This document shows positions 1 to 64,000 of a DNA stretch of 64,000 nucleotides, one piece after another. The notes under the pieces are model-generated. The model had not been told where the DNA came from and ran no database searches. It was given only the letters and a program-made list of their open reading frames with translations. The translations under genes and the position numbers were made by a program. The number at the start of each line of letters is the position of its first letter. Position 1 is the first letter of the stretch. The DNA comes from a virus, in the IMG/VR virus record IMGVR_UViG_3300034377_000007, positions 1 through 64,000 of that record, one strand, 5' to 3'.

Positions 1-1352
1 GTCAGGGCCTGTTCGGAATTGGCAACGCCCTGCTGCGAATCACGGCGTGGTGCTCCGGGGATGATTGGGTCTTTCGGCTGTTTGGGATTGGTGTTCTTGG
101 CCGCTTGTGTCAGGCGAGCGTCAAGACGCTGGAAGGCGGGATGCTTCAGGCGCTCCCTGGCGTACTTGTCTGCGTAAGGGAAGATGGATTTAATTGCTTC
201 CAACACGTTCGCCTTCTCGCCCTTATCGACGTAGAAGAGGGCCGAATCTACCGCCGCCTTGATCGCTTGGTAGCCCGCCTCGTCCGTCTTCTCAAGGCCC
301 TTGGCCCAATTTGCGAAGTCGACTTCAAGCTCGGACAGACCGGCGCGACCGCCTCTCAGGAAGAGGCTCATTTTCTCTTCTTTGAGGTCGGCGACTTCCG
401 GCGCCAGCTCGCGCTCCTTATCGGTGACGGCTAAGCCGAACTCCTCTTCGAGCTTGCTCGTGAAGTAAGACTCGACGCCGCTCTCGAACGCGGTGAAGGC
501 TTCCTGCCTGACTTCGAGCGGCACGGTGTTGGCGGGCTGCTCTTTTGACTTGTCAGCATCGGGCTTCGCCGCTTCCGGCTTTTGAGCCTCGCCTGTAGCC
601 GTGTTGGACTGTTCGGGCTTGGCTTCTGACGGTTTCGCGCTGGCCGCTTTCTGGGCCGCTTCAATGAAGGCCAGAACCTCGGGCTCGTCGTCGAAGAGTT
701 TCGTGATCTCTTCAACCTGCTCGGCAGTCAAGGGTGTGATCCCCGTCGCTGCGGGCATCTCCTTCCCTTTATTGGCTTCCCAGAATGAGACGGCCTCTTT
801 GACAAGCTCCTTGGTCATGTCGTCGCGCCCCGTCATCGCCCGCGCGTAGAACTCGGAGCCGTCCTTCTCGTAGGCTTCGAGCATCAATGCGCCGTAAGCC
901 TCGCCGTCCATTTCGGCGATTCGTTTTGCTAATTGGGCGGGGTCGCTGAGGCGTTTCCTGAGCATCGCGCCTTCGAGGTCGGCATAACGAGAGGGTGAGC
1001 GGCTTTCGAGGTACTGGATTATCTCTTCCGGCGGTTTGGCCGGGTTCAAAAAGTGATCTTCAAAGACACGCTTCTCTTTCGCAGTATCGGAAGCGGTCTT
1101 TTGATCGGCAGCACCCTTATCTTCAGGTTTGGCCTCCGCCTTCTCTTCCGGCGCGGCCTGCTGTTCAATCAGAGCATCATCTGCTTGATCTTCTGCACCT
1201 TGCTCCTGGCTATCTGCGCCCGGCGTCGCTGCGTCGGCGTCAGTAGTTGTCGGAGGCTCAGGTGTAGAGTCGTCTTCAAAAGCCCAAGACATATCGTCAA
1301 CGGGTGTGTCGGCGACTGCTGCGGGCGGCGATTGAGATGATTGTTCTGACAT
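1..1352 (-). CDS. Acidic low-complexity protein downstream of portal (scaffolding-like); 3' end beyond window
   Basis: The minus frame is open from the ATG at 1352 to position 1. It is missing from the ORF track only because no stop lies in the window. It begins MSEQSSQSPPAAVADTPVDD, is more than 450 aa and is E/K/A-rich, and it sits after the portal gene. Confidence 0.6.
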   Translation of the reverse strand, partial: MSEQSSQSPPAAVADTPVDDMSWAFEDDSTPEPPTTTDADAATPGADSQEQGAEDQADDALIEQQAAPEEKAEAKPEDKGAADQKTASDTAKEKRVFEDHFLNPAKPPEEIIQYLESRSPSRYADLEGAMLRKRLSDPAQLAKRIAEMDGEAYGALMLEAYEKDGSEFYARAMTGRDDMTKELVKEAVSFWEANKGKEMPAATGITPLTAEQVEEITKLFDDEPEVLAFIEAAQKAASAKPSEAKPEQSNTATGEAQKPEAAKPDADKSKEQPANTVPLEVRQEAFTAFESGVESYFTSKLEEEFGLAVTDKERELAPEVADLKEEKMSLFLRGGRAGLSELEVDFANWAKGLEKTDEAGYQAIKAAVDSALFYVDKGEKANVLEAIKSIFPYADKYARERLKHPAFQRLDARLTQAAKNTNPKQPKDPIIPGAPRRDSQQGVANSEQAL

Positions 1353-1360
1353 AGGCGTAA

Positions 1361-1391
1361 ACACGAAAAAGCCCGCCAGAGGAAGCAGGCT
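1361..1391 (-). terminator. Intrinsic-terminator-like hairpin just upstream of the scaffold-like gene
   Basis: The minus-strand RNA reads AGCCUGC-loop-GCGGGCU (7 bp including one G-U pair that works only on this strand) followed by UUUUUCGUGUUU. Confidence 0.45.
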
Positions 1392-1587
1392 CATTTGCCT
1401 ATGGCTTCGTTCTGACGGGCTACCTTTTTAGGGGCTGTGGCCCTATTAAATTGTCAGCAGACGCAAGAGGCGTCCGCGCTTTCAGAGGGATATTACGCTA
1501 GTTTGAGTCACTGCGTAAAGCTAAATATTACGCTTTAGGGATTTCGATACGGACTTTCACCTCTCCTTCCTCACGTCAATGGCCTAG

Positions 1588-1818
1588 TCAGAAATAATGT
1601 TCATCAAAGTAATCCTCAACCATTTGACTTGCGAACCTTAGCCCTTCATTAAATCCCTCTGAATAGACTTTCCGGTTTTTAGGCTCAATATACTCAAACC
1701 ACTTAGCCGGACGTTCGTTTTCCTTGATCTTCTTTGTGATTCCCTCTAGCTGCTCTTTACGTTCTTCTTCAAGGGCCGTATCAACAGCTTTGGAGATTTT
1801 ATCTGCTACGCCGCTCAT
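1588..1818 (-). CDS. Hypothetical protein (76 aa)
   Basis: There is an ATGA start/stop overlap with the upstream ORF at 1815-1818. The protein is acidic and helical. The longer track ORF (start 1836) is probably an over-extension. Confidence 0.5.
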   Translation of the reverse strand: MSGVADKISKAVDTALEEERKEQLEGITKKIKENERPAKWFEYIEPKNRKVYSEGFNEGLRFASQMVEDYFDEHYF

Positions 1819-2411
1819 CCCTGCGTCCTCCCACAATAACAGGCTTCACCTACTGGTACATCTACTTCTAAACCGGGAGGATGGTTGGAGCATTTCCAAG
1901 TTCTAGGGATGCCATCATAAACGATTGTCCGTGCGGCCATGTTATAGACTGAGCCTGCACCGTGGTACGGCTCGTCAATGCGCTGCGCACCATAGGTCGT
2001 ATCGGGCACTTCATAGTATGCGCCGACTTTGCCGTAATAGGTTGAGTCAATACCGGGCAAGCCCCAGCTATCTTGGCCTTCTTTCATTGCAGGGAAGGTA
2101 ATTGTTTTCGTTTCGCCATTGTCTCCATCGGGTACTTCCATGCTGAAAGTTTTAGATGCCTCTGCTGCTCGCTGCTGCGCTTCTACTGCCTCGCTTATAG
2201 TCCGCATGGCCTCTTCATCTCCTGACACAATCGCCGCCGCAAAGCTCTTAAACAGGTCTGCGCGCGATGGCTCTACGCCAATGCCTACCATCTTGTCGCA
2301 GTGGGTTTTACCATCTGGCCCGACATAATGCACGTGCATCTCGTCCGTCCTGATTGCTTCGCGCCGTATCTCGCAATAGGTTGATTCGCTGTAGGCTAGA
2401 TCGTCGCTCAT
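1815..2411 (-). CDS. Hypothetical protein (198 aa)
   Basis: The ORF is complete, on the same strand as the head module, and has a balanced composition. I recognised no motif. Confidence 0.6.
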   Translation of the reverse strand: MSDDLAYSESTYCEIRREAIRTDEMHVHYVGPDGKTHCDKMVGIGVEPSRADLFKSFAAAIVSGDEEAMRTISEAVEAQQRAAEASKTFSMEVPDGDNGETKTITFPAMKEGQDSWGLPGIDSTYYGKVGAYYEVPDTTYGAQRIDEPYHGAGSVYNMAARTIVYDGIPRTWKCSNHPPGLEVDVPVGEACYCGRTQG

Positions 2412-2428
2412 GGCTTCAAATTATACCA

Positions 2429-2629
2429 CTACAACTCCAATTCCTTCTCAATACTTTCGACCTCTGCCAGCATCCCGCGCCGGAGCAGAAACATCTCGTC
2501 ACGCCTGAGCCTCTGCCACTCCTTACGCATGAATTGTCGAATTGCTTCGGCTAATTCAGGGGGTAGATTAGGCTCGTCGCGCGACTCCTTTTTACGGTCT
2601 GCACCTTTGATGTGGCGAACTTCAGCCAT
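2429..2629 (-). CDS. Hypothetical protein (66 aa)
   Basis: This is a compact ORF lying 4 nt after the upstream stop. It is charged and helical. Confidence 0.45.
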   Translation of the reverse strand: MAEVRHIKGADRKKESRDEPNLPPELAEAIRQFMRKEWQRLRRDEMFLLRRGMLAEVESIEKELEL

Positions 2630-2633
2630 TTGT

Positions 2634-2876
2634 TTACGAATCGGTCAGTCTCGCGCTCTCTATCACCCCCGCGCGCACCATCTCACCCGGCTTCAGCTTT
2701 GGAACAATACGCCCTATAGGTGCTGAGTGGTCTTCCGGTTCAACCATGCGCCCGCCACAATCAATAAACGGGCATTCATCGCCTACTTGGCTATTCCTCT
2801 TCTCCGCTTCAATGTAAGCGAGTGATTTCTGCTTGCAGGTGTCACAGACGAGGCGACTATCAGGCTCCATGAGCAA
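2634..2876 (-). CDS. Zinc-ribbon protein (80 aa)
   Basis: The pattern CDTC...CPFIDC is a four-Cys ribbon. Confidence 0.5.
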   Translation of the reverse strand: MLMEPDSRLVCDTCKQKSLAYIEAEKRNSQVGDECPFIDCGGRMVEPEDHSAPIGRIVPKLKPGEMVRAGVIESARLTDS

Positions 2877-2912
2877 ACGGATTGTAGGAATTGAAAGCAG
2901 ATACTCAGCCCC

Positions 2913-3026
2913 TTAGATACAATCGTCAAGCAGGGTATCCAGCGGCACAGGCCCGACAGCACCAGCGCGAGGATTAAGCATGAGTGCCAGTTTTTCTATC
3001 TTTTCTCTGTACTGCTCGTCGGTCAT
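2913..3026 (-). CDS. Small ORF (37 aa)
   Basis: It begins MTDEQYREKIEKLALML. Its ATG overlaps the stop of the upstream ORF (ATGA at 3023-3026). It is below the track size cut-off. Confidence 0.35.
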   Translation of the reverse strand: MTDEQYREKIEKLALMLNPRAGAVGPVPLDTLLDDCI

Positions 3027-3274
3027 TTCTCATCTCTCCTCTTCTTCTCATTAGTGACAACCAACTGAGTAAATAGAGCCAGATAGATTGCTTCTAAAGA
3101 TACCCATGTGGTTAAAACCAGAAGTACGAGCGTCGCGTCATAGAAGAACAGCCCCGCGAGGTTCACGATGAACAAGATGGTGTGAATTAAGATAGAGAGA
3201 GGCGAGCCGATCTTGTCGGCTATATGCTCTGCCATCTTGTTGAATTTATCGTTCACTCGTCGTCGTCCCACCAA
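3023..3274 (-). CDS. Small membrane protein (2 predicted TM helices)
   Basis: There are two hydrophobic stretches: PLSILIHTILFIVNLAGLFFY and LVLLVLTTWVSLEAIYLALFTQLVV. Confidence 0.55.
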   Translation of the reverse strand: MVGRRRVNDKFNKMAEHIADKIGSPLSILIHTILFIVNLAGLFFYDATLVLLVLTTWVSLEAIYLALFTQLVVTNEKKRRDEK

Positions 3275-3349
3275 TTACGAATGGCTTTGATGGCATCGTT
3301 GATCGCTTTGATTAAATCGGCGAGCGCTACCAGTCCGCGCCACAGAGTT

Positions 3350-3613
3350 TTAAGCTGCTCTCTCATCGCTATGCCCGCCATAAACATAGACCGCATCGTC
3401 TCCCTGCTCGCTCTGTAACAGATAAGACTCAATGGTGTAGGCTGGCACGCCTGCTGAATGGTTGCCGTGCAGCCGAGCTGCTGCATTTCTCAGCGCGGTA
3501 TCGGCTGGCGTGACTTTATACTCGACTGAAACGGGAAGATTTATTTGAACATCGCCCCGCTTTACGGCGACCTCTTTCCCGTCTAGAGGCCCTCCGACTA
3601 GCTTAGCTTTCAT
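3350..3613 (-). CDS. Hypothetical protein (87 aa)
   Basis: There is an ATGA overlap with the portal stop at 3610-3613. Confidence 0.55.
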   Translation of the reverse strand: MKAKLVGGPLDGKEVAVKRGDVQINLPVSVEYKVTPADTALRNAAARLHGNHSAGVPAYTIESYLLQSEQGDDAVYVYGGHSDERAA

Positions 3614-6150
3614 CTCACTATCTCCGGTTGATTACCATTCTGCTGTGCCTGTTGCGCCAACTCATGCTCGGCTGCTTTCTCGACAAGCCTGCGTTTCAGG
3701 TCTTCATCCTTCTGCGCTTCCTCTCGCTGCATATCAGCATCCCTGGAATCCTGTTCGGTTATATGCTCTAGGGCAGCGCCCGCCACCGCCGTCTCGGCCT
3801 GATCGTCCTCATCCGGCTGAGGATTAACTTCGCCCGAGAGCTTCTTCGTCAGCTCCGCCAGCTTGAACTGCTGCGCCTGCTGTGCCTCGAAGTGGTCGAA
3901 CCAAAGCTTGCCCACTACCGCCTTCATGGCATCGCTCGAAGTCTTCGCTCTCTCGCCAAAGAGCCAATCCTTATAGACATCTTTGAAGGATTCGTGCTCG
4001 TGCATGAAGGGGTCAACCAGCGGGGCGCAAATCTCCGCCATGACCTCATACATCCTGGTTGCCGCCGCAGCGGTGTCAGCCAAGAAAGACGGGTTCTTCG
4101 CCAAGGCGCGCGCTTCGATGGCCGCCAGTTTATTCAGACGATACTCGGCTTCTCTTCTGTCGCTGCGACCGGGGCCGATCTCGAATGGTATTCCTAGGAC
4201 ATCCCCCATTGTTGAAAGCAGTTCCAATCCCCAAGGTACGTCTTTCAGTCCTGATGCTATCTGCCCGAACGCCATGATATTCGCCTGCGTCAGAGCCATC
4301 GAACGGGGCGTGTCCGTGTTCTCCTTGACAGAGATAGACAGCGTTTGCCTGAAATTGCAGTTGAAGAAGCTTTCGACCACATCGGGGCCGAACCTCTTGG
4401 CCAACTCTTTTCTCTGTTCAGGAGCAGAGTAGTCCCTGATATTCTCTAATATCTGAAGCATCAACTCCTTATCCGCCGCGATTCTCTGCATGATGGGGCC
4501 GATCATGCGCCCGTTCGCGTTCTCGTTCATCATCGCCGCACCCGTGGCAGTCCCCGCCACCTTGGCATCGGGCGCTCCGACGTGACCCTGAAGGGAATAT
4601 GTTCCCCCGATGAACTGCATCATGCCTTCAATCCACGCCGATGTACCGTCCTCGGCCGCCGCCTGTCCGGGTAGTTGCTTAACCGCCCAATCAAGGCCGT
4701 TCACCGTGGACGGTAACTTATCCACGCTCAGGAATTGCCCGGCCATCGGCAATTCTTTCACGGCCTGCCTGTTCAGTATCGTCAGAGGTCTCGCGGAGGT
4801 CATCTTGATCGCGTACTTCTGGTTGAAGTCGTCGTTGATGATGTCCTGCAAGGTGATAAGGGGCTGAAGACCAGCGCCGCGGGATGAGCCCGGCCTCTTC
4901 CCATAAAATACCCACGACCAGCGGCGGTTCTTGTTCAGGGGTGCAGCGCGAACCAGAGTCCTTCCGACGTAGCAGAGATAGAGCCCATCGGGAAAGACTT
5001 CGCCGAGCAGTTTACCTGCAGGGACTTTCAGGCCGTTGGGGTAAATATCCGGGTCTGCCGGGAGCGTCTCTTCCTCCTTATTCCATTTATGACCGTACTC
5101 CACCGCGTCCATGTAGATGTGCTCGCGCTGTACCGGATTAGAGTTTTCATCCCTCTGGGAATTGCCCCCATACGTTCGACTGGAACCGACGATCGGGTCG
5201 GTCTGCTGCGAATATCTTTCCTGCTGTTGCCTCATTAAGACTTCACCGGTCAGATTTTCCTCATCCTCGATGATAGTTTGGTACATCCACTCAGCGACGT
5301 TCTTCGGGAGATAATCACGCTCGACGACGAAGGTCGAATGTTTAGGTTTCTGAGCGGAGAGAGACCTTTGGACGGCCATCATGTGGGGTATATGAAGGAT
5401 GTTTTCAGAGAGAGGGACTTCGACCTCCTCGGGCACGAGTTTCGTCGCCTTAGCGCCGGGAGCAGACTTTATGTACGTTGCTCCACACTTCGGGCAGGCT
5501 TTCTCTCCGTCTGGAACATCAACGTCGCACGCCTGGCATTTACGGCTGCCGGGAAGCTCTATCACCTCGCTTTTGTAGTCTATCCTCTGCGCCGTCTTCG
5601 GCGACTCGGGATTGATGCCCCACAGGAGGCATCTCGCGCTCTCACCCGCACAGACGGTATTGAGAATCTCATCCATCTGCGCATCTTCTGTCATCAACCG
5701 ATCTTTCTCTTCAACTGCCAACTCCTCCGCCATCTTAGAGACAGCAACGATTGAAGGGTCTGACTGGTTATTTGCTGAAAACACATAACCGGGCTTGGTC
5801 TTTAAGAGCTGCATCAAGACCTGTTCGGCATGGCCATTGATGACCGGAATCGAATAGGCGTAATCCCAGTCTCGACGCTGATCCACCAGGACACCGTTCT
5901 CGTTATACTCGCTGTACTGGTCGCCGTTTAAGTAGCGACACGTCATGTCCATATCTTCGAGGTGCTTGGTGCGAGAGTCCTTATCAACAGTACGATAGTG
6001 GTCTCTCCGGCCAAGAAAGAAAGTGCCGAGAGTCTCCTGCTTATTCCGCTGGCGCTCGATGAGTCGTCGGCGAAAGCTTTGCGGGTCGGCCTTCCTGGGC
6101 TTGTCCTGCTCGGTGACAGGGGCGGTTTGCAGTTCTGTTTGCGGGGTCAT
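3610..6150 (-). CDS. Portal protein candidate (846 aa)
   Basis: It is a large ORF two small genes downstream of terL. Its size and position fit a portal. It contains an internal CQAC...CPKC zinc ribbon. I could not verify any diagnostic motif by eye. Confidence 0.6.
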   Translation of the reverse strand: MTPQTELQTAPVTEQDKPRKADPQSFRRRLIERQRNKQETLGTFFLGRRDHYRTVDKDSRTKHLEDMDMTCRYLNGDQYSEYNENGVLVDQRRDWDYAYSIPVINGHAEQVLMQLLKTKPGYVFSANNQSDPSIVAVSKMAEELAVEEKDRLMTEDAQMDEILNTVCAGESARCLLWGINPESPKTAQRIDYKSEVIELPGSRKCQACDVDVPDGEKACPKCGATYIKSAPGAKATKLVPEEVEVPLSENILHIPHMMAVQRSLSAQKPKHSTFVVERDYLPKNVAEWMYQTIIEDEENLTGEVLMRQQQERYSQQTDPIVGSSRTYGGNSQRDENSNPVQREHIYMDAVEYGHKWNKEEETLPADPDIYPNGLKVPAGKLLGEVFPDGLYLCYVGRTLVRAAPLNKNRRWSWVFYGKRPGSSRGAGLQPLITLQDIINDDFNQKYAIKMTSARPLTILNRQAVKELPMAGQFLSVDKLPSTVNGLDWAVKQLPGQAAAEDGTSAWIEGMMQFIGGTYSLQGHVGAPDAKVAGTATGAAMMNENANGRMIGPIMQRIAADKELMLQILENIRDYSAPEQRKELAKRFGPDVVESFFNCNFRQTLSISVKENTDTPRSMALTQANIMAFGQIASGLKDVPWGLELLSTMGDVLGIPFEIGPGRSDRREAEYRLNKLAAIEARALAKNPSFLADTAAAATRMYEVMAEICAPLVDPFMHEHESFKDVYKDWLFGERAKTSSDAMKAVVGKLWFDHFEAQQAQQFKLAELTKKLSGEVNPQPDEDDQAETAVAGAALEHITEQDSRDADMQREEAQKDEDLKRRLVEKAAEHELAQQAQQNGNQPEIVR

Positions 6151-6159
6151 TCGCCTACC

Positions 6160-6558
6160 TCATTCCATTTCGAGCTTTTTATCAACTAACGCTAACTCTT
6201 CCTCTGTGAGAGACTCGCGGTTATCCTGAAGCGTCTTTTCCTTCTTCTCCTGCGCTTCGCGGGCGCGGGCCTCAGAGGCAAGCCTGGCTCTCGCCTTTAT
6301 CCCTGCGCGGCCTACCGCCGGAATGCTCATGATCTCGGCTTCCGAGAGGTGAGAGACGCCGTTGCCCGTAACCACCGGCTTCGTATCGGGCTTAGGCAAG
6401 ACGCGATCAAGCAGGTCGGCCTGCCCGTTGTTCAAATCTCGGAGCAGTTGGGTTAGTGTGGTGACCTGTTCGCGTAGCGCCTCTTCTCTGGCTTCAGCAC
6501 GGACGCGGGCGTCATGTTCTGCTTCGTACTTTTCCTGTGAGACAAATCCAAGCATCAT
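6160..6558 (-). CDS. Hypothetical coiled-coil protein (132 aa)
   Basis: It is a charged helical ORF between terL and the portal, with an ATGA overlap to the upstream ORF at 6555-6558. Confidence 0.55.
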   Translation of the reverse strand: MMLGFVSQEKYEAEHDARVRAEAREEALREQVTTLTQLLRDLNNGQADLLDRVLPKPDTKPVVTGNGVSHLSEAEIMSIPAVGRAGIKARARLASEARAREAQEKKEKTLQDNRESLTEEELALVDKKLEME

Positions 6559-6908
6559 TCAAACCTCATCCCCGAATACTCTGCGATAACATCGCAGAGT
6601 TCTTTGCGTTGTGCTAACTCTTCGGTCCTCTGGCGGCACACCGCAATCATCATTCTGGCAATGTGCTTTCTCAACCAGGATAGTTCTTTCATTTCGGCAA
6701 TACGCTTTTGATATACAGCAATAAAGCATATCGCCACTCTGTATGTTTCCAGTTCTAGTTTTTCTCGCTCAAGGCGCTGCCGTCTGATAGAAGTGATTCT
6801 TGCTGCACGCGCCCGTATGGCGGGAAGACGAGCAATACGCATCTCCTCATCATAAAGCCCGTTATAAATATAGGGCGGCGTCCATTGCGTCTGAACAAAT
6901 TGGCTCAC
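6555..6908 (-). CDS. Hypothetical protein (117 aa)
   Basis: It is translationally coupled to terL through an overlap at 6905-6908. Confidence 0.55.
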   Translation of the reverse strand: MSQFVQTQWTPPYIYNGLYDEEMRIARLPAIRARAARITSIRRQRLEREKLELETYRVAICFIAVYQKRIAEMKELSWLRKHIARMMIAVCRQRTEELAQRKELCDVIAEYSGMRFE

Positions 6909-9289
6909 TTCCTCCTATACCTCCTATGGCTCACGGGCTGCCCAATCATCCTCCCGTACTGCTTAACAAGCTTCTCTTCTTCCTTACGCTCTTCCTGTTC
7001 AATCCGGCCAAGGGCGTGCTGCATGCCTGAGAGGAGTTCAGGGAACTCGGGAGTGCCGCGCTGGGACATGACCGCAACAGGCTTCAACTCGTCCGGCAGT
7101 TGGGAGATGCGGCGCTGTTCTCTGGTCAAGGCCGTAGCAGAGAGGGCGAAGTTGTAGAGCATCATGCGAACGCAATCTAAGGTCACGCCGCCATAGGGCT
7201 GCGGCTCCCCTTTGTCGTTATAGGCCCAGGTGATCGCCTCCTGCCGCATTGCGAGTTGTCCCGCATCGTTAAAGGGGGCGTCCAACTGAAGGCTGTCAAC
7301 CAGCAGATAACAGTGAGAAGCTTTCCATCTCGGATAAACGGGATGCCTCTGGTTCGGTATCTCCTGAAAATACCAGTTCGTCTCAGGTAGACCGGCTTCC
7401 GCGTCGTCCTCGAAGTATTGAAGATCAAGGCCGTACTTTTCTCCTGCGACCTGAACGATGTCGGAACTCCCCTTACTCAGCCAGATGAAACCGGCCTGCT
7501 CGACACCCTTCTCGCAGAACCTTTGCAGCGCGCGCCTGAGACCTTCCAAAATCTTCGCAGGCCCGTCCACGTACTCCCTGCCGGAAGCCACGACGAAGGC
7601 ACATTCTCCCAAGAAAGCGTCCTCCGCTGCGCGCGCTGTGATCGCCCAGCCGGAAGGATTGCTAGCATCTGAATCCACGCGGACGGCAGCGCTAACCTCC
7701 CAGTGTCCGGGGATTCGTGGGCCGAACCTTTCAGCGAATTCCATCCAACCGAACAGGCGGGGCTCGCTTTTGATGACCAAGCCTCTATAGAAAAGGTCTG
7801 TCAGGAACTTATGCCCGTCGCTCCCCGCGTCAATGATGTCCTTGGTCGAGCCGACGGGGAAGTTCTTATGCTCACTTTTGAAGGGCTTAAACCAGTCGGG
7901 CGTCGAGCCGTCCCTGTTGCGAACGATGAAGACCTTCCCCTTATTGAAATCCACGGAGTACGGATAAGCACGCATCTCCTTCGAGCCACTCACAGGATCA
8001 GTGAAGACCTGATACTCCCTGAGCATCTGGCGGAACTTGTAGGCAACGTCTTTACCTGCGGAGCCGGGGTCTTGCGGGGCATGAATTGCAACCAGCTTGC
8101 CGTCTCGCTCTGCGGTCGTCTTTTGCAGATTCTCGCGGTCAGCCGTGTTGACCTGCTTTCTCTCGCAGTCTTCAATGTAAATATTGGCAGAGGAGTCTAT
8201 ACCCATCCGAAGGCCGACGCTGTACGCACCTGCCCCCTCGGTCGCCGCGTTGTCCCAGGCTCTTACGCGGTGAAGAAGCTTAGGGACTTGATCAAAGTCA
8301 ATCTCCTTCAAGCACGAGACGTTGAAGAAGTCGCCCTCCTCAGAAGTAGGTCTGCCTTGAAACTGTGAATTCCAGACCTGAGCGTTCTTCTTCTGGCGCT
8401 CGTAGTAGACAGCCGTTCGACGTGGGGAAAGATACTCGCCCTTTTCACGGCCCAGTGGATCAGGAAATGATCTTCCAGATTCCTCGTCAACGTAATCCCC
8501 ATCGGCCTGAGCGGCGTAACGTAACAGTCCGAACTCGCCCGAGGCTATTGCACGTCCTCCCATGTCGTCCTGATGGTAACGGTGAAACATGATAAAGACG
8601 TTCCCGGTCTCAAGGATGCGGGGCTGCGCCGTCTCTTCGTAGAACCTCCATGTCTTGTCTCGGATCACCGGAGAGAGTGCTTCTTCGACCGATTTATAGG
8701 GGTCGTCAATGACGAGAGTATCAGCGCCCGTACCGACAAAGCCGGTCTGGAGTCCTAAAGCGATGAATGAGGCTTGCCCGTCGTTGACTTCCAACCTTGC
8801 GTTGGTTGACCACTCGACGGCTTTACTACGTTCTGGAATGTGCCCGGCGGGGTCACGGAATATCTCTTTATGCTCTGCTGACTGAAGAAGCCTCTTGACG
8901 ACGACGCTGAACCTCGCAGCGTGGAGGATGTTGTAGCAGGCCAGCCTGAATCTGTGCGTCGGGTCTTGCCCGAAGATGTAAGCAGGGTATGCCTGCGACA
9001 TGATGATGGTCTTGCCGAACTGCGGAGGGGCGGCGATGGTCTCACGCTTGCCGGGATGACGGAAAGCGTCTTCCAGACGAGCGCAGAGGTCTATCTGCCA
9101 GTCGTCAAGCTTGATGTGCTTGACGCGCTCGACGTACTCAGCCAATGTCAGGGTCGGCTTTTCGATAACGGTCTCCACACGTTCAGCGGCACGCCGACGG
9201 CGCTCGCGCTCTGCTTTTGCTCTCAGGCTGACGGGGATGTTACCCCCGCGCAAGCTGGTCAAGTTCTTCGTCGGTGAGTGTGCTAACAT
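6905..9289 (-). CDS. terL: Terminase large subunit with a long C-terminal extension (794 aa)
   Basis: It has a Walker A-like APPQFGKTIIMS and a Walker B-like TLVIDDPY. Nuclease-type acidic motifs are VRAWDNAAT, HAPQDPGSAGKD and DIIDAGSDG. It lies next to terS and the portal. Confidence 0.85.
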   Translation of the reverse strand: MLAHSPTKNLTSLRGGNIPVSLRAKAERERRRRAAERVETVIEKPTLTLAEYVERVKHIKLDDWQIDLCARLEDAFRHPGKRETIAAPPQFGKTIIMSQAYPAYIFGQDPTHRFRLACYNILHAARFSVVVKRLLQSAEHKEIFRDPAGHIPERSKAVEWSTNARLEVNDGQASFIALGLQTGFVGTGADTLVIDDPYKSVEEALSPVIRDKTWRFYEETAQPRILETGNVFIMFHRYHQDDMGGRAIASGEFGLLRYAAQADGDYVDEESGRSFPDPLGREKGEYLSPRRTAVYYERQKKNAQVWNSQFQGRPTSEEGDFFNVSCLKEIDFDQVPKLLHRVRAWDNAATEGAGAYSVGLRMGIDSSANIYIEDCERKQVNTADRENLQKTTAERDGKLVAIHAPQDPGSAGKDVAYKFRQMLREYQVFTDPVSGSKEMRAYPYSVDFNKGKVFIVRNRDGSTPDWFKPFKSEHKNFPVGSTKDIIDAGSDGHKFLTDLFYRGLVIKSEPRLFGWMEFAERFGPRIPGHWEVSAAVRVDSDASNPSGWAITARAAEDAFLGECAFVVASGREYVDGPAKILEGLRRALQRFCEKGVEQAGFIWLSKGSSDIVQVAGEKYGLDLQYFEDDAEAGLPETNWYFQEIPNQRHPVYPRWKASHCYLLVDSLQLDAPFNDAGQLAMRQEAITWAYNDKGEPQPYGGVTLDCVRMMLYNFALSATALTREQRRISQLPDELKPVAVMSQRGTPEFPELLSGMQHALGRIEQEERKEEEKLVKQYGRMIGQPVSHRRYRRK

Positions 9290-9668
9290 CTATCTTCAAT
9301 GTCGGGTTATAGAGCCCCGGTTTATGGGCTTTCAGTAGAAAGATGGTTAAGGTGTCGCTCTGCGCGCGTGCTCGTTCCCACGCAATCTCTTCAAGGCTCT
9401 CAACCGCTCTATCCTTCGCCTCATCGGCACGCTTGCGAAACTCCCCATAGTTCTCGTAATGGTCGTAGTAAGACCTACGCGGCACGCCTGCGGCCTCGCA
9501 CGCCGCCGAGATGTTGGCGTTCTGCTCGAAGGCCAAGATAAACGCATCATGCCAACCAAAATCAGGCTGCGGGACGGGCGGCTTATTGACCTCTTTTTTA
9601 GGTGTGCGAACAGGCGTTTTCTTCGCTCTGGCTTTCGCCGCCTTCTTTGTGGATTTCTTCGCGGCCAT
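9240..9668 (-). CDS. terS: Terminase small subunit
   Basis: It has a Lys-rich N-terminus, then an HTH-like NISAACEAAGVPRRSYYDHY segment typical of phage small terminases. It overlaps the terL start. Confidence 0.75.
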   Translation of the reverse strand: MAAKKSTKKAAKARAKKTPVRTPKKEVNKPPVPQPDFGWHDAFILAFEQNANISAACEAAGVPRRSYYDHYENYGEFRKRADEAKDRAVESLEEIAWERARAQSDTLTIFLLKAHKPGLYNPTLKIDVSTLTDEELDQLARG

Positions 9669-9818
9669 TTACCCTCTCCACCCGATCAGATAAACGGCCA
9701 CCAGACAGGCAAATGCCAGCCACTGAAACTGAAATCTACCCTTACCCGTGACGTTGCATCCCGCGAGGATGAAAAACCCAAGCGCGAGGGCGTACAAAAT
9801 AAGCGTTGCGATTGGCAT
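9669..9818 (-). CDS. Small membrane protein (49 aa)
   Basis: The sequence MPIATLILYALALGFFILAGC...WLAFACLVAVYLIGW has two hydrophobic segments. Its TAA stop abuts the terS ATG. It is below the track cut-off. Confidence 0.45.
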   Translation of the reverse strand: MPIATLILYALALGFFILAGCNVTGKGRFQFQWLAFACLVAVYLIGWRG

Positions 9819-9870
9819 AATCTCTACTCCTTCTTGTTAGCTAAGTCCGATACGCTGGTCGAACTCCTCC

Positions 9871-12800
9871 TTACTGATTTGCTCTCAATTCCTGCCGCCT
9901 GCGCTTCCTATCCTGAATCTTAGCTGCTCGTGCTCTCTTGATCTCCGCTCTCTCGGGATTGGCGGCGGCATCCAAAGCCTTACGGTCTTTCTCTTCCTGG
10001 CGCGCTTCCTTTTGCTCAAGGATGGGTTTAAGAGAGAGCTGCTCTGCCGGAGTAGCCAGACTGTAGACATGCCGCGCATCTTCGAGAGAAAGTAGTCGAA
10101 ACTTTTCTTGCAGATAGGTCTGACTTCTGGCTTTGATGATCGTCTCGCCCCTGTTCTCGTTGATGACGCCCGAGGCGACAAGAGGTATGACTTCACGAGA
10201 AACGTCCTCGCCACGCCGGGAGCGGGTTTTCAGTTCGTCAAGTTTGCGTAAAGTCTCCTGGTCGGGCTTCTTACTGGTCGCACGTTCCCCTTTGTAGACG
10301 AACCTCATTGCAAGCTTCTCCGCTCTGGTTTTCGGCTCGTCCGCTCGATCAGGATAGACGTTGGCGCTGAGTCCGACGGCTTCCGCTCCGGCCTGTGCAG
10401 CACCATAAGCAAAGCCCTCTTTTCTCCCGGTCTGGAAGAAGTTCTGATAAGTAATCGGAGTCAGCCTCGTGCCGATGGCCCCGTCTATTCCGTAATCTCC
10501 GAACCATGTGAAAGGCCGGCGGTCAAAGGTCTCCCCCGTGGCCGCTTCGATCATGAGGGAGGCGCGCGGGTCTGCGCCCGAGTGGAGCCAGCGGCCCATG
10601 ATGGAATCCGCCCCTTCGCCGATTACCTTATCAAAGGCCATCTGCCCTGTGACCTGTCCCGTCAATCCACGGTAAGCCTCCATCATCAGGCGGAGGACGG
10701 TTCTGGCATGTGTGGCGTTACCGGCTGAAAGATCAATACGAATCTTCCCGTATTTGAATTTCATCCAATCATCGTCGTCGGGGTCGAACAGGCTGATCAG
10801 CGCCTCGTTAGTAATCCACCCCAAAGTAGCTAGGGCTCCGAAAGTCGCAGCCATTGTCCCCCACCACCTTGCGGTATTCTTGTAGACGATTCTTCTGGCT
10901 TCGGGCGGCGCGTGCCAGAAGGAAGGGTTGAGAGGCAAGGTCAGGAATTGGAGACGAGAGACACGATACCGAGGCGCGAAGCCTATCATCCGTCCGAGTG
11001 CTAAATAAGCTTTCGTCGCTGCCGTGTTGTGGTCTCCGATGTCTGCCCTACCCGTGACGATGTTGATGAAACGTCCTACGTCCTTGTAGGCACGCGGGTT
11101 GTCTTTGTAGCCGACGCCTTTCGCTCTCAGCTCATCAATCCAGAGTTTTCCGAGTGCATGGCGGAGATGGTCTAAACCTCCGCCGAAGACCTGATCGGAC
11201 TTGCGCACGAACGTACCCAAGGTCTGCTTGATGATTGGAATTCTCTGTAGAACGTCGGCGTCCTCAAAGAACTCTTCGCCTTTATTCCCTCCGGCAAAAG
11301 AGAAATCTATGCCCATCCTCTGCATGAGCGGAAAGTCCGGGTCTTGCTCTATAACATCTATGTTTCGAGCAAACCCCGCGTCCCGGATGCTCGAAGTGGT
11401 GGCTTTGACGAACGCCGGGAATAGTTGAGGCTGCATGACTGAGGGGACGCCGCCCTGACGGAGCAAGTTCGAGACCTCGCCGGATGCCATCAAAGAGATT
11501 GGGATGCCTTTCGATGCGCGCCATGCTGTGCCGACGATACGTTGCGCAGGACTCTTTTTGAGGGCGTCCAACTCTCTCGCTACCCGCCTCCCGGCTTCCT
11601 GCCTGGCACGACGGGCTTCCTGTAGGGAAGCCAGAGCCTGGTCGCGCTCCGTCTCGGTTGAAGCCACATGCTTTTTAAGGGCTGCGGCCATCTCTCGGGA
11701 TGCGGTGACCTCTGCGCGGGCACGCTCTAAGACCTCCCCGCCGGACATGAAGGCCGTACGGGCTTCTGTAGCGGTCAATCCATGATCCGCCATCATCTCG
11801 GAGACGAGATGGCCGGGTGAGAGTCCGCGAGAGAGTTTGGTGGCCGCAATCGCATCTATGTGAGTCAAGGCGTTACGAGCAATAGCCCGGTCAAGCGCCG
11901 TTGGCTTCGGCGGGCCACTCTTCACGCCTTCTGAAAGCAGTGGGCCGGGCCTGCGCTTGAGGTCTTCACCAAGACGTGGACCTTCCTTTTTGCCCGTGGC
12001 ATCGGAGAGACGTGGGCCATACTTAGGGCCAAGCTTCGCGCGCAGTCCGGCGATTCTTCCCGGCTTCGGCCCCTTCTCAAACTCTCTTGCGGCCTTTTCA
12101 TGCTCAGCCTGTACGGCTGCGAGGCGCTTGCGCTCTTCTCTCTCTTCCCGGTAAATGTCCTCTAATTCATCGCGGCTCAGTTCTTCGTTGCCGGGGCGCT
12201 CCGATATTCTCCGGATAGCACGATCATGACGTGCCTGCCGAATGGTCTGGCGAGCGAGTTTCACCGATTTGGCGTGGATGCGGTCAAGGTCTGATGAGAT
12301 ACCGCGCCCGAAGTCCGAAAGCATGACTCTCTTCCATGCCGAGACGGAGAGGCGGCCCCTCTCTGCACGAAGGAGTTTTAATGCTCCGAGTTTGGCGAGA
12401 TTGTCTATAGTATCTTCGTCGAGAGGGCGGACGGACTCTTCCACCTGTGCCATCTTGAGAAGATGTGAGGAATTGGATTGCGCCGCACTTGTCGGCGCAT
12501 CACTCGGTTTTGAGCCTTCTGCAAATACTACGTTGGTTGGGTCAAATACAACGACATGGCTACCCCGCTCTTTTAGATGCTTACCAAGTTCTTTTGTGGG
12601 GTTGTAAATAACGCCGTCATAGCCGAGATTACGAAGGACTTTTTGGAGTTCCGCCGCGCCCCTCCAAGGTTTGAAACCCGCTCGAACGGCATACTCCACA
12701 GCCTGACCGGACAAAGGCTTTGAGGTATCCGCTTCGATGTGGCCCAAGTTACGTTCAATGTTTGACAATAAGTAGCTGTCACTCCCAACTGCGCGCTTCA

Positions 12801-15800
12801 AATCCTCTAAAGTGACCGTTGAGATATCTGGTCTAAATGGGTTTTCTAGGTTGGCAAATAATTTTAATACCCGCGCGCCCTCCTTCGACACATTTCTATC
12901 TGGATGATCTGTTGCATATTTAGAAGCATCCTTTTCACTGGTCGTCAGATAGACGGCGCGACCGTAAGAGGCTTCGGGGTCGGCCTTGGTCAAATCAAAC
13001 GCCTCTACCGCTCCCGTTGTTCCATGATAGAGCGTCACCGGGTTGCCACGTCTGTCCGTCAACTTTGTGTTGGGGTAAGCACGCTTGAACCGTGAGACTG
13101 CGTCTTCAATTTCCAGGCGGCCTGATGTCCCTGTTTGCCCTTCCGCCTCTTTTCCAGACATCAGTTCGGGCTGACGTTCGGACATGGGCGGCATTTTATC
13201 ACGACGCGCCATCTTGAGCGGCACGTCTCCCAGACCCAGAGACGCGCGCACGCTCGCCATCAAATCGGCCTCGTCAACAGCCAACAATTCAACGGCTTTA
13301 CGTTTGACGGAAATCCCGGAGCGCGGCTTCCTCGCCCTTTCAGGCAACAAGCCTTCGAGTTCTTTAAGACGATCTTCCCGGCGTTTCTCTTTATCACGAA
13401 GAGAGGCGAGGCGCTTCCTCAGAGTGTCAATCTCCGCCATCGTGAGAGCACCCTCTTCGGCCCATCCTATGAGTTTTCTTGACTGTTCTACTTCTGCGCG
13501 GGCTCCGCTCGCTTCCGCTCCCGCGACTGCCAGAACGGCAGAAGCGGATTCTAATTCTTCGCCCGCACGGTGAATTCGTGCAGCCTCTTTCTCCGATAGC
13601 TCTCTTCCTCTTTCACGCGCGACTCTGGCAGCCGTAGCCATCACGTCTTCTACGGAGTTATCTGCAATTTGGGCAGCCTGAATAGCCTGTCCTGCTTTGG
13701 TGAAGGCTGCGGCTAAAGTAGAGGCGAGGGCTTCCGCTCTGGCTCGTAGGGCGGAAGCTTCCTCGGCGTCTATCGTCGCAAACGCTTCGCTGAGCAACGC
13801 CCTTTGCATCATCTTGGACAATGCGATGTGCTCTGCTCCGAGCGCCTGGCCTGATTTTAGAAGGGATTCTGCGGCGTCAAAGCCTATTTGCTCAAGGAGA
13901 CGCTTACCGTCAAGAAGAGCGGCTTTGTTGGGATAGACTTCGTAGAGTTCGTCGGCGGCGCGAAGTCCCTGCGTGCGTAAGGTGGATGGAAGTGCGCGCG
14001 CTCTTACTTCCCGCGCTTCGCCTTCTGCTCCTGAAGGAACTTCTTTATCTCTTCCCTGCGTTCCGCCTCCGGGAGATTCTGCAACCCTTCTGCCAGCTTG
14101 ATCGCTTTCCCTAAGTGCCGACGATTCCCCGTCGGCTTGGGAGCTATTATAAGCCCTCTTCGCGTTTTCAATGGCTTGTCTGACATGGCTCTCCTGTCTC
14201 TTGAATTCACTGAAAGCATTAGGCCCGTTGCGCTCTATGAATGAACGCGTCCAGAGTTCGAGATAATTGGCGGCCTCTTCATCCGAGAGGCCGAGTTTAG
14301 CATAATCTCCCCCGGCTATCGTGGCCGCAGTCTCCTCAATAGCCAATCCACGAGAAGCATTCATGTACTCGCGGGTTGAGCTGTAGTAGTTTCGCCACGC
14401 GGAGACTGCCGGGTGCGATTCCAATTCTTCAATCTTCGTATGACGATCTTCGAGGACTCTTCCTTCCGCCCCGAGGTAGCTTCCGGCGTGGAACGATTCG
14501 TGTGGCTCCGCTGCTGCGGGAGCGTCTTTGAATTTAATAACCGCTGTGCCTTTTCCCTCTCGGGCGGCGTCAAGAAGATTCCCGGCAAGATCGTTTAAAG
14601 GTTTGACATCATCACTCGACCAACCCATCTCAGGGTCGCGCATGTCCCTGGCTGTTCCCTGCAAGGTCTTAACGATCATTCGCACCTGGGACGGCTCAAG
14701 GAATAGTCCGTCAAGGGTTGGAGCGTCTTCGAGGTCTTGAACTTTAGAGACCAGAGCGCGGCGTATGACTTCTCCACCTTCGGCGTTGACGGTGACGATG
14801 TTTTCTTCGCGTGCAGAAGAGGCTGACGGGATGAAGTCGGAGGCGTGTTCAATAGTGCGGAGGCGGCTTTGCTCAACGCTCGCCATCTTGAGAATGTTTG
14901 GGTCGGACAGCGAGAATGTGCCACGGTTGCCTGTGGCTGATTTGATCTGGTCAGGATGCAAGACCATCACACGGTCGCTATCAGCACTATAAACACCATC
15001 ATAGCCTTCGCTGATTAGCCTGCCCCTGATGGCGTCCTGCCATGTCTCGCCACTTTTTAGTGAGTAATTTCGGTATAGGTCTGCTTCTATGCGGTCAAGT
15101 GCCGTGGGCGTTATTGGTTTTTCAATCCTAACGAACACTGGCATGATAGTGCCATCGTTAGGCCGTCCAACCGCGCGAGCGTAATCGTTTCCAAGGGCAT
15201 ATTCTGCGGCCTTATCAGGATTCTTGGATAGGTATATGCCCTTACCCCAAGAGCCAGAATCAGTCTGCCCGAATTTAGATAAATCAAACTCAGTGAAATC
15301 AGCAAGCGTGCCGTGATAAACGACGAGCGGCCTGCCCTGCCCGTCAACTACCTTTGAGCCAGCAAACCACCGCTTAAATTCTGGGGTGTCCGTGATCTTC
15401 TTTATTGCTGCCTGTGCCATCTTGAGCGGGCCATCACCAAATAGACCGTTCAACTCGTTGGCAATTTCCTGTGTGCCAGGCTGTTCGATCAATCCACTTG
15501 GCAGCTTTCCTGTTCGATCAATCTCAGCAAGTAGTCTCTCTTGCTCAGAGGTCAAATCCTTTTCACCGACGAGCATCGGCTGGTTGACGTAATCGGAAAC
15601 AGGAGTGCTTGAGCGGTCAAGCTCCGCGAGCTTTGAGGGGGCGGGGAGGGTGTCGGCGAGCACCTCAGTATCAACGCGGTCAGCCGACTTGACGACCTGC
15701 GAAGCGAGGCGGCGTACGCGCGGTGGGACATCATCTTCCTGCAATCCCGCAAGGGTTGCGACGTTGTCCTTCCCCAGCGAGCGCTCTAGTTCCTTCTCTT

Positions 15801-18800
15801 TATAATAACGCTCGGCGTATTCTCTTTCCTCTCTGGTGGTGTTAGGTGGCGGCTCGAATCTCTCGACAGGGCGCGCGCCGCCTTCGGCAAACAAACCGCT
15901 CTCAGCTTCACGGAAGCCTAAGCCTCCCTGTTCGGGTTGGTAGTAGTCGGAGAGTTTACGGGATGATTGAGGCGCGCCGTTCTCGCCGAAGTCGAAGCTT
16001 GTATCCGCTTCCCCCTCCGGCTCCGTCTCGTCTATTACTTCTTCTGCAAATATTGCTGGTTCGCTTTGCGGAAGAAGAGCATCTGATGAGGCTTCATCCT
16101 GAGACGCGAGGCGAGCGAGCGCAATTTCTCTAAGCGAGCGGAGTGTGATGCCGATGAGTTCTTCGTCGAGTCCATAAGTTGCACCTATTGTAACAAGGTC
16201 ATCGTAGATTTGGGAAGATATTTCGCCCGTCCGTTCGATCTCCGCGAGCATCTCCGCAGCGTCTTTGTCCTGCATGAAACGCGCTTCACGCTCAAGCAGT
16301 TTTTCCTCTTCGGCTGAGACCTCGCCTAAAGCTGCTATCTCTTCAAAGATGGGGTTCTCTGTCGAGAGGTGGCTTGCTATGCCGCGCGCGTCGTTCTCTA
16401 CGGCTTCAAGGAATTTATCAGGGTCAACGTAGCCGTACTCAGCATCGGTCACGATGTCGGGGATGTCTCGTAGATACCCGGCATCATAAGCAGCCTGCGC
16501 CATCTGCTCGACGGTGAAGCGAGAATTTTTATTGACGAGGAATGGCTTGCCGAGTTCCTTCTGTGACAGACGTTTTAATTCTTCACCTTCGCCCTTGACG
16601 CCGCCAGATAATTGAACGAAGCGCCTGAGCGAATGCTTTTTAGGGTCGGGGGCTTGACGCTGGCGCGGCTTGCGGTTGGCAGCCTTATCAATCTTGGCCT
16701 GCCGTTTCCGCTCCGCTCTTGTTTGCCGGGAAGCGGTCAGAGGCTTCAAAGCTTGGGGTACTTCAATCGCAGGATGTGCTAAATCACTTTTCGCTGTGGG
16801 GGTAGATACGGGTTGCTGAGATTGCAAGGCCGTTCTCTTAGTTGCGAGTTCAGCTATTTCCTTGTCAACCAAAGCCAGCGTGGTTTTGTATCTGTTCGGG
16901 CGCGGAGATTGAAGCTGGCGCGCAAACATACTTTGCAGGTCTTTCTTTTGCCGCCCTAACTGCACTTGTCGGCTATCGAGCTTTGACAACTCGCGCTCGG
17001 CCACCTCTGTCTGAATCTGCGCCTCTGGCTTTAAAAGTTCCTTTAACTCTCGTTCAATAGCAAACACCCGTAACAGCGTGTTTTGCTGGTGACGTTTCTG
17101 CCGTTCAGAGGTGCGCGCCCACTGGTCAGGCAGCACTAAAGAGGGGTCAATGTAGTGTAGCCCTTGATATTCATGAATCAGTTCAGAGGCACGTTGACGC
17201 TTCTCCACCGGCAAAGCGTTGAACGCTTCTGGTCGTACCACCGTCTGACGTACTACGGCACTCTTATCAAGCGTTGGCTCTTTTATTGCAGTGGTGGGTG
17301 TAGTCTCCGCATTCTGCGACGCTTGCACCTGATCTTCTTCAGCCTGTGGAGCATTGGACTCCTTCGGGGCAATCCTGAGCCCCTGGCGTGTGCGGACGGG
17401 AACCATGATGCGGTTTCCCTCGCCTCGTCCGTTGGACTGTTGAACGATGTGCTCCGTGCCTTGATCGTCGGTTACTCGTACGCGATTCTGTCCTACTCCT
17501 GATTGATTGGAGCTTTCGGTGACGAGGCCAAAGTCAGCATGTCGCCATTGACGTGGGGGTTGAGTCTCAGAGGCGGCGGGTAGACTATCTGCGCTCCGTT
17601 CTCGTCCATCACCCACGCGAAGAGTATTCCCCTCGGCTGTTGGGCGTAGGAGTTCTGTCTGTCCAGCCTGCGGCCCATCTCCTCTTGGTGCGCCTGCACT
17701 AACTTGGAAATCTCTTCGCACTCCGCTTGCGCCATCCGAGCTACGAGCTTTGCCGCCTCTGCTATCTGTTCCTGCGTTAGACTCTGATAGGCCATTTTCC
17801 TCTACTCTCCTTTGTGCTGCTTCCTGCGCTGACAGTAATTCCTGATTCGCGGTCTGCGGGAATTGCCGCCGGTCAACTTCGGCCTGTGCAATAGCATCTG
17901 CCTCTGTTGGCACAATCGAAGTAGACAGTTCTCGCCCTTCCGCATCTTCTGTTCTGAGAGCTGGCCCAACACTTGTGTCTGTTACAGGTGCAACTTTTCC
18001 GATTAAAGGCTCGAAGCCGTTTTGAGCAACATAGTCCTGAATAGACTTGATACTTGTGAGCCCCATCGCCCGCGCTTTCGTCCTCTTGACGAGCAAGAGC
18101 CCATCGGGGACGGGAACGCGTATGAAGCCGGTCGTGCCGCCCGGTTCAGGTGAAGATTTCGGATAGAAGACGGCGACGCGGGGGGAGTTCTCGTCTCTAG
18201 CGCTTTCAAGCTGCGCTTCAATGGTCTGAGACGACTCGGGCACGGGCGCGGCGTCCGTCTCCGATGGCTGCGGCAGCAACGCCTCTTCCGCGCCGTTCAC
18301 CCGCGCCTCCGACGCTCCCTCCGTGCCTCTGGCCGCCGCCGGAGCGTCCCCTTCGGCGCTCTGCGTCCCTTTCCAGACGTAGACGGGTTGACCGTGGCGC
18401 ACGTCGCGCACGTAGCCTTCCGGTATCTCTATGGAATAGGTATCAATGATGCGTGCGTCTAAAGTAGCCCGGCGCTTGATTCCGGCCTGTATCGCTTTTA
18501 ACGCTTCGGGCTGAATCGCGGGACGGGCAGATTCGTCAACGGCGATTCGATCAAGCTTGACGAGGCGGACATTTCCATCGTCGCCGCGAACGCGGGAGAA
18601 TCCCTCGGGGGCTTCACCTTCCGCCCGTAACCTTTGCCCGTCTTCGGGCGTCAGTTCTTCGACCGTGCCGCCCCTGACCGTGCCCTGTGTATCGGTGAAG
18701 GTGACGGGCTGCGCAGGTTTCGGCTGCCGAACCGTTGAAGGTTGAGCATTCTCAGCCTGCCCTTCGACGCTGGTGGCGGGCGCTATCTGGTCAGGCAAGG

Positions 18801-20943
18801 CATCAGACGATAAACCCTCGTCCGCCGGTTCCGTGTTTGCCCGCGCCGCTTCGCTGGAACCTCTGTGAATACGCCCGCCGTGACTGCCCGTTGCTGCGCT
18901 GACGATGGCAGAGAAGAGGGCGCCGGTCGCGCCGCCCGCTCCCGCAGCCGAGTAGATGCCGTCCGTCCATTCGCGCGACTTGTCGTAACCGACGATCTTC
19001 CTGGCTATTACATTGCCCGCCGCCGTCTGGAAAAACTCCTGTACGCTCTCCTCGAAGGTCTCCTTGCCCATCTCGATGAGAGCTTTCTTGAGCGTGCCCC
19101 CGCTGATCCTATCCAGACGACGAAGCGCGGTGCCGACACCAGCCACCTCCGAGGCACCGACGCCGCCGTTTAAGAGAGCCGAGAGGGTCGCATCGTCCTC
19201 ATTTGCTCCATGCCGCTTGGCATCCCTGTAGCCTTCCGACATCCCCATCGTGACGCCGAGCAGGGCCGGGACGACGTATGCCGATTTACTGATGAGCCCG
19301 CCGGATGCGAACCCGACGGCAGAGCCGATGGCCTGCGGAATCGTGGAGGCGATAAACTCCTCCTGCCTTGCGGGGTCGGTCGGGTAATGACGCCGCGCAG
19401 CTTCGCGGATAGCCTGCGCCCATTGGGCCGTGACCAAATCCGCCGCCTGGCTGGCGTCCCTGTAGGATTGCAGACCTTCGGGCAAGTGCCTGTCTATGTT
19501 GTAGGCAGTGATGGCTATAGCATCAAGAACCCCTGCCGGCATCTCGGCCACACCGGACAGGAACTGCCCGAACGCGTGCGCGCTGGTCGAAATGGGCTCA
19601 CTACCCACTCGTGCCCTGATACGCGGAGCGGAAGCTCGCGCCCGTGTCTCCTCTTCCGACTCGATGCGCCCTTCCGGCGAGAGCGTGCCGCCCTGCTGGA
19701 TATGGGCGATCTGAGCTGGTTGGAGGCCGAGGCGGCGCAGGGCTTCGGGTCTGACCTCTCGAATCTCCCCGCCTGAACCTAAGCCCCGCTCGCGTAGACG
19801 CTCCCCGACGGGCGCAAGTCCCGGCCCCTGTCGGTTCATTTCCTGTTCGATGGCTGCACGACGCTGCATGTAAGCATCGTCCGAACGGCGCACGTCGGCG
19901 ATGCTCGGCCTCTCTCTTTGCAGGCGCTCATATTCAGCTTTCGCCGCTGCGTATTCCTGCGCCTGCTGGTCGGCAAAGGTTGGGGCGAGCAGGCCGCCGA
20001 ACTCGGGGTCAACCGGCCTCTCGGTCAACTTCCGCCGTGCACGCTCCATGCGTGTGCGCGCTCTCTCCACCTGTCGCCTGCGTGTGCGCTGTGCGGCTCT
20101 CTGCCCCCGTCTCTGCTGCATTAGTGAGACCGCCTGCTGGTTGACCTGATCTATGGCAAGCGGATGATCGCGCCATCTCGCCTGTTCGGCTAACAGCTCG
20201 GGACTTGCAGGGGAGAACTCGTCTCCTTCACGCTCAGCCGGGGGTATGCGAGGGGACTGCACAGCCCGGGTTTCAGGCTGTGCAGTTTGCGTAGCAGAGG
20301 CGGTCGGCGGGACGCTGTTTAGCCGGATGAGTTCTTCGGGAGTGATCTTGTAAGTCCTGGCTATCTGCTCTAACGTATCCCCTTCGTGGGCGATGATATG
20401 GATGACTCCTTCGCCTGCCCAGTTCGGAACGGCAACCTCTTCTCCGCTTTTGAAGATGCGCGTGGGGGCCTGCTGCGTAGCGAAGTCAATCTCGGGCCTC
20501 GGCGTGAGCGACTGTCCGATCAAAGTAGGGCTGTAAGTCGGCATCGCCGCGCCGAGGCCCGGCCCGCGCCCTCCCGGCGGGCCGACGTGGATATGAGGAG
20601 CGGTGGATTTGCCCGGAACGGCTTTATCCCAAACCGTGTGCGGTATGCCCTGCCCCTTCAGCCATTCGGCGATCCACCGTACCTGCTCGGGTGTTTCACC
20701 CTGATTGATGCCGATGTCGAATCGCCCCTCGTGGGGGATGCCCATGCGGCGGTGGGTCTCGTCGTTGCCGAAGGAAGAGACGCGGATGTCCTTGCCGAAG
20801 ACGGAGCGATAGGCTTGGTTGAGGCGGTCGCGCACGTCCGCGGGGTCGAATGAGAGGCCCGGGGTGCTGCGGGCAGGCTTCGCCACGTCCGAGAAATCAA
20901 TCTCTTCCGGCCTGGCTGCATCTGAGAAGTCGATAACAGACAT
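9871..20943 (-). CDS. Giant multidomain polyvalent-type protein (3690 aa), probably virion-packaged and injected
   Basis: It is an uninterrupted 11-kb ORF upstream of terS. The domains seen by eye are listed as separate features below. Confidence 0.9.
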   Translation of the reverse strand: MSVIDFSDAARPEEIDFSDVAKPARSTPGLSFDPADVRDRLNQAYRSVFGKDIRVSSFGNDETHRRMGIPHEGRFDIGINQGETPEQVRWIAEWLKGQGIPHTVWDKAVPGKSTAPHIHVGPPGGRGPGLGAAMPTYSPTLIGQSLTPRPEIDFATQQAPTRIFKSGEEVAVPNWAGEGVIHIIAHEGDTLEQIARTYKITPEELIRLNSVPPTASATQTAQPETRAVQSPRIPPAEREGDEFSPASPELLAEQARWRDHPLAIDQVNQQAVSLMQQRRGQRAAQRTRRRQVERARTRMERARRKLTERPVDPEFGGLLAPTFADQQAQEYAAAKAEYERLQRERPSIADVRRSDDAYMQRRAAIEQEMNRQGPGLAPVGERLRERGLGSGGEIREVRPEALRRLGLQPAQIAHIQQGGTLSPEGRIESEEETRARASAPRIRARVGSEPISTSAHAFGQFLSGVAEMPAGVLDAIAITAYNIDRHLPEGLQSYRDASQAADLVTAQWAQAIREAARRHYPTDPARQEEFIASTIPQAIGSAVGFASGGLISKSAYVVPALLGVTMGMSEGYRDAKRHGANEDDATLSALLNGGVGASEVAGVGTALRRLDRISGGTLKKALIEMGKETFEESVQEFFQTAAGNVIARKIVGYDKSREWTDGIYSAAGAGGATGALFSAIVSAATGSHGGRIHRGSSEAARANTEPADEGLSSDALPDQIAPATSVEGQAENAQPSTVRQPKPAQPVTFTDTQGTVRGGTVEELTPEDGQRLRAEGEAPEGFSRVRGDDGNVRLVKLDRIAVDESARPAIQPEALKAIQAGIKRRATLDARIIDTYSIEIPEGYVRDVRHGQPVYVWKGTQSAEGDAPAAARGTEGASEARVNGAEEALLPQPSETDAAPVPESSQTIEAQLESARDENSPRVAVFYPKSSPEPGGTTGFIRVPVPDGLLLVKRTKARAMGLTSIKSIQDYVAQNGFEPLIGKVAPVTDTSVGPALRTEDAEGRELSTSIVPTEADAIAQAEVDRRQFPQTANQELLSAQEAAQRRVEENGLSESNAGTDSRGGKARSSDGASGVRRDFQVSAGAPRGDGPQAGQTELLRPTAEGNTLRVGDGRERSADSLPAASETQPPRQWRHADFGLVTESSNQSGVGQNRVRVTDDQGTEHIVQQSNGRGEGNRIMVPVRTRQGLRIAPKESNAPQAEEDQVQASQNAETTPTTAIKEPTLDKSAVVRQTVVRPEAFNALPVEKRQRASELIHEYQGLHYIDPSLVLPDQWARTSERQKRHQQNTLLRVFAIERELKELLKPEAQIQTEVAERELSKLDSRQVQLGRQKKDLQSMFARQLQSPRPNRYKTTLALVDKEIAELATKRTALQSQQPVSTPTAKSDLAHPAIEVPQALKPLTASRQTRAERKRQAKIDKAANRKPRQRQAPDPKKHSLRRFVQLSGGVKGEGEELKRLSQKELGKPFLVNKNSRFTVEQMAQAAYDAGYLRDIPDIVTDAEYGYVDPDKFLEAVENDARGIASHLSTENPIFEEIAALGEVSAEEEKLLEREARFMQDKDAAEMLAEIERTGEISSQIYDDLVTIGATYGLDEELIGITLRSLREIALARLASQDEASSDALLPQSEPAIFAEEVIDETEPEGEADTSFDFGENGAPQSSRKLSDYYQPEQGGLGFREAESGLFAEGGARPVERFEPPPNTTREEREYAERYYKEKELERSLGKDNVATLAGLQEDDVPPRVRRLASQVVKSADRVDTEVLADTLPAPSKLAELDRSSTPVSDYVNQPMLVGEKDLTSEQERLLAEIDRTGKLPSGLIEQPGTQEIANELNGLFGDGPLKMAQAAIKKITDTPEFKRWFAGSKVVDGQGRPLVVYHGTLADFTEFDLSKFGQTDSGSWGKGIYLSKNPDKAAEYALGNDYARAVGRPNDGTIMPVFVRIEKPITPTALDRIEADLYRNYSLKSGETWQDAIRGRLISEGYDGVYSADSDRVMVLHPDQIKSATGNRGTFSLSDPNILKMASVEQSRLRTIEHASDFIPSASSAREENIVTVNAEGGEVIRRALVSKVQDLEDAPTLDGLFLEPSQVRMIVKTLQGTARDMRDPEMGWSSDDVKPLNDLAGNLLDAAREGKGTAVIKFKDAPAAAEPHESFHAGSYLGAEGRVLEDRHTKIEELESHPAVSAWRNYYSSTREYMNASRGLAIEETAATIAGGDYAKLGLSDEEAANYLELWTRSFIERNGPNAFSEFKRQESHVRQAIENAKRAYNSSQADGESSALRESDQAGRRVAESPGGGTQGRDKEVPSGAEGEAREVRARALPSTLRTQGLRAADELYEVYPNKAALLDGKRLLEQIGFDAAESLLKSGQALGAEHIALSKMMQRALLSEAFATIDAEEASALRARAEALASTLAAAFTKAGQAIQAAQIADNSVEDVMATAARVARERGRELSEKEAARIHRAGEELESASAVLAVAGAEASGARAEVEQSRKLIGWAEEGALTMAEIDTLRKRLASLRDKEKRREDRLKELEGLLPERARKPRSGISVKRKAVELLAVDEADLMASVRASLGLGDVPLKMARRDKMPPMSERQPELMSGKEAEGQTGTSGRLEIEDAVSRFKRAYPNTKLTDRRGNPVTLYHGTTGAVEAFDLTKADPEASYGRAVYLTTSEKDASKYATDHPDRNVSKEGARVLKLFANLENPFRPDISTVTLEDLKRAVGSDSYLLSNIERNLGHIEADTSKPLSGQAVEYAVRAGFKPWRGAAELQKVLRNLGYDGVIYNPTKELGKHLKERGSHVVVFDPTNVVFAEGSKPSDAPTSAAQSNSSHLLKMAQVEESVRPLDEDTIDNLAKLGALKLLRAERGRLSVSAWKRVMLSDFGRGISSDLDRIHAKSVKLARQTIRQARHDRAIRRISERPGNEELSRDELEDIYREEREERKRLAAVQAEHEKAAREFEKGPKPGRIAGLRAKLGPKYGPRLSDATGKKEGPRLGEDLKRRPGPLLSEGVKSGPPKPTALDRAIARNALTHIDAIAATKLSRGLSPGHLVSEMMADHGLTATEARTAFMSGGEVLERARAEVTASREMAAALKKHVASTETERDQALASLQEARRARQEAGRRVARELDALKKSPAQRIVGTAWRASKGIPISLMASGEVSNLLRQGGVPSVMQPQLFPAFVKATTSSIRDAGFARNIDVIEQDPDFPLMQRMGIDFSFAGGNKGEEFFEDADVLQRIPIIKQTLGTFVRKSDQVFGGGLDHLRHALGKLWIDELRAKGVGYKDNPRAYKDVGRFINIVTGRADIGDHNTAATKAYLALGRMIGFAPRYRVSRLQFLTLPLNPSFWHAPPEARRIVYKNTARWWGTMAATFGALATLGWITNEALISLFDPDDDDWMKFKYGKIRIDLSAGNATHARTVLRLMMEAYRGLTGQVTGQMAFDKVIGEGADSIMGRWLHSGADPRASLMIEAATGETFDRRPFTWFGDYGIDGAIGTRLTPITYQNFFQTGRKEGFAYGAAQAGAEAVGLSANVYPDRADEPKTRAEKLAMRFVYKGERATSKKPDQETLRKLDELKTRSRRGEDVSREVIPLVASGVINENRGETIIKARSQTYLQEKFRLLSLEDARHVYSLATPAEQLSLKPILEQKEARQEEKDRKALDAAANPERAEIKRARAAKIQDRKRRRQELRANQ
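10790..10866 (-). other. Hydrophobic (TM-like) segment near the C-terminus of the giant protein
   Basis: The segment is WWGTMAATFGALATLGWITNEALISLF. Confidence 0.4.
12449..13218 (-). other. ART-like module 2 of the giant protein
   Basis: RRGNPVTLYHGT...YGRAVYLT...ASKYA...GYDGVIYN...HVVVFDP is a paralogous copy of module 1. Confidence 0.55.
14488..14502 (-). other. HEXXH (HESFH) zincin-type metal-binding motif in the giant protein
   Basis: PHESFHAG lies between the two ART-like modules. Confidence 0.5.
14882..15426 (-). other. ART-like module 1 of the giant protein
   Basis: FKRWFAGSKVVDGQGRPLVVYHGT...WGKGIYLS...AAEYA...GYDGVY...QIKSATGNRGTF resembles the ADP-ribosyltransferase-like domain of phage polyvalent proteins, as I remember it. 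Confidence 0.6.
20308..20403 (-). other. LysM-like peptidoglycan-binding motif of the giant protein
   Basis: HEGDTLEQIARTYKITPEELIRLNSV matches the LysM core (GDTL..IA..Y.....L...N). Confidence 0.65.
20581..20781 (-). other. LAS-type zinc peptidase-like segment of the giant protein
   Basis: The pattern IPHEGRFDIGI ... APHIHVG fits the H-x(n)-D ... H-x-H metal-ligand pattern of LAS / M15-type cell-wall peptidases. Confidence 0.5.
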
Positions 20944-20958
20944 GAGAAATGACTGGCC

Positions 20959-22089
20959 CTAATCCTGAATCGTGTAACCCTGCCGGACGGCTTCTTTCGC
21001 CACATCCTCCGGCAGCATGTTCAGAGCCTTCGCCTTCTGCACGACGGCATCCGAGCTGATCGTTTTTCCCGCGCCAGGATATCTCTGGGAGAACTGGTCT
21101 CTCGACATCTGCACGCGGTCTCTCTGGATGGCGGCAGACTGGGCGGCTATCTCCTTCTGCGCCTCTATTCTCCACCTGGCGATGCGCTCACGAGACTCTC
21201 TCGCCGCAGCCTGCGTCTCCTGGTTCATCGCTTGTGGTGTCGTGGTCGTTAATTGCCCATTCCCCCCGGGAGCGTTAACGGGCGCGGACTGGTCGCCTCT
21301 GAGCACATACCACGCTCCCGTGCGGGCGTCCTGTTTATAAGTAGCCTTTTCACCCTTCTTCTTGGCGATGACTGGTAGACCAAGCTCCCTCAAATCCGCA
21401 ACGGTCCGAGCATTCCCGGGGTCGTCCGGGTCGAACTCTTCGAGGTCGTTGATGACGGAGGCGACGGCGCGACGGCGTTGATCGAGGGCGCGGGCCCTGT
21501 CGGCTTCCTCCTTCCTACGCTGCTCCGTGTCCCGGTAGGTCGGCATATCCCGCTGGTTCGCAGCCTGCGCTCGTTTCAATTCCAGCTCGGCTTCGTTCTG
21601 CTCGCTCTCCTGGCTCATCTTCGATATCCCGGCCTGGCGCGCGATGTCCCGATTGTGGGCGATCTGTTCATCTGCCGCCGGGTTCAGGAGCCCCATAAGA
21701 GCGTTACTCAGCCTCTGGCCTATCAAGTTCCCCAGGGAATCGGACGGTCGTACAGGCTGGCCCGCCATCGCAAGCGCAGACATCCCGCGACCGTTCACGT
21801 CCACGACCCCCTGGCTCATAAGCTGCTGCAATCGCTCGGTCGGGTTCAGCGGGTTCGCTTCCCCCGGTGTTCCTGTGACGAGTCGAGGGCGCGTTGCTGC
21901 GTAAGTCGGACGAGGAGAAACCGTCTCCTGCTCAAGTGCTGGGTCTACGTCGAAGACCGGAGGGGCATAGGTCGGGTAATCCGTACGGGGTGCTGTGGTA
22001 TCATCTTCTGCCGTATAAGTGTAGCTAGGCACGATGCGCGGCAGTGGCACGTAGCTTGGGCCTCTTCTTCTATGCTGTGTAGATGTCAT
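20959..22089 (-). CDS. Hypothetical protein (376 aa), Pro-rich N-terminus and coiled-coil centre
   Basis: It is a complete ORF directly upstream of the giant gene and could be an internal virion or ejection protein on position alone. Confidence 0.6.
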   Translation of the reverse strand: MTSTQHRRRGPSYVPLPRIVPSYTYTAEDDTTAPRTDYPTYAPPVFDVDPALEQETVSPRPTYAATRPRLVTGTPGEANPLNPTERLQQLMSQGVVDVNGRGMSALAMAGQPVRPSDSLGNLIGQRLSNALMGLLNPAADEQIAHNRDIARQAGISKMSQESEQNEAELELKRAQAANQRDMPTYRDTEQRRKEEADRARALDQRRRAVASVINDLEEFDPDDPGNARTVADLRELGLPVIAKKKGEKATYKQDARTGAWYVLRGDQSAPVNAPGGNGQLTTTTPQAMNQETQAAARESRERIARWRIEAQKEIAAQSAAIQRDRVQMSRDQFSQRYPGAGKTISSDAVVQKAKALNMLPEDVAKEAVRQGYTIQD

Positions 22090-22145
22090 ATCTTTACCTC
22101 ATGCGCTCCAAAGACCCCATTACGCTGCCAATAATGGCTTACCCC

Positions 22146-22478
22146 TCAGCCAACCTTCTGCAAATCCCTAACCTGTTGTTCAAGGTGGGCGCAACGCTCT
22201 TCACACTTCTCGTTATCTGTGTGTAGCTGCCTGTTCTCATCCTTGAGCCCCTGCACGTCAACCTTCAAACCTTCGATGGTTTCCTTGTAGACCTTCAGGA
22301 CAAATGTGACTTCCTCCAAGTTAAGTTTTCGTGTCTCGCCCGCCGTCATCAACTCATCAACTCTGGTCTTAGCTTTTTCTGTACGCCTCCGCTCAACATA
22401 CTTATCAGCGAGGTCGAGAAGCTTAACCAGCACGGTGCTACCCAAAACGGCGAGGAGAAGTTGCCATGTAGGGCTCAC
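22146..22478 (-). CDS. N-terminal TM plus coiled-coil protein (i-spanin-like or lysis accessory)
   Basis: A GTG start overlaps the stop of the upstream membrane ORF (GTGA at 22475-22478). The sequence reads WQLLLAVLGSTVLVKLLDLA followed by heptad-rich E/K/L sequence. Confidence 0.45.
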   Translation of the reverse strand: MSPTWQLLLAVLGSTVLVKLLDLADKYVERRRTEKAKTRVDELMTAGETRKLNLEEVTFVLKVYKETIEGLKVDVQGLKDENRQLHTDNEKCEERCAHLEQQVRDLQKVG

Positions 22479-22927
22479 GTCGTTTTCCGCCCCAGTCTGA
22501 GGTAAAGCCACGCGGATTGAAGTGCCGCCACCGCGATCGTGGGCGATGCCGTTGAGCGTGGCGCTCCGATAAAGAGTAGCAGGGCGATAGTCGCCCACAT
22601 CACTGCCGCCCAAAACGACGCCCACTTTTTCGCCCTGACGAATACTCCCAAAGCTACCGCCACCTGCCAGAGCCCAACAACCAAAGCGATCAAGCCGTAC
22701 CAGTGCAAAGCGGCGTAGCGCTCCATTACGGCGTAAGCAGGCGTTGGGTAGTCACTAAGAACAAGAAACCAGAACGCCCACAACAGCGAGAGAAGGCAGT
22801 TCGCATACTCTGCAATCTCACAGCGATAGTTAAATCCCGCTTCAGCCTGCGATCTGAATGCACACCTGCCAAAGAAGGTTTTCAGCCCCATAAGTTCAAA
22901 CGCCCAGTCTGTAATAACCGCTGTCAT
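22475..22927 (-). CDS. Integral membrane protein (about 4 TM helices)
   Basis: It has four hydrophobic segments and is Trp-rich. It sits in the lysis-like neighbourhood. Confidence 0.55.
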   Translation of the reverse strand: MTAVITDWAFELMGLKTFFGRCAFRSQAEAGFNYRCEIAEYANCLLSLLWAFWFLVLSDYPTPAYAVMERYAALHWYGLIALVVGLWQVAVALGVFVRAKKWASFWAAVMWATIALLLFIGAPRSTASPTIAVAALQSAWLYLRLGRKTT

Positions 22928-23170
22928 GCGCTGACCCCTTTTCTCGTCCGAGGGAGATGCGCGCTCTTTATTCTCACAGGGCGAATTGCCCCTGACCTGT
23001 GAGATATGCTAATAGCTTTGTGCCGCATCACTGGTAGCCTCAGTGGTGTGTGCCGGTGAAGGCTTTCGGGCCTTCGTCGTGAGGCTCGGCGGGGTGTTTG
23101 CTGCATCCCGTCGGGCCGCTCCATTTTTCCTACCAATACGCAGGCAAGCCTTATTGACCGCCTAGCGCGA

Positions 23171-23199
23171 AATAACCTTCTGGCCTTTATCCAGAAGGT
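23171..23199 (-). terminator. Hairpin terminator after the 23200 gene
   Basis: It has a perfect 9-bp stem ACCUUCUGG/CCAGAAGGU starting right after the stop, followed by UAUUU. Confidence 0.5.
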
Positions 23200-23439
23200 C
23201 TAAGTTTTCAACGCCTCTTGCTCTCTTTCTCGCTTAACAAGTAATTTTCCCTTCATAATCAGTCTGTAAACGTCCTCATTCTGACACAGGCATTTAAGCG
23301 CCTCATGAATCTCAAGTGACTCAAGGTTTCGGCCAGCAAGCAAGGCCGCGCTATTACTGATCGTATCAATGAGACCGGTGCTTATCCCTTCGTCAGACGA
23401 TGCCTCAACATCAGCGCGAACTCTACGCTTGCACTTCAT
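23200..23439 (-). CDS. Hypothetical protein (79 aa)
   Basis: The internal Met gives an ATGA overlap with the upstream ORF at 23436-23439. Confidence 0.45.
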   Translation of the reverse strand: MKCKRRVRADVEASSDEGISTGLIDTISNSAALLAGRNLESLEIHEALKCLCQNEDVYRLIMKGKLLVKREREQEALKT

Positions 23440-23675
23440 CTTTTCTCTCTTGATCTCCTTAACCCGCGAAGAAACATTTGCATTTCTTCGTGCCTCATCC
23501 ATCGCCGCACTCGCTTGATCGCGCTCTTCATGTAAGCCCTTTGCAGTCCCTCTGGCGCGGTGTCAAAAGGCGGATAGGGCGCGTATGGGCCGTCCTGATA
23601 AGCCCGCAACGCTTCTGCTCGTACCCGCTCCATGAAGGACTTCATATTCAACCTACTAGCGTAGCGCCACACCAA
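23436..23675 (-). CDS. Hypothetical basic protein (79 aa)
   Basis: It is a complete ORF coupled to the downstream ORF. Confidence 0.45.
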   Translation of the reverse strand: MVWRYASRLNMKSFMERVRAEALRAYQDGPYAPYPPFDTAPEGLQRAYMKSAIKRVRRWMRHEEMQMFLRGLRRSREKR

Positions 23676-23918
23676 CCAAACCGTTGTCGCTTCGTATCAT
23701 CCAAAACGGCCAGGGGGCAGGGACACTCCCCCACCCCGGCCAGCCTAGCTTGGGTATCCAAAGAACTCTTTCAACCGCAGTGGTTGAAGGCAGACTCTAA
23801 AATCTGCATTGAAATAGTTAGTTATCAAACTCTTGATTCTAGGGCGGCAATTCCAAGATTCGCCGCCCTCTTTCTTTGTAGTAGAACCGCCCCTCTCATT
23901 TACTTCGCCCCGGCCTCT

Positions 23919-24164
23919 TCACTTCTGGATTGCCTTCTTAGCTTCGCTCGGCGAGATTTCGGCCAAGGCCGTGATCTGCGCCGCCGCCTTTCCCTTATCC
24001 GCCATACCCTGTCCGATGATGTATGCGACAATCGGTGAAAGGATTGTGCCGACCGATACGGGGTCAAGCTCTAGCCCGTATCGCGCGGCGAGCGCGACGA
24101 TCACACCGGCAATCATGGCGATGGCCTTTTTCGAGGTTACGAGCTGTTTGATTAAATTAAGCAT
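23919..24164 (-). CDS. Holin-like protein (81 aa, 2 TM, charged C-tail)
   Basis: TM segments AIAMIAGVIVALAARYGL and VGTILSPIVAYIIGQGMA are followed by a Lys-rich tail. It lies adjacent to a PG-binding-domain ORF. Confidence 0.5.
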   Translation of the reverse strand: MLNLIKQLVTSKKAIAMIAGVIVALAARYGLELDPVSVGTILSPIVAYIIGQGMADKGKAAAQITALAEISPSEAKKAIQK

Positions 24165-24166
24165 CT

Positions 24167-24436
24167 TTATCCCTTCTTCCTCAGTTCCTTATTGACCTCT
24201 CGAATCGTCACCTCGTCAATCTCACCCGTGACGACTAATCTGTGCGTGACCTGAAATGTTCGGATGGCGAATTTCAAGTCACTATCCATTCCACGACCTT
24301 GAGCGTTCTCGGGCAGGTAGCCCAAACTGACCAGTGCGTTTCTGAGGTCGCGGTATTCGTCATGTGCTATTGGTGGCGATTGCAGCCCCTCTGCCGTGTT
24401 TTCTTTCCCCTCCGGTGCTTGGGTGTCTAGATTCAT
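24167..24436 (-). CDS. Peptidoglycan-binding-domain protein (89 aa, no catalytic domain seen)
   Basis: LRNALVSLGYLP...DSDLKFAIRTFQVTHRLVVTGEIDEVTIREV fits the PG_binding_1 pattern (L..LGY...G.....A...FQ.....G..D..T). Confidence 0.6.
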   Translation of the reverse strand: MNLDTQAPEGKENTAEGLQSPPIAHDEYRDLRNALVSLGYLPENAQGRGMDSDLKFAIRTFQVTHRLVVTGEIDEVTIREVNKELRKKG

Positions 24437-24447
24437 AAGAGGCCCTT

Positions 24448-24504
24448 AAAACGACAAAAACCGACTCGAAGATAAAGTCCTTTTCAAGACTTCGCTTCGG
24501 TCGG
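24448..24504 (-). terminator. Long hairpin plus U-run terminator downstream of the tRNA-like RNA
   Basis: The minus strand reads CCGACCGAAG...CUUCGAGUCGG followed by UUUUUGUCGUUUU. Confidence 0.55.
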
Positions 24505-24568
24505 TCGCATTACGCAACGCCACGGCCCATTCGGGCCAGAACCGTTAGGTTAGATTGTCATCTGAATT

Positions 24569-24684
24569 AGCTATACGTCGGAGTCGAACCGACTTGTTTT
24601 TCTACCAAGACTAATCACGAATCGAACGTGAACAGCAGGAAGCCCCGAAGGTATTCCCCGTTGTGCGCCGCCAACTGGCATAGC
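24569..24684 (-). ncRNA. Non-canonical tRNA-like RNA (115 nt; tRNA-Ser(CGA)-like with a 27-nt inserted hairpin)
   Basis: The acceptor stem is 7/7 paired (GCUAUGC/GUAUAGC). There is a D-arm-like GUUG-GCGGCGCA-CAAC and a canonical T-arm GUCGG-UUCGACU-CCGAC. A 5-bp/7-nt-loop arm (UCACG-UUCGAUU-CGUGA) has CGA at the anticodon position. The variable region is 21 nt, and there is an extra UUCG-capped hairpin. Confidence 0.55.
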
Positions 24685-24744
24685 CATTCAGACTTTCAAA
24701 GCAGGATGTTTCGCACACCCTGCGGAAGCGTTTCGCGCTTGGCT

Positions 24745-25026
24745 CTAAGCCGCGCGCTCATTCTGATCAGATTGCATTGTACTACAATTCTCTTCCATTT
24801 CATCTAATAAATCCGCTATCTTGCGATGATCTTCTGCCGTCAAGGGTGTGGCGTGAATTTCCTTTCCATGTGACGCCGTGCTGCGGCTCTTGCCGATGTC
24901 CAGCAATAAAGCAATCGGATACTGACAGCAGGCGCATAGTAGCGACGGCCCCTTGCTGCGCTGTACAACCCTTGTATGCGAGAGTTCTAATACCACTTGC
25001 TCTTTATCTGTAGTATCAGCCATCAA
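24745..25026 (-). CDS. Hypothetical protein (93 aa)
   Basis: It is a complete ORF overlapping the upstream stop by 11 nt. Confidence 0.5.
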   Translation of the reverse strand: MMADTTDKEQVVLELSHTRVVQRSKGPSLLCACCQYPIALLLDIGKSRSTASHGKEIHATPLTAEDHRKIADLLDEMEENCSTMQSDQNERAA

Positions 25027-25270
25027 TCACCGTCGCCTTTATCACGTCCAACTCTGGCCGCAGCCTCTTCATTATCTTCGCATCTGGAACCTCAATGTGT
25101 ATGATCTGAAGCGATTCAAACTCATTAGTTGATTCGTGCTCGGTTTTCTTCTCTTCAATCCACTCAGGGTTATCCTCAGAGGCGCATTCGTCAGTAACTT
25201 CCAGCGCTTCCGGCCCATACTCACCGGAATATCTTTCTTTGCGTTGTCCAAATAGTACGAATAGCTTCAT
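25016..25270 (-). CDS. Hypothetical acidic protein (84 aa)
   Basis: A GGAGAG RBS lies upstream of the ATG. Confidence 0.55.
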   Translation of the reverse strand: MKLFVLFGQRKERYSGEYGPEALEVTDECASEDNPEWIEEKKTEHESTNEFESLQIIHIEVPDAKIMKRLRPELDVIKATVIDG

Positions 25271-25317
25271 CTTTCTCTCCTTTAGCTCCCGGCCCCTCCG
25301 TCTCGTGGAAAAACCGA

Positions 25318-25566
25318 CTAAAACGGCCCGTCGTCAGACGAATCTTCAGGCTCCCACTCTAGTAAACTTTCAGGGTCGCCGCAGTCATAACAAGCATCGC
25401 CTACTTCACCAAAGCCATGCCAGTCGCAATTATGACAATGCATCTCTACTATCCTGTGGCCCGCGCTTTCTTCAAGCTTCGCATCTTCTTCCGCTCTCGT
25501 CTCTTCGTAGACTTGCCGGAACTCAGGGTCTTTCAATTCTTCATTCAAGAAATCATCTAATCTCAT
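25318..25566 (-). CDS. Hypothetical zinc-ribbon protein (82 aa)
   Basis: I chose the internal Met preceded by the GGGGGAAAGAG RBS. The sequence reads MRLDDFLNEELKDPEFRQVYEE then CHNC...CYDC. Confidence 0.5.
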   Translation of the reverse strand: MRLDDFLNEELKDPEFRQVYEETRAEEDAKLEESAGHRIVEMHCHNCDWHGFGEVGDACYDCGDPESLLEWEPEDSSDDGPF

Positions 25567-25602
25567 TTCTCTTTCCCCCTTCCAAGAGCGCACAAGCGCC
25601 GA

Positions 25603-25956
25603 TCACAAACTTTGAACTTCGATGATCACTCGATACTTTCTTTTGCCGATAGCCTCTTGCTTATATTCAAACTTGATTTGGGGCGAGCCGTCATCAATGC
25701 CGATGAGCCGGGCAACCTCATCGCGGATATGCTTGAAGCTTCCTGCGAGGTTGTCATCATCTAAAAGATTCGGGCCGATACGAGTTAATGTCACAACGCA
25801 CGGAAGCGTAACCTTGCGGCCTCTGTATGCATTGAGCCATTCAACCTTAACTTCTCGTTGCTGTCTCAACTTACGATTGAGCCGCCCTATCCAGCCATCT
25901 CTAGAGTTAAGTTCGCTGACAGTCCGAATGGGAAGATCAAGTTTTAAAGTTGTCAT
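25603..25956 (-). CDS. rusA: RusA-like Holliday junction resolvase
   Basis: It is 117 aa. LLDDDNLAGSFKHIRDEVARLIGIDDG resembles the RusA D-x-D-N..K...D....DD core. Confidence 0.6.
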   Translation of the reverse strand: MTTLKLDLPIRTVSELNSRDGWIGRLNRKLRQQREVKVEWLNAYRGRKVTLPCVVTLTRIGPNLLDDDNLAGSFKHIRDEVARLIGIDDGSPQIKFEYKQEAIGKRKYRVIIEVQSL

Positions 25957-26086
25957 TAAGCTTGTCCCGCCTCAACAGTCAATCAGGAATATTCATCTCG
26001 AATGGAACATGCATGGCCCGTTGCGTGGGAAATGTTTATCTATATCTTTCTTGCTCATGCCGTTCGCCCCTCAAATCTTCCTCCGG

Positions 26087-26293
26087 TTAGACCGCTGCCA
26101 TTCCCCCGCGATTCTCGGGCGGCTCATCCCGCCAGCAATCTCTCCCCTTAATGTCCCTGCGCGAGCGTGGATAGATAGAACTCGCGCCCTTACAACGCGG
26201 CGTTTTATCTTCGCAGTGATACCAGGCATGGCTATGTAAATCTCGGTGAACTTCTCTATGGCATTTACTGCAAATCACGATTCCCCAACTCAT
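26087..26293 (-). CDS. Cys/His-rich small protein (68 aa)
   Basis: It contains CSKCHREVHRDLHSHAWYHCEDKTPRC. Confidence 0.4.
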   Translation of the reverse strand: MSWGIVICSKCHREVHRDLHSHAWYHCEDKTPRCKGASSIYPRSRRDIKGRDCWRDEPPENRGGMAAV

Positions 26294-26306
26294 TGTGTGC
26301 TTCCTC

Positions 26307-26603
26307 CTAAGCTGCTTTACGCCTAGCTACTAATCGCCAGCACCTATCCTCGCCTCTCATGTAAGGCTTGACCTTCCCACCGCCATACAAGACCGCCAGG
26401 GCATTTGAAAGCGCGTCCTCTGCCCTTGCCCTCTGTCCGTATTTCTTAATCAATCCTGAGCGCTGTAAGACCTCTTCAGTGGTACATGCGCCAAGCCTTA
26501 TCGCCGATAAAGTCATGTCGGTATCCTTTGCGGGCTGAATGCCTAAGACCTCATCAAGTTGTGATAAGAGAATGTCTATTCTGAGTTCTATCTCGGGTGT
26601 CAT
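26307..26603 (-). CDS. Hypothetical protein (98 aa)
   Basis: It is the first complete ORF of the minus-strand block, diverging from the 26694 gene. Confidence 0.5.
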   Translation of the reverse strand: MTPEIELRIDILLSQLDEVLGIQPAKDTDMTLSAIRLGACTTEEVLQRSGLIKKYGQRARAEDALSNALAVLYGGGKVKPYMRGEDRCWRLVARRKAA

Positions 26604-26656
26604 TGGTTGCTCTCCGCCGTTCTCTCAAATCAATTTGATAATGCTGATAGCGCGGC

Positions 26657-26684
26657 TTGAACCATTAGCGTTTCGTGTTAAAAT
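26657..26684 (+). promoter_or_regulatory. Sigma70-like promoter for the lone plus-strand gene
   Basis: The promoter is TTGAAC-16 nt-TAAAAT, with the ATG only 9 nt after the -10 box (near-leaderless). The palindrome TCAAAT-CA-ATTTGA lies at 26625-26638. Confidence 0.5.
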
Positions 26685-26693
26685 GGCTCCGCT

Positions 26694-27002
26694 ATGAACG
26701 ATGCCCTCAGAGCCCTATTCGTACTGGAATACAGCGTAGAGCAAGACGCCTTCCACATTTCCACCTTGGGTGACATTTTGGCGTCGAATCTCCGCAAGCT
26801 CGCCTCGCTCAAGTCTGCCGATTACATGATGCTCGCCATCACCGAAACTTACGATGAAGCCAGCCAGGCCGCCGCTAAATTGAGATTCCGGGTAGATCAA
26901 TTGATCGCCTCAGACCGTAATAGAAGAGCGGAGAGAATCAGAGAAGATCTCGGCGTCTCTCTTGATTTTAACGACCTGCACGACCCGTCTCTCTGGAAAT
27001 AA
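26694..27002 (+). CDS. Hypothetical protein (102 aa), opposite strand to its neighbours
   Basis: It is a complete ORF with its own promoter-like sequence. Confidence 0.5.
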   Translation: MNDALRALFVLEYSVEQDAFHISTLGDILASNLRKLASLKSADYMMLAITETYDEASQAAAKLRFRVDQLIASDRNRRAERIREDLGVSLDFNDLHDPSLWK

Positions 27003-27124
27003 ACATTTTCAGCCGGTAAAGACGCTTGAGCCTTATGGGTTTTAATGTCCTTCAAGGTAACGTCCTCAAAGGGCATACCCTTTGATTCTTCCTTCAAATC
27101 ATCTTCTGTGAAAACGATAGTCAT
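26897..27124 (-). CDS. Hypothetical protein (75 aa)
   Basis: There is an ATGA overlap with the upstream stop at 27121-27124. Its 3' end overlaps the convergent 26694 gene by about 105 nt, so one of the two may be shorter. Confidence 0.4.
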   Translation of the reverse strand: MTIVFTEDDLKEESKGMPFEDVTLKDIKTHKAQASLPAENVYFQRDGSCRSLKSRETPRSSLILSALLLRSEAIN

Positions 27125-27921
27125 TTCGTCAACTCCTTCACACCAGTACAGGAAACACATTCGTAGATATGAAAGCAGTTACGACAGACCATTTTATTCA
27201 TACTGAGCACGCCTGATTTCTCCCCGCAGCTCGGGCACATTTCATTCGTTTCGAGCGGAGCATTGCAGACTTCGCCAGCCGTCCAGCCTTCGACCGTATT
27301 CGCTTCCCGGCCACAGGATGAGCAGCGCAAGGGCTGTCCGACATTATCCTTAAACGGTTCAACTTCTACGGGCTTGCTTCCGATCATCCGTAGAGCTGCG
27401 CGCATGACGGCAGCTTGATCGAAGGTGACACCCCGCTTGCGCTCCGGTTCTGCGCCAGGCTCATGCCTGCATCCCGGCCTCACAGAGCCATCCGGCATCC
27501 GCTCCATACCCGTCCCGAAGCATTTCCGGCACGTACCCGATGCGTGCTCGGGCAGTAAACGAGTCTCGTCAATCTCGCTGTATAAGTCTTTGATCTTTAG
27601 CCATTCGACTGCCAAATCGTTCGGCGTGATGATCTGGCGCTCTTTACCCTGCCCACGCCTTTCGCTCTCGCGTTGCTGGGCTGAGCGGTAGCAATCTGAA
27701 TATCTTTCCGGCGGTGTGCCCGCGTCCGAAAGGATTTCAAACCACGTCAGGATGGCGATATCCTGCTCATTCTCAGGCAAACGATTCCAGCCCATCGCGG
27801 CGCGCGACTTGTCAATCAGCATACTCAAGACGGCTGCCGTTTCCTGGTCAGGCACGTTTGGGATATTTGCTGAAGTCTCGCGTGATGGGTGGTTTCGTGT
27901 AGGTGTTTGCAGGTTTTTCAT
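27121..27921 (-). CDS. Multi-zinc-finger protein in the replication module (266 aa)
   Basis: It has a DnaJ-type CRKCFGTG motif plus several CxxC pairs. It lies downstream of the initiator-like gene. I could not establish a function. Confidence 0.55.
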   Translation of the reverse strand: MKNLQTPTRNHPSRETSANIPNVPDQETAAVLSMLIDKSRAAMGWNRLPENEQDIAILTWFEILSDAGTPPERYSDCYRSAQQRESERRGQGKERQIITPNDLAVEWLKIKDLYSEIDETRLLPEHASGTCRKCFGTGMERMPDGSVRPGCRHEPGAEPERKRGVTFDQAAVMRAALRMIGSKPVEVEPFKDNVGQPLRCSSCGREANTVEGWTAGEVCNAPLETNEMCPSCGEKSGVLSMNKMVCRNCFHIYECVSCTGVKELTK

Positions 27922-28675
27922 TTCCGTTCCTTTCGCCGCTGTCTCTAACTTTCCAGCTACCGATTTCTTTTTTGACCGTTAGCCACGAAACGCGCGACTT
28001 TCGCCAGTGGTCAGGGTCTTTCAACTCGTCAAGGAAATCTCGTAAGCACTTGATTGATTCGTCCGCGTTGTAACCGTTCGTGAGTAGCCACCTGACCGCA
28101 TCGCCTTGCGCTTTGCCGTCCGAGATGGCCCCGGTTTGCTTTGCCAATTCCTTCATCATTCGCTGATGATCGCTTTCGGGTGATGCCCGACCATTGGGCG
28201 CGTCAGCGCCAGTGTTTTTAAGTTCTTTAGTAATTAAATTATTACTATCCTTGGTGGGTACGGAAGGGGGGACATTATGTCCTCTTTTATCGGCAGAAAT
28301 GTCCCCTTTTACGGCATCAAATGTCCCCTTTTCTGTTGGAAATGTCACCTTTTCCGCATCCGATAAGGTGACATTATGTCCTCTTTTATCGGACTCAATG
28401 GGGACATTATGTCCTGTTTTATAAGTGAAGGTGAACGAGTGCCAGTTGCCTCGTCCGCGACCTCTGGCGATGGTAAGTTCACCAGATTCTTCGATCTTGT
28501 CCAGCAGTCTCTTGATCTGGCGTACGTCCAGCCCCGTGTAGTCTGCGAGGATGCTAAGCCCAAGTTCCACGGTGTCGGAGTCTTGCAGTTCTTCTGCTAT
28601 AGCGAGCATTACAAGGCGCGCACCGCCTTTGTGCGTCGAGTATTTCCAGACAAATTCCCGAGCCTTGTCGCTCAC
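27848..28675 (-). CDS. Replication-initiator-like winged-helix protein with internal iterons
   Basis: The N-terminus is wHTH-like (GGARLVMLAIAEEL...LADYTGLDVRQIKRLLDKIEESGEL). The central linker has KRGHNV repeats encoded by the iterons. Confidence 0.6.
   Translation of the reverse strand: MSDKAREFVWKYSTHKGGARLVMLAIAEELQDSDTVELGLSILADYTGLDVRQIKRLLDKIEESGELTIARGRGRGNWHSFTFTYKTGHNVPIESDKRGHNVTLSDAEKVTFPTEKGTFDAVKGDISADKRGHNVPPSVPTKDSNNLITKELKNTGADAPNGRASPESDHQRMMKELAKQTGAISDGKAQGDAVRWLLTNGYNADESIKCLRDFLDELKDPDHWRKSRVSWLTVKKEIGSWKVRDSGERNGNEKPANTYTKPPITRDFSKYPKRA
28214..28250. other. AT-rich tract next to the iterons (candidate DNA-unwinding element)
   Basis: The tract tttttaagttctttagtaattaaattattactatcc sits in otherwise GC-rich DNA. 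Confidence 0.45.
28271..28422. repeat. Six phased iterons (core ATGTCCnCTTTT), candidate ori
   Basis: ATGTC cores lie at 28277, 28299, 28321, 28342, 28376 and 28409, giving spacings of 22, 22, 21, 34 and 33 bp. A 23-bp perfect direct repeat GACATTATGTCCTCTTTTATCGG lies at 28271 and 28370. Confidence 0.7.
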
Positions 28676-29398
28676 TTACGCCTGCTTTCTGTCAAGTACG
28701 GTGAAGGGTTTGGTTAACTGCGAGCCGTAGCCATGCTCGCTGAGTTTTCGGGTAAGCACATTGCAGAGTCCGACCATCTGGCGAACAACGACCGGGTTTT
28801 TCCAGTCGGTTAATTCGGTTTCGATGATGCGCTTTGAAGTGTGGAAATATCCGGTCTGGCTTTGCCCGCCAAGCCCTTTATGAACCTCGTTCTGTTCTTC
28901 CGTGAGCGTCTGGCCGTGCATGTGCATATCGGCCTGTTTGAGTGTTATAGGCTTAGCGAGAAACTGCGCGGTGAAGGAACTAACCGGCTTATCTTTTAAC
29001 CTCTGAACGGGGAGTCTCAAGGCTACGGCAATCTTCGCCTCTTCTATTCCGAGCTGAGATGCGCGCTGGCGTATCTGCTTGACCTGGTAGGATGAGTAGC
29101 GCACGCCATGCTCGGCATTAGCAGCGACGGCTTCAAGAAAAAATTCCTGATCACTGCCCATGTCAACCAGCACGGCGCTGATCTTCTTACGCCCGGCTTT
29201 TCGATGCGCGCGGGCGCGGTGTTCACCGTCAACGATTGTCATCGTCTTCCGGTCAACTTTGATCGGAGGGAATTTACTGCCCCCGAGAAGTGCCTGCGTG
29301 TAGTTCTCCACCGCCACCATGTCAACGGCGTGGCGTGGATAGAGATATGAATTCGCCTTCAGATCGTTTAATTCAAGGACTACAGCCTCTTCCGTCAT
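28676..29398 (-). CDS. ParB/Srx-fold nuclease-domain protein (240 aa)
   Basis: TIVDGEHRARAHRKAGRKKISAVLV matches the ParB N-terminal-domain motif (DG.HR..A). I chose the start at MTEEAVV, which has an AGGAGG RBS. The upstream part of the track ORF is Cys/Arg-rich and probably non-coding. Confidence 0.65.
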   Translation of the reverse strand: MTEEAVVLELNDLKANSYLYPRHAVDMVAVENYTQALLGGSKFPPIKVDRKTMTIVDGEHRARAHRKAGRKKISAVLVDMGSDQEFFLEAVAANAEHGVRYSSYQVKQIRQRASQLGIEEAKIAVALRLPVQRLKDKPVSSFTAQFLAKPITLKQADMHMHGQTLTEEQNEVHKGLGGQSQTGYFHTSKRIIETELTDWKNPVVVRQMVGLCNVLTRKLSEHGYGSQLTKPFTVLDRKQA

Positions 29399-29451
29399 AT
29401 CAAACCTCCTGCCCAAACAACACAAAAGCCCGCACCGTTTGGGCGCTATGT

Positions 29452-29566
29452 TGCACAAATCTTGCGACGGACTTGTGGACACAGACGCCCGCAACGATGC
29501 AGGCTTTTCTATTAAGATTTGTGCAGACCTTCTCCGAAAACAAGAAAGCCCACAAGTCCGTCGCAA
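29452..29566. repeat. Two interlocked perfect inverted repeats upstream of the ParB-nuclease-like gene
   Basis: A is TGCACAAATCTT (29452-29463) and A' is AAGATTTGTGCA (29514-29525). B is TTGCGACGGACTTGTGG (29462-29478) and B' is CCACAAGTCCGTCGCAA (29550-29566). The order is A-B...A'...B'. Confidence 0.7.
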
Positions 29567-29602
29567 TTCCAATCACAGCACAAAACACTTTCTCGTGGCT
29601 GA

Positions 29603-29830
29603 TTATTTACGATCTGTTTTAGCGACAACCGATTCAATCTCAGCTTGGGCCTTCTTAATGATCTTGTTGATTGCCTCGGCAACCTGCATACTGGCCGCGT
29701 AGCTGCGCCTATCCATGCAACCTAAGCCTGTGAGCCCGATCTCTCGGCCCATCTTCACGTCATGATCGCTCAGCCTGATTGCTTCTTTCAGAAAATCAAT
29801 CCGACTTGTTGTTCCCGTTACTGCGTTCAT
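29603..29830 (-). CDS. Hypothetical protein (75 aa)
   Basis: It is a complete ORF on the same strand as its neighbours. Confidence 0.45.
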   Translation of the reverse strand: MNAVTGTTSRIDFLKEAIRLSDHDVKMGREIGLTGLGCMDRRSYAASMQVAEAINKIIKKAQAEIESVVAKTDRK

Positions 29831-29956
29831 TTCTCCCTCTCACCGCTCTCACTAAATTAATCGTGTACCTACAAGCGTAATGCTCATTACCTTCTTTCAT
29901 CAAAATATCGGCGGAGACCCCCTCGCCTTCAGGCGGGGAAGGAAGCCGCAGCCTTA

Positions 29957-30190
29957 TTAGCCCGCGCTTTCAAGCGGGCGTTCAAGTTGCGATGCCGTAA
30001 ACTTCCAAGAGCACCCTAAACACCGCCCCTCATTCGCCTCCAACTGATGCGACTGCACAACCTCGTTACAGTCAACACAGTTACCGAGTCGAGCGTTAAC
30101 AACTTGCTCTCGTCGTTGCCCACACGCTACGCACCCCGGCGTGTACTCACCCGGATGTGCCCGACACAAAGGACACCTCCAAATAGCCAT
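29957..30190 (-). CDS. Zinc-ribbon protein (77 aa)
   Basis: It has four CxxC pairs: CPLC, CVAC, CVDC and CLGC. Confidence 0.5.
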   Translation of the reverse strand: MAIWRCPLCRAHPGEYTPGCVACGQRREQVVNARLGNCVDCNEVVQSHQLEANEGRCLGCSWKFTASQLERPLESAG

Positions 30191-30191
30191 C

Positions 30192-30935
30192 TCACCCTCC
30201 TTTCGCTAGTTGCAACTGTTCAAAAGCCAGCGTCTCTTGGCCCGGCAACTCGTTCGCTACGCGGCTGAGGCGCGTCGCTGCTATCTCACACGCGCGCTCG
30301 TTGCGGTCAATGCCGACGGCCTCGAACCCAAGCTCTCGACAGGCGCGCAAACTGCGCCCACTACCGATGCTGGGGTCAAGAATCACCTGCCCCGGCTTGG
30401 CGTACTTTTGCAGAATCCAACGATAGAGGGCCTTGGGTTTTTGCCCCAGATACAAGCGCGGCTCTTTGTTGCGCATGTCCTGCTGAAGCATCCCGTTCCA
30501 CTTGAAGCGGAATATGCGTGCGGCCTTATCGAATGAGCACCATGCTATCTCGGCATCTGCGAAAGGCGTGCCCACGTTGTCCTTATCCCAGATAATCCAA
30601 CACGGCGAGGGCCTCAAAAATTGCGTGTAATAGTTGCCGCCCCAAATTATTTGATTCTTAGTCACGCGAAAGAGGGCGTCGAAATGCGATTGCTCCCAGG
30701 GCTCTTTGTCATACTCGTTCAACTCGTAGTGGCTGGCCTTCGGGAGCTTCCGACCACCTTCGATTTTTGAGCCGCGCCCGATGCCGCGCGTGGCGTTGCG
30801 CGCTCCGGTTTCGCCGATTCCATAAGGCGGGTCGGCTATTGCTAATCCAAAGTGTCTCACGGGATACAGGGGCAACACGTCGCGGCAATCGCCGTGATAA
30901 ATCCTGATTCCGCTTTCGTCGTAATAAGGCTGCAT
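30192..30935 (-). CDS. DNA methyltransferase, N6-adenine/N4-cytosine type (beta class)
   Basis: The DPPY motif (IADPPYGIG) precedes the C-terminal AdoMet motif LDPSIGSGRSLRAC. Confidence 0.8.
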   Translation of the reverse strand: MQPYYDESGIRIYHGDCRDVLPLYPVRHFGLAIADPPYGIGETGARNATRGIGRGSKIEGGRKLPKASHYELNEYDKEPWEQSHFDALFRVTKNQIIWGGNYYTQFLRPSPCWIIWDKDNVGTPFADAEIAWCSFDKAARIFRFKWNGMLQQDMRNKEPRLYLGQKPKALYRWILQKYAKPGQVILDPSIGSGRSLRACRELGFEAVGIDRNERACEIAATRLSRVANELPGQETLAFEQLQLAKGG

Positions 30936-31112
30936 GATAACTACGCAAGAGAAACCGTCGCGTTTCTAACGCGGGGAGGCTTCATCATCTGACGAATACC
31001 CAGACATAAGCCTTGATCGAATGCTCTATGAAAGACCTTTTGACGGGCCGCTCGCTTTCCTCTTTACGCCTTGTCATAAAGATGTCGGCCCAAGCCGAAT
31101 TTCGCCGCAGCT

Positions 31113-31790
31113 CTACGAAGCGCCATTGATTCGGAATTTGAGAACGGGTCGCCGTAGCCTGATTTGTCGTCCTCTTCTGAGCCCCTGGCCCCCTAAGTAT
31201 TCAGAGTAAGCGGGAGGCACAGCCTGGGCCAGTTCATACGAGCGCATCCAAGGAATGCCCATCGCTTCACCCCACTGGCTCTTCCCTGTCTCGTGGCCGT
31301 AGACGCGGTAGTAATAGCCGCCGTCACCTTGTTTCCTGATACCAGTTCCTTTGTGCTTAGGATGAACCGGCGAAAAGAATGTGATGTTGGACTCGAAAAA
31401 GCGGTGGCGAGTAACACGTAACCCGAACATTTCACCGCACAGCATCACAGGGTTCAAAAGCGGCGAGCCTTGTACGTTCTCAATGATGTAAGGCACGCCG
31501 GCGCTTATTAAAAGCCGGCGAGTGTCGTCTATTAAATCAGGGTGCTTTGAGCGGTCTGTTAAGCCATGATTGAGCATCCCTGTGTATATTTGGCACGGGG
31601 GCGAGGCCCAAATGAAATCGAAGCCGGACAAGTCGAAAGTAAGAGCGTCGGCGCAGATAAATTCATCGCCGCAATAGCGCGGCTGTGGTTCTATATCTAC
31701 ACCTGTTACATGAAAGCCCGCGCGCTGTAATCCCTTAGTTGCGCCGCCTGCTTTACAGAAGAGGTCTAATGCTTTTGGTTTAGTAATCAT
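31113..31790 (-). CDS. Compact DNA cytosine-5 methyltransferase (225 aa)
   Basis: Motif I is DLFCKAGG, motif IV is SPPCQ, motif VI is IIENV, and the C-terminus has AVPPAYSEYLG. Confidence 0.8.
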   Translation of the reverse strand: MITKPKALDLFCKAGGATKGLQRAGFHVTGVDIEPQPRYCGDEFICADALTFDLSGFDFIWASPPCQIYTGMLNHGLTDRSKHPDLIDDTRRLLISAGVPYIIENVQGSPLLNPVMLCGEMFGLRVTRHRFFESNITFFSPVHPKHKGTGIRKQGDGGYYYRVYGHETGKSQWGEAMGIPWMRSYELAQAVPPAYSEYLGGQGLRRGRQIRLRRPVLKFRINGAS

Positions 31791-31918
31791 TCGAGTTATC
31801 TGAGATTCAAATGTTTAAAGATTCGGCAATCGCCGTCCGTCCCTTGAAATCCTTTCCTCTTCCCTTCGCCCCCAGGTGGAAACGGAACTGTTAAAAAGGG
31901 CGCACTACTCAGGAGGAG

Positions 31919-32893
31919 TCAGGAAGTACGCCCTACCGTGCTTTCCCCGGCGCGCAACTCTGAAAATCTACGATTTAACCTTTCGTGTAACGACTGCTTG
32001 GATATACCGAGAAGCCTCGCCGCCTCCGCTTTATTTCCTTCCGATTCCGTTAAAGCCTTCTCTATCCATTTGGCCTCAACTCTATGCAACTCTTCTTCAA
32101 GGCTGAACTTTGACCAGCGCGTATCCCTGACTTCCGCCAGGTTTCTTTCATCATTGATTGAGCGGAATATTTGCTCGGCACGGTCAAGGTGTTCTCTGGC
32201 TTCATCGGTCAATCCCATCTGAAGCAGTAGCCCGCCGATGTTGTTTTCGACCGCGCCCTGATACTGAAGGTGTCCAGCGAGTTCAAAGCAGACCGCCGCA
32301 CCTGAGTAGGACATGCGGGCCTCTGCAAAGCGCCCAAGTCTCTTTTGATTGATAGCTGTCCCGTTGAGGTGAAGCCCTTCAGTTAAAGGCGTCTGAATGA
32401 AAGGTCGTGCTTGTGCGTAGTATTCAAGGGCGGATTCATATCTCTTTGAGTCGCTTTCCATCACGCCCCTGTCCATTAGTGCGATGGCGCGACTGTCCCC
32501 GGCGGGGTAAAGAGGTATTGCCATCTCAAGCAAAGCCAGTGCATCGTCGAAGCTTTTATCTTTGTAGTAGGTGAGTGCTAGCTGGTGAAGGGCTTCGGCC
32601 TCTTTATCCTTTAGTTCGTATGCTCTGAATATCTCAACGGCCTCCGTCAGCAAGTCCCGCGCCCTTTCCTGCACATCTGACAGGCCTCTCTTTGCACCGA
32701 TCTTTGACGAGAGAGAACCGATACGGAGCAGTACTTCGCCCTGTATCGGCTTCTCAACGCTCATGCGGGGACGGATGCCTAAACCGCGCCACAAGCCCCC
32801 CAGGGCGCGTTTGGCATCTTCTAAACGCCCCCGCAACTCAAGTTCTCTGGCCTGTACGCATACGGACTTACATGTTTCGGTGTTGTAGTTCAT
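31919..32893 (-). CDS. TPR-repeat protein with C-terminal Fis-type HTH
   Basis: Repeated A..Y/ALxxA helical pairs are followed by IEKALTESEGNKAEAARLLGISKQSLHERL, which is HTH_8-like as in NtrC-family C-termini. No AAA+ domain is present. Confidence 0.6.
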   Translation of the reverse strand: MNYNTETCKSVCVQARELELRGRLEDAKRALGGLWRGLGIRPRMSVEKPIQGEVLLRIGSLSSKIGAKRGLSDVQERARDLLTEAVEIFRAYELKDKEAEALHQLALTYYKDKSFDDALALLEMAIPLYPAGDSRAIALMDRGVMESDSKRYESALEYYAQARPFIQTPLTEGLHLNGTAINQKRLGRFAEARMSYSGAAVCFELAGHLQYQGAVENNIGGLLLQMGLTDEAREHLDRAEQIFRSINDERNLAEVRDTRWSKFSLEEELHRVEAKWIEKALTESEGNKAEAARLLGISKQSLHERLNRRFSELRAGESTVGRTS

Positions 32894-32943
32894 AATGCAC
32901 GCGTCAAGATTTCTTGACCACTTTCATGAAAGGAACAGAACAG

Positions 32944-33117
32944 ATGAAAAAACTACTCACGGCGACAGTCTTCGCCCTGGCGCTCGCGCTTCCCGCTTGG
33001 GCGGGAGATATACAAACGACGGGGGATGAGCCTCCTCCTCCGCCTGAACCGACGCAATCCAGCACGTCAACCAATTCGTCTTTTGACTGGCTGCTCATGT
33101 TTGACATTCTCTTCTAG
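32944..33117 (+). CDS. Small secreted peptide (57 aa)
   Basis: MKKLLTATVFALALALPAWA is a Sec signal, followed by a Pro-rich segment. It lies on the opposite strand to its neighbours. Confidence 0.45.
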   Translation: MKKLLTATVFALALALPAWAGDIQTTGDEPPPPPEPTQSSTSTNSSFDWLLMFDILF

Positions 33118-33166
33118 TTAAGAAGCGCGGCAAGTACAGTCCCACCTATCGCCCGCCGCGCTCCCC

Positions 33167-33667
33167 TTATCGCGTCCCATTCCGACGCGAATCAACAGAC
33201 TCGACATTCAGGGAACTTAAATACTGCTCGACCTCGCTGATAACCAAGCTGCCCAAAGCTCTCAACTCGTCTACGGGCTTATCCAGCGCGTTGGCGTCCA
33301 TCAGATCAGCCAAGCGGCGGTTGATGGAGAGGATTTGCAAGTCCGGGCTTTCGGAGCACGTTTGCTGCGGTTCACGCCAGCCCCTAAAGTTGGTTTGAGT
33401 CAGAGAATCAATCGCTATGAAAACTGACGGAGCGTTAAGACAGAGCCATCCCATGATGCGGTGATAGTGATAAACGAATCCGTCCAGGTCGTCCGAAGGG
33501 TTTAGTTCCCGCGACAGTGTTGCCTCATTCAGGTTGAGGTCGTCGCACATATCAACCTGCTTCACGCCTGCGCTGTCGAATAAGAGCCGCACGGAGCGTT
33601 TAGTATTGAACTTATTGACGACGTAGAACTGGCGGGCTGTCTGTTTCAAAGTAAATTTCCTTATCAA
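33167..33667 (-). CDS. Hypothetical protein (166 aa), possible regulator
   Basis: It is a complete ORF. LNLNEATLSRELNP is vaguely CII/HTH-like, which is weak evidence. Confidence 0.5.
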   Translation of the reverse strand: MIRKFTLKQTARQFYVVNKFNTKRSVRLLFDSAGVKQVDMCDDLNLNEATLSRELNPSDDLDGFVYHYHRIMGWLCLNAPSVFIAIDSLTQTNFRGWREPQQTCSESPDLQILSINRRLADLMDANALDKPVDELRALGSLVISEVEQYLSSLNVESVDSRRNGTR

Positions 33668-33837
33668 AGGTTTACTGGACTAATTTAATTTCGGTGCTAC
33701 TCTTCACTTTGTAGGGAAGCCGGGTCTTTGACAAAAAACTGGTTAAGGTGAAACGCAAGCGCGTTATTTTATGAAGCGGAATGCGACGCCCCTCCACTAT
33801 GACTTACGCGGCGGCGGCGGCTGATGCGGGTCGCTCA

Positions 33838-34107
33838 TCATGTATTTAATCCCCCTTTCCTTTGTCGTTGCTGTTCGCTGTGTTTATGCATTGCTTCCCA
33901 CACCTTCTTCTTCATTTCGACTTCCTTCTTCCGTCTGCGCCGATGTTCAATACGCCCATCCAACCAGTTGACGAAGATGTAGAGGATTGCCGCGCAACCG
34001 TAGATTTGTAGAAGGGGTATTGGGATTATCCAGTCCATGCTTGAATCGAACCAACGTGGAATTGAAACGAAGGCCATCATTGCCGGGCGGCTGGACTCGC
34101 AGAACAT
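33838..34107 (-). CDS. Small membrane protein (start uncertain)
   Basis: The TM segment is WIIPIPLLQIYGCAAILYIFVNW, followed by a basic tail. Confidence 0.4.
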   Translation of the reverse strand: MFCESSRPAMMAFVSIPRWFDSSMDWIIPIPLLQIYGCAAILYIFVNWLDGRIEHRRRRKKEVEMKKKVWEAMHKHSEQQRQRKGGLNT

Positions 34108-34322
34108 CGCCCTGCTTATCCCTGCGGCATGGAGCCACAGTTGCCGCCCGTGTGTGATGGGGAATTACGCTCTTGCGGCCCCATCGCAAACTAAAAGTTA
34201 GGGTAGGGCTGCTACCCGACCGACTAGCGCCACACGTTGCCATTTCAGGACGGTGGCCTCTGTGGTGGCTCGCTGAATTAACTGCGTCTCGCAGCCCATA
34301 ACTGATATTTGACAAAGAGCGA

Positions 34323-34535
34323 TTAAATCTCGTCGGGCCACTCTTCTTCTTGGAAGTCCACGCCTAAGCCTTGCCGCTGCGTTTCGCTGGCGCGCTCCAT
34401 CCATAGCTGCGCGGATAGCCTTACCACTTCAAAGCGGAGTGATTCTTCGCGTTGCTTCAACCGCCCACAATGCCAACTCATTACGGCGATGGCTGAAACC
34501 AGAAGTGCTGTGATGACGGCGAATAAGATTTCCAT
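34323..34535 (-). CDS. Small TM plus helical protein (70 aa)
   Basis: I chose the internal Met, which has an AAGGTG RBS. The sequence begins MEILFAVITALLVSAIAVMSW. Confidence 0.45.
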   Translation of the reverse strand: MEILFAVITALLVSAIAVMSWHCGRLKQREESLRFEVVRLSAQLWMERASETQRQGLGVDFQEEEWPDEI

Positions 34536-34645
34536 GTAGCACCTTGAGCTTCGCTTCCCCCGTAGCGATAAAAAGATTGATTGCTGGTAAGACATTGACT
34601 TTGATAACGAACCCTTGCCGTTCCGCTCGAGATAGGCGCTCGCTT

Positions 34646-34855
34646 TCAGCGAGACGCGGGTTTTTGAATGTTGGCTATAAGCTTAGTCCGCTGAAGAAAG
34701 TTGTTAATGTGGTAAACAAACGGCGCGCATCCTTTGCGCCTCGCCATGACCCAGTTATCAATAACGCCCATGACTTTTATTTTGCCTAGACTGTCCTCGA
34801 AGACTGCGCCGGGAACAACGGTTGGTTTTCGTGCTTCAATTTCCGGGTCTGGCAT
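34646..34855 (-). CDS. Hypothetical protein (69 aa)
   Basis: It is the first ORF downstream of the cro-like gene. Confidence 0.5.
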   Translation of the reverse strand: MPDPEIEARKPTVVPGAVFEDSLGKIKVMGVIDNWVMARRKGCAPFVYHINNFLQRTKLIANIQKPASR

Positions 34856-34937
34856 GATTATCCTTTTTAAATCAGTTAGGGCGCACTCCCCCGGCTGACC
34901 TTTGATTTCGGATATGGGGGAGAATGAAGAATGATGT

Positions 34938-35207
34938 TCACGCTGCTAGTCGCTTTTCCTCTTCGGGGTCAGCCAGAGGTCTTCCAACGGCTGAGACAGG
35001 CACGCCCAAGTAATCCGCAAATCTCTTCCTGATTTGTGGGTAAACAAATGGGGCGCGGCGATTCACTACACGACTGATTTTTGTTGGCGTGGCCCTCTCG
35101 GCTTTCCACTTGCGCGCCAACTTCACAAAATTGTCGCCGTTGAGGATGACCGCCGCCTTGATTTCCTCCGGCGTAAGAACCTTGCCGTTCAGTGGTGAAA
35201 GTGGCAT
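34938..35207 (-). CDS. Cro-like small DNA-binding protein (89 aa)
   Basis: The start is at MPLSPLNG, with an AGGAG RBS. It is divergent from the XRE repressor across a 64-bp region carrying a palindrome. The longer track ORF is an over-extension. Confidence 0.55.
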   Translation of the reverse strand: MPLSPLNGKVLTPEEIKAAVILNGDNFVKLARKWKAERATPTKISRVVNRRAPFVYPQIRKRFADYLGVPVSAVGRPLADPEEEKRLAA

Positions 35208-35254
35208 AGTTGCTCCTTTGTCTAGCCTGCTTTTGCAGGTGTAATATAAGGATA

Positions 35255-35271
35255 ACTTAACTAGGTTAAGT
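35255..35271. promoter_or_regulatory. Operator-like 7-3-7 palindrome in the switch region
   Basis: ACTTAAC-TAG-GTTAAGT is perfectly symmetric and abuts the repressor ATG. Confidence 0.6.
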
Positions 35272-35850
35272 ATGTCAAGAGAAAAGTCTGCCCCACCGAA
35301 GGGAGAGGTAAAACACCGTGGCCCGAAGTCTGAGCATCCCGAGCCAAAAGTAGGATCATTACCTTGGAAGATTAGACAGAAGAGAAGGAAAGACGGGCTT
35401 AGTACTGGCGACTTAGGTAAAAAGATAGGCGTCTCAGGCGTATCTATATCCAAGATTGAAACCGGGCGAACCCATATTAGCGAGTCCACTATGTGGACTG
35501 TTATAAAAATCGTTCAAGCGTTGAATACTGATTTTAATGAGCCTGTGGTGCGTGAGCACTTACAAGAATGGATACCCCGCTTAGACGATGTATGGCGGAT
35601 AGTGGAATATGGGCCGCACGACTTCGGAAAGCCAGAACAAGACACCGCAGAATACCCGCCAATGCCGCCGCAAACGCGCAGCCGATCAATGCACGCTGGC
35701 CTGGTGGGGACGGGTGGGACTAAAGGCGAGCCCGTAAACATCAACGAAGAGGAAATGAAAGATTTTCATGCCGTTATTCAACACGCCCGCACAGACCAAA
35801 AAAGGCGTGGCGTTTCTGCGAAAGTCAGTAAGAAAAGAGGCGGGAAATGA
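35272..35850 (+). CDS. XRE-family repressor (CI/ImmR-like, no S24 peptidase domain)
   Basis: The HTH_3 pattern is IRQKRRKDGLSTGDLGKKIGVSGVSISKIETGRTHIS. It is followed by an ImmA-type protease gene. Confidence 0.8.
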   Translation: MSREKSAPPKGEVKHRGPKSEHPEPKVGSLPWKIRQKRRKDGLSTGDLGKKIGVSGVSISKIETGRTHISESTMWTVIKIVQALNTDFNEPVVREHLQEWIPRLDDVWRIVEYGPHDFGKPEQDTAEYPPMPPQTRSRSMHAGLVGTGGTKGEPVNINEEEMKDFHAVIQHARTDQKRRGVSAKVSKKRGGK

Positions 35851-36293
35851 TCTGCATGGCTAAAAGATTCCGGCAAATAAGAAGGGGCTGGAATAAGAGG
35901 CCGTTAACAGAGAAAGACTTTTGGGCGTTGTGCAAGCAGTATGGAATTGATATTGTTGAGGACGACACTAAGCACATGAAATGGCCAGGCATCTATACGG
36001 TGATTGACGATGTGCCAACTATTATCTTAAAGGCCAACCTGAAGGGCTTAGAGCGCCTGTGGGCAATGTTCCACGAATTAGGCCATCATCTTTTGCATAC
36101 ACCCGAAACTTGCTTTTTCTCTGATAGCACAGTCCATAAGGTACAATCGGAAGCCAACGCTTTCGCCGCCATTGCGTTGATTCCTGAAAAGGTAGTAAGA
36201 CAAACGCCTCTATGGGAACTTTATGATGTGGATGAGTTCGCAGTTAAGCTATTTCAAATCAGATTAGAGGTGTATGAACAGTACAAAATGTAA
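35847..36293 (+). CDS. ImmA/IrrE-family metalloprotease (anti-repressor)
   Basis: It has an HEXXH motif (FHELGHHLLH), is about 150 aa, and overlaps the XRE stop by 4 nt. Confidence 0.75.
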   Translation: MICMAKRFRQIRRGWNKRPLTEKDFWALCKQYGIDIVEDDTKHMKWPGIYTVIDDVPTIILKANLKGLERLWAMFHELGHHLLHTPETCFFSDSTVHKVQSEANAFAAIALIPEKVVRQTPLWELYDVDEFAVKLFQIRLEVYEQYKM

Positions 36294-36318
36294 TCTTAAC
36301 GAAGGGAGGGCATGACAA

Positions 36319-36756
36319 GTGGTTAGGCCAGGCTGCTTGTGGTGTGACAGAGAATTAACAGAGGAAGAGTTCAAGCTTAGCAATCTATGCGATGAATGCG
36401 AGAAGGTTTCTGAGGGGATTCCAGGGATGTCCAAAGAGCAACTTGATACCCTGCCCTTTGGGGTCGTCCACTTAGACCGGGACGGCAAAGTCCTAGCGTT
36501 CAACCACGCAGAGAAGAGATTATCAGGTTTGCCGGAGCGAGAATACATCGGTCGCAATTTTTTCACCGAGATCGCGCCGTGCTCAGACGTTCAGGACTTT
36601 AAAGGAAGGTTCACCGAGTTCCTAAACGGAAACCATCTTTCCGAGCGCTTCGATTTCGCCTACCGATTCAGGGCGTATACCGTAGACGTTCAGATTACTT
36701 TTCTGCGGGTTAATCAGCAGATGGCCTTTGTGTTGAGTAGGCGGGTTCAAAGGTAA
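36319..36756 (+). CDS. Zinc-ribbon plus photoactive-yellow-protein (PYP)-like PAS protein
   Basis: It has a GTG start with a GGGAGGG RBS. The N-terminus is CLWC-x15-CDEC. The rest aligns with PYP: QLDTLPFGVVHLDRDGKVLAFNHAE...IGRNFFTEIAPCSD...FKGRF. Confidence 0.8.
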   Translation: MVRPGCLWCDRELTEEEFKLSNLCDECEKVSEGIPGMSKEQLDTLPFGVVHLDRDGKVLAFNHAEKRLSGLPEREYIGRNFFTEIAPCSDVQDFKGRFTEFLNGNHLSERFDFAYRFRAYTVDVQITFLRVNQQMAFVLSRRVQR

Positions 36757-36813
36757 AGCGTTTGAGATTCGTAAGACGTAAGGGAGTCCCATACTGATAG
36801 AAAGGCCGCACCA

Positions 36814-37620
36814 ATGCCACTCAAAGATTTACTCAAGCAATCCCCGGAAACCTTTCCAATTTCCGACGAAGATGAATTGAGCGTCAACTTGTGGACAAAT
36901 GAGTTCATCTTTGAAGTCAGGTACGCACCAAACGCCCGCATCTTAGACCATCGCGGGAAATGGGCGGAACTTATCTCAAATCACATGGGATTCAAGCACT
37001 GGCAGATAATTGAAAACCGCATTGATGTCTTTTCGGAAGACCAGAAATCACGCGCCTTTGTGGGACACGACCGCGCTGGATACGTTCTTATTGACAGTCC
37101 TGGCAAAAGGTATTTTCAAGGGCAGACTGAGAAGCTTCTAAGGTATCTATTTAGATTAACCGAGTTTGGGGGTAGATTGAAAACAGAGCGCATTGGCGTG
37201 CGTTGCCGATTTGGGGTTAGATACGATGGGACATTTGATGAGCTATGCGAAAGAACGGCATCCCAATACATTTCAATCCCACAATCGACGCGCGCTGCCT
37301 TTGGCGAAAGCGCCCGCTTGAAAGACATAGGTATAGCGCTAAATTATGCCGATGAAATGGGCCGCTTTAATACTAATTGCGGCCCCATGACAAAAGCCGA
37401 GCTGGCGCAATTCTTTCAAAGGGACACAGAGAACCCGCCCCCCGAGGTGGGCTTCTACTTCGACATTGATTATTTCGTCAGACCCAAAGTCGAAATGATG
37501 GGAATTGAAATTATTCATAAAGTAATGAGGTTCTCAGATCAAAGCGTTAAGCGTTTTCAGTCGGTGCTTGAAATTTTAAATGGGGATACCCTTGATCGAA
37601 AGGCCCCTATTGAGCGATAG
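36814..37620 (+). CDS. Hypothetical 268-aa protein (possibly TIGR04255-like)
   Basis: It is a complete ORF in A/T-richer DNA in the immunity operon. The N-terminal FEVRYAPNARILDHRGKWAELI is reminiscent of that family, from memory only. Confidence 0.6.
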   Translation: MPLKDLLKQSPETFPISDEDELSVNLWTNEFIFEVRYAPNARILDHRGKWAELISNHMGFKHWQIIENRIDVFSEDQKSRAFVGHDRAGYVLIDSPGKRYFQGQTEKLLRYLFRLTEFGGRLKTERIGVRCRFGVRYDGTFDELCERTASQYISIPQSTRAAFGESARLKDIGIALNYADEMGRFNTNCGPMTKAELAQFFQRDTENPPPEVGFYFDIDYFVRPKVEMMGIEIIHKVMRFSDQSVKRFQSVLEILNGDTLDRKAPIER

Positions 37621-37668
37621 GGGCATGAGGGTTGAAAGTGCATAGGGAAAGTCTATGGTGACTAGAGT

Positions 37669-38205
37669 ATGGGCTCATCCTCGCGCAGAAAAAGAACGGC
37701 TCAAGCCTCAAGGCTGGTAGCAGAGCAGAAAGCGCCGCCTCTCAGGGTTGCTGTAATCCGTCCTGAACAACCATCCGACTCCACGGAGTTTCCTGGCTCA
37801 CGAGACATCCCTTCTGCGGCGCAATTCCTCAGGAGCGAGGACGCGACCACAGCGCCACCCATAACAAAAGACCCTGAGAAGATTGAAGCTCAAGGGCAAA
37901 GCCTCACGAGTGCCACACCCGCCGGTGCGCTCGTAAACTTTTTACAGGGTAATATCAAACCGGCAGCCTTTTCGCTAATCATACTTGTAGCTACAAGCTG
38001 GTTTGTATTTTGCATATGGATTCTTAAAAATGACAGTGATGCCGGGCGACTTGTTGATCGGGAAGGTTATAAACTGTATTCGTATAAAGTGCTGGCGGCG
38101 TCAGTTCTATTTTTGGTACTCATTGTACTGATTATTATTGTCTACATCGTTTTTACTGTGTTTGAAATTGTCCAGCAGAAACTCTTCCCACAAGACCCTA
38201 GTTAA
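37669..38205 (+). CDS. Membrane protein with disordered N-terminus and two C-terminal TM helices
   Basis: The TM helices are AAFSLIILVATSWFVFCIWIL and VLAASVLFLVLIVLIIIVYIVFTVF. Confidence 0.6.
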   Translation: MGSSSRRKRTAQASRLVAEQKAPPLRVAVIRPEQPSDSTEFPGSRDIPSAAQFLRSEDATTAPPITKDPEKIEAQGQSLTSATPAGALVNFLQGNIKPAAFSLIILVATSWFVFCIWILKNDSDAGRLVDREGYKLYSYKVLAASVLFLVLIVLIIIVYIVFTVFEIVQQKLFPQDPS

Positions 38206-38494
38206 AGCACCACTTCAGCCGGGTGATGAATTTCTTGAATTGCTCTATGGCTTCCTTATTGCCAGTTATGCTGACTATGTAATAAGAATTAAGCAGGCTC
38301 TTGTGTTCGGTTATCTCATATGAAATCCCTGCTAGGTCGCAGAAACAGCGTACCCTGCTTGTCACAAAGCGCCGAAACAAGCAAAACAATGAAAAGGCAA
38401 ATCTAACTTTTACCTGTTCTGACATTCCTACCAACCCATAAAACCGTTATCTCGTCTTCTGAAACCTTTGCCTGTCTTGTACCATCTGTAATAC

Positions 38495-38545
38495 ACAGCC
38501 TGTTCCAAGCATGAAACAGACCGTTTTGCAGGCTGTTTTTGTTTC
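38495..38545 (+). terminator. Terminator-like hairpin ending the immunity operon
   Basis: An 8-bp stem ACAGCCTG/CAGGCTGT with a 26-nt loop is followed by TTTTTGTTT. Confidence 0.5.
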
Positions 38546-38640
38546 AGGCGTGAAACAACCACAGCCCGCCTAACTCCCATATACCCAAGCCGCTTTAAGG
38601 CATTGCAAATTTCCTTCCCCCATCTTATCAAAAATATTGC

Positions 38641-38669
38641 TTGCAAACCTAACTAAGTTAAGTTATACT
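38641..38669 (+). promoter_or_regulatory. Near-consensus sigma70 early promoter with the operator filling the spacer
   Basis: The promoter is TTGCAA-17 nt-TATACT. The spacer (38647-38663) is ACCTAAC-TAA-GTTAAGT, which differs at 2 of 17 positions from the 35255 palindrome. An A/T-rich tract lies upstream. Confidence 0.7.
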
Positions 38670-38793
38670 GCTTTTGCACTTGCAACGAAGGGACAGCAAG
38701 AGGCCGATAGATTTAAAGATTTTTTCACTTTTCAGCTTATTGATTCTTACAGAGAGAACGATACCGGAAACAGTTTCTCAGGAGCGACCAAAG

Positions 38794-39105
38794 ATGCTGA
38801 CAACCACGACACTCCCCGGCATTCACTTTCAAGATCGCAACGCCATGACAGACCAGAGGGCAGTGGACTTCAAGCTCGATACAGGAGGGCGTGAGGGCTT
38901 CGAGGTTCGTCTTGATGGTGACTACCCGGCTACTCCGAAGTACACCATTGAAAAAAAGGTTGAAGTCGAATCCTATCTCGTCGGATGGGATGGCCGCAGG
39001 CGCTACCGGTTTGTTAAGTGGTATCGCGTGCTTGTTGACGGCAAGGCGGTCGCCTATGGACTGAAGAGGGCGAGTGCTTACAAGTTGGCGAAGGAGCTGG
39101 CGTGA
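38794..39105 (+). CDS. Early-operon hypothetical protein (103 aa)
   Basis: The ATG has an AGGAG RBS. The longer track ORF starts inside the 5' UTR. Confidence 0.55.
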   Translation: MLTTTTLPGIHFQDRNAMTDQRAVDFKLDTGGREGFEVRLDGDYPATPKYTIEKKVEVESYLVGWDGRRRYRFVKWYRVLVDGKAVAYGLKRASAYKLAKELA

Positions 39106-39171
39106 GGGAGATTACGCTTTCTCAAGACAAGGTTGCTCGTCTCAACTTTCCGCAGGAGGCCAGATAGCGAC

Positions 39172-39436
39172 GATGGTTGAAGCCCCTAATACACACCCTT
39201 TTGAAATCTACGTCGGCAGCCTAGCAGCGATGGAGATGGTTGCATTTCGCGGCGTAAAAGGTCTGAATCCTGACACGCACAGATGGCAAGTCGTCTCTAA
39301 GACCGCAACCTACCAAGTTATCAAGGATTTTGAGGTAGCAGATGAAGAAACGGACGAAAAATTTTGGTGCGCTTCCCTGTTCTGCGATCAAGACTTGCGC
39401 ACTATAGCTAATGGGAAAAGTCTAATCATCCCATGA
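39172..39436 (+). CDS. Early-operon hypothetical protein (87 aa)
   Basis: The ATG is preceded by GGAGG. Confidence 0.5.
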
Positions 39437-39521
39437 TTTTAATAAGTTACTTGATTCACAGTGCTTGGAAAGATTCTGAATTGACGGGCTATCAAATGCC
39501 ACTCGCTCAGAAGGAGGCCGC

Positions 39522-39725
39522 ATGAGCGCAATCCTTGAAGTCGCACCCGAGGTCATCGCCAGCAAAGAACTCCACGCTGGCCCGTGTTGTGCGGATGGAA
39601 TTCCCTGCCATACGTGGCTGCGGGAGTTTAGAAGTGAGTATAGAGACTTTCACGTTGGGCGAATTAAAGAAGCACGTAAGATCGAAGCGTTAAGCATTGA
39701 TGAATCTTGGATGGAGACAGCATGA
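39522..39725 (+). CDS. Early-operon hypothetical protein (67 aa)
   Basis: It has an AAGGAGG RBS. Confidence 0.55.
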   Translation: MSAILEVAPEVIASKELHAGPCCADGIPCHTWLREFRSEYRDFHVGRIKEARKIEALSIDESWMETA

Positions 39726-39928
39726 TGTTCGCCCGCCGCTCACATCTTCGTGGTAAAGGCTTCAGCAAGCCGCGCACTCGCATGGCCTCGCGCCGCTATC
39801 ACAAGCTCGATACGCGGAAGGGCTTGAAGGACAAGCGCGACAGGTTATTCAGCATCTTCATCCGTCTACGCGATGGCTCTTGTGTCCTCTGTGGTTCAAC
39901 CTTAAATCTTGAAAGCATGAAGCGTTAA
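39722..39928 (+). pseudogene. NinG-like fragment (68 aa), apparently truncated
   Basis: KRDRLFSIFIRLRDGSCVLCGS resembles the (F)IR.RD...C..CG segment of lambda NinG-type proteins. The ORF stops a few residues later. Confidence 0.4.
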
Positions 39929-39971
39929 ACCAAGCTATTTATTTTCTGTTCAACAGAGAGAGGGGCAGCAG

Positions 39972-40304
39972 ATGACACGCACGAAACGAGTTGATGAAGA
40001 TATCGAGAGACAACCAACTCTGGGATGCATCACCGCCGCCGAATACATCATTGACTTCGGGCAGATGGACGGTGTGAGTAGCGCGTTCAAAGAAAGCCTC
40101 GAAGATATGCCGTCCGAGCAGGATGCTATTCAGGCACTAGCAAGGCATATCAACAACGCTACAGGCACAAGTGAGCTGCTGGCAGCGCTGATCGGGGTTG
40201 TGGCTATAGCCGACCGCCGGACGGTCGAGTTTGACACTGCCCGCGCCGCAATCGCCAAATACCAGGGCAGCACTCAACCCGCCCGCAGCCGCCGAACAAG
40301 TTAA
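39972..40304 (+). CDS. Early-operon hypothetical protein (110 aa)
   Basis: It is a complete ORF with a GAGAGGGG RBS. Confidence 0.55.
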   Translation: MTRTKRVDEDIERQPTLGCITAAEYIIDFGQMDGVSSAFKESLEDMPSEQDAIQALARHINNATGTSELLAALIGVVAIADRRTVEFDTARAAIAKYQGSTQPARSRRTS

Positions 40305-40318
40305 CCGAATCTTGAGAG

Positions 40319-40513
40319 ATGTTCGCGATGGCAAAGAAAACAAAAAGATTTGTGGTTGCCGACCTGGGCTTTATCTATCCCATCGTGCGCCCATACAAGC
40401 GCATCAGGAATTGGGGCGTCAAGGATACCGTGGAATGGCGAATAGTCGCATCAGGCAGTAAACCCTACTGCCAGGGAATCGCTAAGGCACTAGAGGCAGA
40501 GGCGCGCAGTTGA
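40319..40513 (+). CDS. Early-operon hypothetical protein (64 aa)
   Basis: It is a complete, basic ORF. Confidence 0.45.
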   Translation: MFAMAKKTKRFVVADLGFIYPIVRPYKRIRNWGVKDTVEWRIVASGSKPYCQGIAKALEAEARS

Positions 40514-40547
40514 AAACCTGTGCGCTGGCTATCGCATACCTACCTCC

Positions 40548-40667
40548 ATGGAAGAAGTTAAGGCGGCAGAAGAAGCGATGAAGGATGAGCCCGTGCGCGA
40601 GCTGCCGGAATCGCTGAAAGACCCCTACGCGATCATCAAGGCCCATCCTGAAGTGTTTGGTAAATAG
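40548..40667 (+). CDS. Small ORF (39 aa)
   Basis: It begins MEEVKAAEEAMKDEPVRELPESLKDPYAIIKAHPEVFGK. Its TAG abuts the next ATG. Confidence 0.35.
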   Translation: MEEVKAAEEAMKDEPVRELPESLKDPYAIIKAHPEVFGK

Positions 40668-40802
40668 ATGAAACGAGCCAGCCCCACATCTCCACTTAAT
40701 AATTTTGGCGTTACAGGCCAGCGCGGAGGCGGCGGCTACATAGAGGGCTGCTATCACTCTTGCGGAGGCAGGCGTAGGCACATAAAACGGGTAAGAGGAT
40801 AG
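40668..40802 (+). CDS. Small ORF (44 aa)
   Basis: It is coupled to the previous small ORF and is Gly/Arg-rich. Confidence 0.3.
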   Translation: MKRASPTSPLNNFGVTGQRGGGGYIEGCYHSCGGRRRHIKRVRG

Positions 40803-40812
40803 TGAGGTAAAG

Positions 40813-41013
40813 ATGAAAGACCCTGACTATACAAATCTAATCACGCACAAGGAGTCCGATGCGTTCATTAGATGGACATGTCCCGAAGGTCATAAGCAAA
40901 AGGACTATACGCCAGTTGATAGCGTCGCCTATTGCATTGAGTGTAGGCGAGATTACCGCTGGTCGGAGATAACGAAATATAGCGGATTGATGACGGCAGA
41001 ATGGTTGCTATAA
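40813..41013 (+). CDS. Early-operon zinc-ribbon-like protein (66 aa)
   Basis: It has a GAGGTAAAG RBS and a CPEGH...CIEC pattern. Confidence 0.5.
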   Translation: MKDPDYTNLITHKESDAFIRWTCPEGHKQKDYTPVDSVAYCIECRRDYRWSEITKYSGLMTAEWLL

Positions 41014-41282
41014 CCATGCTCTTCATCTTCATAGGAATAGCCTTGTTCTACCTGGCTTACATATCGAAAGGAGTCTTGATGAATAAGCTTGTCAATCTAC
41101 TTCGTCGCCTGCTACGCCAGCCACAGGAGCGGCACACCGCCAATGTATTGCCTGTGCCGGGGAAGTGCGCGGATGAGCCCCAGGAGTGGAAAAAGAGAAT
41201 CGCACGGATTCATGCATTGATCGAAGAGAGGAAAGCGGCGCAGAGACTCGCAGGGCAAGTAGTTGATCGTGATGCAGCCTGA
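41001..41282 (+). CDS. Early-operon protein with N-terminal TM helix (93 aa)
   Basis: The TM segment is ITMLFIFIGIALFYLAYI. Confidence 0.5.
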   Translation: MVAITMLFIFIGIALFYLAYISKGVLMNKLVNLLRRLLRQPQERHTANVLPVPGKCADEPQEWKKRIARIHALIEERKAAQRLAGQVVDRDAA

Positions 41283-41295
41283 CGGGGGAGAGGAA

Positions 41296-41592
41296 ATGGC
41301 TCAACGCATATCAGAAGAGAAGATAGCAGTTGTATACGAATTCTACGGCCCGTCTTACTACGGGAGGCGGAACAAGCGGCTTGCCCGTCCCGTCAGCAAG
41401 GCGGTCGCCAGACCTTGCGACCGCCTTGTCAACTTTTCAGGGCGTCGAACCGGCACACTCAAGCGGCATGAAATTAGGCGCTTCCTAGGCGGCTTATCAT
41501 TCGACGGTTGGTTGGTTGATTGGGGAGATTATATATCCTGGACGAACAGTGATTATATGCAGCTTATCAACGCAGATGAGGTGCTCTCGTGA
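41296..41592 (+). CDS. Early-operon hypothetical protein (98 aa)
   Basis: I chose the internal Met, which has a GGGGGAGAGG RBS. Confidence 0.5.
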   Translation: MAQRISEEKIAVVYEFYGPSYYGRRNKRLARPVSKAVARPCDRLVNFSGRRTGTLKRHEIRRFLGGLSFDGWLVDWGDYISWTNSDYMQLINADEVLS

Positions 41593-41624
41593 TTGCGCCC
41601 TAAAGGGCGTCTTGGAAAGGGTGA

Positions 41625-42029
41625 ATGGCTGCTAGCCCAAAACAACTTGAACTATTCAGAGACGGCTATACTCGGATTGAAGCTAACAGCGAGCAAAAGC
41701 ATTCTGTTTTTCAGTTTGGCGCTGGCCGGGATTTCGTGGTGTTCAATGACCAGGAACTATCAATGGATGCGGTCACGGATGAGGATATTGACCTATGCGA
41801 GATAGAAGCGGGTTCACACTTCGCCTCTGCGGCATGGAGTTGTAATTGTAGCTGGTTTTTTATCATTACCGAGGACTCGATCTTGCTCTTTAACACTTAT
41901 TCGACAAAAGGCTTTCGATGCAGAAAGAAGAGCGCAGCTTTTATTGAGGCGTTTCTTGATGCGCCATATAGCCTAAAGCGTCAAAACAGCAAGCGTCAAA
42001 CTAAATCCGGCTCCCCTCTCGCCTTGTAG
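41625..42029 (+). CDS. Early-operon hypothetical protein (134 aa)
   Basis: It is a complete ORF with an AAGGGTGA RBS. Confidence 0.55.
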   Translation: MAASPKQLELFRDGYTRIEANSEQKHSVFQFGAGRDFVVFNDQELSMDAVTDEDIDLCEIEAGSHFASAAWSCNCSWFFIITEDSILLFNTYSTKGFRCRKKSAAFIEAFLDAPYSLKRQNSKRQTKSGSPLAL

Positions 42030-42073
42030 AGGGGCGGGAGGAAGAGAAATGACCAGTAGGGTCGAAGGAGTGA

Positions 42074-42286
42074 ATGGTGACAGACAACAATGATCTTCTG
42101 AGCCCACAGGGACTCGAAACGCTCTACAGCGTGAATGAGATTCTGTGCCAGCGATTCTATGAGTTGGTAGTCGGTGAATGGCCGGAAGACGTGCTCCTTA
42201 ACGCCGTTGGAATAACTGAGATTTTACTATTCCACTTCGGGCCGCTCATGACGGACGAAGAGGAAGCAGAGATGTTGGCGGGGTAA
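42074..42286 (+). CDS. Early-operon hypothetical protein (70 aa)
   Basis: It has a GAAGGAG RBS and is acidic. Confidence 0.5.
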   Translation: MVTDNNDLLSPQGLETLYSVNEILCQRFYELVVGEWPEDVLLNAVGITEILLFHFGPLMTDEEEAEMLAG

Positions 42287-42291
42287 AATAG

Positions 42292-42549
42292 ATGACATAC
42301 GAACAGATCATCGCTGAAATCAATCTAGGCGAAGAGTCTGACTTTACTCTTCAGCAGGCCCATATGGTCATAAACAGGCTGAGGCGAGTGGGTATCTGGA
42401 CGCGCGTTGAATTCATGGCGCACGGCCCTTACATCCGCGTTGAAATGGGGCGTCCTTCTGAGCAGTGGGATGTAGTTCTGGCACATTTCCCGTTGGCTGT
42501 TCATAAAGCAGCCAGCATGGCACTTGATAGGCTGCGGCGTGAGTTGTAA
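42292..42549 (+). CDS. Early-operon hypothetical protein (85 aa)
   Basis: It is a complete ORF starting 5 nt after the previous stop. Confidence 0.5.
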   Translation: MTYEQIIAEINLGEESDFTLQQAHMVINRLRRVGIWTRVEFMAHGPYIRVEMGRPSEQWDVVLAHFPLAVHKAASMALDRLRREL

Positions 42550-42592
42550 ACGCCAGTTTGAGCGGTGAGTTTTAGGTAGAGGGACAGAGCCA

Positions 42593-43006
42593 ATGCCAAA
42601 GAAAAAAGTTCCATTATTTCATTGCACCAAGCCCTGTAGAGACTGTCCTTATAGGACGGATGCCCCGCTACGGCTTTGGGCCCGAGAAGAGTTTGAAGGC
42701 GTGTTAGAGAGCGAAGGCGAACTTCTTGGCAGGGTCTACCAGTGCCACGGGAAAACGGGCAGCGTATGCGTCGGCTGGCTGATGAATCAAGATGAGAGAG
42801 GCTTCCCTTCGATTGCGCTGCGGGTAGCCTTGATGAGGCACGAAGTGACCAGAGACTACCTGGACTCGCTCAGGAGTCCAGCGCCTTTGTACAAGAGCGT
42901 GCAGGACATAGTACGAGCCAACTTTCCCGAGTTGCTGGGTTCGGATGCCGTGCCGGAGTTTCGCCTCATTGATCTACTCAATGCGATTGCCAGCTCTAAA
43001 ATTTGA
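42593..43006 (+). CDS. Cys-rich hypothetical protein (137 aa)
   Basis: It has a CTKPCRDCPYR ... CH ... C motif. It is the last gene of the early operon. Confidence 0.55.
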   Translation: MPKKKVPLFHCTKPCRDCPYRTDAPLRLWAREEFEGVLESEGELLGRVYQCHGKTGSVCVGWLMNQDERGFPSIALRVALMRHEVTRDYLDSLRSPAPLYKSVQDIVRANFPELLGSDAVPEFRLIDLLNAIASSKI

Positions 43007-43058
43007 CTCTGAAAATTCTTCTTATCGGAATTAAAGCGAGGTGTGCCCTGTACCAGTT

Positions 43059-43094
43059 GTGAAACAAGGGGCTTGCGGGTGTGAAACGAGGGGG
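43059..43094. repeat. Two direct GTGAAAC(A/G)AGGGG repeats 22 bp apart
   Basis: They lie at 43059-43071 and 43081-43094, in the gap between the early operon and the par genes. GTGAAACAA also occurs at 38550. Confidence 0.6.
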
Positions 43095-43333
43095 CGTGAG
43101 AGGATTTGAGGCTGCTAATGGGACACTGTACAGAAGGTGAATAAGCGCATGATGGCGGTTCGCGTGCAGCCCCAGAGACACGTTGACATAGCTCTGTAGC
43201 GCCTTGAGAGGCACGCTACCCCGGCGCAGAGGAGGCACTGCTGCCGCGTTACCCCGGCACGAACCCCCTGGTGACTGCCGCACCGACCCGCCGTTGACAC
43301 TGCTGACGTGCTCTTTGAAATCTGAATTACTCT

Positions 43334-44344
43334 TTACTTGCCGTGCTTGCACTTCCTCACTCCGCCGTCAGGGCCATTGGGATATTCCCAGCCCGAGCCT
43401 GCACACGCAGGACAGCTTTTAGCGGCCTCTGTGGGCTCTACAATCGCCTGATCGGGGAGTTCCCTGCCTTCCTCTCGGGCCTGGCGTTTATCTATCTTCC
43501 AGAGCCTTCTGCGGAGGTGTTCTGCAAGGAAAGCGGGCACACTTGATATGGTTGTTCGTGCTGCAGCAATCCTCAGTTCCGCGATAAGAACCTCGGCCAG
43601 TTCTTTCCACCGCTCCGCCTCGCCTGGGGAGAGTTCTTTACCTGTCAGTTCCCTGACGGCCTCTTTGAAGGCGCGGTTCATTTGGGCGAGCGCAGCGTCA
43701 TCATCAACTTCGTTGTCTTTAAGAGATGTATTTAATTGTCCGGTAATTTTTGACCCCAGTACCGCAGTATTTTCTGCCGCAGTACTCCGGTACTCCGGTA
43801 CTCCGGTATTACCGGAGTGGGATAGTATCCGATACTCGTCGCCGAGAGGGCTGTTGATGGAGGAGAGCCGTTCAATCCGGCCTTTAAGCTCAAGGCCGCG
43901 CAGGGCTGCCCTGACGGTCTTGTCCGACTTGTAGCCCGTGCGTTCCATCAATACGGAGACACGGACTCGAATGTCGCTGCGGTTGAATCCGACTGTGAAT
44001 CTTAGAAGATGCTCTAAAACCTTACTCTCAGCCGGTGAGAGGGTGCGATCAAGGCGGTCGGCATATTCATTGGCTTTCCTGTAGTAACGCTCGGTCGGCA
44101 CAACATCACTGCGATACTGCGGTACTTCAGTACTCCGGTAATCCGGTACTCGTTCATTGCTATCAATAGTTTGCGCCTGCTCCGGTACTCCGGTACTGCG
44201 GTAATCACCGGGAGTGAGCGCGCGGGGTTTGACCTTGGCTAAAAGGGAAGAAGTAGCGGTCGCGTCCGGGCTCTCGATGGCGTCACTTATTCCGCGCCCC
44301 AGCGCTCTCCCTTTCGATCTTTTCACGTCGCTCATAGAGGTCAA
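43334..44344 (-). CDS. ParB-like partition or centromere-binding protein with wHTH and C-terminal zinc ribbon
   Basis: The N-terminal KRSKGRALGRGISDAIE resembles the ParB LG(R/K)GL peptide that stimulates ParA. The wHTH-like segment is VLEHLLRF...TVRAALRGLELKGRIERL. It lies downstream of parA. Confidence 0.6.
   Translation of the reverse strand: MTSMSDVKRSKGRALGRGISDAIESPDATATSSLLAKVKPRALTPGDYRSTGVPEQAQTIDSNERVPDYRSTEVPQYRSDVVPTERYYRKANEYADRLDRTLSPAESKVLEHLLRFTVGFNRSDIRVRVSVLMERTGYKSDKTVRAALRGLELKGRIERLSSINSPLGDEYRILSHSGNTGVPEYRSTAAENTAVLGSKITGQLNTSLKDNEVDDDAALAQMNRAFKEAVRELTGKELSPGEAERWKELAEVLIAELRIAAARTTISSVPAFLAEHLRRRLWKIDKRQAREEGRELPDQAIVEPTEAAKSCPACAGSGWEYPNGPDGGVRKCKHGK
43759..44210. 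repeat. Three clusters of 8-bp GTACTCCG-type tandem repeats inside the ParB-like gene
   Basis: GTACTCCG occurs three times perfectly at 43782-43805. Degenerate runs lie at 44111-44152 and 44180-44210. They encode the (D/E)YRST(G/E)VPE peptide repeats. Confidence 0.7.
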
Positions 44345-45089
44345 TCAACTCCTTTGCCAGCTTGGTAAAGTCGAAATAGCCGGAACTCGTCTTGTCGTAT
44401 TCAAAGATGGATTTCCCATGCGCCGCCGCCTCGGCCAGTTTGACGTTTTTATGAATGATCGTCCCCAGCATCAGGGTCTCGAAAAAGCCCTCTACTTCGG
44501 CCTGCGCTTCGCGGTCTATCTTCTGGCGCTGGTCGTAGTGATTAAGCAGGGCGCGGATGACAAGGCCGTGACGGTCGAAGTCCTGCTGCACCGATGCGAG
44601 CGTTTCCATGAGCTGGGTAAGGCCGTAGAGCGCGTAGTAGCCGGAGTCCAGGACGACGATCACTTCATCTGCGGCCACCATCGCGTTGATCGTCGCGGTC
44701 TCAAGCGCTGGCGGGGTATCAATGAAAACGTAGTCGTAGCGCCCCTGGAACGCCCGCAATCGCATCTCCAGGAGTCTTTCACGATTGCGCTTGGCCGCTA
44801 ACTGCTGTTCCATCGCAGGCTCTAAAGTGTTTGGGATGAGGTCGAGGCCGGGGCGGGCAGAGATAACGTAATCGAGCGGGTCAGGAGCGTCATTGAGTAA
44901 TAGCCGGAAGGAGCTGTTTTGAATCTTGCGCGGGTCGAGCCCGAGCCCTACGGACAGGTTGCCCTGTGGGTCAAGGTCTACCGCAAGCACTCTTTTCCTG
45001 AAATGGGAAGCGAAGGCGGCAGAGAGATTGAGCGCCACAGTGGTTTTACCTGTTCCGCCTTTCGCATTAGCGAGGACGATAATCTTCAT
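44283..45089 (-). CDS. parA: ParA/Soj-family partition ATPase
   Basis: The deviant Walker A is MKIIVLANAKGGTGKTTVALNL and the Walker B is YVFIDTPP. Confidence 0.85.
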   Translation of the reverse strand: MKIIVLANAKGGTGKTTVALNLSAAFASHFRKRVLAVDLDPQGNLSVGLGLDPRKIQNSSFRLLLNDAPDPLDYVISARPGLDLIPNTLEPAMEQQLAAKRNRERLLEMRLRAFQGRYDYVFIDTPPALETATINAMVAADEVIVVLDSGYYALYGLTQLMETLASVQQDFDRHGLVIRALLNHYDQRQKIDREAQAEVEGFFETLMLGTIIHKNVKLAEAAAHGKSIFEYDKTSSGYFDFTKLAKELIDLYERREKIERESAGARNK

Positions 45090-45148
45090 GGGCGGATTAT
45101 ATAACTGAGAATGGGAAGGGAAGGCAAGGAATTTTCATTGAAGGAGAG

Positions 45149-45208
45149 ATGAGAATTAAAGCTATACGAGAGCGCGTCACGAATCACACTCGTTTGAATC
45201 TCAAATAA
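45149..45208 (+). CDS. Mini-ORF (19 aa) upstream of the HNH gene
   Basis: It has an AAGGAGAG RBS 5 nt before the ATG and reads MRIKAIRERVTNHTRLNLK. Confidence 0.3.
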   Translation: MRIKAIRERVTNHTRLNLK

Positions 45209-45219
45209 CTTGGAGGCTT

Positions 45220-45972
45220 ATGAGTCCAATATCAACACAGAAGGATTACAGGGAGATTCAATTACCAAGCGGCCATGTTGCGCTTGTTGATGAAGAAGAT
45301 TATGAGCGCACCACCGCTTACCGTTGGTATTATTGGCGGGTTAGTGAAAGGAGGGGCTGTTGGGTAGTTACTAATAGCATGATGAGGCTGCATCACCTTG
45401 TTCTTAACACCCCCAAGAATCTCCACGTCCAACACCTCAACGAAAACAGATTGGACAACAGGAAGGCGAATCTATCACAGGTCGGTCACGACAAAATAAG
45501 CGTTGCCTGCGATGGCTGCAGCATCACCTTCCAGCGTTACCCGTCGTCGATCAGAGGCGGGAGAAACTTCCACTCGCGAAAATGCCGCGAGCAAAACTCA
45601 GGCGGAAAAGTTGCATTTACTTGTGATACCTGCGGGAAGCCAAATGTCCATTTTCGCGCTCGTTTCAATAAGTATGAATTGCATTTTTGCAACGCCGCTT
45701 GCCAGCACGCAAATCCATATTTGCGCTACACAAAAGCTATTAAGTTGGCTAATCGCGTATTACCCATAATTTATACGCCCGAATTTCTCAGGCGTTGTCT
45801 AAAGTGGGACGAAGAGGGCTGTGCCTTTAGGGGTTGTGTTAATCCAAAGTCGAGAAATAGATGGCATCTCTGCCCGCACCACAATCAGCGCAGGGCCGAA
45901 GCCATGTCACACCAAAAACGTCGTTACGAATTCACTAAACATCTTAGAGGGGGAAATTATGTCAGCACCTAA
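45220..45972 (+). CDS. HNH endonuclease with two zinc modules
   Basis: It has LHHLVLNTPKNLHVQHLNENRLDNRKANL (HNH_3-like) and then CDGC...C and CDTC...C..C repeats. Confidence 0.7.
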   Translation: MSPISTQKDYREIQLPSGHVALVDEEDYERTTAYRWYYWRVSERRGCWVVTNSMMRLHHLVLNTPKNLHVQHLNENRLDNRKANLSQVGHDKISVACDGCSITFQRYPSSIRGGRNFHSRKCREQNSGGKVAFTCDTCGKPNVHFRARFNKYELHFCNAACQHANPYLRYTKAIKLANRVLPIIYTPEFLRRCLKWDEEGCAFRGCVNPKSRNRWHLCPHHNQRRAEAMSHQKRRYEFTKHLRGGNYVST

Positions 45973-46708
45973 AATGCCAGACGGAAGAATCAAACTCGGC
46001 GTCCGCACGCTGAAACTCGAAAAAGAAATCGCGCAGATGAAATTGCCGCGAGACGTGGAAGAGGCCGCAAGGCTTACCCTTCAAATGCGTAACGATGAAC
46101 TTGAGGCGCGATACAATAAGACGCTTCGCTTTATCCACCTGCAATCGTTAGGCGACTTCTGTACGGTGTTCGGTTGTAAGTCAACGCAAGAGTGGCTTGC
46201 ACAGAATGATCTTTCGTGCGGGTCTGCCCTCGCCAGCCAAGAGATACTTGTACGACTCTTCGATAAGCAGACCTTTATGACCGTTGGTGATGTGATGCTT
46301 GATGATATGACGTTTTTAGTGTCCAAGCATCAGAGTGATAGCGAACTGCGCAAACGCGACTATCAAGCCATCTTTGATACATACCTGAAATCAAATGATA
46401 CCTTTGATAAGGTTGAGTTCCGCAAGATTCTTTACTGGTATGTAAACACGACCTACAAGCCGGAAGGGCGCGACACGAAAGACAATACCGCCCGCCCGCC
46501 GCGCGCAGAACCAAAAGGCTGGGCGTCTCAAAAGAAACCGCGTCCAAACGAATCAGAAGCAAGCGCCGCAGAACTGCCGAACGACTTTGAAGTTGAGACG
46601 CGCCCGTGTGCGTGCGGTTGGCGTGAATATGCCCTAGAACTCGAAAACATCATCCGTTCTGAATTGGGAGCGAAGCGACTTCCTGCGCGCCCAAAGGAAT
46701 TAAGTTGA
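45959..46708 (+). CDS. Hypothetical protein (249 aa)
   Basis: The ATG has a GAGGGGG RBS and overlaps the HNH stop by 14 nt. Confidence 0.6.
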   Translation: MSAPKMPDGRIKLGVRTLKLEKEIAQMKLPRDVEEAARLTLQMRNDELEARYNKTLRFIHLQSLGDFCTVFGCKSTQEWLAQNDLSCGSALASQEILVRLFDKQTFMTVGDVMLDDMTFLVSKHQSDSELRKRDYQAIFDTYLKSNDTFDKVEFRKILYWYVNTTYKPEGRDTKDNTARPPRAEPKGWASQKKPRPNESEASAAELPNDFEVETRPCACGWREYALELENIIRSELGAKRLPARPKELS

Positions 46709-46835
46709 GCCCGAATGGAGGTGGCAGGAGTCAACGTATCGGTTTAACGGAGCGGGGCAAGTAGAGTGCTGGTAACACCCTACCGCCCCTAACACATCAA
46801 CCCACTTTCCCACTTGAAAGGAACAAAGTGAATCA

Positions 46836-47009
46836 ATGGCTACAAAACACTTAGCACATCTCTGTGCTTTATCGCTACTTCTCATCCTCGCATCTATCAA
46901 CGTCAACGCCCAGGAATACCCTGCGACTCTCAAAAGCAGGTTCGTCAAAGTCGAACCACATCAACCCGCCGACCCGGTAGTGCAGCCTCGTGACTACTCC
47001 CTACTCTAA
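46836..47009 (+). CDS. Small secreted peptide (57 aa)
   Basis: MATKHLAHLCALSLLLILASINVNA is signal-like. It is below the track cut-off. Confidence 0.4.
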   Translation: MATKHLAHLCALSLLLILASINVNAQEYPATLKSRFVKVEPHQPADPVVQPRDYSLL

Positions 47010-47238
47010 AGAGCAAGGCTTCTCATGCAACGGCTTGAGTCAACAACCTCTACCGTTAGCGCATGAAGGCTCAGTCCGAGCCGTAGAATTTCTAAAGCAG
47101 ATGCATGGTCTCGTCCGACCGACAAACCGCAAGCCGTACATTCATGCCAGCGAACTAAAGGGATGCAAACGAATCGGTGAGCGTTCGTCATCAGGCTTAA
47201 ATCAGCGTATCGGCTAATAAATCCTCATTCTCGCCAAC

Positions 47239-47352
47239 TTGACAGAAAACAAGCTTTGCATAGAATACGCGACACTTGAGCGTCGAGGCTGAATGTCTCC
47301 GCTAAAGAAGCCGCTGAGGGGAGTGAGGACGCTCGGCGGCTTCACCCTCTTT
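47239..47352 (+). repeat. Promoter-plus-hairpin module, copy A (candidate sRNA)
   Basis: It has TTGACA-16 nt-TAGAAT, then GAGGCTGAATGTCTCCGCTAAA. An 8-bp hairpin GAAGCCGC...GCGGCTTC follows, then CCCTCTTTT. Confidence 0.55.
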
Positions 47353-47660
47353 TAAGAGCAATTTCTAGCGGCTCTATATCCTGCCGCTTCCGCTTCAGCT
47401 CTCGTCCTGAAATACACTCGATTGTAAGGGGCAATGTCATCATAGTTCGGGCATCCCGGCCAGTGGTAAATCATGCTCCGCTTATTACCTCTGATCCGTG
47501 CGTCCTGTGGGGTAGGTGTCGTTGACTGGACGGGTCTGCTTGATGCGGGGCTCGGCCTGCTGTCTTGAACTAAGCGAGCCGGGGCTTGTCGTGTCGTGGT
47601 CGGAGTCTTTGTGCAAGCCAGAGTAAGTAGTAGCGCGAGGATGAACAGGAGTTTTGACAT
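47352..47660 (-). CDS. Lipoprotein with C-terminal Cys/His metal-binding-like domain
   Basis: The lipobox is LLTLAC. The C-terminus is MIYHWPGCPNYDDI...YFRTRAEAEAAGYRAARNC. Confidence 0.6.
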   Translation of the reverse strand: MSKLLFILALLLTLACTKTPTTTRQAPARLVQDSRPSPASSRPVQSTTPTPQDARIRGNKRSMIYHWPGCPNYDDIAPYNRVYFRTRAEAEAAGYRAARNCS

Positions 47661-47736
47661 GGGAGCTCTCCTTTTGAGCAGGGGAAATGTATTCTTGTAG
47701 GTTGTGGAGTGTCAAGGAAAGATCGGCGCGCCGCTG

Positions 47737-48039
47737 TTACTTTTGGCGCGCGCATTCATCCTCAACGATCAATTCTTCGAGGCGGCGAATGTCTTTCAGG
47801 TCGCGGGCTGATTTCATCGAGCGCGTCAGTGCAATGTTGTTTTCCTCACGCGCCCGTGTAATCGCCTCAACAGCTTTTATCAGGATAGCGATTGACTCTT
47901 CGTTCGTCTTAGCTTTGGGCTCAAAGTGGGCGCAGTCGTAGGAGAGGGTTACGTCATCGTATTTTATAATGACGTTTTTCCGTGCCCGCGCGGCGCACCC
48001 TGTAAAGATGAGGGCCAGAATGATGATCGTGAGTCGCAT
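47737..48039 (-). CDS. Small lipoprotein (100 aa)
   Basis: The signal plus lipobox is MRLTIIILALIFTGC. Confidence 0.6.
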   Translation of the reverse strand: MRLTIIILALIFTGCAARARKNVIIKYDDVTLSYDCAHFEPKAKTNEESIAILIKAVEAITRAREENNIALTRSMKSARDLKDIRRLEELIVEDECARQK

Positions 48040-48144
48040 CCGAGACGCATCTTAGCTCAGAAGGGCCTTGATGCGAAACTCGTGTGCCAGTGTCTACCTC
48101 TTTTCCTTGCGCCGCTTCTCTCTGCTTTGATAGCATGCTTTGCT

Positions 48145-49092
48145 ATGACCCTCAACCTCTTCTTCGCAATGCAGCCTCACGGTGACAGGTGGGTGAAGTA
48201 TGATCATTATCCGCGAGAGTTTATCCGCAGACTGATTCGAGGCAAGCCCAAAGTATTCGGCTTAGAACGCACATTCTTAAATCTCTGCGCTGGGCTGGAT
48301 AAGATAGGCGTCCAATATAGAGTCAATGATTATAAGTACATCAAAAAACATCCTGAAGAATTAGCCTGCATCATCGGCACGCCTTACCTGCTGAATAGAG
48401 AATGGAAGAATCCCGTCATATTCGGCCCCGCCGGGCACTCGCACCCGTCCGACGCGCCTGATCTGTTCTCACGTTTTGATATTCAAAAAGTCCTCGTCTA
48501 TGGCCCGTGGATGAAAGAGATGTGCGAGCCGTTCTGGAATGGGAAAGTAGCCATGTGGCCCGTTGGTATTGATACTGACCTGTGGAGTCCGGCGGATTCA
48601 CCAAAGGAGTACGATTTTATAGTTTATGACAAGATCATGTGGGACTACGAAAGACAAAAGGCCGAGTTCCTTACTCCGATACTTTCTGAGCTAGAGCGCT
48701 GTGGATTAAAGACAGCATATCTCCGCTATGGCTCTTACGATGAATCTGCGTATCTTGAATTACTGAGGCGGTCTAAAGCAATGCTGTTCTTGTGCGAACA
48801 TGAAACGCAGGGGATAGCTTATCAGCAAGCCTTATCCTGTAATGTCCCCGTGCTGGCGTGGGAACAGGGGATGTGGCTTGACCCGAAGTATTACCCTCGC
48901 ATCAAACATCACGCTTCAAGCGTGCCTTATTGGGATGAAAGGTGTGGGGTGAAGTTCAAAGACCTGTCAGAATTTGAGGCCGCGTTAAACCTATTTCTTG
49001 ACCAGCGAGATACCTTTTTACCGCGCCGCTTCGTGACTGAAAACCTAACGCTTGGTGAGCGTGCAAAGTCCTATCTAAGCTTTTGCCTTTAG
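48145..49092 (+). CDS. Glycosyltransferase (GT-B, GT4-like)
   Basis: FLCEHETQGIAYQQALSCNVPVLAW resembles the GT-B donor-binding motif. The start at MTLNLFF is uncertain because no clear RBS is visible. Confidence 0.6.
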   Translation: MTLNLFFAMQPHGDRWVKYDHYPREFIRRLIRGKPKVFGLERTFLNLCAGLDKIGVQYRVNDYKYIKKHPEELACIIGTPYLLNREWKNPVIFGPAGHSHPSDAPDLFSRFDIQKVLVYGPWMKEMCEPFWNGKVAMWPVGIDTDLWSPADSPKEYDFIVYDKIMWDYERQKAEFLTPILSELERCGLKTAYLRYGSYDESAYLELLRRSKAMLFLCEHETQGIAYQQALSCNVPVLAWEQGMWLDPKYYPRIKHHASSVPYWDERCGVKFKDLSEFEAALNLFLDQRDTFLPRRFVTENLTLGERAKSYLSFCL

Positions 49093-49099
49093 TTGCGCT

Positions 49100-49201
49100 T
49101 GAAAACAAGCCTTGCATAGAATGTCTATCTCCCAGGGCGTTGAGGCTGAATGTCTCCGCTAAAGAAGCCGCTGTGGGGAGTGAGGACTTTCGGCGGCTTC
49201 A
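49100..49201 (+). repeat. Promoter-plus-hairpin module, copy B (5' leader of the SGNH gene)
   Basis: It shares GAAAACAAGCyTTGCATAGAAT and GAGGCTGAATGTCTCCGCTAAAGAAGCCGCTG.GGGGAGTGAGGAC..TCGGCGGCTTCAC with copy A. Confidence 0.6.
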
Positions 49202-49260
49202 CACTTATATAAAACCCTTGCGCCTTGATCTACATCTCCTCTGTCAGATATGCTCCCCGC

Positions 49261-49953
49261 ATGAAACACGCCCTCATCGCTTCGTTACTCTTGAACCTGC
49301 TTGCAATATTCGTGGCCTGCGCGTTCGTTTATCACCGTGGGGGCATCTCGTTCCTCCGGGAGAAGCTTACAGGCCCGAACGCCGTTTACACTGCCTTTCG
49401 CCAGTCGCCTTTCTATCAAACCCGCGTGAGCGCCCAATCTGCCAATACCGCAACGGGTATGGACGTGTTTCTCGGGGACTCACTGACCGAGTACGGTAGT
49501 TGGAACGAGCTTGTGGGATGCCGGGCGGTTAATCGAGGCATCGCGGGGGATGAAATTCTCGGCGTTCAATCCCGCCTTCCTTCAATACTTGCTACAAGGC
49601 CCGCTCGCATCTTCCTGATGATCGGCCTCAACGATGTGCTCAGAGGTGACTCCCCTGAAACCATTTCAAAGAGGTATGGTGAGTTGGTAGATTCTATCAA
49701 ACCCGGCAATGTCGAGGTTTACCTGCAAAGCATCTTGCCCACACGCAAGGGAGAGTTCGGACAGGCTATCGTGGAAGTCAACCGGCGAATCGCTAAACTG
49801 GCAGACGGGCGGCGTGTGCACTACCTTGATCTATACGGATATTTTCAGGATGCGGACGGACTACTTGATGAGCGCTACACGATGGACGGAACACACCTTA
49901 ACGGTGCAGGATATTTACTATGGCGCGAGCGACTACAGGCCGAACTTAGATAA
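49261..49953 (+). CDS. Membrane-anchored SGNH/GDSL hydrolase (esterase or O-acetyl-type)
   Basis: It has an N-terminal TM helix and the blocks GDSLT, NRGIAGD, IGLNDV and DGTHLN. Confidence 0.75.
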   Translation: MKHALIASLLLNLLAIFVACAFVYHRGGISFLREKLTGPNAVYTAFRQSPFYQTRVSAQSANTATGMDVFLGDSLTEYGSWNELVGCRAVNRGIAGDEILGVQSRLPSILATRPARIFLMIGLNDVLRGDSPETISKRYGELVDSIKPGNVEVYLQSILPTRKGEFGQAIVEVNRRIAKLADGRRVHYLDLYGYFQDADGLLDERYTMDGTHLNGAGYLLWRERLQAELR

Positions 49954-51747
49954 GCCTGCCCTGTGCGCCGTAACCTGAGAAGTAGACCTTGCTTTGTAGA
50001 AGTTGGCAGCCCCAACTATACCCCCATCATGTGCTGCGTTCCTCAAACTCGCGTTAGCCGGTCTAAAGCCCTCGAAAATATAATTGATTAAATCTGCCGT
50101 GCGCGCCGGGTCTGCCTGAATCGCAGTTAAGCCGTCTGTATATGTTGAGCCGTATCCGCGCGCTGCTGTCCAGGAGGCCAGATTGCGAGCCGAGTCATAG
50201 AACTGCGGGTCGCCCGTTCCTTGGTGAACGTCTACGCCCGCTGCCACAGCATCACCGGCAGTCCACAAAGCATTTGATGCAAGCCTGTCCTCGTATCCTC
50301 TCTGGTTATCTCCCGCAGACAGATTGAACGTCCAGTTGTAATCCGCCCCGGCTGCCAATATGAGGTCTTTGGTCGTACCGGCCACCCTCTCACCAAGATA
50401 ACCCTGTGTGGCAGAACTGCCCCACCCGAGATTTGATTTCATCGCATTAAGGGTAGTGCTTGAGCCGCCCTCTGAAAAAGCAAACATCCCCCGCTTTCCT
50501 GCGGCGATTGAATCATTGACATTAGCCGTATTCCTATACCACTCAGTCGCAGATGTGCCAGCCCCGAAGGCGGTTAGCAAAGTCCCTGACGTGACCGACA
50601 CGGAAGGATAGGAGTTGATCAGTACGATGTTGTTTCTTCCAATTATTTTGTTCCCGCCGGAGGTGGCCGTAGCGTTAACTAAAACACTGTCTCCGGTATC
50701 AATCAGGTCGGGAGTGTGAGCTTCAAAGATGTTTTGGCTGACTATGGTATCTGCTGAAAGCAAGGCCGTGGGCGCAACGAAATGCGGGTTGCCTATCAGA
50801 TTATCCACTACAAAATAGTTGCGCTCCAAAGAAGAGGGGAAGAGCTGCCCGTTACCGCCGTTTAAGCTTCCGTCCTGCTTGACGAAGTTGAGGCGAAAAG
50901 TCCAGGTCGAGCCCGCGACGGACGCAAAACCCGAAGCGAAATAATTACCTGTAACCGAGAAAGATTTAGCGTTGTAAGTGACGCTTTTAGAAAATGTGTT
51001 TTTGAAGATACGGCGCGTGCCGGACGTGGCGGCAGTTGTGACAGAGAGATTCAAATCCTCGGTCGAGTGCGTTCCCGCAATAAAAGTGTTGCGGTCGAAG
51101 ATGATGTTTATAGTCGCGCTCGTGGACGTTGGCCTGATGCGACCACACGTATCAAAAGTAGAATCCGAGATTGAAAGGCTCGTCAAATTATTGGACGTGC
51201 CAAGCGCATTTATGCGACGAAAGACCCCGTAGGTGGCTGTGAAGTTGGCCCACGGCACGCCCATCCCAGCAGACTGCCCCGCTATCGCCTGAATTGTTAC
51301 TAGAGAGCCGCTTGAGCCGTTGAAATTGAAATTGCTGAAACCCACATTGATGAAAGTATAAATAGGCGAGCCGCCGCTTGCGGAATTATCGAACGTCACG
51401 GTTGAGCCCGCCTGCTGTGTGTGGGTTGAGCCGTTGACGTGGCCGATGTTTCCCTTGACGGTAAGCGTCACATTAGAGGCTACGGCAAGAACCGATGAAG
51501 CCGATGTCATGTTGATAACTTTTGTGATTGTGTCATTCGGACTTGTCCCGACAGTAGAGCTTATGTCTACTGTAACTGTATGGGCGCCGATTGATGCGGT
51601 ATCGCTGTCACCCGGTACACCTGCCCCTCCCCACGTCGAAGCGGAAGACCAATTGCCCGATTGTGAAGAAGTGTAGGCCGTTGCAAGTGCATGACTTGTG
51701 CAGAACAATAAACAGATAACCGAAAGAATGATTCGTCGCATACTCAC
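49933..51747 (-). CDS. Signal-peptide beta-helix-like protein (604 aa), tailspike or depolymerase candidate
   Basis: The sequence is MSMRRIILSVICLLFCTSHALA, then GNWSSASTWGGAGVPGDSDTASIG and S/T/N/G-rich repeats. Confidence 0.6.
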   Translation of the reverse strand: MSMRRIILSVICLLFCTSHALATAYTSSQSGNWSSASTWGGAGVPGDSDTASIGAHTVTVDISSTVGTSPNDTITKVINMTSASSVLAVASNVTLTVKGNIGHVNGSTHTQQAGSTVTFDNSASGGSPIYTFINVGFSNFNFNGSSGSLVTIQAIAGQSAGMGVPWANFTATYGVFRRINALGTSNNLTSLSISDSTFDTCGRIRPTSTSATINIIFDRNTFIAGTHSTEDLNLSVTTAATSGTRRIFKNTFSKSVTYNAKSFSVTGNYFASGFASVAGSTWTFRLNFVKQDGSLNGGNGQLFPSSLERNYFVVDNLIGNPHFVAPTALLSADTIVSQNIFEAHTPDLIDTGDSVLVNATATSGGNKIIGRNNIVLINSYPSVSVTSGTLLTAFGAGTSATEWYRNTANVNDSIAAGKRGMFAFSEGGSSTTLNAMKSNLGWGSSATQGYLGERVAGTTKDLILAAGADYNWTFNLSAGDNQRGYEDRLASNALWTAGDAVAAGVDVHQGTGDPQFYDSARNLASWTAARGYGSTYTDGLTAIQADPARTADLINYIFEGFRPANASLRNAAHDGGIVGAANFYKARSTSQVTAHRAGLSKFGL

Positions 51748-52487
51748 CTCGTCAAGTCTCTATTCCAGAAATAAACCCCGCCGATAACACCATTGAAGAA
51801 TCGCGTCGCGCCTTCGCTTGGCATGGTTGCGCCGACGCCGAAGAGAGGCGTCCCGCTCACAGCTCCAAGCCATGCGAACGTACCCGTGTTGGTTATCACT
51901 AAGGGATTCTCTTCTACATTATTTAAGAGAAGATAAAAGTCTGTGCCATCGTAAGTCAGAATTGCATTATAGGCAGTTGATGTTGATAGAACGGTCGAGC
52001 CCTCTACTGTTTGCTTTGTCCCTGCATTGTTGTATTCAATGTAAAGTTTCCCATCTGCCGCGATGCCGAACTCCCACCATGTATTTGCTACAGAGGAATC
52101 CGCCTGCGAAATCAGCACGAACGGCCCTGTAACACTGCTGCCGGTTTTGAAGACAACCGACAAGGACGCTGCGCCTGTTCGTGTTATCGCCTGACCCGAA
52201 TAAGAAAGAGCGTCGTTAGTGCCATCGAAGGTGAGGCCCTGCGTTGTGCCGAAGGCGCTTGAGATTACTGCGGGGCGATTGCCTGACGTGGCTTGAGAGA
52301 GTGTGATACTACCAGCGATTGAGGCCCATGCGCTTGCAGGGCTACCCGTAACGCTTGTATCCGACTCCCAATAAAGATCAGCTTTGGGCCGGAGCTGATT
52401 TTTGAAGGGAGACTGGCTATGTACTGTACCTAGTAGGGCATGCCCAGCTACTACGATGAAAAGTGTAAAGAGGAAGAATTTCAACAT
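51744..52487 (-). CDS. Signal-peptide LamG/concanavalin-like protein (247 aa)
   Basis: The pattern LTFDGTNDAL...SLSVVFK...WWEFGIAADGKLY...ILTYDGTDFYLLLNN is LamG-like. Confidence 0.6.
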   Translation of the reverse strand: MLKFFLFTLFIVVAGHALLGTVHSQSPFKNQLRPKADLYWESDTSVTGSPASAWASIAGSITLSQATSGNRPAVISSAFGTTQGLTFDGTNDALSYSGQAITRTGAASLSVVFKTGSSVTGPFVLISQADSSVANTWWEFGIAADGKLYIEYNNAGTKQTVEGSTVLSTSTAYNAILTYDGTDFYLLLNNVEENPLVITNTGTFAWLGAVSGTPLFGVGATMPSEGATRFFNGVIGGVYFWNRDLTR

Positions 52488-53149
52488 TAGTTATACCCCA
52501 ATCCGTAATTCCAAAAATAATTAGTTCCATCGTAAGCGAAGCAGATAATATCTTTTGCACCGGAAGCCGTGGTCAGCGTCACCACCCCTGCGCCGCCGTT
52601 TATCACTTTACTGCCAGCAGGTACTGCCAGCGTCCTGCCGCCCGTGCCGTCTTGCGTGACAATCAAGCACCCTTCCGCGCCGTTCGTCGCACCCGAAATA
52701 ACGAGCGCGCGATTGCCCCCGAGTGTGACGGTGGCCCGGCGGTACTGAGCACCGGAGAATGCCCAGGTGATCGTCGCGCCGTCTGTCAAAGGTTCAAAGG
52801 CAGGTGTGGCGATGAAAACCGAAGAAGTGACAGCCGAGCCCGTATCAGAAAGTGAAGAGGAGACTAAGTTCGTGCCGTTGGATTTAGGGATGACGTTTGA
52901 GCCCGCGCTATTGGTGACGCCCGCATCGGCAGTGGCCTTTGTCCAGATGCCGCCTTTACAATAGTACTCACCCTCGACGGACGCGCCGCCCGAAAGAAGG
53001 ATAAAGACCTCTGTGGAGGCCGACGACACGTTGCACGGGGAAGCGGGCAGGCTTGCACCCGAGCGCACCCGCCGAGCAGGGCCGTCCTGCGCAGCAGCGC
53101 TCACGGCCAGAGAGAAAACAAGTATTAAGAGCGGAATTACCTTCTTCAT
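52487..53149 (-). CDS. Signal-peptide protein (220 aa)
   Basis: I chose the start at MKKVIPLLILVFSLAVSAAAQ, which has an AGAGGTGA RBS. Confidence 0.55.
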   Translation of the reverse strand: MKKVIPLLILVFSLAVSAAAQDGPARRVRSGASLPASPCNVSSASTEVFILLSGGASVEGEYYCKGGIWTKATADAGVTNSAGSNVIPKSNGTNLVSSSLSDTGSAVTSSVFIATPAFEPLTDGATITWAFSGAQYRRATVTLGGNRALVISGATNGAEGCLIVTQDGTGGRTLAVPAGSKVINGGAGVVTLTTASGAKDIICFAYDGTNYFWNYGLGYN

Positions 53150-53165
53150 TTTATCACCTCTTTCA

Positions 53166-53459
53166 TCACGGCCCTTCGGACAGGTCGAAATTGACGTGCA
53201 GCACAACGGGAGCGCCTGAGTCGTTACGGACATATCGGTTGCTGGTCATCACGCGCCCGTCTTCCACACGCTGCTCCGCCAGAAGGGGGAAATCATACTC
53301 AGTGGCGGTCATGCTTTTGCCGCCGACCTTTATCCCGTCGCTTTCCGCGTAGTAGCGGAGCTTTGCGAAACTCGGCACGAAGTAGCCGGGGACGCGAGCC
53401 TGTTCGAGTGAATAAATATCGCGGTTAGTACCGTCAGCGGGTATCGTATAAGTAGGCAT
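53166..53459 (-). CDS. Hypothetical protein (97 aa)
   Basis: The start is at MPTYTIPADG, with a GGAGGTGG RBS. Confidence 0.55.
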   Translation of the reverse strand: MPTYTIPADGTNRDIYSLEQARVPGYFVPSFAKLRYYAESDGIKVGGKSMTATEYDFPLLAEQRVEDGRVMTSNRYVRNDSGAPVVLHVNFDLSEGP

Positions 53460-53481
53460 TGCCACCTCCGTTAGCTGCAAA

Positions 53482-55092
53482 TTAGGGGATGAGGTTCGTA
53501 CAAATCCTAAACTCCAGGCGGGACTCGTACACGGTTATGGGGGCGCTCCCGTTACCGATCACCTGCCAGCCGATATTTTTATATTGCTTATTGGCCGCCA
53601 GCGCCTGGAATTCCGGCGAGACGATGGCCGTGACGTTCACAGGCCCACCCGCGGCGGTTCCGTAGATGTAGGCGATGGGGACTATGTTAGCCGGCCCGTC
53701 GTCGAAATAGACCAGCCTCGCCACGTTCGCCGTGCTCTCCGGCTTCCAGATGAGACGCCACACCACGGAGAGGATGCCCGGAAACGGGTCGCTGAACCAG
53801 TACGTCTTCGTTGACGCGGTGAGGGCGGAGCCGGGAAACTCCCACAGCGAAGTAGGGGTCTGAATGAGAGCGCCCTCGGCCTGCACGGGCCCAAATAGCT
53901 GAACGGTGTGTGGAGCGATGATCGAGCAATTGCTGGGAGTGATCGGAATCGTCGCGTTCGGGCGAACGACGATGGAGATTGCCGCCCAATCCGACGAAGT
54001 AGCCGCCCACGTCATCGCGTTGGACACGCCGTTAATATTGTTGGCCCCGGGCTTCGTGCTGACTCCCAGACGGAAGCTCCCGTTGCCGAAGTTGACTTTC
54101 TGCGTCTGCCCGTGACTTGCAATCGGGGTGGGCACAAGGGCCACCCCGTCGATAACCAGGTCTTGAACGGAGGCGGGTATGGCCGATACCGGTTGAGCGC
54201 TTGTGCCGTTAAACTTGGCAGAGGTCGGCGCGGTTAGTGCGTTCTTAACTGAAAGGGCGGCGGCGAGAGTCTGCGTTGCGGTCGTCGTTATCGCTACCGT
54301 CCCCGTCGTGACGGCGGGGGCAAGCAGATACCATACTTCCAGCACCCTGCCCCCCGCTCCCCCGACTACCTGAGAATCCAGTTTCGTCAGACCTGTTCCC
54401 TGGAACGTGACCGCGCTCGGGCCGCTCCCGAGGGACTCGACGAAGACGACCAGCAGATTTCCGGTATTTACATGCTGCCACGAGAATGAGGTATTAGCGG
54501 AGGAGGTCGTCGAGGTCGTATCGACCTGGGGCGGCGCGCTGGTCGCATACAGTTGGGCGTTAGACGGAATAAACCCCGTGATCGGTGGTACGGCGGAAGC
54601 GGTGGCGGCTTCGGCGACCAGCGAGAGGACTTGCGCGGCGGTCATGTAGGAATCGCCAAGGGGTCTGGGCTGCGCCGAGTTGTAGGCGACCAGTTGCTTC
54701 CATGTGAGCGTCGTCGCGCTGTTGGGGATAACCCATGAAGTGAAAAGCGTCGTCGGCGAGCCGGTCGTGGGCGCGAGTATGCCCGTGATGCGAGTTTGAG
54801 GGCGGTCGATGGAGTCCACCGTCGAGGGTGTGGTGAAAGAGGGACATGTGATAGTGCCCGACGAAACCGTGCAGGAAACCTCCTGGTAAAAACCCGTCGC
54901 CGAACCGGCCACGCCTGCCACATGCGCCACGCCGTCCGAGTCCGTCCAATTATTGCTGCTGTAGAGTCTGAGCTTGACCGTGCCGGTGTACTTGGAATTG
55001 GCGATCTGAAAAGACGAGATGGTTATTTGAGTCGCCCGGGCATTGATCGAGCCAGCGACAAGCAGCATGCAGATTAGAGCTATTTTTTTCAT
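53482..55092 (-). CDS. Signal-peptide S/T/A-rich protein (536 aa), fibre or receptor-binding candidate
   Basis: The start is at MKKIALICMLLVAGSINARA. Confidence 0.55.
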   Translation of the reverse strand: MKKIALICMLLVAGSINARATQITISSFQIANSKYTGTVKLRLYSSNNWTDSDGVAHVAGVAGSATGFYQEVSCTVSSGTITCPSFTTPSTVDSIDRPQTRITGILAPTTGSPTTLFTSWVIPNSATTLTWKQLVAYNSAQPRPLGDSYMTAAQVLSLVAEAATASAVPPITGFIPSNAQLYATSAPPQVDTTSTTSSANTSFSWQHVNTGNLLVVFVESLGSGPSAVTFQGTGLTKLDSQVVGGAGGRVLEVWYLLAPAVTTGTVAITTTATQTLAAALSVKNALTAPTSAKFNGTSAQPVSAIPASVQDLVIDGVALVPTPIASHGQTQKVNFGNGSFRLGVSTKPGANNINGVSNAMTWAATSSDWAAISIVVRPNATIPITPSNCSIIAPHTVQLFGPVQAEGALIQTPTSLWEFPGSALTASTKTYWFSDPFPGILSVVWRLIWKPESTANVARLVYFDDGPANIVPIAYIYGTAAGGPVNVTAIVSPEFQALAANKQYKNIGWQVIGNGSAPITVYESRLEFRICTNLIP

Positions 55093-55154
55093 CGTTCCCT
55101 CTATCCTGAAATCGGGCAAAGAAAAAGCGCCGCTACTCCGTCAGCAGTAAATCT

Positions 55155-55748
55155 TCAGACCGCCAACGCCTCTGCTGCGCTGTTGGCGTTGCCCGCAAAG
55201 CCCATCAAAAGCTGCTTGAAAAATGACGGCCTCTTTGACTTTCGGTAGTCTGAATATCTCCCGTATGCACTATCGGCCATCGAATTGAAGAGCCCCGCCA
55301 AGCCCATTGACCGGGCATTCCCCATGCTTGCCAGCCCCGTCATCTTGTTATCCAAGGCTCCAAGAGTGTCGTCAACATAGCCTTCGAGTATACCCGAGGC
55401 CCGCGTGTCCCGTTCAAGCTGCATCTCTTTATCGAGCGATGCCGCGAAGTTCGGATTTGCGCCGTCCGAGAGCGAGGCCAATCCCCTGCCGATTCGCCCC
55501 GCGTCCCTCGACCGCTTGGCCTCGCTGAAGAGCGACATCCCGACACCGCTGCCGGGCATGTTTCGGACATCGATCGGGCCCGACTCGCCCATCCTCCACT
55601 TGTCGAGACTCAGCGCGTAGTCGCGCTGGCGCTGTTCAAGCGGGTCAGGCTTGGCGGCAGCTTCGGCTGCCGCGTTGGCCCTGGTCTGGGCGGCCTGCGC
55701 CTGCTGGTAAAGTTCAAGCTCCGAGGGCCCTTTCTTTTTAGTTCCCAT
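55155..55748 (-). CDS. Hypothetical virion protein (197 aa), internal-protein-like
   Basis: It is an Ala/Gly/Ser-rich helical protein in the tail operon. Confidence 0.5.
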   Translation of the reverse strand: MGTKKKGPSELELYQQAQAAQTRANAAAEAAAKPDPLEQRQRDYALSLDKWRMGESGPIDVRNMPGSGVGMSLFSEAKRSRDAGRIGRGLASLSDGANPNFAASLDKEMQLERDTRASGILEGYVDDTLGALDNKMTGLASMGNARSMGLAGLFNSMADSAYGRYSDYRKSKRPSFFKQLLMGFAGNANSAAEALAV

Positions 55749-56119
55749 TATCTAAAATCCTTCCTGAACAGTCGCCACACCCCGCGGTCCTGCGCTCCCA
55801 TTCTCAGCAACGCTCTCCCGATGGCCCTCTCGTCCGTCAATACGATTGCGGAGCGCCCCGGCACGAGGGAAAGAATCTCGTTGACTTCCAGGGCGAGCCT
55901 CCGCTCGAGTCCCGTGCCTCTGTACCCTTCGGCCACGTAAAGATTGTTGATATGAAAGACCTCCTCCACGTTGACGAATCCGGCCAGCGTCTCACCGGCA
56001 AACGCCGCGAGATAGCCGGATTGCTCGGGACTCACAGGCATCCCGTCTTCAAAAACATTTCTGACGATGGGCGCGACCATCGGCCATTCGTCATGCCTGA
56101 GCATTCTCGTTTTGATCAT
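55748..56119 (-). CDS. GNAT-family acetyltransferase
   Basis: NNLYVAEGYRGTGLERRLALEV is the acetyl-CoA motif A. It is 123 aa and is coupled to both neighbours. Confidence 0.65.
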   Translation of the reverse strand: MIKTRMLRHDEWPMVAPIVRNVFEDGMPVSPEQSGYLAAFAGETLAGFVNVEEVFHINNLYVAEGYRGTGLERRLALEVNEILSLVPGRSAIVLTDERAIGRALLRMGAQDRGVWRLFRKDFR

Positions 56120-57828
56120 AACGGGCTCGGCTGATCAATATAGGACTTGTTGTTGTGGCAGAAGAGCCCCCTGTCCCTTTGCTTCGAGTGGCCCGCGATG
56201 TACAGACCGTCCCCGTCACGAGCGGAAGGATGGCGCAGGGTGAATGTTCCCACCTCGACGGGCGAAGGGACGCAATACGCTTCGACCACTGTCGTCATCC
56301 TCTTCCTGCCGTTAACCCACGCGGCCAATCTCATACCTTTACGAACGCTCTTCGCGCGCACCCTCCTCCCGGTCTTCAGGTCTTTAATCAGGGGGTGCTC
56401 GGCGCTGCACTCGAGCGTGATGCCGTTTCCCGTCCTGATAACGTAATACTCCGCGACCGCGCCGACCCTTCTATCTATCGCAAGGTAGGGAGTCCTCCGT
56501 TCTCCTTTGAGAAGCGAGCCGACGCGGACTTGCTTGAAGGCGCGCCACCCCTTTTCCGTGAGCACGGGCGTAGAGAGCGTGACGCAGGTATAGCCGCCCG
56601 AGCCCGGGCTCGGAGGCGTGAAAACACCTCCTCCTCCGCCCTGGTTTCCGCTTGTCGGGGAGATCGAAGGCGTGGGAGCTGAGCCGTCCGAGAGCCTGAT
56701 GACATCGGGGGCCCATGAATTGAAGGTGGTCGAGAACCAGATGCGATCAAGGCCGAGATGGCGATTCACTCCGGTCGGATTCGTCAGGCCGATTCTCAGG
56801 TACTGTGCTTCCGCTAAAGAGAAATCGTAAGTTGCTGGTACGTAGATGGTCAGGTCGTTATAGGCCCAAGACCCTTGGAAAGCTCCGATCACGGCGCTCT
56901 TCGTCTCGGCATAGGCCAGGGGAGGGTTGCCGGGGTCAGGCGGCCATCCCGTTTCGGATATCCCTGCGGCCCCGGTATCGTTGTACATCAGATCATTAGA
57001 GTTCCTGATCGTATGTACTTTGGCGTAAGAGCCTCCCGTCTTCCTGTAGATCACATATTCGATGAACCCCGGCCCGGCATTGAAGAAAATTTGCGGATAG
57101 TTAACCGTCGAGAGGACTACCGGGCCGTCCGGCACGCTCAATACATTCGAGAGAATCGAGACGCCCGAATCGGTCCTGGCTAAGACCCTGTATTCATAGA
57201 GCGTCGCTCCCCCTGTTCCCGCTATCTGGTAAGAGAGATCGAACGGCCCGCCGTAGACCCATTCCTGCCCTGAAGCTGTCTTTTGCCAGATGCCGGCGAA
57301 GAACTCCACGTCGTCGGGAACTAAGGCCGCATTCAGGGCGGCTGATTTGATACGGACGTACCATCTTTGGTCGGGGCCGACGAGGTTTGCAGGAATAACG
57401 ATAATCAGATCGTACTGTGTGGCCCCCACCGAACCATTCTCTGCCCAGCCGTCAACCCTGTTCCAGATGGGAATACCGGGTGTCGCGCCTTCTCCTGCCG
57501 CGTAGAGAGAGTGCCCCGATGATTTGAGAGCATGCGCGGCATCAAGGACGACATCTGCCCCGCGTTCGGCCCAGTACCAGGCGTAGGCTTCAAGGTTCGT
57601 GTCTCCCGCTGTGCCGGGTGTCGTTCCCGGCGTCGTGGCTGCCAGCGTGGAATAGGATAGGTCGGAGTTGGGGCAGTGGTTTGTGCCTCCGCTGAAGTTG
57701 GGCGGCAGGGCCCGGGTTGACGGGATGAGGATGTCGCCGGTCTCTAAAGACGTGCGCATGCCTTTAAGCGCCGCTTCGAGTTCGCCGCGCGTCACCATCG
57801 CCCCTTTATTTTCTCCCGCTATGAACAT
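56116..57828 (-). CDS. Tail-fibre-like protein with C-terminal Hint (intein-like) domain
   Basis: It is 570 aa. The last roughly 145 aa run from CVTLSTPVLTEKGW to GLFCHN, which looks like a Hint/BIL domain. Confidence 0.6.
   Translation of the reverse strand: MFIAGENKGAMVTRGELEAALKGMRTSLETGDILIPSTRALPPNFSGGTNHCPNSDLSYSTLAATTPGTTPGTAGDTNLEAYAWYWAERGADVVLDAAHALKSSGHSLYAAGEGATPGIPIWNRVDGWAENGSVGATQYDLIIVIPANLVGPDQRWYVRIKSAALNAALVPDDVEFFAGIWQKTASGQEWVYGGPFDLSYQIAGTGGATLYEYRVLARTDSGVSILSNVLSVPDGPVVLSTVNYPQIFFNAGPGFIEYVIYRKTGGSYAKVHTIRNSNDLMYNDTGAAGISETGWPPDPGNPPLAYAETKSAVIGAFQGSWAYNDLTIYVPATYDFSLAEAQYLRIGLTNPTGVNRHLGLDRIWFSTTFNSWAPDVIRLSDGSAPTPSISPTSGNQGGGGGVFTPPSPGSGGYTCVTLSTPVLTEKGWRAFKQVRVGSLLKGERRTPYLAIDRRVGAVAEYYVIRTGNGITLECSAEHPLIKDLKTGRRVRAKSVRKGMRLAAWVNGRKRMTTVVEAYCVPSPVEVGTFTLRHPSARDGDGLYIAGHSKQRDRGLFCHNNKSYIDQPSPL
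56152..56586 (-). other. Hint / bacterial-intein-like domain
   Basis: The N-terminal Cys lies in a C-V-T-L-S-T-P-V-L-T context after a Gly-rich linker. The domain ends with HN, 11 residues before the stop. Confidence 0.55.
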
Positions 57829-57855
57829 TCAAACTCCGTGCTATAATTCATGCCC

Positions 57856-58056
57856 ATGAAAGAGAAAGTAGATTGCCCGCCAGACATGGTTTACTTCGTT
57901 GATGAATCTCAGCTTGAGCGAAGTGATTTAAGTGGCCTGAGCGTTGAAGAGATGATCTCTGCACAAGACAGCGTAAACGGGATGCTTGAGTTGATGCACA
58001 AGCATCAAGTGGCCCAACTTCCCGCGCCTTGGGACTTGGGCGAAGTTGAGGAGTAA
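57856..58056 (+). CDS. Antisense-oriented small acidic protein (66 aa)
   Basis: TATAAT lies at 57842-57847, just upstream of two in-frame ATGs (57850 and 57856), so the transcript is probably leaderless. Confidence 0.5.
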   Translation: MKEKVDCPPDMVYFVDESQLERSDLSGLSVEEMISAQDSVNGMLELMHKHQVAQLPAPWDLGEVEE

Positions 58057-58059
58057 GGC

Positions 58060-58368
58060 ATGACAAGCGATGAGATAGAGAAGCGTGCAGCAAAACTTTC
58101 CACAAGGCTCTTTCCCGGCCAATTGGGACATGCCTACGTTGCAGACGACGCCATAGCTCAAGCCATGCGCGAACTCGTCGCACAAGCGTATGAAGAAGCA
58201 ACGCGGGCGCAGTGTGTACTATGCGCAGCAGGTCAACCAATAAAGCGGAGTAGCGTGAGTAGTGCGGCTGAATGGGCCCACGTCGGCCCAAGCTACGAAG
58301 CAGGGTGCGCAGCGTCGCGCATCCATACACTGAAAGATTCACTTGTGCAAGAAACCGTCTCATCTTAA
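58060..58368 (+). CDS. Antisense-oriented small protein (102 aa)
   Basis: It has a GAGGAG RBS and starts 3 nt after the previous stop. Confidence 0.55.
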   Translation: MTSDEIEKRAAKLSTRLFPGQLGHAYVADDAIAQAMRELVAQAYEEATRAQCVLCAAGQPIKRSSVSSAAEWAHVGPSYEAGCAASRIHTLKDSLVQETVSS

Positions 58369-60131
58369 ACAGTCACCACCTCGTTCGCTGCGCCCCTCGT
58401 AGCTATCAGATCAACTCCCGCATCCCCTCCGGTGCTCGTCATCGTGACTCTCATCGCGTGATGGTTCACGTTGATGATGTTCTTCCCTGTGATGGGTAGT
58501 TCCACCGGGCCAGTCTGTGCCGGGTTGGAATTGAAGACCTGAATCGGCGAGGCATCGTTGAAGTTCTTAATCACTTCGACCTTGACCGGATTCGCTGTGT
58601 TATCAGCTCTCACCTGAACCTGCACTTCCGAGATCGTCGCCCCGTAGCCGTTTCCTCTCTGGTCGTCCGTTTGAACCACCATGACAGAACCAGAACCAAC
58701 ATCGAATTTATAGATTGTGAGCGCCGCACCGTCGGACGTACAGAGATACAGTTGTCGTTCGTTTGTGAAGGCCGAGACGATATTGCCCGAGACTTTCCCC
58801 GTCAGATCGATGGGTGCGCACCAGGCGTCGCGGGGGACGAACTTCGCCATGACCTTCTTCTGGTAGCACCAGACTTCATACTGGCCTTTCGGGTCATAGC
58901 CTACACAGACCGGAGCGGAAGAGGTCTGAGCGTCCCACCCTGCGAAATCCGGCAGAACCTTCGTCGCGTACTCGTAATCAGGGTCAACGCCGTTCTCGAC
59001 GACTGCGGGTTTATCCAGCCAGATCAGCAGGCGACCGTTAGCGCCCAGAGCGACGTTCTGAGGAAGAGAGATGCCAAGGTTCTCCCAGATAGCCTGGTAC
59101 TCAAGAGCAGGGGAGCCGCCGACATAGGAAAGAGCGCCCATCGAGTTCTTGCCGAAGCGTAAAGTGAGACCGTCGCCCCACCTCAGGTAGTGAACGGCGG
59201 GCTCATTCGGGAACAGGGAATTCGACGGAGGGAATGAGCCTATCTGTCCCGGCTCACCGACATAGATTATTCCGTCCGACTCAAGCCAGAGGGTGTCGTT
59301 CATCACTCCTGCAAATTGTCCGGCGGGAGGGGGAAAAGCTTTGTCCGGCGCTAAAGACTGGCCGATGAGCGCGCCGTTCGTCCATGAAATCTCTACTGCT
59401 CGGGTGTAGCCGTCAATCGTCGTTAAAGCTGACTCCGCCACTTCCCCGCCGAGGCTCGTCGGCAGTTCGTAATGATTCCCAAGGTCTGGGAAGCCTACTC
59501 GAACGACCCCTATCCCCCAATGCGTTTGACCGTTCGAGTCGGCCAGAGGCATCTGCACAATGACGCTCTGGTTGGTAAGAGTAAGGACATTCGACGGCAG
59601 GCTCTTGAGCGAGACCTGCCCTGTGTAGCTTGATACTCGCCAGATTACGACCGTGACGACTCCCGTCATCTCCGTCTGACCGGCGGAAGGGGCGCTTTTA
59701 GCGATGATCGTCGGGGCCGAGGGCTGAGCGTGTCCCGCCTGAAAGGGGCCGGTTGTGGCTCCGGCAGCATATACCCCGCCTGATTTCTTGACGAAAGAGA
59801 GGGTTGAAGACGCAATTATCCCGGCAAGTGCCAGACCGGCAAAATAGACCTGTCCCGCGCCGATGTAGCAGAGGAGATTGCGGGCGTTGAAGACTGAACC
59901 CGTGCCGGTGGTTGTGGCTGTGCCGAGTCCCGCGTAGGACTGGTCGGTCGAGAAGAAAACCCGTGATCCGACTTTACCGGCGAGGGCTGTGACGCCTTTG
60001 AAAGCGCGGACGAAGCCAAGCCCCGTGACCATAGCGTTCAAGCTTCCGGCGCACATGTGAGAGCCACCCTCGCCGCGAATAGCGGCGCTGATATACTCCA
60101 TGATTTTCCATTTGGCGAGATCAACCTTCAT
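58365..60131 (-). CDS. Large virion structural protein (588 aa), tail or nozzle candidate
   Basis: It is a complete ORF in the structural operon with beta-rich composition. I recognised no motif. Confidence 0.6.
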   Translation of the reverse strand: MKVDLAKWKIMEYISAAIRGEGGSHMCAGSLNAMVTGLGFVRAFKGVTALAGKVGSRVFFSTDQSYAGLGTATTTGTGSVFNARNLLCYIGAGQVYFAGLALAGIIASSTLSFVKKSGGVYAAGATTGPFQAGHAQPSAPTIIAKSAPSAGQTEMTGVVTVVIWRVSSYTGQVSLKSLPSNVLTLTNQSVIVQMPLADSNGQTHWGIGVVRVGFPDLGNHYELPTSLGGEVAESALTTIDGYTRAVEISWTNGALIGQSLAPDKAFPPPAGQFAGVMNDTLWLESDGIIYVGEPGQIGSFPPSNSLFPNEPAVHYLRWGDGLTLRFGKNSMGALSYVGGSPALEYQAIWENLGISLPQNVALGANGRLLIWLDKPAVVENGVDPDYEYATKVLPDFAGWDAQTSSAPVCVGYDPKGQYEVWCYQKKVMAKFVPRDAWCAPIDLTGKVSGNIVSAFTNERQLYLCTSDGAALTIYKFDVGSGSVMVVQTDDQRGNGYGATISEVQVQVRADNTANPVKVEVIKNFNDASPIQVFNSNPAQTGPVELPITGKNIINVNHHAMRVTMTSTGGDAGVDLIATRGAANEVVTV

Positions 60132-60656
60132 CTATTCAGTGTACCTTGCAGAAATAGCCCCGCATTGTTCACAGACGTAGAAACCAAGCACCCTCTTCTT
60201 GTAATAGACCTCTTCGATGAGTCGCTGAGTCCCCACCGTTTCACCTTTGGCGTTACCCGGCGTCGGCCTCTGAATCTTCTCCGGGCAATCACAGCGTTTG
60301 CCGATGCGCTTCATCGCCTCCGCTCGAGATTCGTACATATCCCTATGCGGAGGACTCTGGACAACCTCAATCGCTTTCTCAAAGAGACCTTGCAGCGCGT
60401 AGCCTTCAGCGAGTTGATTGAGGGCAGAGTGCGATCTATCACGAGACACAATCTCCCCGATCTCCCCCGCCTCTTCCTGCGCCTTCAGCGCTTCAAGCTG
60501 TTCAAGGGCCGACTGCTCCCTTGCGAGGCCAAGGAGAAAGTTGGAGTGCGGGACTGACCTGTTGATAAGGTCGCCGTGCTTCTCAAGCATCTCGGTTCGC
60601 TGACGAGCGGCGGCCTTTCGTCGCTTGGGGTCGTTGACGAGTTCTTCAAGGTTCAT
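60132..60656 (-). CDS. Hypothetical protein with C-terminal zinc ribbon (174 aa)
   Basis: It has a CDCP...CEQC pattern. Its stop abuts the start of the downstream gene. Confidence 0.55.
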   Translation of the reverse strand: MNLEELVNDPKRRKAAARQRTEMLEKHGDLINRSVPHSNFLLGLAREQSALEQLEALKAQEEAGEIGEIVSRDRSHSALNQLAEGYALQGLFEKAIEVVQSPPHRDMYESRAEAMKRIGKRCDCPEKIQRPTPGNAKGETVGTQRLIEEVYYKKRVLGFYVCEQCGAISARYTE

Positions 60657-61051
60657 AGCAGCCTTTCGTAGAGCCAGGAGGTAAAAGGCATCTGTCGCCC
60701 CTCATAAGGCTTGAGCATGAAGCCGTGAATTCGCGCCTCAAGATTGCAGGAGAATTCCAGTACTCTTCGGACAGCAGAACGATAAAGTGCTTGCAGTTCG
60801 CCGAAGGGATTGTGCGCGAGCATTACGTAATAAGAGTCGCAGGGATAAGCGCCCATTGAAAGCTTCATCTCAATTACCCGCACTCGAAGGTCTCCGACTC
60901 GAATAACCTTGTTGACTGGCGACGTGCCTCTCGGCAAGTGCTGGAATACGGTCATGCCGTCCACGAGCGCAACTCCGCGCGCGTCTCCACGCCATTCGCA
61001 AAAAACTCCGTGCGGGTATTTCCGACAAATAATCTCAGCGTCTTCTATCAT
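60653..61051 (-). CDS. Hypothetical protein (132 aa)
   Basis: It is coupled to both neighbours through overlaps. Confidence 0.55.
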   Translation of the reverse strand: MIEDAEIICRKYPHGVFCEWRGDARGVALVDGMTVFQHLPRGTSPVNKVIRVGDLRVRVIEMKLSMGAYPCDSYYVMLAHNPFGELQALYRSAVRRVLEFSCNLEARIHGFMLKPYEGRQMPFTSWLYERLL

Positions 61052-61791
61052 TAGATCACCTGCTGTTGACCAATCACGATATTTGGAATGGGTCTTACCT
61101 GCATTTCGCCCTTCATGATCAGAATAAGATCGTCCATCCCCGCCGCACGGTAGCGCTCCGAGATGGCGTCCAGAGAGTCGCCCTCCTTGACGAGCTTCGG
61201 GATTGCGAGCTTCACGATGGTGGCCTCGTACACGTCGGGAACTGAAGCGTCGGCCATCGTTCGTGTGAGCTGTATGAGGGGAATTTGCGCGCTGTAGCCC
61301 GTGAACTTGAAGCGGTTGTTAACAATCGAATAACGACATGACAGCGGGCTCGGATAACCGTTCGCGTCCACCTGATCGTGCGCCACTTGAACCCCGTCCA
61401 AAGCGCCTGAGTAGAAGGCTGCTCCCGGGAGATCGTTTCTATAAGAATCAATCTCGTCGGGGTCTGCCGGTATGCCTTCCCGGGCCGTAGCACCGGAGTA
61501 AGGAACGATTCTAGGAATACCTACCTCTCCATCATGCGCGGGGATGAAAGCATCATGTGCGACTGCCACCAGGGTACAGAGAGAGCCGAACCAGCCGTGT
61601 TGAGGATTGCTCGCTATGGCCCGAAGAATCTCCATCCCCGATTCGATTCGAGCCTGCGTGATCGCATTGTCGCCGGTTGTGGGGTGGGGCCTGCGGCGGT
61701 CATCCGTAATGGCCGTACCGTATCCGGCCGGGGCGGCGTTGATAATATCGATGATGTGGTTTTCCACTTTTACTGGGTCGCAAAATCCCAT
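61051..61791 (-). CDS. Virion structural protein candidate (246 aa)
   Basis: It is a complete ORF with 1-nt overlaps on both sides. Confidence 0.55.
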   Translation of the reverse strand: MGFCDPVKVENHIIDIINAAPAGYGTAITDDRRRPHPTTGDNAITQARIESGMEILRAIASNPQHGWFGSLCTLVAVAHDAFIPAHDGEVGIPRIVPYSGATAREGIPADPDEIDSYRNDLPGAAFYSGALDGVQVAHDQVDANGYPSPLSCRYSIVNNRFKFTGYSAQIPLIQLTRTMADASVPDVYEATIVKLAIPKLVKEGDSLDAISERYRAAGMDDLILIMKGEMQVRPIPNIVIGQQQVI

Positions 61792-62525
61792 TACATCACC
61801 CCCGCCTGCTGGACTCGCGCGATTCGTCGCCTGAACCTGCTATTGGTCTCGACCTTGCCTGCAAGGTAAGTCTGCCACCGCAACTTCCATCCTTCGACCG
61901 CCGCCTGGTAGATCGGCTGTGTGGCCGCCACCCACCTGTTCCAACCGTCGGACTCGTCCTTGACCTGTGGCATGAGCATCAGGGCCGACTCAAGCTTGAA
62001 CATCGTTACGAAATCCTGCGGGATGGGCAGCTCGCCCGTCAGAGCGATGGCGGTGAGAAGCGGCACGCGGTAGGCGATGCGAAATACGTAATCAGCCAGT
62101 TGAGTCGAGGTTAAATTAAGCTTCACCTTGATGCCCGCTGCTACACTTTGGCTTGCGTAGAAGGCTGCGGCCACGTAATCCGTTTTGTTGAGATGACGGG
62201 TGAAGTTATCGAGGTCTGCGATGACGGCCTCGTACCACGGTCTCGTTCCCGAATAGCTGACGGGGCCGTATTCCAGTTTCACGGGCTCGAAGTCCGGCAC
62301 GCCCGCAATGGTCAGGAGGTAATCAATGCCGTTACTGTTGGGAATAATGGTTGCATCGGCCAGTTCCGTCCTGTCCTCCTTCTCGCTCATTGCGAGGTCG
62401 CGGACGTAAGCCCTCAATAGATCGTTCATCGCCAGGCGAACGTCCTGATAAGGAAGCTTCACCTGCGAAGGTCTACGTAGCAGTGAGTAGACTCCGGCGA
62501 TCAATTGTTTTGAGGTATCAGCCAT
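61791..62525 (-). CDS. Virion structural protein, paralog 2 (244 aa)
   Basis: MADTSKQLIAGVYSLLRRPSQVKLPYQDV is paralogous to the N-terminus of the upstream gene. Confidence 0.6.
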   Translation of the reverse strand: MADTSKQLIAGVYSLLRRPSQVKLPYQDVRLAMNDLLRAYVRDLAMSEKEDRTELADATIIPNSNGIDYLLTIAGVPDFEPVKLEYGPVSYSGTRPWYEAVIADLDNFTRHLNKTDYVAAAFYASQSVAAGIKVKLNLTSTQLADYVFRIAYRVPLLTAIALTGELPIPQDFVTMFKLESALMLMPQVKDESDGWNRWVAATQPIYQAAVEGWKLRWQTYLAGKVETNSRFRRRIARVQQAGVM

Positions 62526-63281
62526 CTAGCTTCCCACTGGTAGATAACCGCGTGTTGACCGGGTTCGCCTGCGCCTGAATTCATCAAACCGCCTCAAAGG
62601 TTGAATGGCGGGCTCGACCGACGATGTTAGATAATCCATCCACCGCGCCCGCCAGTCCTGCACTCTCGCGGCCCACAGCACCGCCATCTCCTTCTTGAAA
62701 GTCTTCCACTCCTCCGACGAATCCCTGACCAGCGGAAGGCAATCGAGCGCCGTGTCGTACTTCAAAAGCGGAAGGAAGTTGGATGGCAGGGGCGGCCTGT
62801 CTCCGAGCTGCACGATTGCGAGAAGCGGCTGGCGGTAAGAGAGCCGAAATCGGTAATCACCGAGGTTGATCGGGTCAATATTCAGCCTGACCTTCATCCC
62901 CTCCTGCAAGGAAGAGCTGCCGTAGAAGGAGGCGGCTAAATAGTCCCTGTCGAAATGGCCCGTCCACGCGCTGAACGGGACGATTGTCGCCGCCCTCCAA
63001 ACCTGCTCCATGCCGCTCAGAACCTGCCCGTATTCGAGTCGAACGGGCTCGAAATCAGGCACGTTCGGAAGAGAGACGATGTAATCAATGTCGTCTTCGA
63101 GGAGCTGGACATCTGCGGTCTCGGTTCTCTGGTCTCGACCGTTCAAGTCCATGTCCTGCACGTACCCGCGCAGAATATCGTTCATGCGCTCAAGGATGTC
63201 CTGATACGCAAGCTTGGCCTGGCTGGGGCGTTGCAAAAGCGTGTACACCCCAGCCGCTACCTGTTGGGTCGTGTCAGGCAT
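62526..63281 (-). CDS. Virion structural protein, paralog 1 (251 aa)
   Basis: Its N-terminus is MPDTTQQVAAGVYTLLQRPSQAKLAYQDI. The two genes are colinear along their length (PDFEPV(R/K)LEYG, AA(S/A)FY(G/A)S). Confidence 0.6.
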   Translation of the reverse strand: MPDTTQQVAAGVYTLLQRPSQAKLAYQDILERMNDILRGYVQDMDLNGRDQRTETADVQLLEDDIDYIVSLPNVPDFEPVRLEYGQVLSGMEQVWRAATIVPFSAWTGHFDRDYLAASFYGSSSLQEGMKVRLNIDPINLGDYRFRLSYRQPLLAIVQLGDRPPLPSNFLPLLKYDTALDCLPLVRDSSEEWKTFKKEMAVLWAARVQDWRARWMDYLTSSVEPAIQPLRRFDEFRRRRTRSTRGYLPVGS

Positions 63282-63835
63282 TACTTCTCTTCGGCGGTCT
63301 CGGGCGTCGTCGGGCCAGTCGGCGTGGCGTTCTCACTCTGACGGGCGATGGTCGAGCCGTCAGCCGGGGCCATGCCGGGGTGCGGCGCGACGGGCTTGCC
63401 TTCCTGGCCAATACCGTAAGGCGTCTTCTCGCTGGGCTCTTCCTGCACTTCCTCCATCGGAATCTGCCCGTTGAACTGGCTGCTGGACGCGAGCGGATTG
63501 TCCGGCGCTGCCGCCTCTTTCCTCTTATCGACCACGGTAACCTCCCATGAAAGATTCCTGAGTTCTCGCGGGCGCGCGCCCGAGAACTTCTGCTCCGGGC
63601 TCATCTCCGCGCCCTTATCGGGGCCGTAGGAGATGAGCGACCTGCCGATCTGCGCGGCGACGACCGTAATCCCCTTGTCGCCTTCGAGGTCATCGCCCGT
63701 GACGACGGCGTTTCCGGTGATGTGAAAGCGGCAGTCCGTGTCCTTCCACCCCGGTAGTCGCTCGCTGTCCTTGATGGTGAATTCCAGCGTCTCGCCCAAT
63801 CCGAGCGTGATCGGTTCTCTCTGTGCTGTAGGCAT
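63281..63835 (-). CDS. Hypothetical virion protein (184 aa)
   Basis: It is a complete ORF with a beta-rich N-terminal half and a Pro/Glu-rich tail. Confidence 0.55.
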   Translation of the reverse strand: MPTAQREPITLGLGETLEFTIKDSERLPGWKDTDCRFHITGNAVVTGDDLEGDKGITVVAAQIGRSLISYGPDKGAEMSPEQKFSGARPRELRNLSWEVTVVDKRKEAAAPDNPLASSSQFNGQIPMEEVQEEPSEKTPYGIGQEGKPVAPHPGMAPADGSTIARQSENATPTGPTTPETAEEK

Positions 63836-63871
63836 TGTCCTGTGCTCCTTTATCGAATGGTTGGGCGAGGA

Positions 63872-64000
63872 TTATTCGCCGGGTTTCCTTTTTCGTCCGA
63901 GCGCCGCCGCGAGCACCTCATCCGTCTGCTTGCGCTGCGCCGCCATCTCTTCAAGAATCATCTGGTTCTGCTGCGCGACCGCGAGAAGCGCGCCGGCGAT
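63872..64000 (-). CDS. C-terminal fragment of an upstream ORF (5' end beyond window)
   Basis: The minus frame is open from the window edge to the TAA at 63872 and reads ...IAGALLAVAQQNQMILEEMAAQRKQTDEVLAAALGRKRKPGE. Confidence 0.45.
   Translation of the reverse strand: MAGALLAVAQQNQMILEEMAAQRKQTDEVLAAALGRKRKPGE

Follow-up and report, generated by a model that had tools for sequence, protein, structure and literature searches.

The 64,000-nt stretch of DNA analyzed here (the window) carries, directly behind the genes for a candidate phage repressor and an ImmA/IrrE-type protease, a gene whose product resembles photoactive yellow protein (PYP) preceded by a four-cysteine ribbon, and this arrangement raises the question of what a photoreceptor-like protein is doing in the switch region of a virus. 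The explanation that we favor, at a probability of roughly 45%, is that the ribbon-PYP protein is the blue-light sensory subunit of the phage XRE/ImmA repressor module, and some viruses may use light to control the lysis-lysogeny switch. The locus contains the following features:

34938-35207, minus strand: small gene of 89 aa counted from the Met at 35207, an ORF with a good ribosome-binding site (RBS); Cro-like candidate
35208-35271, no strand assigned: divergent intergenic region of 64 bp, read from the sequence; candidate operator/promoter
35272-35850, plus strand: XRE-family HTH protein of 192 aa (Pfam HTH_3 3.9e-8, HTH_31; PHROG repressor/regulator families); candidate phage repressor
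35847-36293, plus strand: ImmA/IrrE-type metalloprotease of 148 aa with an HELGH motif (Peptidase_M78 3e-12; phrog_87 metallo-protease 1e-16; PADLOC RmrA, CapP-like)
36319-36756, plus strand: putative zinc-ribbon-PYP protein of 145 aa (ORF, PDB phmmer, TIGR02373, clade alignment, AF2 model and Foldseek)
36334-36399, plus strand: ribbon, C6-x2-C9-x14-C24-x2-C27, with cysteines conserved in the clade and the same motif class in 44/150 representatives
36400-36747, plus strand: PYP domain, residues 28-143 (PDB phmmer, TIGR02373, Foldseek)
36814-37620, plus strand: 268-aa protein with no Pfam, NCBIfam, PHROG or PADLOC match
37669-38205, plus strand: 178-aa protein with a hydrophobic C-terminal half, read from its translation (sub-threshold TRP match; no PADLOC match)

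Phage markers in the window include TerL (6e-59), a virion structural protein, DNA methyltransferases, and ParB-like and O-like proteins. No integrase is seen within its 64,000 nt, and "temperate phage genome" is therefore a better term than the "prophage" of the original prediction, which had placed the PYP gene in the lysis-lysogeny unit; that placement stands, on the strength of the repressor operon and of its recurrence with non-homologous repressors.

The ORF at 36319-36756 begins with GTG and has an RBS (GGGAGGG) ~8 nt upstream. In phmmer searches of the PDB, the best match of its product is the PYP domain of Ppr (1mzu, E=1.1e-21), and Halorhodospira PYP is matched at E=4e-18; PYPs span the range 1e-21 to 1e-17, whereas the best non-PYP PAS protein reaches only 3e-4. 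The HMMER alignment runs without gaps from query residues 28-128 to PYP residues 9-108, and the sequence blocks that had been listed as shared with PYP are visible in it. The NCBIfam model TIGR02373 ("photo_yellow") matches the window protein over positions 8-120 of 124 with 96.4 bits (E=1.2e-27), a score that does not reach the equivalog cut-off of 143 bits. Since this model captures only ~20% of PYP homologs (PMC9664959), the shortfall argues against a classical PYP equivalog and not against membership of the family. The AF2 model (pLDDT 77.8) contains the PYP fold, including the N-terminal cap helices; its top 38 Foldseek matches are all PYPs, at an rmsd of 1.8-2.0 Å over 117 columns (117/125 residues) and with target-normalized TM scores of 0.83-0.86, against 5-10 Å for the best non-PYP PAS domain. 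Both checks that had been proposed for the assignment, a profile search and superposition of the predicted structure (~1.9 Å), thus came out specific for PYP. As judged from its sequence and predicted fold, the window protein is a specific PYP relative and not a generic PAS domain, an alternative rejected with PYPs ahead of other PAS proteins by ~17 orders of magnitude in sequence as well as by fold rmsd.

The domain is the same, along its full extent, as that of Halorhodospira halophila PYP and of Rhodocista centenaria Ppr (30-38% identity); the window protein differs from both in adding the CxxC-x14-CxxC ribbon, in its substitutions at positions 42, 50 and 52, and in lacking Met100 and Trp119. 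With a residue offset of +19 relative to PYP, Tyr42 has become F61, Thr50 S69 and Arg52 L71, and E65, F81 and A86-P87-C88 preserve Glu46, Phe62 and Ala67-Pro68-Cys69, so that the original prediction had read the three substitutions and the retention of the chromophore Cys and Glu46 correctly. The five preserved residues are invariant across the alignment of the close clade, and Cys69 and Glu46 are kept in 44/44 ribbon-bearing cluster representatives; position 42 varies within the close clade, where one member, P0004, has Tyr. The chromophore is hydrogen-bonded through Tyr42 and/or Glu46, and the window protein provides the latter as E65. Among the 150 cluster representatives Y42F and R52L are common, and Y42F is the commonest natural variant, present in ~9% of natural PYPs and tolerated if Glu46 is kept (PMC9664959). 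Y42F, T50S and R52L were accordingly rejected as marks of lost function, being common states of the family. In PYPs, p-coumaric acid (pCA) is covalently bound, absorbance lies near 446 nm and a photocycle is run; Y42F variants may be red-shifted and show a shoulder near 390 nm. Cys88 is predicted to carry pCA, and the protein is predicted to respond to blue light.

A PYP fold in this position could also serve a signal other than light, by binding another thiol-reactive or aromatic ligand or by sensing redox and reporting to the repressor module. Certain PYP homologs whose pockets are altered have been suggested to sense redox state (PMC9664959), and here Tyr42 is Phe, Arg52 is Leu, and no TAL- or pCL-like gene occurs in the window, as had been claimed: all ORFs of at least 375 aa, scanned with Pfam and/or PHROGs, include no AMP-ligase and no aromatic lyase. 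The nearest chromosomal homologs are found in Geothrix, Blastocatellia and other Acidobacteriota, which makes the hosts of the phage probably Acidobacteriota-type by relatedness of sequence, and such hosts may be non-phototrophic soil bacteria. We nevertheless consider a sensor of this kind quite unlikely, as the residues of the pCA pocket are all kept and clade-invariant, Cys69 and Glu46 persist in every ribbon form, the two substitutions are common, and Y42F PYPs retaining Cys69 are expected to bind pCA (PMC9664959). Nor is the missing supply pathway unusual: family surveys find a TAL neighbor for only ~10% and a pCL neighbor for only ~30% of PYP genes, so that their absence from the window is normal. 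For the light sensor that we favor, both the chromophore and the CoA ligase would have to come from the host.

In the window protein the extreme N-terminus of the PYP cap is replaced by the ribbon. The fusion predicted originally holds up; the spacer, given then as x15, is x14. All four ribbon cysteines are conserved in each close relative with a called N-terminus, and among the 150 best cluster representatives 44 have the same motif class immediately ahead of their PYP core; by this conservation the ribbon-PYP fusion is real. No curated zinc-ribbon model is matched above threshold and the window protein has no Pfam ribbon match; the ribbons of its relatives give weak, sub-threshold Pfam matches to DZR, DZR_2 and Zn_ribbon_3. 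Zinc binding is predicted from the cysteine pattern.

The surroundings of the gene are those of a phage switch. The XRE protein consists of an HTH at residues 34-86 followed by a C-terminal tail of ~100 aa that takes in residues 95-192, its gene overlaps that of the ImmA-type protease by 4 nt, and the PYP gene begins 25 nt past the latter on the same plus strand, in confirmation of the spacing and gene identities (Pfam HTH_3 and M78) noted earlier. No terminator-like site separates the XRE-ImmA pair from the PYP gene, and the three genes appear to make up a compact operon in which they would be co-transcribed, pointing rightward from a divergent switch. They lie to the right of the 64-bp divergent region, and the genes for TerL and the structural proteins are oriented leftward. 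The region contains a perfect palindrome, CTTAAC-TAG-GTTAAG, at 35256-35270, and a promoter-like site, matched by consensus only, lies on the minus strand at 35278-35249. The small gene at 34938-35207 heads the leftward lytic/structural gene direction; its product is 30% identical to that of the divergent gene beside one related repressor-PYP pair (L121), and as it belongs to no Pfam family the label "Cro-like" refers to its position only. Divergent regulators, a short candidate operator region and a boundary between lysogeny and lytic genes together give the window a CI/Cro-type layout, and L121 and L129 likewise have a small and a large regulator gene diverging from a short operator region, as in lambda CI/Cro.

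ImmR-ImmA of ICEBs1 and phage XRE/M78 pairs show the same arrangement, in which the gene for an XRE repressor is followed, with an overlap, by one for an M78 protease that carries an HExxH motif. ImmA of ICEBs1 cleaves ImmR when triggered by RapI, a separate sensor protein. RapI thereby offers a model for a third protein gating an XRE/ImmA pair, although the third gene here encodes a PYP homolog and not a Rap protein.

HTH/M78 pairs such as CapH/CapP also regulate defense operons, and the XRE-ImmA pair could accordingly resemble CapH/CapP or RmrA and control, in response to damage, a cargo cassette made up of the PYP gene and those for the 268-aa and 178-aa proteins, that serves for example as an unrecognized defense or exclusion system. 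The ImmA-type protein matches the PADLOC models RmrA (3e-10) and CapP (3e-6), the XRE protein matches RmrA, and the membrane protein encoded downstream might serve as effector. Such a cassette is, in our estimate, highly improbable. Neither PYP nor either of the downstream proteins matches a PADLOC defense model, and a known defense system downstream of the repressor was rejected on that ground. A conserved multi-gene PYP cassette was likewise rejected, as the downstream genes accompany PYP in no related locus; the 268-aa protein has no homolog in any of them. The XRE gene, moreover, diverges from a gene heading the lytic/structural direction, in the style of a master repressor, and the partners of related PYP genes are S24 CI-type repressors or lone XRE proteins with no M78 gene beside them.

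These relatives carry much of the argument for a link to the repressor itself. The five informative close relatives of the ribbon-PYP (49-64% identity) each come directly after a repressor-type gene (XRE or S24) that is unrelated from case to case, and the flanking genes of these elements are otherwise non-homologous to one another. In four loci the partner is confirmed by Pfam:

L001, on the 76-kb contig Ga0533278_000028: PYP overlapping a preceding stand-alone S24 gene by 4 nt
L003, on the 283-kb contig Ga0193747_1000005: 224-aa S24 repressor gene, then PYP
L120: HTH_3 gene, then PYP, with a 2-nt gap
L121: HTH_31 gene, then PYP, with a 21-nt gap

The divergent-regulator layout of the window recurs in L121, L122 and L129. 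The close clade is small, six independent sequences with several on contigs of 1-3 kb. A tblastn search of 50,697 deposited phage genomes found no PYP, and no relative was found among IMG/VR viral contigs in a clade-alignment scan that depends on two peptide patterns and gives a weak negative. The plasmid search yielded only ordinary PYPs, at 30-34% identity and on large replicons.

In some members of the group the repressor and the ribbon-PYP are joined. The protein P0057 (locus L129) consists of an HTH (HTH_31/HTH_3, above the Pfam gathering scores), then a ribbon, then PYP, and its gene diverges from an 80-aa HTH_3 (Cro-like) gene in a CI/Cro-style layout, with 97 bp between the two (L129 411-507); one 50%-identity cluster, on a contig of 3 kb, represents this HTH fusion. 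Like lambda CI, the larger protein of L129 joins an HTH at its N-terminus to a regulatory domain at its C-terminus, the latter being ribbon-PYP where CI has the S24 autocleavage domain that responds to RecA; L003 and L001, by comparison, possess an S24 domain and have PYP as an extra gene. A second protein, P0041, fuses a weak RHH match (RHH_5, E=1e-3, below the cut-off) to ribbon-PYP, and a stand-alone S24 gene lies 3' of its gene. A third, P0021, adjoins a divergent RHH_1 gene and small phage ORFs; in its predicted structure a disordered strand region is followed by two helices, a form compatible with RHH and not diagnostic of it. Among the 45 extended ribbon-PYP forms, only one matches an RHH model in Pfam.

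Phage-linked and fused forms cluster together in a neighbor-joining tree built on the PYP core, and chromosomal ribbon-PYPs fall outside. The window protein, P0057, P0021 and P0007 share a group free of outsiders in 69/100 bootstraps; the exact 29-member clade has a bootstrap of only 35%. The coupling of induction to light or a ligand that had been suggested is strengthened because ribbon-PYP shows fusion and fission with repressor domains, although it is a coupling that we still infer. In its wider form, that temperate phages of uncultured hosts, likely of Acidobacteriota type, use a PYP photoreceptor as an input domain or subunit of the master repressor, with blue light directly gating induction or the lysis-lysogeny choice, the proposal is a tentative one to which we assign somewhat less than even odds.

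These observations also bear on the alternative that the gene is a lysogenic-conversion gene (moron), encoding a functional photoreceptor that serves the lysogen and plugs into host signaling through two-component systems, c-di-GMP, motility or biofilm formation. Genes co-transcribed with prophage repressors are often accessory and have no role in the switch, lambda rexAB, expressed from the repressor operon, being the model. The slot of the PYP gene, in an operon that would be expressed in lysogeny, is typical of such genes, and the two genes downstream in the window are without family and not conserved. Other ribbon-PYPs are chromosomal and lie near host two-component genes, adjoining response regulators, histidine kinases and a sigma-54 activator, and the known roles of PYPs are phototaxis, pigment control and biofilm control (PMC12826048). 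A host-directed accessory gene, however, has no reason to keep its slot right after the repressor across non-homologous repressors in otherwise unrelated elements, nor should members of its clade occur as fusions with DNA-binding domains at the place that the repressor takes in CI/Cro-like layouts. We therefore disfavor the moron, which we regard as unlikely.

Release or rearrangement of the N-terminal cap is the known signaling change of PYPs. In the blue-light subunit that we propose, isomerization of the chromophore by light would release or rearrange the cap, the cap change would move the attached ribbon, and its movement would alter how the protein contacts repressor, protease or operator complex. 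The stability of repression would shift as a result, and with it the lysis-lysogeny balance; we infer both the partner of the PYP protein and the direction of the effect. In the sister fusions, ribbon-PYP would act as the C-terminal regulatory or oligomerization domain of the repressor.

To our knowledge, no PYP has a known DNA-binding output. The published PYP architectures (PYP-PHY-HK, PYP-V4R, MCP-PYP and REC-PYP) include no ribbon or HTH fusions, and the window gene is set apart from known PYPs in being phage-borne beside a repressor and a protease, in place of TAL/pCL, kinases, MCPs or GGDEF/EAL proteins. The two PYP family surveys checked mention neither phages nor zinc ribbons, although ribbon-PYPs make up 44 of the 150 best cluster representatives; these surveys, a literature search and the 50,697 phage genomes agree with the original prediction that a PYP in a phage switch has not been described. 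Blue-light sensors acting on repressors or DNA are known in the BluF-BluR pair (PMC3509220), the LOV antirepressor LdaP with PpsR (PMC10890935), and the LOV-HTH proteins EL222 and aureochrome (PMC4721966). Both of their arrangements, as separate protein and as fusion to a DNA-binding domain, are found in the ribbon-PYP clade, but those sensors, BLUF and LOV proteins with flavin as chromophore, serve in cellular regulation outside viral switches. A viral parallel is provided by VqmA(Phage)-Qtip of vibriophage VP882, in which a PAS-HTH activator recognizes the autoinducer DPO and works by way of an antirepressor (PMC8284805). There, as proposed here, a PAS-type sensor of a phage brings an environmental signal to the lysis-lysogeny decision apart from or besides DNA damage; unlike VqmA, the window protein has a PYP-type domain with light as the putative signal, and its link, which in some relatives is a fusion, is to the repressor itself.

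The signals other than SOS that are known to enter the lysis-lysogeny decision, such as arbitrium peptides and quorum-sensing autoinducers, are chemicals. A photoreceptor input would add a physical environmental cue and, if borne out, would give viruses a first natural genetic switch under light control and the PYPs a first member with an identified output, in DNA binding or repressor control. The downstream partner of PYP is still described as a knowledge gap (PMC12826048; PMC9664959), and the PYPs of this clade, fused to HTH domains or lodged in repressor operons, would offer a testable output as operator binding or repressor cleavage in light versus dark. The compact ribbon-PYP-repressor unit would likewise be a new natural optogenetic scaffold for the control of transcription. 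As a minor observation, an antisense ORF at 36264-36566 overlaps the start of the PYP gene; it was rejected as a real gene, being conserved merely as a shadow of the PYP coding sequence.

The 145-aa protein encoded at 36319-36756 very probably belongs to the photoactive yellow protein (PYP) family of blue-light sensors. Against all sequences of the PDB, phmmer ranks the PYP domain of Ppr first (1mzu, E=1.1e-21), and Halorhodospira PYP entries follow at ~4e-18; PYPs alone head the ranking, with the best non-PYP PAS protein at 3e-4, which bears out the PYP-type alignment of the original prediction. Residues 28-128 align to PYP 9-108 without gaps. The NCBIfam model TIGR02373 ("photoactive yellow protein") covers the protein over model positions 8-120 of 124 (E=1.2e-27), with a score of 96.4 bits that lies below the equivalog cut-off of 143, and Pfam assigns generic PAS and PAS_4, nothing more specific. 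An AlphaFold2 model built on a 103-sequence alignment (mean pLDDT 77.8, pTM 0.67) was compared to the PDB with Foldseek. The first 38 matches, including the Y42F mutant 1f9i, are without exception PYP or PYP-derived; PYP structures have target-normalised TM-scores of 0.83-0.86, and 2phy superposes with an rmsd of 1.9 Å over 117 columns (E=8.8e-12). Non-PYP PAS domains begin at 5.7-10 Å rmsd, and the alternative of only a generic PAS fold is thus not the case.

At an offset of +19 from Halorhodospira numbering, the chromophore-pocket equivalents are F61 (Tyr42), E65 (Glu46), S69 (Thr50), L71 (Arg52) and C88 (Cys69), the last embedded in A86-P87-C88; judged from these aligned residues, the p-coumaric acid (pCA) pocket appears to be kept. 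The published family definition requires the conserved Cys69, proteins with it are expected to bind pCA, none of them lacks both Tyr42 and Glu46, and Y42F is found in ~9% of members (PMC9664959); by these published criteria the window protein is therefore a PYP. A photoactive holoprotein probably forms in the host. The chromophore would be supplied by the host or environment, as is usual for PYPs, since the genes for its synthesis (TAL) and CoA ligation (pCL) adjoin only ~10% and ~30% of PYP genes, respectively (PYP family surveys). The absence of TAL and pCL from the window would also suit a sensor of a ligand or redox state in place of light, but full conservation of the pCA pocket makes this improbable.

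HMMER, run exhaustively with a clade profile against 1.84 billion cluster representatives, returned 2,701 matches at E<=1e-3, of which 739 reach E<=1e-10. Architecture classes were assigned to the best 150 of the 2,701, among which are 70 plain PYPs, 30 short ribbon-PYPs, 14 with an N-terminal extension before the ribbon-PYP, 31 with an extension lacking a clear ribbon, and 14 proteins >400 aa. Cys69, Glu46 and Phe62 are kept in all 44 ribbon-bearing forms of this set, in which Y and F occur 29 and 13 times at position 42, S and A 29 and 13 times at position 50, and L and R 13 times each at position 52. The spread is alike in non-ribbon PYPs; the replacements of Tyr42, Thr50 and Arg52, originally read as departures, are therefore normal variation. 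The predicted N-terminal four-Cys ribbon is present as C6xxC9-x14-C24xxC27, with a spacer of 14 rather than 15 residues. The same search matched four PYP-like stretches in a 1,174-aa protein (P0008) and 32 stretches, all within profile positions ~47-81, in P0009, a giant 4,799-aa protein rich in PAS or PYP fragment repeats.

PHROG and Pfam scans identify the window as a phage genome, with a terminase <=30% identical to that of any deposited phage:

6905-9289, minus strand: large terminase (phrog_38 at 6e-59)
9871-20943, minus strand: 3,690-aa ORF; residues ~1840-2030 alone match PHROGs, of unknown function (phrog_21376, 1e-30)
28676-29572: ParB-like gene
31919-32893, minus strand: 324-aa regulator, TPR with C-terminal Fis-type HTH_8
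35256-35270: perfect palindrome CTTAAC-TAG-GTTAAG, within the 64 bp between the divergent genes and close before the XRE start codon
35272-35850, plus strand: XRE gene, 4-nt overlap with the ImmA gene
35847-36293, plus strand: ImmA gene, 25 nt before the PYP gene
36319-36756, plus strand: ribbon-PYP gene, GTG start, GGGAGGG upstream, 145 aa
51744-52487, minus strand: virion structural protein
Elsewhere in the window: two DNA methyltransferases and an O-like replication protein

A small gene starting at 35207 heads the leftward packaging and structural genes, while the XRE, ImmA and PYP genes (starting at 35272, 35847 and 36319) lead rightward out of the same 64 bp; this divergent layout is the switch geometry of temperate phages. 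The PYP gene start and the 25-nt gap are as originally described, and no terminator-like sites were found between the three genes. The palindrome, a candidate operator, overlaps a minus-strand promoter-like site (35278-35249), and position and family suggest a master-repressor role for the XRE protein. Two-gene regulators of the XRE/M78 type also sit before defence systems; the ImmA protein matches PADLOC models for RmrA (HTH fused to M78) and CapP, and the XRE protein matches RmrA. A CapH/CapP-like regulator of a cargo cassette would account for these matches, but the downstream genes lack conservation and the switch geometry does not fit, making such a role highly improbable. No integrase was detected among the scanned window ORFs; a ParB-like gene is present, and the element may persist as an episomal prophage; alternatively, an integrase could be encoded in the ~4 kb by which the 68-kb contig exceeds the window. 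An antisense ORF overlapping the PYP gene (36264-36566, minus strand, 100 aa) was rejected, as its "conservation" in L001, L119, L120 and L121 is a shadow of the conserved sense gene. The 18-22 kb stretch, which includes the 5' part of the 3,690-aa ORF, has a markedly higher GC content (0.62-0.63) than the remaining window (~0.52).

Close relatives of the window protein form only seven clusters among 5.8 billion, and the ribbon is present in all seven, including P0007 after start correction. The genes upstream of the PYP gene in the related contig loci are:

Upstream neighbours of the PYP gene
L001/L002 (P0005): stand-alone Peptidase_S24, 4-nt overlap; integrase nearby
L003 (P0007): 224-aa S24 repressor; divergent ParB_N gene and integrase
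L120 (P0004): 149-aa HTH_3 protein with a weak Phage_CI_repr match, 2-nt gap
L121 (P0006): 122-aa HTH_31 protein, 21-nt gap; a divergent neighbour shares 30% identity with the leftward gene of the window
L119 (P0002): lost at the contig end

All-against-all BLAST found hardly any further shared genes in the flanks. The PYP gene thus stays in one slot, with products 49-64% identical to the window protein, although the repressor type differs and so does the remainder of the element; this pattern speaks for a functional link to the repressor module. Stand-alone S24 genes (142-144 aa, without HTH) adjoin PYP genes in two very different arrangements, S24 then short ribbon-PYP in L001 (9576-10004) and an extended ribbon-PYP fusion then S24 in L123 (746-1180), which hints at a functional PYP-S24 link. 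TPR proteins weakly similar to the 31919-32893 product are found at corresponding leftward sites in L001 (5063-5554) and L003 (3627-4322); that product is a possible second conserved regulator in this group of phages.

In extended relatives (210-320 aa) the ribbon-PYP unit is the C-terminal part. P0057 (317 aa) carries an XRE HTH at 17-71 (HTH_31 37.4 bits, HTH_3 36.7 bits, above Pfam gathering scores), then the ribbon (172-192) and PYP (203-300), and in L129 its gene and an 80-aa HTH_3 gene point away from each other, a CI/Cro arrangement with the ribbon-PYP standing in for CI's own C-terminal domain. In P0041, whose gene has a stand-alone S24 gene immediately downstream, RHH is matched weakly (E=1e-3, sub-threshold). 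The P0021 gene adjoins a divergent RHH_1 gene (above cut-off) and small phage ORFs, one P22-family; its model, with a disordered strand region, two helices (the second very long), ribbon and PYP, is compatible with, though not diagnostic of, an Mnt-like RHH repressor. Most N-terminal extensions matched no Pfam family. Across loci, DNA-binding, M78 or S24 protease/cleavage and ribbon-PYP modules are combined in several fused and split forms. A neighbour-joining tree of the PYP core places the window protein, its repressor-linked relatives and all fusions in one 29-member group, with chromosomal ribbon-PYPs outside. Bootstrap support is moderate: the group that includes the window protein, P0057, P0021 and P0007 is free of outsiders in 69/100 replicates, and the exact clade recurs in 35/100. 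An accessory "moron", a photoreceptor serving the host, would agree with the operon position and with the chromosomal relatives, but is rather unlikely given the fusions to DNA-binding domains and the conserved slot.

Regulation of the phage switch by the window protein is the reading we favor, tentatively, at a probability of about 0.45. Release of the N-terminal cap is part of the PYP signalling state. In PYPs, blue light isomerises the thioester-linked p-coumarate, Glu46 then protonates it, and partial unfolding follows (PMC9664959). We propose a model whereby the window protein would undergo the same isomerisation of its linked p-coumarate, protonation by Glu46 and partial unfolding, releasing the cap along with the ribbon, which is attached to it because residue 28 aligns with PYP residue 9. 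Since the DNA-binding domain is N-terminal to the ribbon in every fusion, output plausibly exits via the N-terminus. In fused forms, light would alter oligomerisation or geometry of the DNA-binding domains; in the split form found in the window, the partner of the PYP protein would be the XRE repressor's tail or the ImmA protease, and its binding would either trigger repressor cleavage or protect the repressor from it. In ICEBs1, RapI triggers ImmA cleavage of ImmR, a model for triggering by the PYP protein.

The family assignment is not new, since the JGI pipeline had named an identical protein "photoactive yellow protein"; new are the ribbon architecture and the phage-switch context. The original remark that no PYP-type sensor was known there agrees with the literature: the words phage, zinc and repressor are absent from two PYP family surveys (789 / 984 homologs), ribbon, HTH, RHH, S24 and M78 are absent among the domain architectures and operon partners of the 2025 survey, and full-text searches of open-access papers for PYP with prophage or zinc, or for photoreceptors with lysogeny, gave no relevant match. 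The finding is real, and adds to the family a ribbon-bearing PYP coupled to a repressor in phages. In Holophagae and other Acidobacteriota, chromosomal ribbon-PYPs (L004, L005, L006, L036, L125; P0016, P0160-P0169) share the distinctive ribbon CAWCG-x(10-20)-SHGIC-xx-C, an architecture not mentioned in the surveys of 789 / 984 homologs. Such chromosomal forms make the ribbon-PYP a general, previously undescribed sensor architecture, one branch of which has moved into mobile-element switches. The ribbon-PYP gene comes after a malic enzyme gene in Geothrix fermentans and is flanked by unrelated metabolic genes in a Blastocatellia MAG; the L125 and L127 subfamilies neighbour response regulators, kinases and a sigma-54 activator, and that of L128 adjoins antiporter genes.

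Follow-up and report, generated by a model that had tools for sequence, protein, structure and literature searches.

What do two co-oriented genes at the distal end of a phage repressor operon do? The question was raised by a stretch of viral DNA of 64,000 nucleotides (hereafter the window), in which a first, sequence-only reading had noticed a soluble protein and a small membrane protein placed like rexA and rexB of phage lambda. Both ORFs were found at the coordinates and lengths given by that reading. Gene A (36814-37620, plus strand) encodes a soluble protein of 268 aa, the proposed sensor or enzyme component, and gene B (37669-38205, plus strand) encodes a membrane protein of 178 aa, the proposed effector. 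They follow, on the same strand, the genes for an XRE-type repressor (35272-35850; Pfam HTH_3, 3.9e-8), an M78/ImmA-like metallopeptidase (35847-36293; family match, 3e-12) and a PYP-like PAS protein (36319-36756; TIGR02373, 1.2e-27; Ppr-PYP in the PDB, 1e-21). The order XRE-M78-PYP-A-B forms a putative operon from 35272 to 38205; the intergenic gaps measure -4, 25, 57 and 48 nt, and the terminator scan called nothing convincing between the genes. B is in frame with A, 48 nt downstream; three stop codons lie between the two genes. Transcription of A-B from the repressor promoter was assumed from this layout. Because the cargo sits at the 3' end of the repressor operon, we propose that it is expressed in lysogens. 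The 57-nt gap 5' of A could hide a separate promoter for the pair.

The window was identified as phage by a TerL gene (5.8e-59), an O-like replication protein and a polyvalent ART protein. Its genome also carries ParA-like and ParB_N genes and appears circular; the carrier may be a temperate phage, possibly a plasmid-prophage. The A/T-richness noticed earlier was borne out, at a modest level: the GC content of the A-B pair was 0.472, against 0.542 in the whole window, and only 2.6% of equal-sized segments had a GC content as low. Low GC was common to the whole repressor operon (0.476), which suggests that the region is acquired cargo.

On either side of the operon lies an operator-like palindrome that overlaps an outward promoter. 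The first, a 17-bp palindrome (ACTTAACTAGGTTAAGT, 35255-35271), abuts the start codon of the repressor and overlaps a leftward promoter (TTGACA-18-TATCCT, 35278->35249) found by the promoter scan. The second, with two mismatches (38647-38663), lies in the spacer of a rightward sigma-70-like promoter (TTGCAA-17-TATACT, 38641-38669) from the same scan. A pattern search over the 64 kb returned these two sites, where chance alone would give 0.04. The rightward promoter agrees with the early promoter that had been placed beyond a terminator-like hairpin at 38495-38545. The hairpin itself was present and stable (38494-38552, plus strand, ~290 nt after B; -22.9 kcal/mol, z -3.17), but its U-run lies within the stem, unlike that of a canonical intrinsic terminator. 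The plus-strand terminator scan did not call the hairpin, which may nevertheless mark the end of the operon. An Rfam scan of 34800-39200 gave no match. Two minus-strand ORFs 3' of B (38198-38434 and 38428-38646) were considered as HicA-like and dropped, with no support from the PDB or PHROGs.

No segment of protein A is hydrophobic (its 19-aa hydropathy peaks at 0.53), in line with the earlier description of the protein as cytoplasmic. It had no family match in Pfam, NCBIfam, PADLOC or PHROGs, and its profile returned nothing from all PDB sequences at E<=10. It nevertheless belongs to a large, unnamed family, with 29 close homologues and 722 clusters at 50% identity (E<=1e-3); its typical length is ~235 aa, compared with 268 aa for the window member, and cluster look-ups for the relatives gave no protein names. 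An AF2 model of A (pLDDT 90.1, pTM 0.84) consisted of duplicated beta-alpha-beta4-alpha units forming a TBP-like, single-domain pseudo-dimer. Foldseek against the PDB matched this model to TBP, RepD and AdoMetDC with probabilities of 0.97-0.99, at a TM score of only ~0.3 and identities of 7-9%. What is shared with TBP, RepD-type initiators and AdoMetDC is the duplicated unit and one curved antiparallel sheet backed by helices; this modelled likeness is one of fold class only, and supports no functional inference. The best viral match in BFVD was unnamed. Conserved charged residues alternate along the strands (E34/R36, R126/G128/R130, D171, D217/D219), and in the model the conserved Arg, Asp and Glu residues lie on one side of the TBP-like beta-sheet. 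The alternation had given rise to the idea of a CYTH/triphosphate-tunnel fold, which was rejected, as such structures were absent among the Foldseek matches.

The family TIGR04255, which had been named earlier in connection with A, appears to be a remote relative. It is an uncharacterised NCBIfam family of ~260 aa without known function, and resembles A in length, in its single soluble domain and in its sporadic distribution. One of the 29 close relatives of A matched the model (E 0.02), as did 2 of 39 distant relatives (best 4e-8), and these sequence matches suggest a common ancestry of the two families, though a remote one only. The link did not hold for the window protein itself, which gave no match to TIGR04255.1 even at E<=10 and did not reach the curated cut-off; 28 of the 29 close relatives likewise gave no match at E<=10. 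A profile of distant A members, aimed at named TIGR04255 proteins, returned only unnamed ones. Nothing relevant emerged from literature searches on TIGR04255/CHP04255, on anti-phage proteins with a TBP-like fold or on HKD-Snf2 systems that have TM partners.

For protein B, hydropathy, composition and an AF2 model agreed on the disordered N-terminus and two C-terminal TM helices that had been described from the sequence. Residues 1-95 (37669-37953) begin with a basic N-terminus, MGSSSRRKR, with a net charge of +5 in residues 1-25, and continue as a disordered tail (67% disorder-promoting residues over 1-95). Residues 96-173 (37954-38187) form a predicted hairpin of two TM helices, with hydrophobic segments at ~96-121 and 135-173 and modelled helices at 98-125 and 131-172 (pLDDT 74-82, compared with ~50 in the N-terminal part). 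An alignment of 17 B proteins revealed a short motif in the tail (DATTAPP in the window, DSTNAP in most homologues) and a conserved (Q/K)(D/N)(D/N)xxG(R/x)L in the loop joining the TM helices (KNDSDAGRL in the window). An amphipathic helix in the tail, also conserved in the family, directly precedes the first TM helix. Searches of B in Pfam, NCBIfam, PADLOC and PHROGs gave nothing meaningful; weak TRP and PIG-P matches were rejected as TM-composition noise. One close database homologue was found (P0031, 71% identity), and a local HMM of B picked up homologues that immediately follow A at other loci. That both genes are coding is beyond chance: A has hundreds of homologues, and those of B lie directly downstream of them.

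A-B proved to be a real pair when co-occurrence was checked, and the refuting outcome named earlier, no co-occurrence in other genomes, was not seen. B, or a B-like protein that combines two C-terminal TM helices with a basic N-terminus and a T-x-AP motif, directly followed A in 88 of the 91 loci with room for it; the gap between the genes had a median of 3 nt. When 76 non-redundant locus groups were compared, only A and B were conserved, with no third gene; the two are adjacent, co-oriented and kept together, as in an obligate two-gene operon. The spread of the pair was patchy and covered about ten bacterial phyla (with members in Anaerolineales, Omnitrophota, Aminicenantes, Planctomycetes, Nitrospirae, Acidobacteria, Cytophagia, Pseudomonadota and Oscillospiraceae) and one Asgard archaeon. 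The A family comes almost entirely from uncultured lineages. No relatives of A were found in the IMG/VR scan or, by tblastn, in INPHARED phages and PLSDB plasmids, and therefore prophage carriage of A-B is the exception. Sister phages were sought in IMG/VR through the M78 and PYP-like proteins, and none were found. A constant association with repressors in related prophages, suggested earlier as a check, was not seen: none of 100 other loci had relatives of the window XRE, M78 or PYP genes, and no phage relatives were recovered. With relatives of these genes missing from all 100 loci, A-B is an independent unit whose association with them is peculiar to the window phage; they are the context of the pair and lie outside the conserved module.

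The neighbours of A-B were often defence genes or recombinases. At least 12 of the 28 groups with flanks of at least 8 kb had defence-type genes within ~6 kb; the resulting fraction, ~43% from a partial scan with no matched background control, is to be taken as a lower bound. Classic defence-island screens reportedly use a cut-off of ~65%, above this fraction. The neighbours included the reverse transcriptase systems DRT UG21 (RT_UG21, 2e-101) and DRT9 (RT_UG9_small, 3e-142, with RTasPolA, 1.6e-125), the candidate systems PDC-S02 (6e-142) with PDC-S31, a type I hsdS (3e-68), a type III REase and SIR2, and in four independent groups HKD and Snf2 genes with a type IIG RM system. At some loci the contact was close: 17 nt separate A-B from a preceding type IIG RM gene in L010, in L012 the distance from the preceding hsdS is 16 nt according to the ORF call and 6 nt according to the tblastn match, and in L018 the ORF call abuts PDC-S31. 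Recombinase or phage marks were present in 8 of the 28 groups, 2 of which also had defence-type genes; serine recombinases or resolvases occurred near A-B in 6 groups, and integrases were found too. In L019 the pair adjoins the lysis cassette of a phage, where accessory cargo genes (morons) are commonly located. Two loci (L001, L007) had A-B among Usp, serA and TetR genes with no defence gene, and four others (L008, L015, L016, L017) gave no PADLOC match in the partial scan. As judged from sequence comparison, the defence neighbours fit the exclusion or abortive-infection role suspected for A-B from the window. The scan with defence-system HMMs, proposed at the same time, counts against this role: no PADLOC-DB v2.0.0 model matched A or B at E<=1.

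How far the comparison with Rex carries was assessed by position, architecture and homology. In lambda, the RexA sensor activates the membrane effector RexB, which damages the membrane. Like lambda rexAB and the RexAB-type pair of Pseudomonas putida prophage P1, A-B consists of a cytoplasmic protein of ~270 aa and, after it, a small protein of the inner membrane. It also lies downstream of a repressor, within an immunity region that has operators and outward early promoters on both sides; the window palindromes bracket the operon as OL and OR bracket lambda cI-rexAB. Homology did not follow. Pfam holds families for RexA and RexB, yet neither A nor B matched any Pfam or PADLOC model at E<=1. 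A structure of lambda RexA (PMC11077077) is expected in the PDB, where the profile of A matched no sequence at E<=10, and both RexA and RdgC were absent from the top 50 Foldseek PDB matches of A. RexB has four TM helices, whereas B has two and a disordered tail of 95 residues. RexA is a two-domain dimer with an RdgC-like fold (PMC11077077), in contrast to the single TBP-like pseudo-dimer predicted for A. In addition, the A-B family is mostly chromosomal, unlike the phage-borne Rex. For P. putida RexAB, a sensor is reported to activate a membrane effector, with damage to the membrane (PMC12894663), and by analogy the logic expected of A-B would be the same, from sensor to membrane effector to membrane damage. 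The soluble/membrane architecture and the operator-bracketed immunity position of the Rex-like reading therefore stand, and homology to RexA and RexB, for which sequence match, fold and TM count all fail, does not: A-B is Rex-like in position and in its expected logic, and is not a Rex homologue.

Small 2TM effectors are also known from variants of CBASS, Pycsar and retrons. Such systems share with A-B a small helical-hairpin membrane protein beside a cytoplasmic component, located in defence islands, and by analogy the expected outcome would again be membrane disruption. Unlike them, the conserved A-B module includes neither a cyclase nor a reverse transcriptase nor any other enzyme that produces a signal, and B, besides lacking a PADLOC match, has a long conserved disordered tail that is not described for the effectors of those systems.

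From these sequence comparisons, A-B is probably a new phage-defence pair. Our best explanation, which we would accept and doubt in about equal measure, is a self-contained, horizontally mobile two-gene anti-phage module with a membrane effector, carried by the prophage as cargo in its repressor operon. In its favour are the strict pairing of A and B, their patchy spread, the defence and recombinase neighbours, the place between operator-like sites in a phage, the low GC, the confident fold of A with its charged patch and the tail-plus-hairpin build of B. Against it are the missing PADLOC match, a defence-neighbour fraction below ~65%, the loci with no defence gene, the lack of relatives in IMG/VR, INPHARED and PLSDB, the weak fold match of A and the possible separate promoter 5' of A. 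In its broader form, for which the chances seem evenly balanced, A-B would be an undescribed, widespread anti-phage system made of a TBP-like A distantly related to TIGR04255 and a two-TM B with docking motifs in its conserved disordered tail, ranging from Omnitrophota to Asgard archaea and serving in the phage as a non-homologous analogue of rexAB. A would act as a cytoplasmic sensor, or as an enzyme binding a small ligand or nucleic acid. Translational coupling would fix the A:B ratio, and A would hold or control B through the conserved cytoplasmic tail of B. Infection by another phage would change the state of A, upon which the two-helix hairpin of B would oligomerise in the inner membrane; the oligomers would cause a loss of membrane integrity or potential, and the infection would be aborted.

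If A-B protects, it would be a new, sequence-unrelated case of the design in which a sensor works with a small membrane effector, in a family of over 700 clusters (50% identity), and would give the first functional handle on the orphan TIGR04255 superfamily. Protection would also mean that unrelated modules have come by convergence to occupy the rexAB slot of temperate phages, which lies inside the immunity region between the operators. The conserved tail motifs of B and the charged beta-sheet face of A are targets for mutagenesis.

Other roles were weighed against this anti-phage module. Small prophage membrane Sie proteins block genome entry, and B could do so from the inner membrane, with A as its chaperone or regulator. 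The place of the pair in a temperate phage's immunity operon, the small size of B, the conserved motif in its extracytoplasmic loop and the pair beside a lysis cassette in L019 would all suit such superinfection exclusion at the envelope. We consider it unlikely: most A family members are found outside phages, in chromosomal defence islands beside RM and DRT systems, of which Sie proteins are not typical, and simple Sie proteins would not be expected to have a cytoplasmic partner of 235 aa that is so highly conserved and bears a charged patch like that of an enzyme. We would give little credence, too, to A-B as a non-defence accessory pair, for example in membrane-linked stress or signalling, that hitch-hikes in variable regions where defence neighbours mark insertion hot spots. 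Here the missing defence-model match for A and B, the several loci without defence genes and the uncontrolled neighbourhood enrichment are set against a pair that abuts very different defence systems in independent lineages (L010, L012, L018), that was captured by a phage into its immunity region and that has a sporadic phyletic pattern.

That A-B belongs to the phage's own lysis-lysogeny sensing circuit, together with the PYP-like sensor and the ImmA-type protease (for example with a membrane or light signal leading to repressor cleavage), we regard as highly improbable. The genes do share a strand and a putative operon with XRE, M78 and PYP, but at the 100 other A-B loci relatives of these three were never present. 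An addiction module that stabilises mobile elements, in which B would be a toxin that damages the membrane, A its protein antitoxin, and the pair would have no anti-phage role of its own, is quite unlikely. A is far larger and better conserved than typical antitoxins, the order of a large soluble protein first and a small TM protein second, with the long tail of B, is a better fit to a regulated effector, and some loci are plainly chromosomal without mobile-element marks. In favour of an addiction module are the tight, translationally coupled pair with its 3-nt median gap, the serine recombinases or resolvases (6 groups) and integrases nearby, and the ParA-like and ParB_N genes in a window genome that appears circular. 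Toxin-antitoxin and abortive-infection roles are compatible with each other.

Gene A (36814-37620, +) encodes a soluble protein of 268 aa and gene B (37669-38205, +) a membrane protein of 178 aa. Both ORFs were found exactly where the sequence-only reading had placed them, and with the lengths it gave. They follow genes for an XRE-type HTH protein (35272-35850, +; HTH_3, 3.9e-8), an M78/ImmA-IrrE-type peptidase (35847-36293, +; 3e-12; PHROG metalloprotease, 1e-16) and a PYP-like PAS protein (36319-36756, +; TIGR02373, 1.2e-27, under the model's cut-off). All are on the same strand, and the gaps from XRE to M78, M78 to PYP-like and PYP-like to A are -4, 25 and 57 nt. The A/T-richness proposed for the pair was borne out, with a GC content of 0.472 versus 0.542 across the window; of windows of the pair's size, just 2.6% had a GC content this low. 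The low value extends to the repressor operon as a whole. As for the terminator-like hairpin suggested downstream, a stable hairpin is present at 38494-38552 (-22.9 kcal/mol, z -3.2), but it is not a canonical terminator. A minus-strand ORF of 75-78 aa (38198-38425, -), convergent with B and overlapping its stop codon, was counted as a gene by the ENA gene caller and had no match in PDB or PHROGs.

The window represents a temperate phage, with the pair inside its immunity region. Its phage markers are a large terminase subunit (6905-9289; phrog_38, 5.8e-59), an O-like replication protein, a 3690-aa polyvalent protein (9871-20943, -; ART-PolyVal, 1.3e-41, with DUF3990 and LysM domains), probably injected as a multi-effector protein, and the ParB_N and ParA-like genes given below. 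An ENA contig of 68,184 bp that shares a protein with the window starts at window position 27200; it is a circular permutation of the window's own record, which has the same length, and this indicates a circular assembly. ParB_N and ParA/CbiA-like genes were found at 28676-29572 and 44283-45089 (both -), no integrase was seen among the window proteins scanned, and the phage may persist as a plasmid-prophage.

The 17-bp palindrome ACTTAACTAGGTTAAGT has just two sites in 64 kb, against a chance expectation of 0.04. One copy (35255-35271) adjoins the start codon of the repressor and overlaps TTGACA-18-TATCCT, a promoter-like site that points leftward; the other (38647-38663) falls within the spacer of TTGCAA-17-TATACT, a promoter-like site that points rightward. 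With both copies on outward promoter-like sites, the XRE-M78-PYP-A-B block is bracketed by operator-like sites, probably the repressor's operators flanking the immunity region. From the layout, we infer repressor binding at the palindromes and co-transcription of A-B with the repressor. An 89-aa ORF (34938-35207, -), divergent from the repressor and downstream of the leftward promoter and operator, is by position a Cro/Ner-like candidate; it had no match in PHROGs.

Conservation of the pair was followed in 100 further loci with A relatives (numbered L001 onwards), collected by contig look-ups of homologues, from species-representative genomes (13 loci, one genome per species) and from JGI metagenomes (80 loci). 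In nearly every one, a local B HMM placed a co-oriented B homologue immediately 3' of A. A partner was present in 88 of the 91 loci with room for one, at a median gap of 3 nt, so the claim that A and B belong together stood. When all neighbours were clustered across 76 non-redundant groups, no third conserved gene emerged. Four loci have, in the B position, a divergent partner that is not a detectable B homologue (L019 6729-7229, L020 1367-1744, L076 929-1432 and L089 1532-2041). In three of the four, the partner has a pair of C-terminal TM helices; the exception, L019 (Oscillospiraceae), has a coiled coil and one C-terminal TM helix. The partners in L076 and L089 still have a T-x-AP motif and the basic N-terminus. 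The pattern is suggestive of either a swapped effector or rapid divergence.

The pair occurs in Anaerolineales, Omnitrophota, Aminicenantes, Planctomycetes, Nitrospirae, Bryobacteraceae, Cytophagia, Pseudomonadota and Oscillospiraceae, and also in a Promethearchaeota (Asgard) MAG. IMG/VR, the INPHARED phages and the PLSDB plasmids yielded no relatives, and the phage setting is the exception. Defence-type genes lay within ~6 kb in at least 12 of 28 non-redundant groups with flanks of at least 8 kb, a raw count and a lower bound, since only part of the neighbours was scanned. Recombinase or phage marks were present in 8 of the 28, and either kind of gene in 18. PADLOC detected RT_UG21 (2e-101) and HmaB/PglX-like methylases (L002), RT_UG9_small (3e-142) with RTasPolA (1.6e-125) (L011), a type III REase (L009), a SIR2-TPR protein with a methylase (L013), and PDC-S02 (6e-142) with PDC-S31 directly upstream (L018). 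It also detected a type I hsdS (3e-68) in L012 that stops 16 nt short of the A ORF call and 6 nt short of the tblastn match; hsdM/hsdS in L070 was found by BLAST. Six groups had serine recombinases, and three had integrases. L019, with an endolysin-like domain and matches to phrog_18218 (7e-24) and phrog_12787 (1e-107), looks phage-derived.

An HKD(PLD)-Snf2 helicase with a type IIG RM/methylase adjoins A-B in L004 (9245-14060) and L010 (45-5984), by PADLOC, and in L046 (2-5937) and L039 (1684-7100), by BLAST. The helicases of these four independent locus groups are only 25-49% identical, and the genes lie upstream of A-B in two groups and downstream in two. The association may exceed island co-residence.

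Neither A nor B had a significant match in Pfam, NCBIfam, PADLOC v2 or PHROGs, and judged by sequence neither is part of any described family. A word-indexed search found 29 close homologues of A, and an exhaustive profile search, run over 1.84 billion representatives, found 722 clusters at E<=1e-3, 194 of them at E<=1e-30. Among the best 150 of the 722 clusters, almost all relatives have ~225-255 aa, and a few are shorter and apparently truncated; no named protein was among the relatives examined by homologue searches and cluster look-ups. The resemblance of A to TIGR04255 appears remote: the model did not match A itself at E<=10, and matched 1 of 29 close relatives (E 0.02) and 2 of 39 distant ones (best 4e-8). 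A is therefore best called a remote relative, not a member; a literature search found no mention of TIGR04255.

A has no hydrophobic segments, and its AF2 model is confident (pLDDT 90.1, pTM 0.84), with a beta-alpha-beta4-alpha unit twice in tandem. Foldseek matched it to TBP, RepD-type initiators and AdoMetDC (probability 0.97-0.99, TM ~0.3, 7-9% identity). The top BFVD match was a viral protein without a name (target-normalised TM 0.59); giant-virus TBP/VETF-like proteins came next. These matches of the predicted structure point to a fold class, not a function. Across 172 family sequences, the strand-alternating charged residues E34/R36, R126/G128/R130 and D217/D219 are conserved, as are D171 and D45/R47/G48; the pattern would fit a ligand-binding or catalytic patch on one sheet face.

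B has two hydrophobic segments (~96-121 and ~135-173), and residues 1-95 are rich in A/S/P/R/T/Q with a basic cluster at the start. In its AF2 model, built from only two sequences, residues 98-125 and 131-172 form long helices, and confidence is low for everything before them. In an alignment of 17 B proteins, the N-terminus is basic, P-x-I-x-P-(N/D)-A-T, DSTNAP-x-IGEE and Y-A-x-S-x3-L-x-D-K recur as motifs, and the C-terminal order is TM1, loop QDN-x-aG-x-L, W-x3-K, TM2. The window B is a divergent member with the variants DATTAPP and KNDSDAGRL.

Lambda cI-rexA-rexB is flanked by OL/PL and OR/PR, and the window block likewise lies between operator-like sites on outward promoters. The proposed Rex parallel thus held for position and layout, but not for homology of A or B to RexA or RexB. 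B has two TM helices, whereas RexB has four. A and B had no sequence match to Rex in Pfam or PADLOC, nor the A profile among PDB sequences, and every homology-based test placed the pair outside Rex. A was not RdgC-like in its Foldseek matches, in contrast to RexA, described as RdgC-like in PMC11077077. A-B is Rex-like in position and would be so in logic; we rate it a non-homologous analogue of prophage/defence-island sensor-plus-membrane-effector pairs, absent from PADLOC v2. With so many candidate defence systems now described, the pair is less of a surprise; what stands out is the strict pairing, the breadth up to Asgard archaea, the tie to an orphan superfamily of NCBIfam and the convergent filling of the rexAB slot.

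The findings favour a mobile two-gene module, autonomous and of the defence-island type, which the window phage has acquired at the 3' end of its immunity operon. In a Pseudomonas RexAB-type pair, the soluble partner is reported to stimulate the membrane partner, leading to membrane damage (PMC12894663). If A-B works as RexAB and other sensor-plus-small-TM-effector systems do, A would sense infection and then release or activate B, whose helical hairpin would oligomerise and compromise the membrane. We consider this sensor-plus-membrane-effector mechanism the most likely reading, with about an even chance of being right. Entry exclusion at the envelope is improbable. Some long loci have ordinary neighbours (Usp genes in L001; serA and TetR in L007), and an accessory module without a defence role is judged just as improbable as entry exclusion; an addiction or toxin-antitoxin role is slightly less probable again. 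The suggested link to repressors did not extend beyond the window, as relatives of its XRE, M78 and PYP genes were found in 0 of the 100 other loci, and a part in the phage's own switch is very improbable. Together these readings leave a small share of the probability unassigned.

The PYP-like gene lies between the ImmA-type protease and gene A, inside the immunity operon. The top PDB sequence match of its product was the Ppr PYP domain 1mzu (1e-21). The protein keeps the chromophore cysteine context FFTEIAPCS and has an additional N-terminal CxxC...CxxC segment; light or redox signals could conceivably feed into prophage induction.
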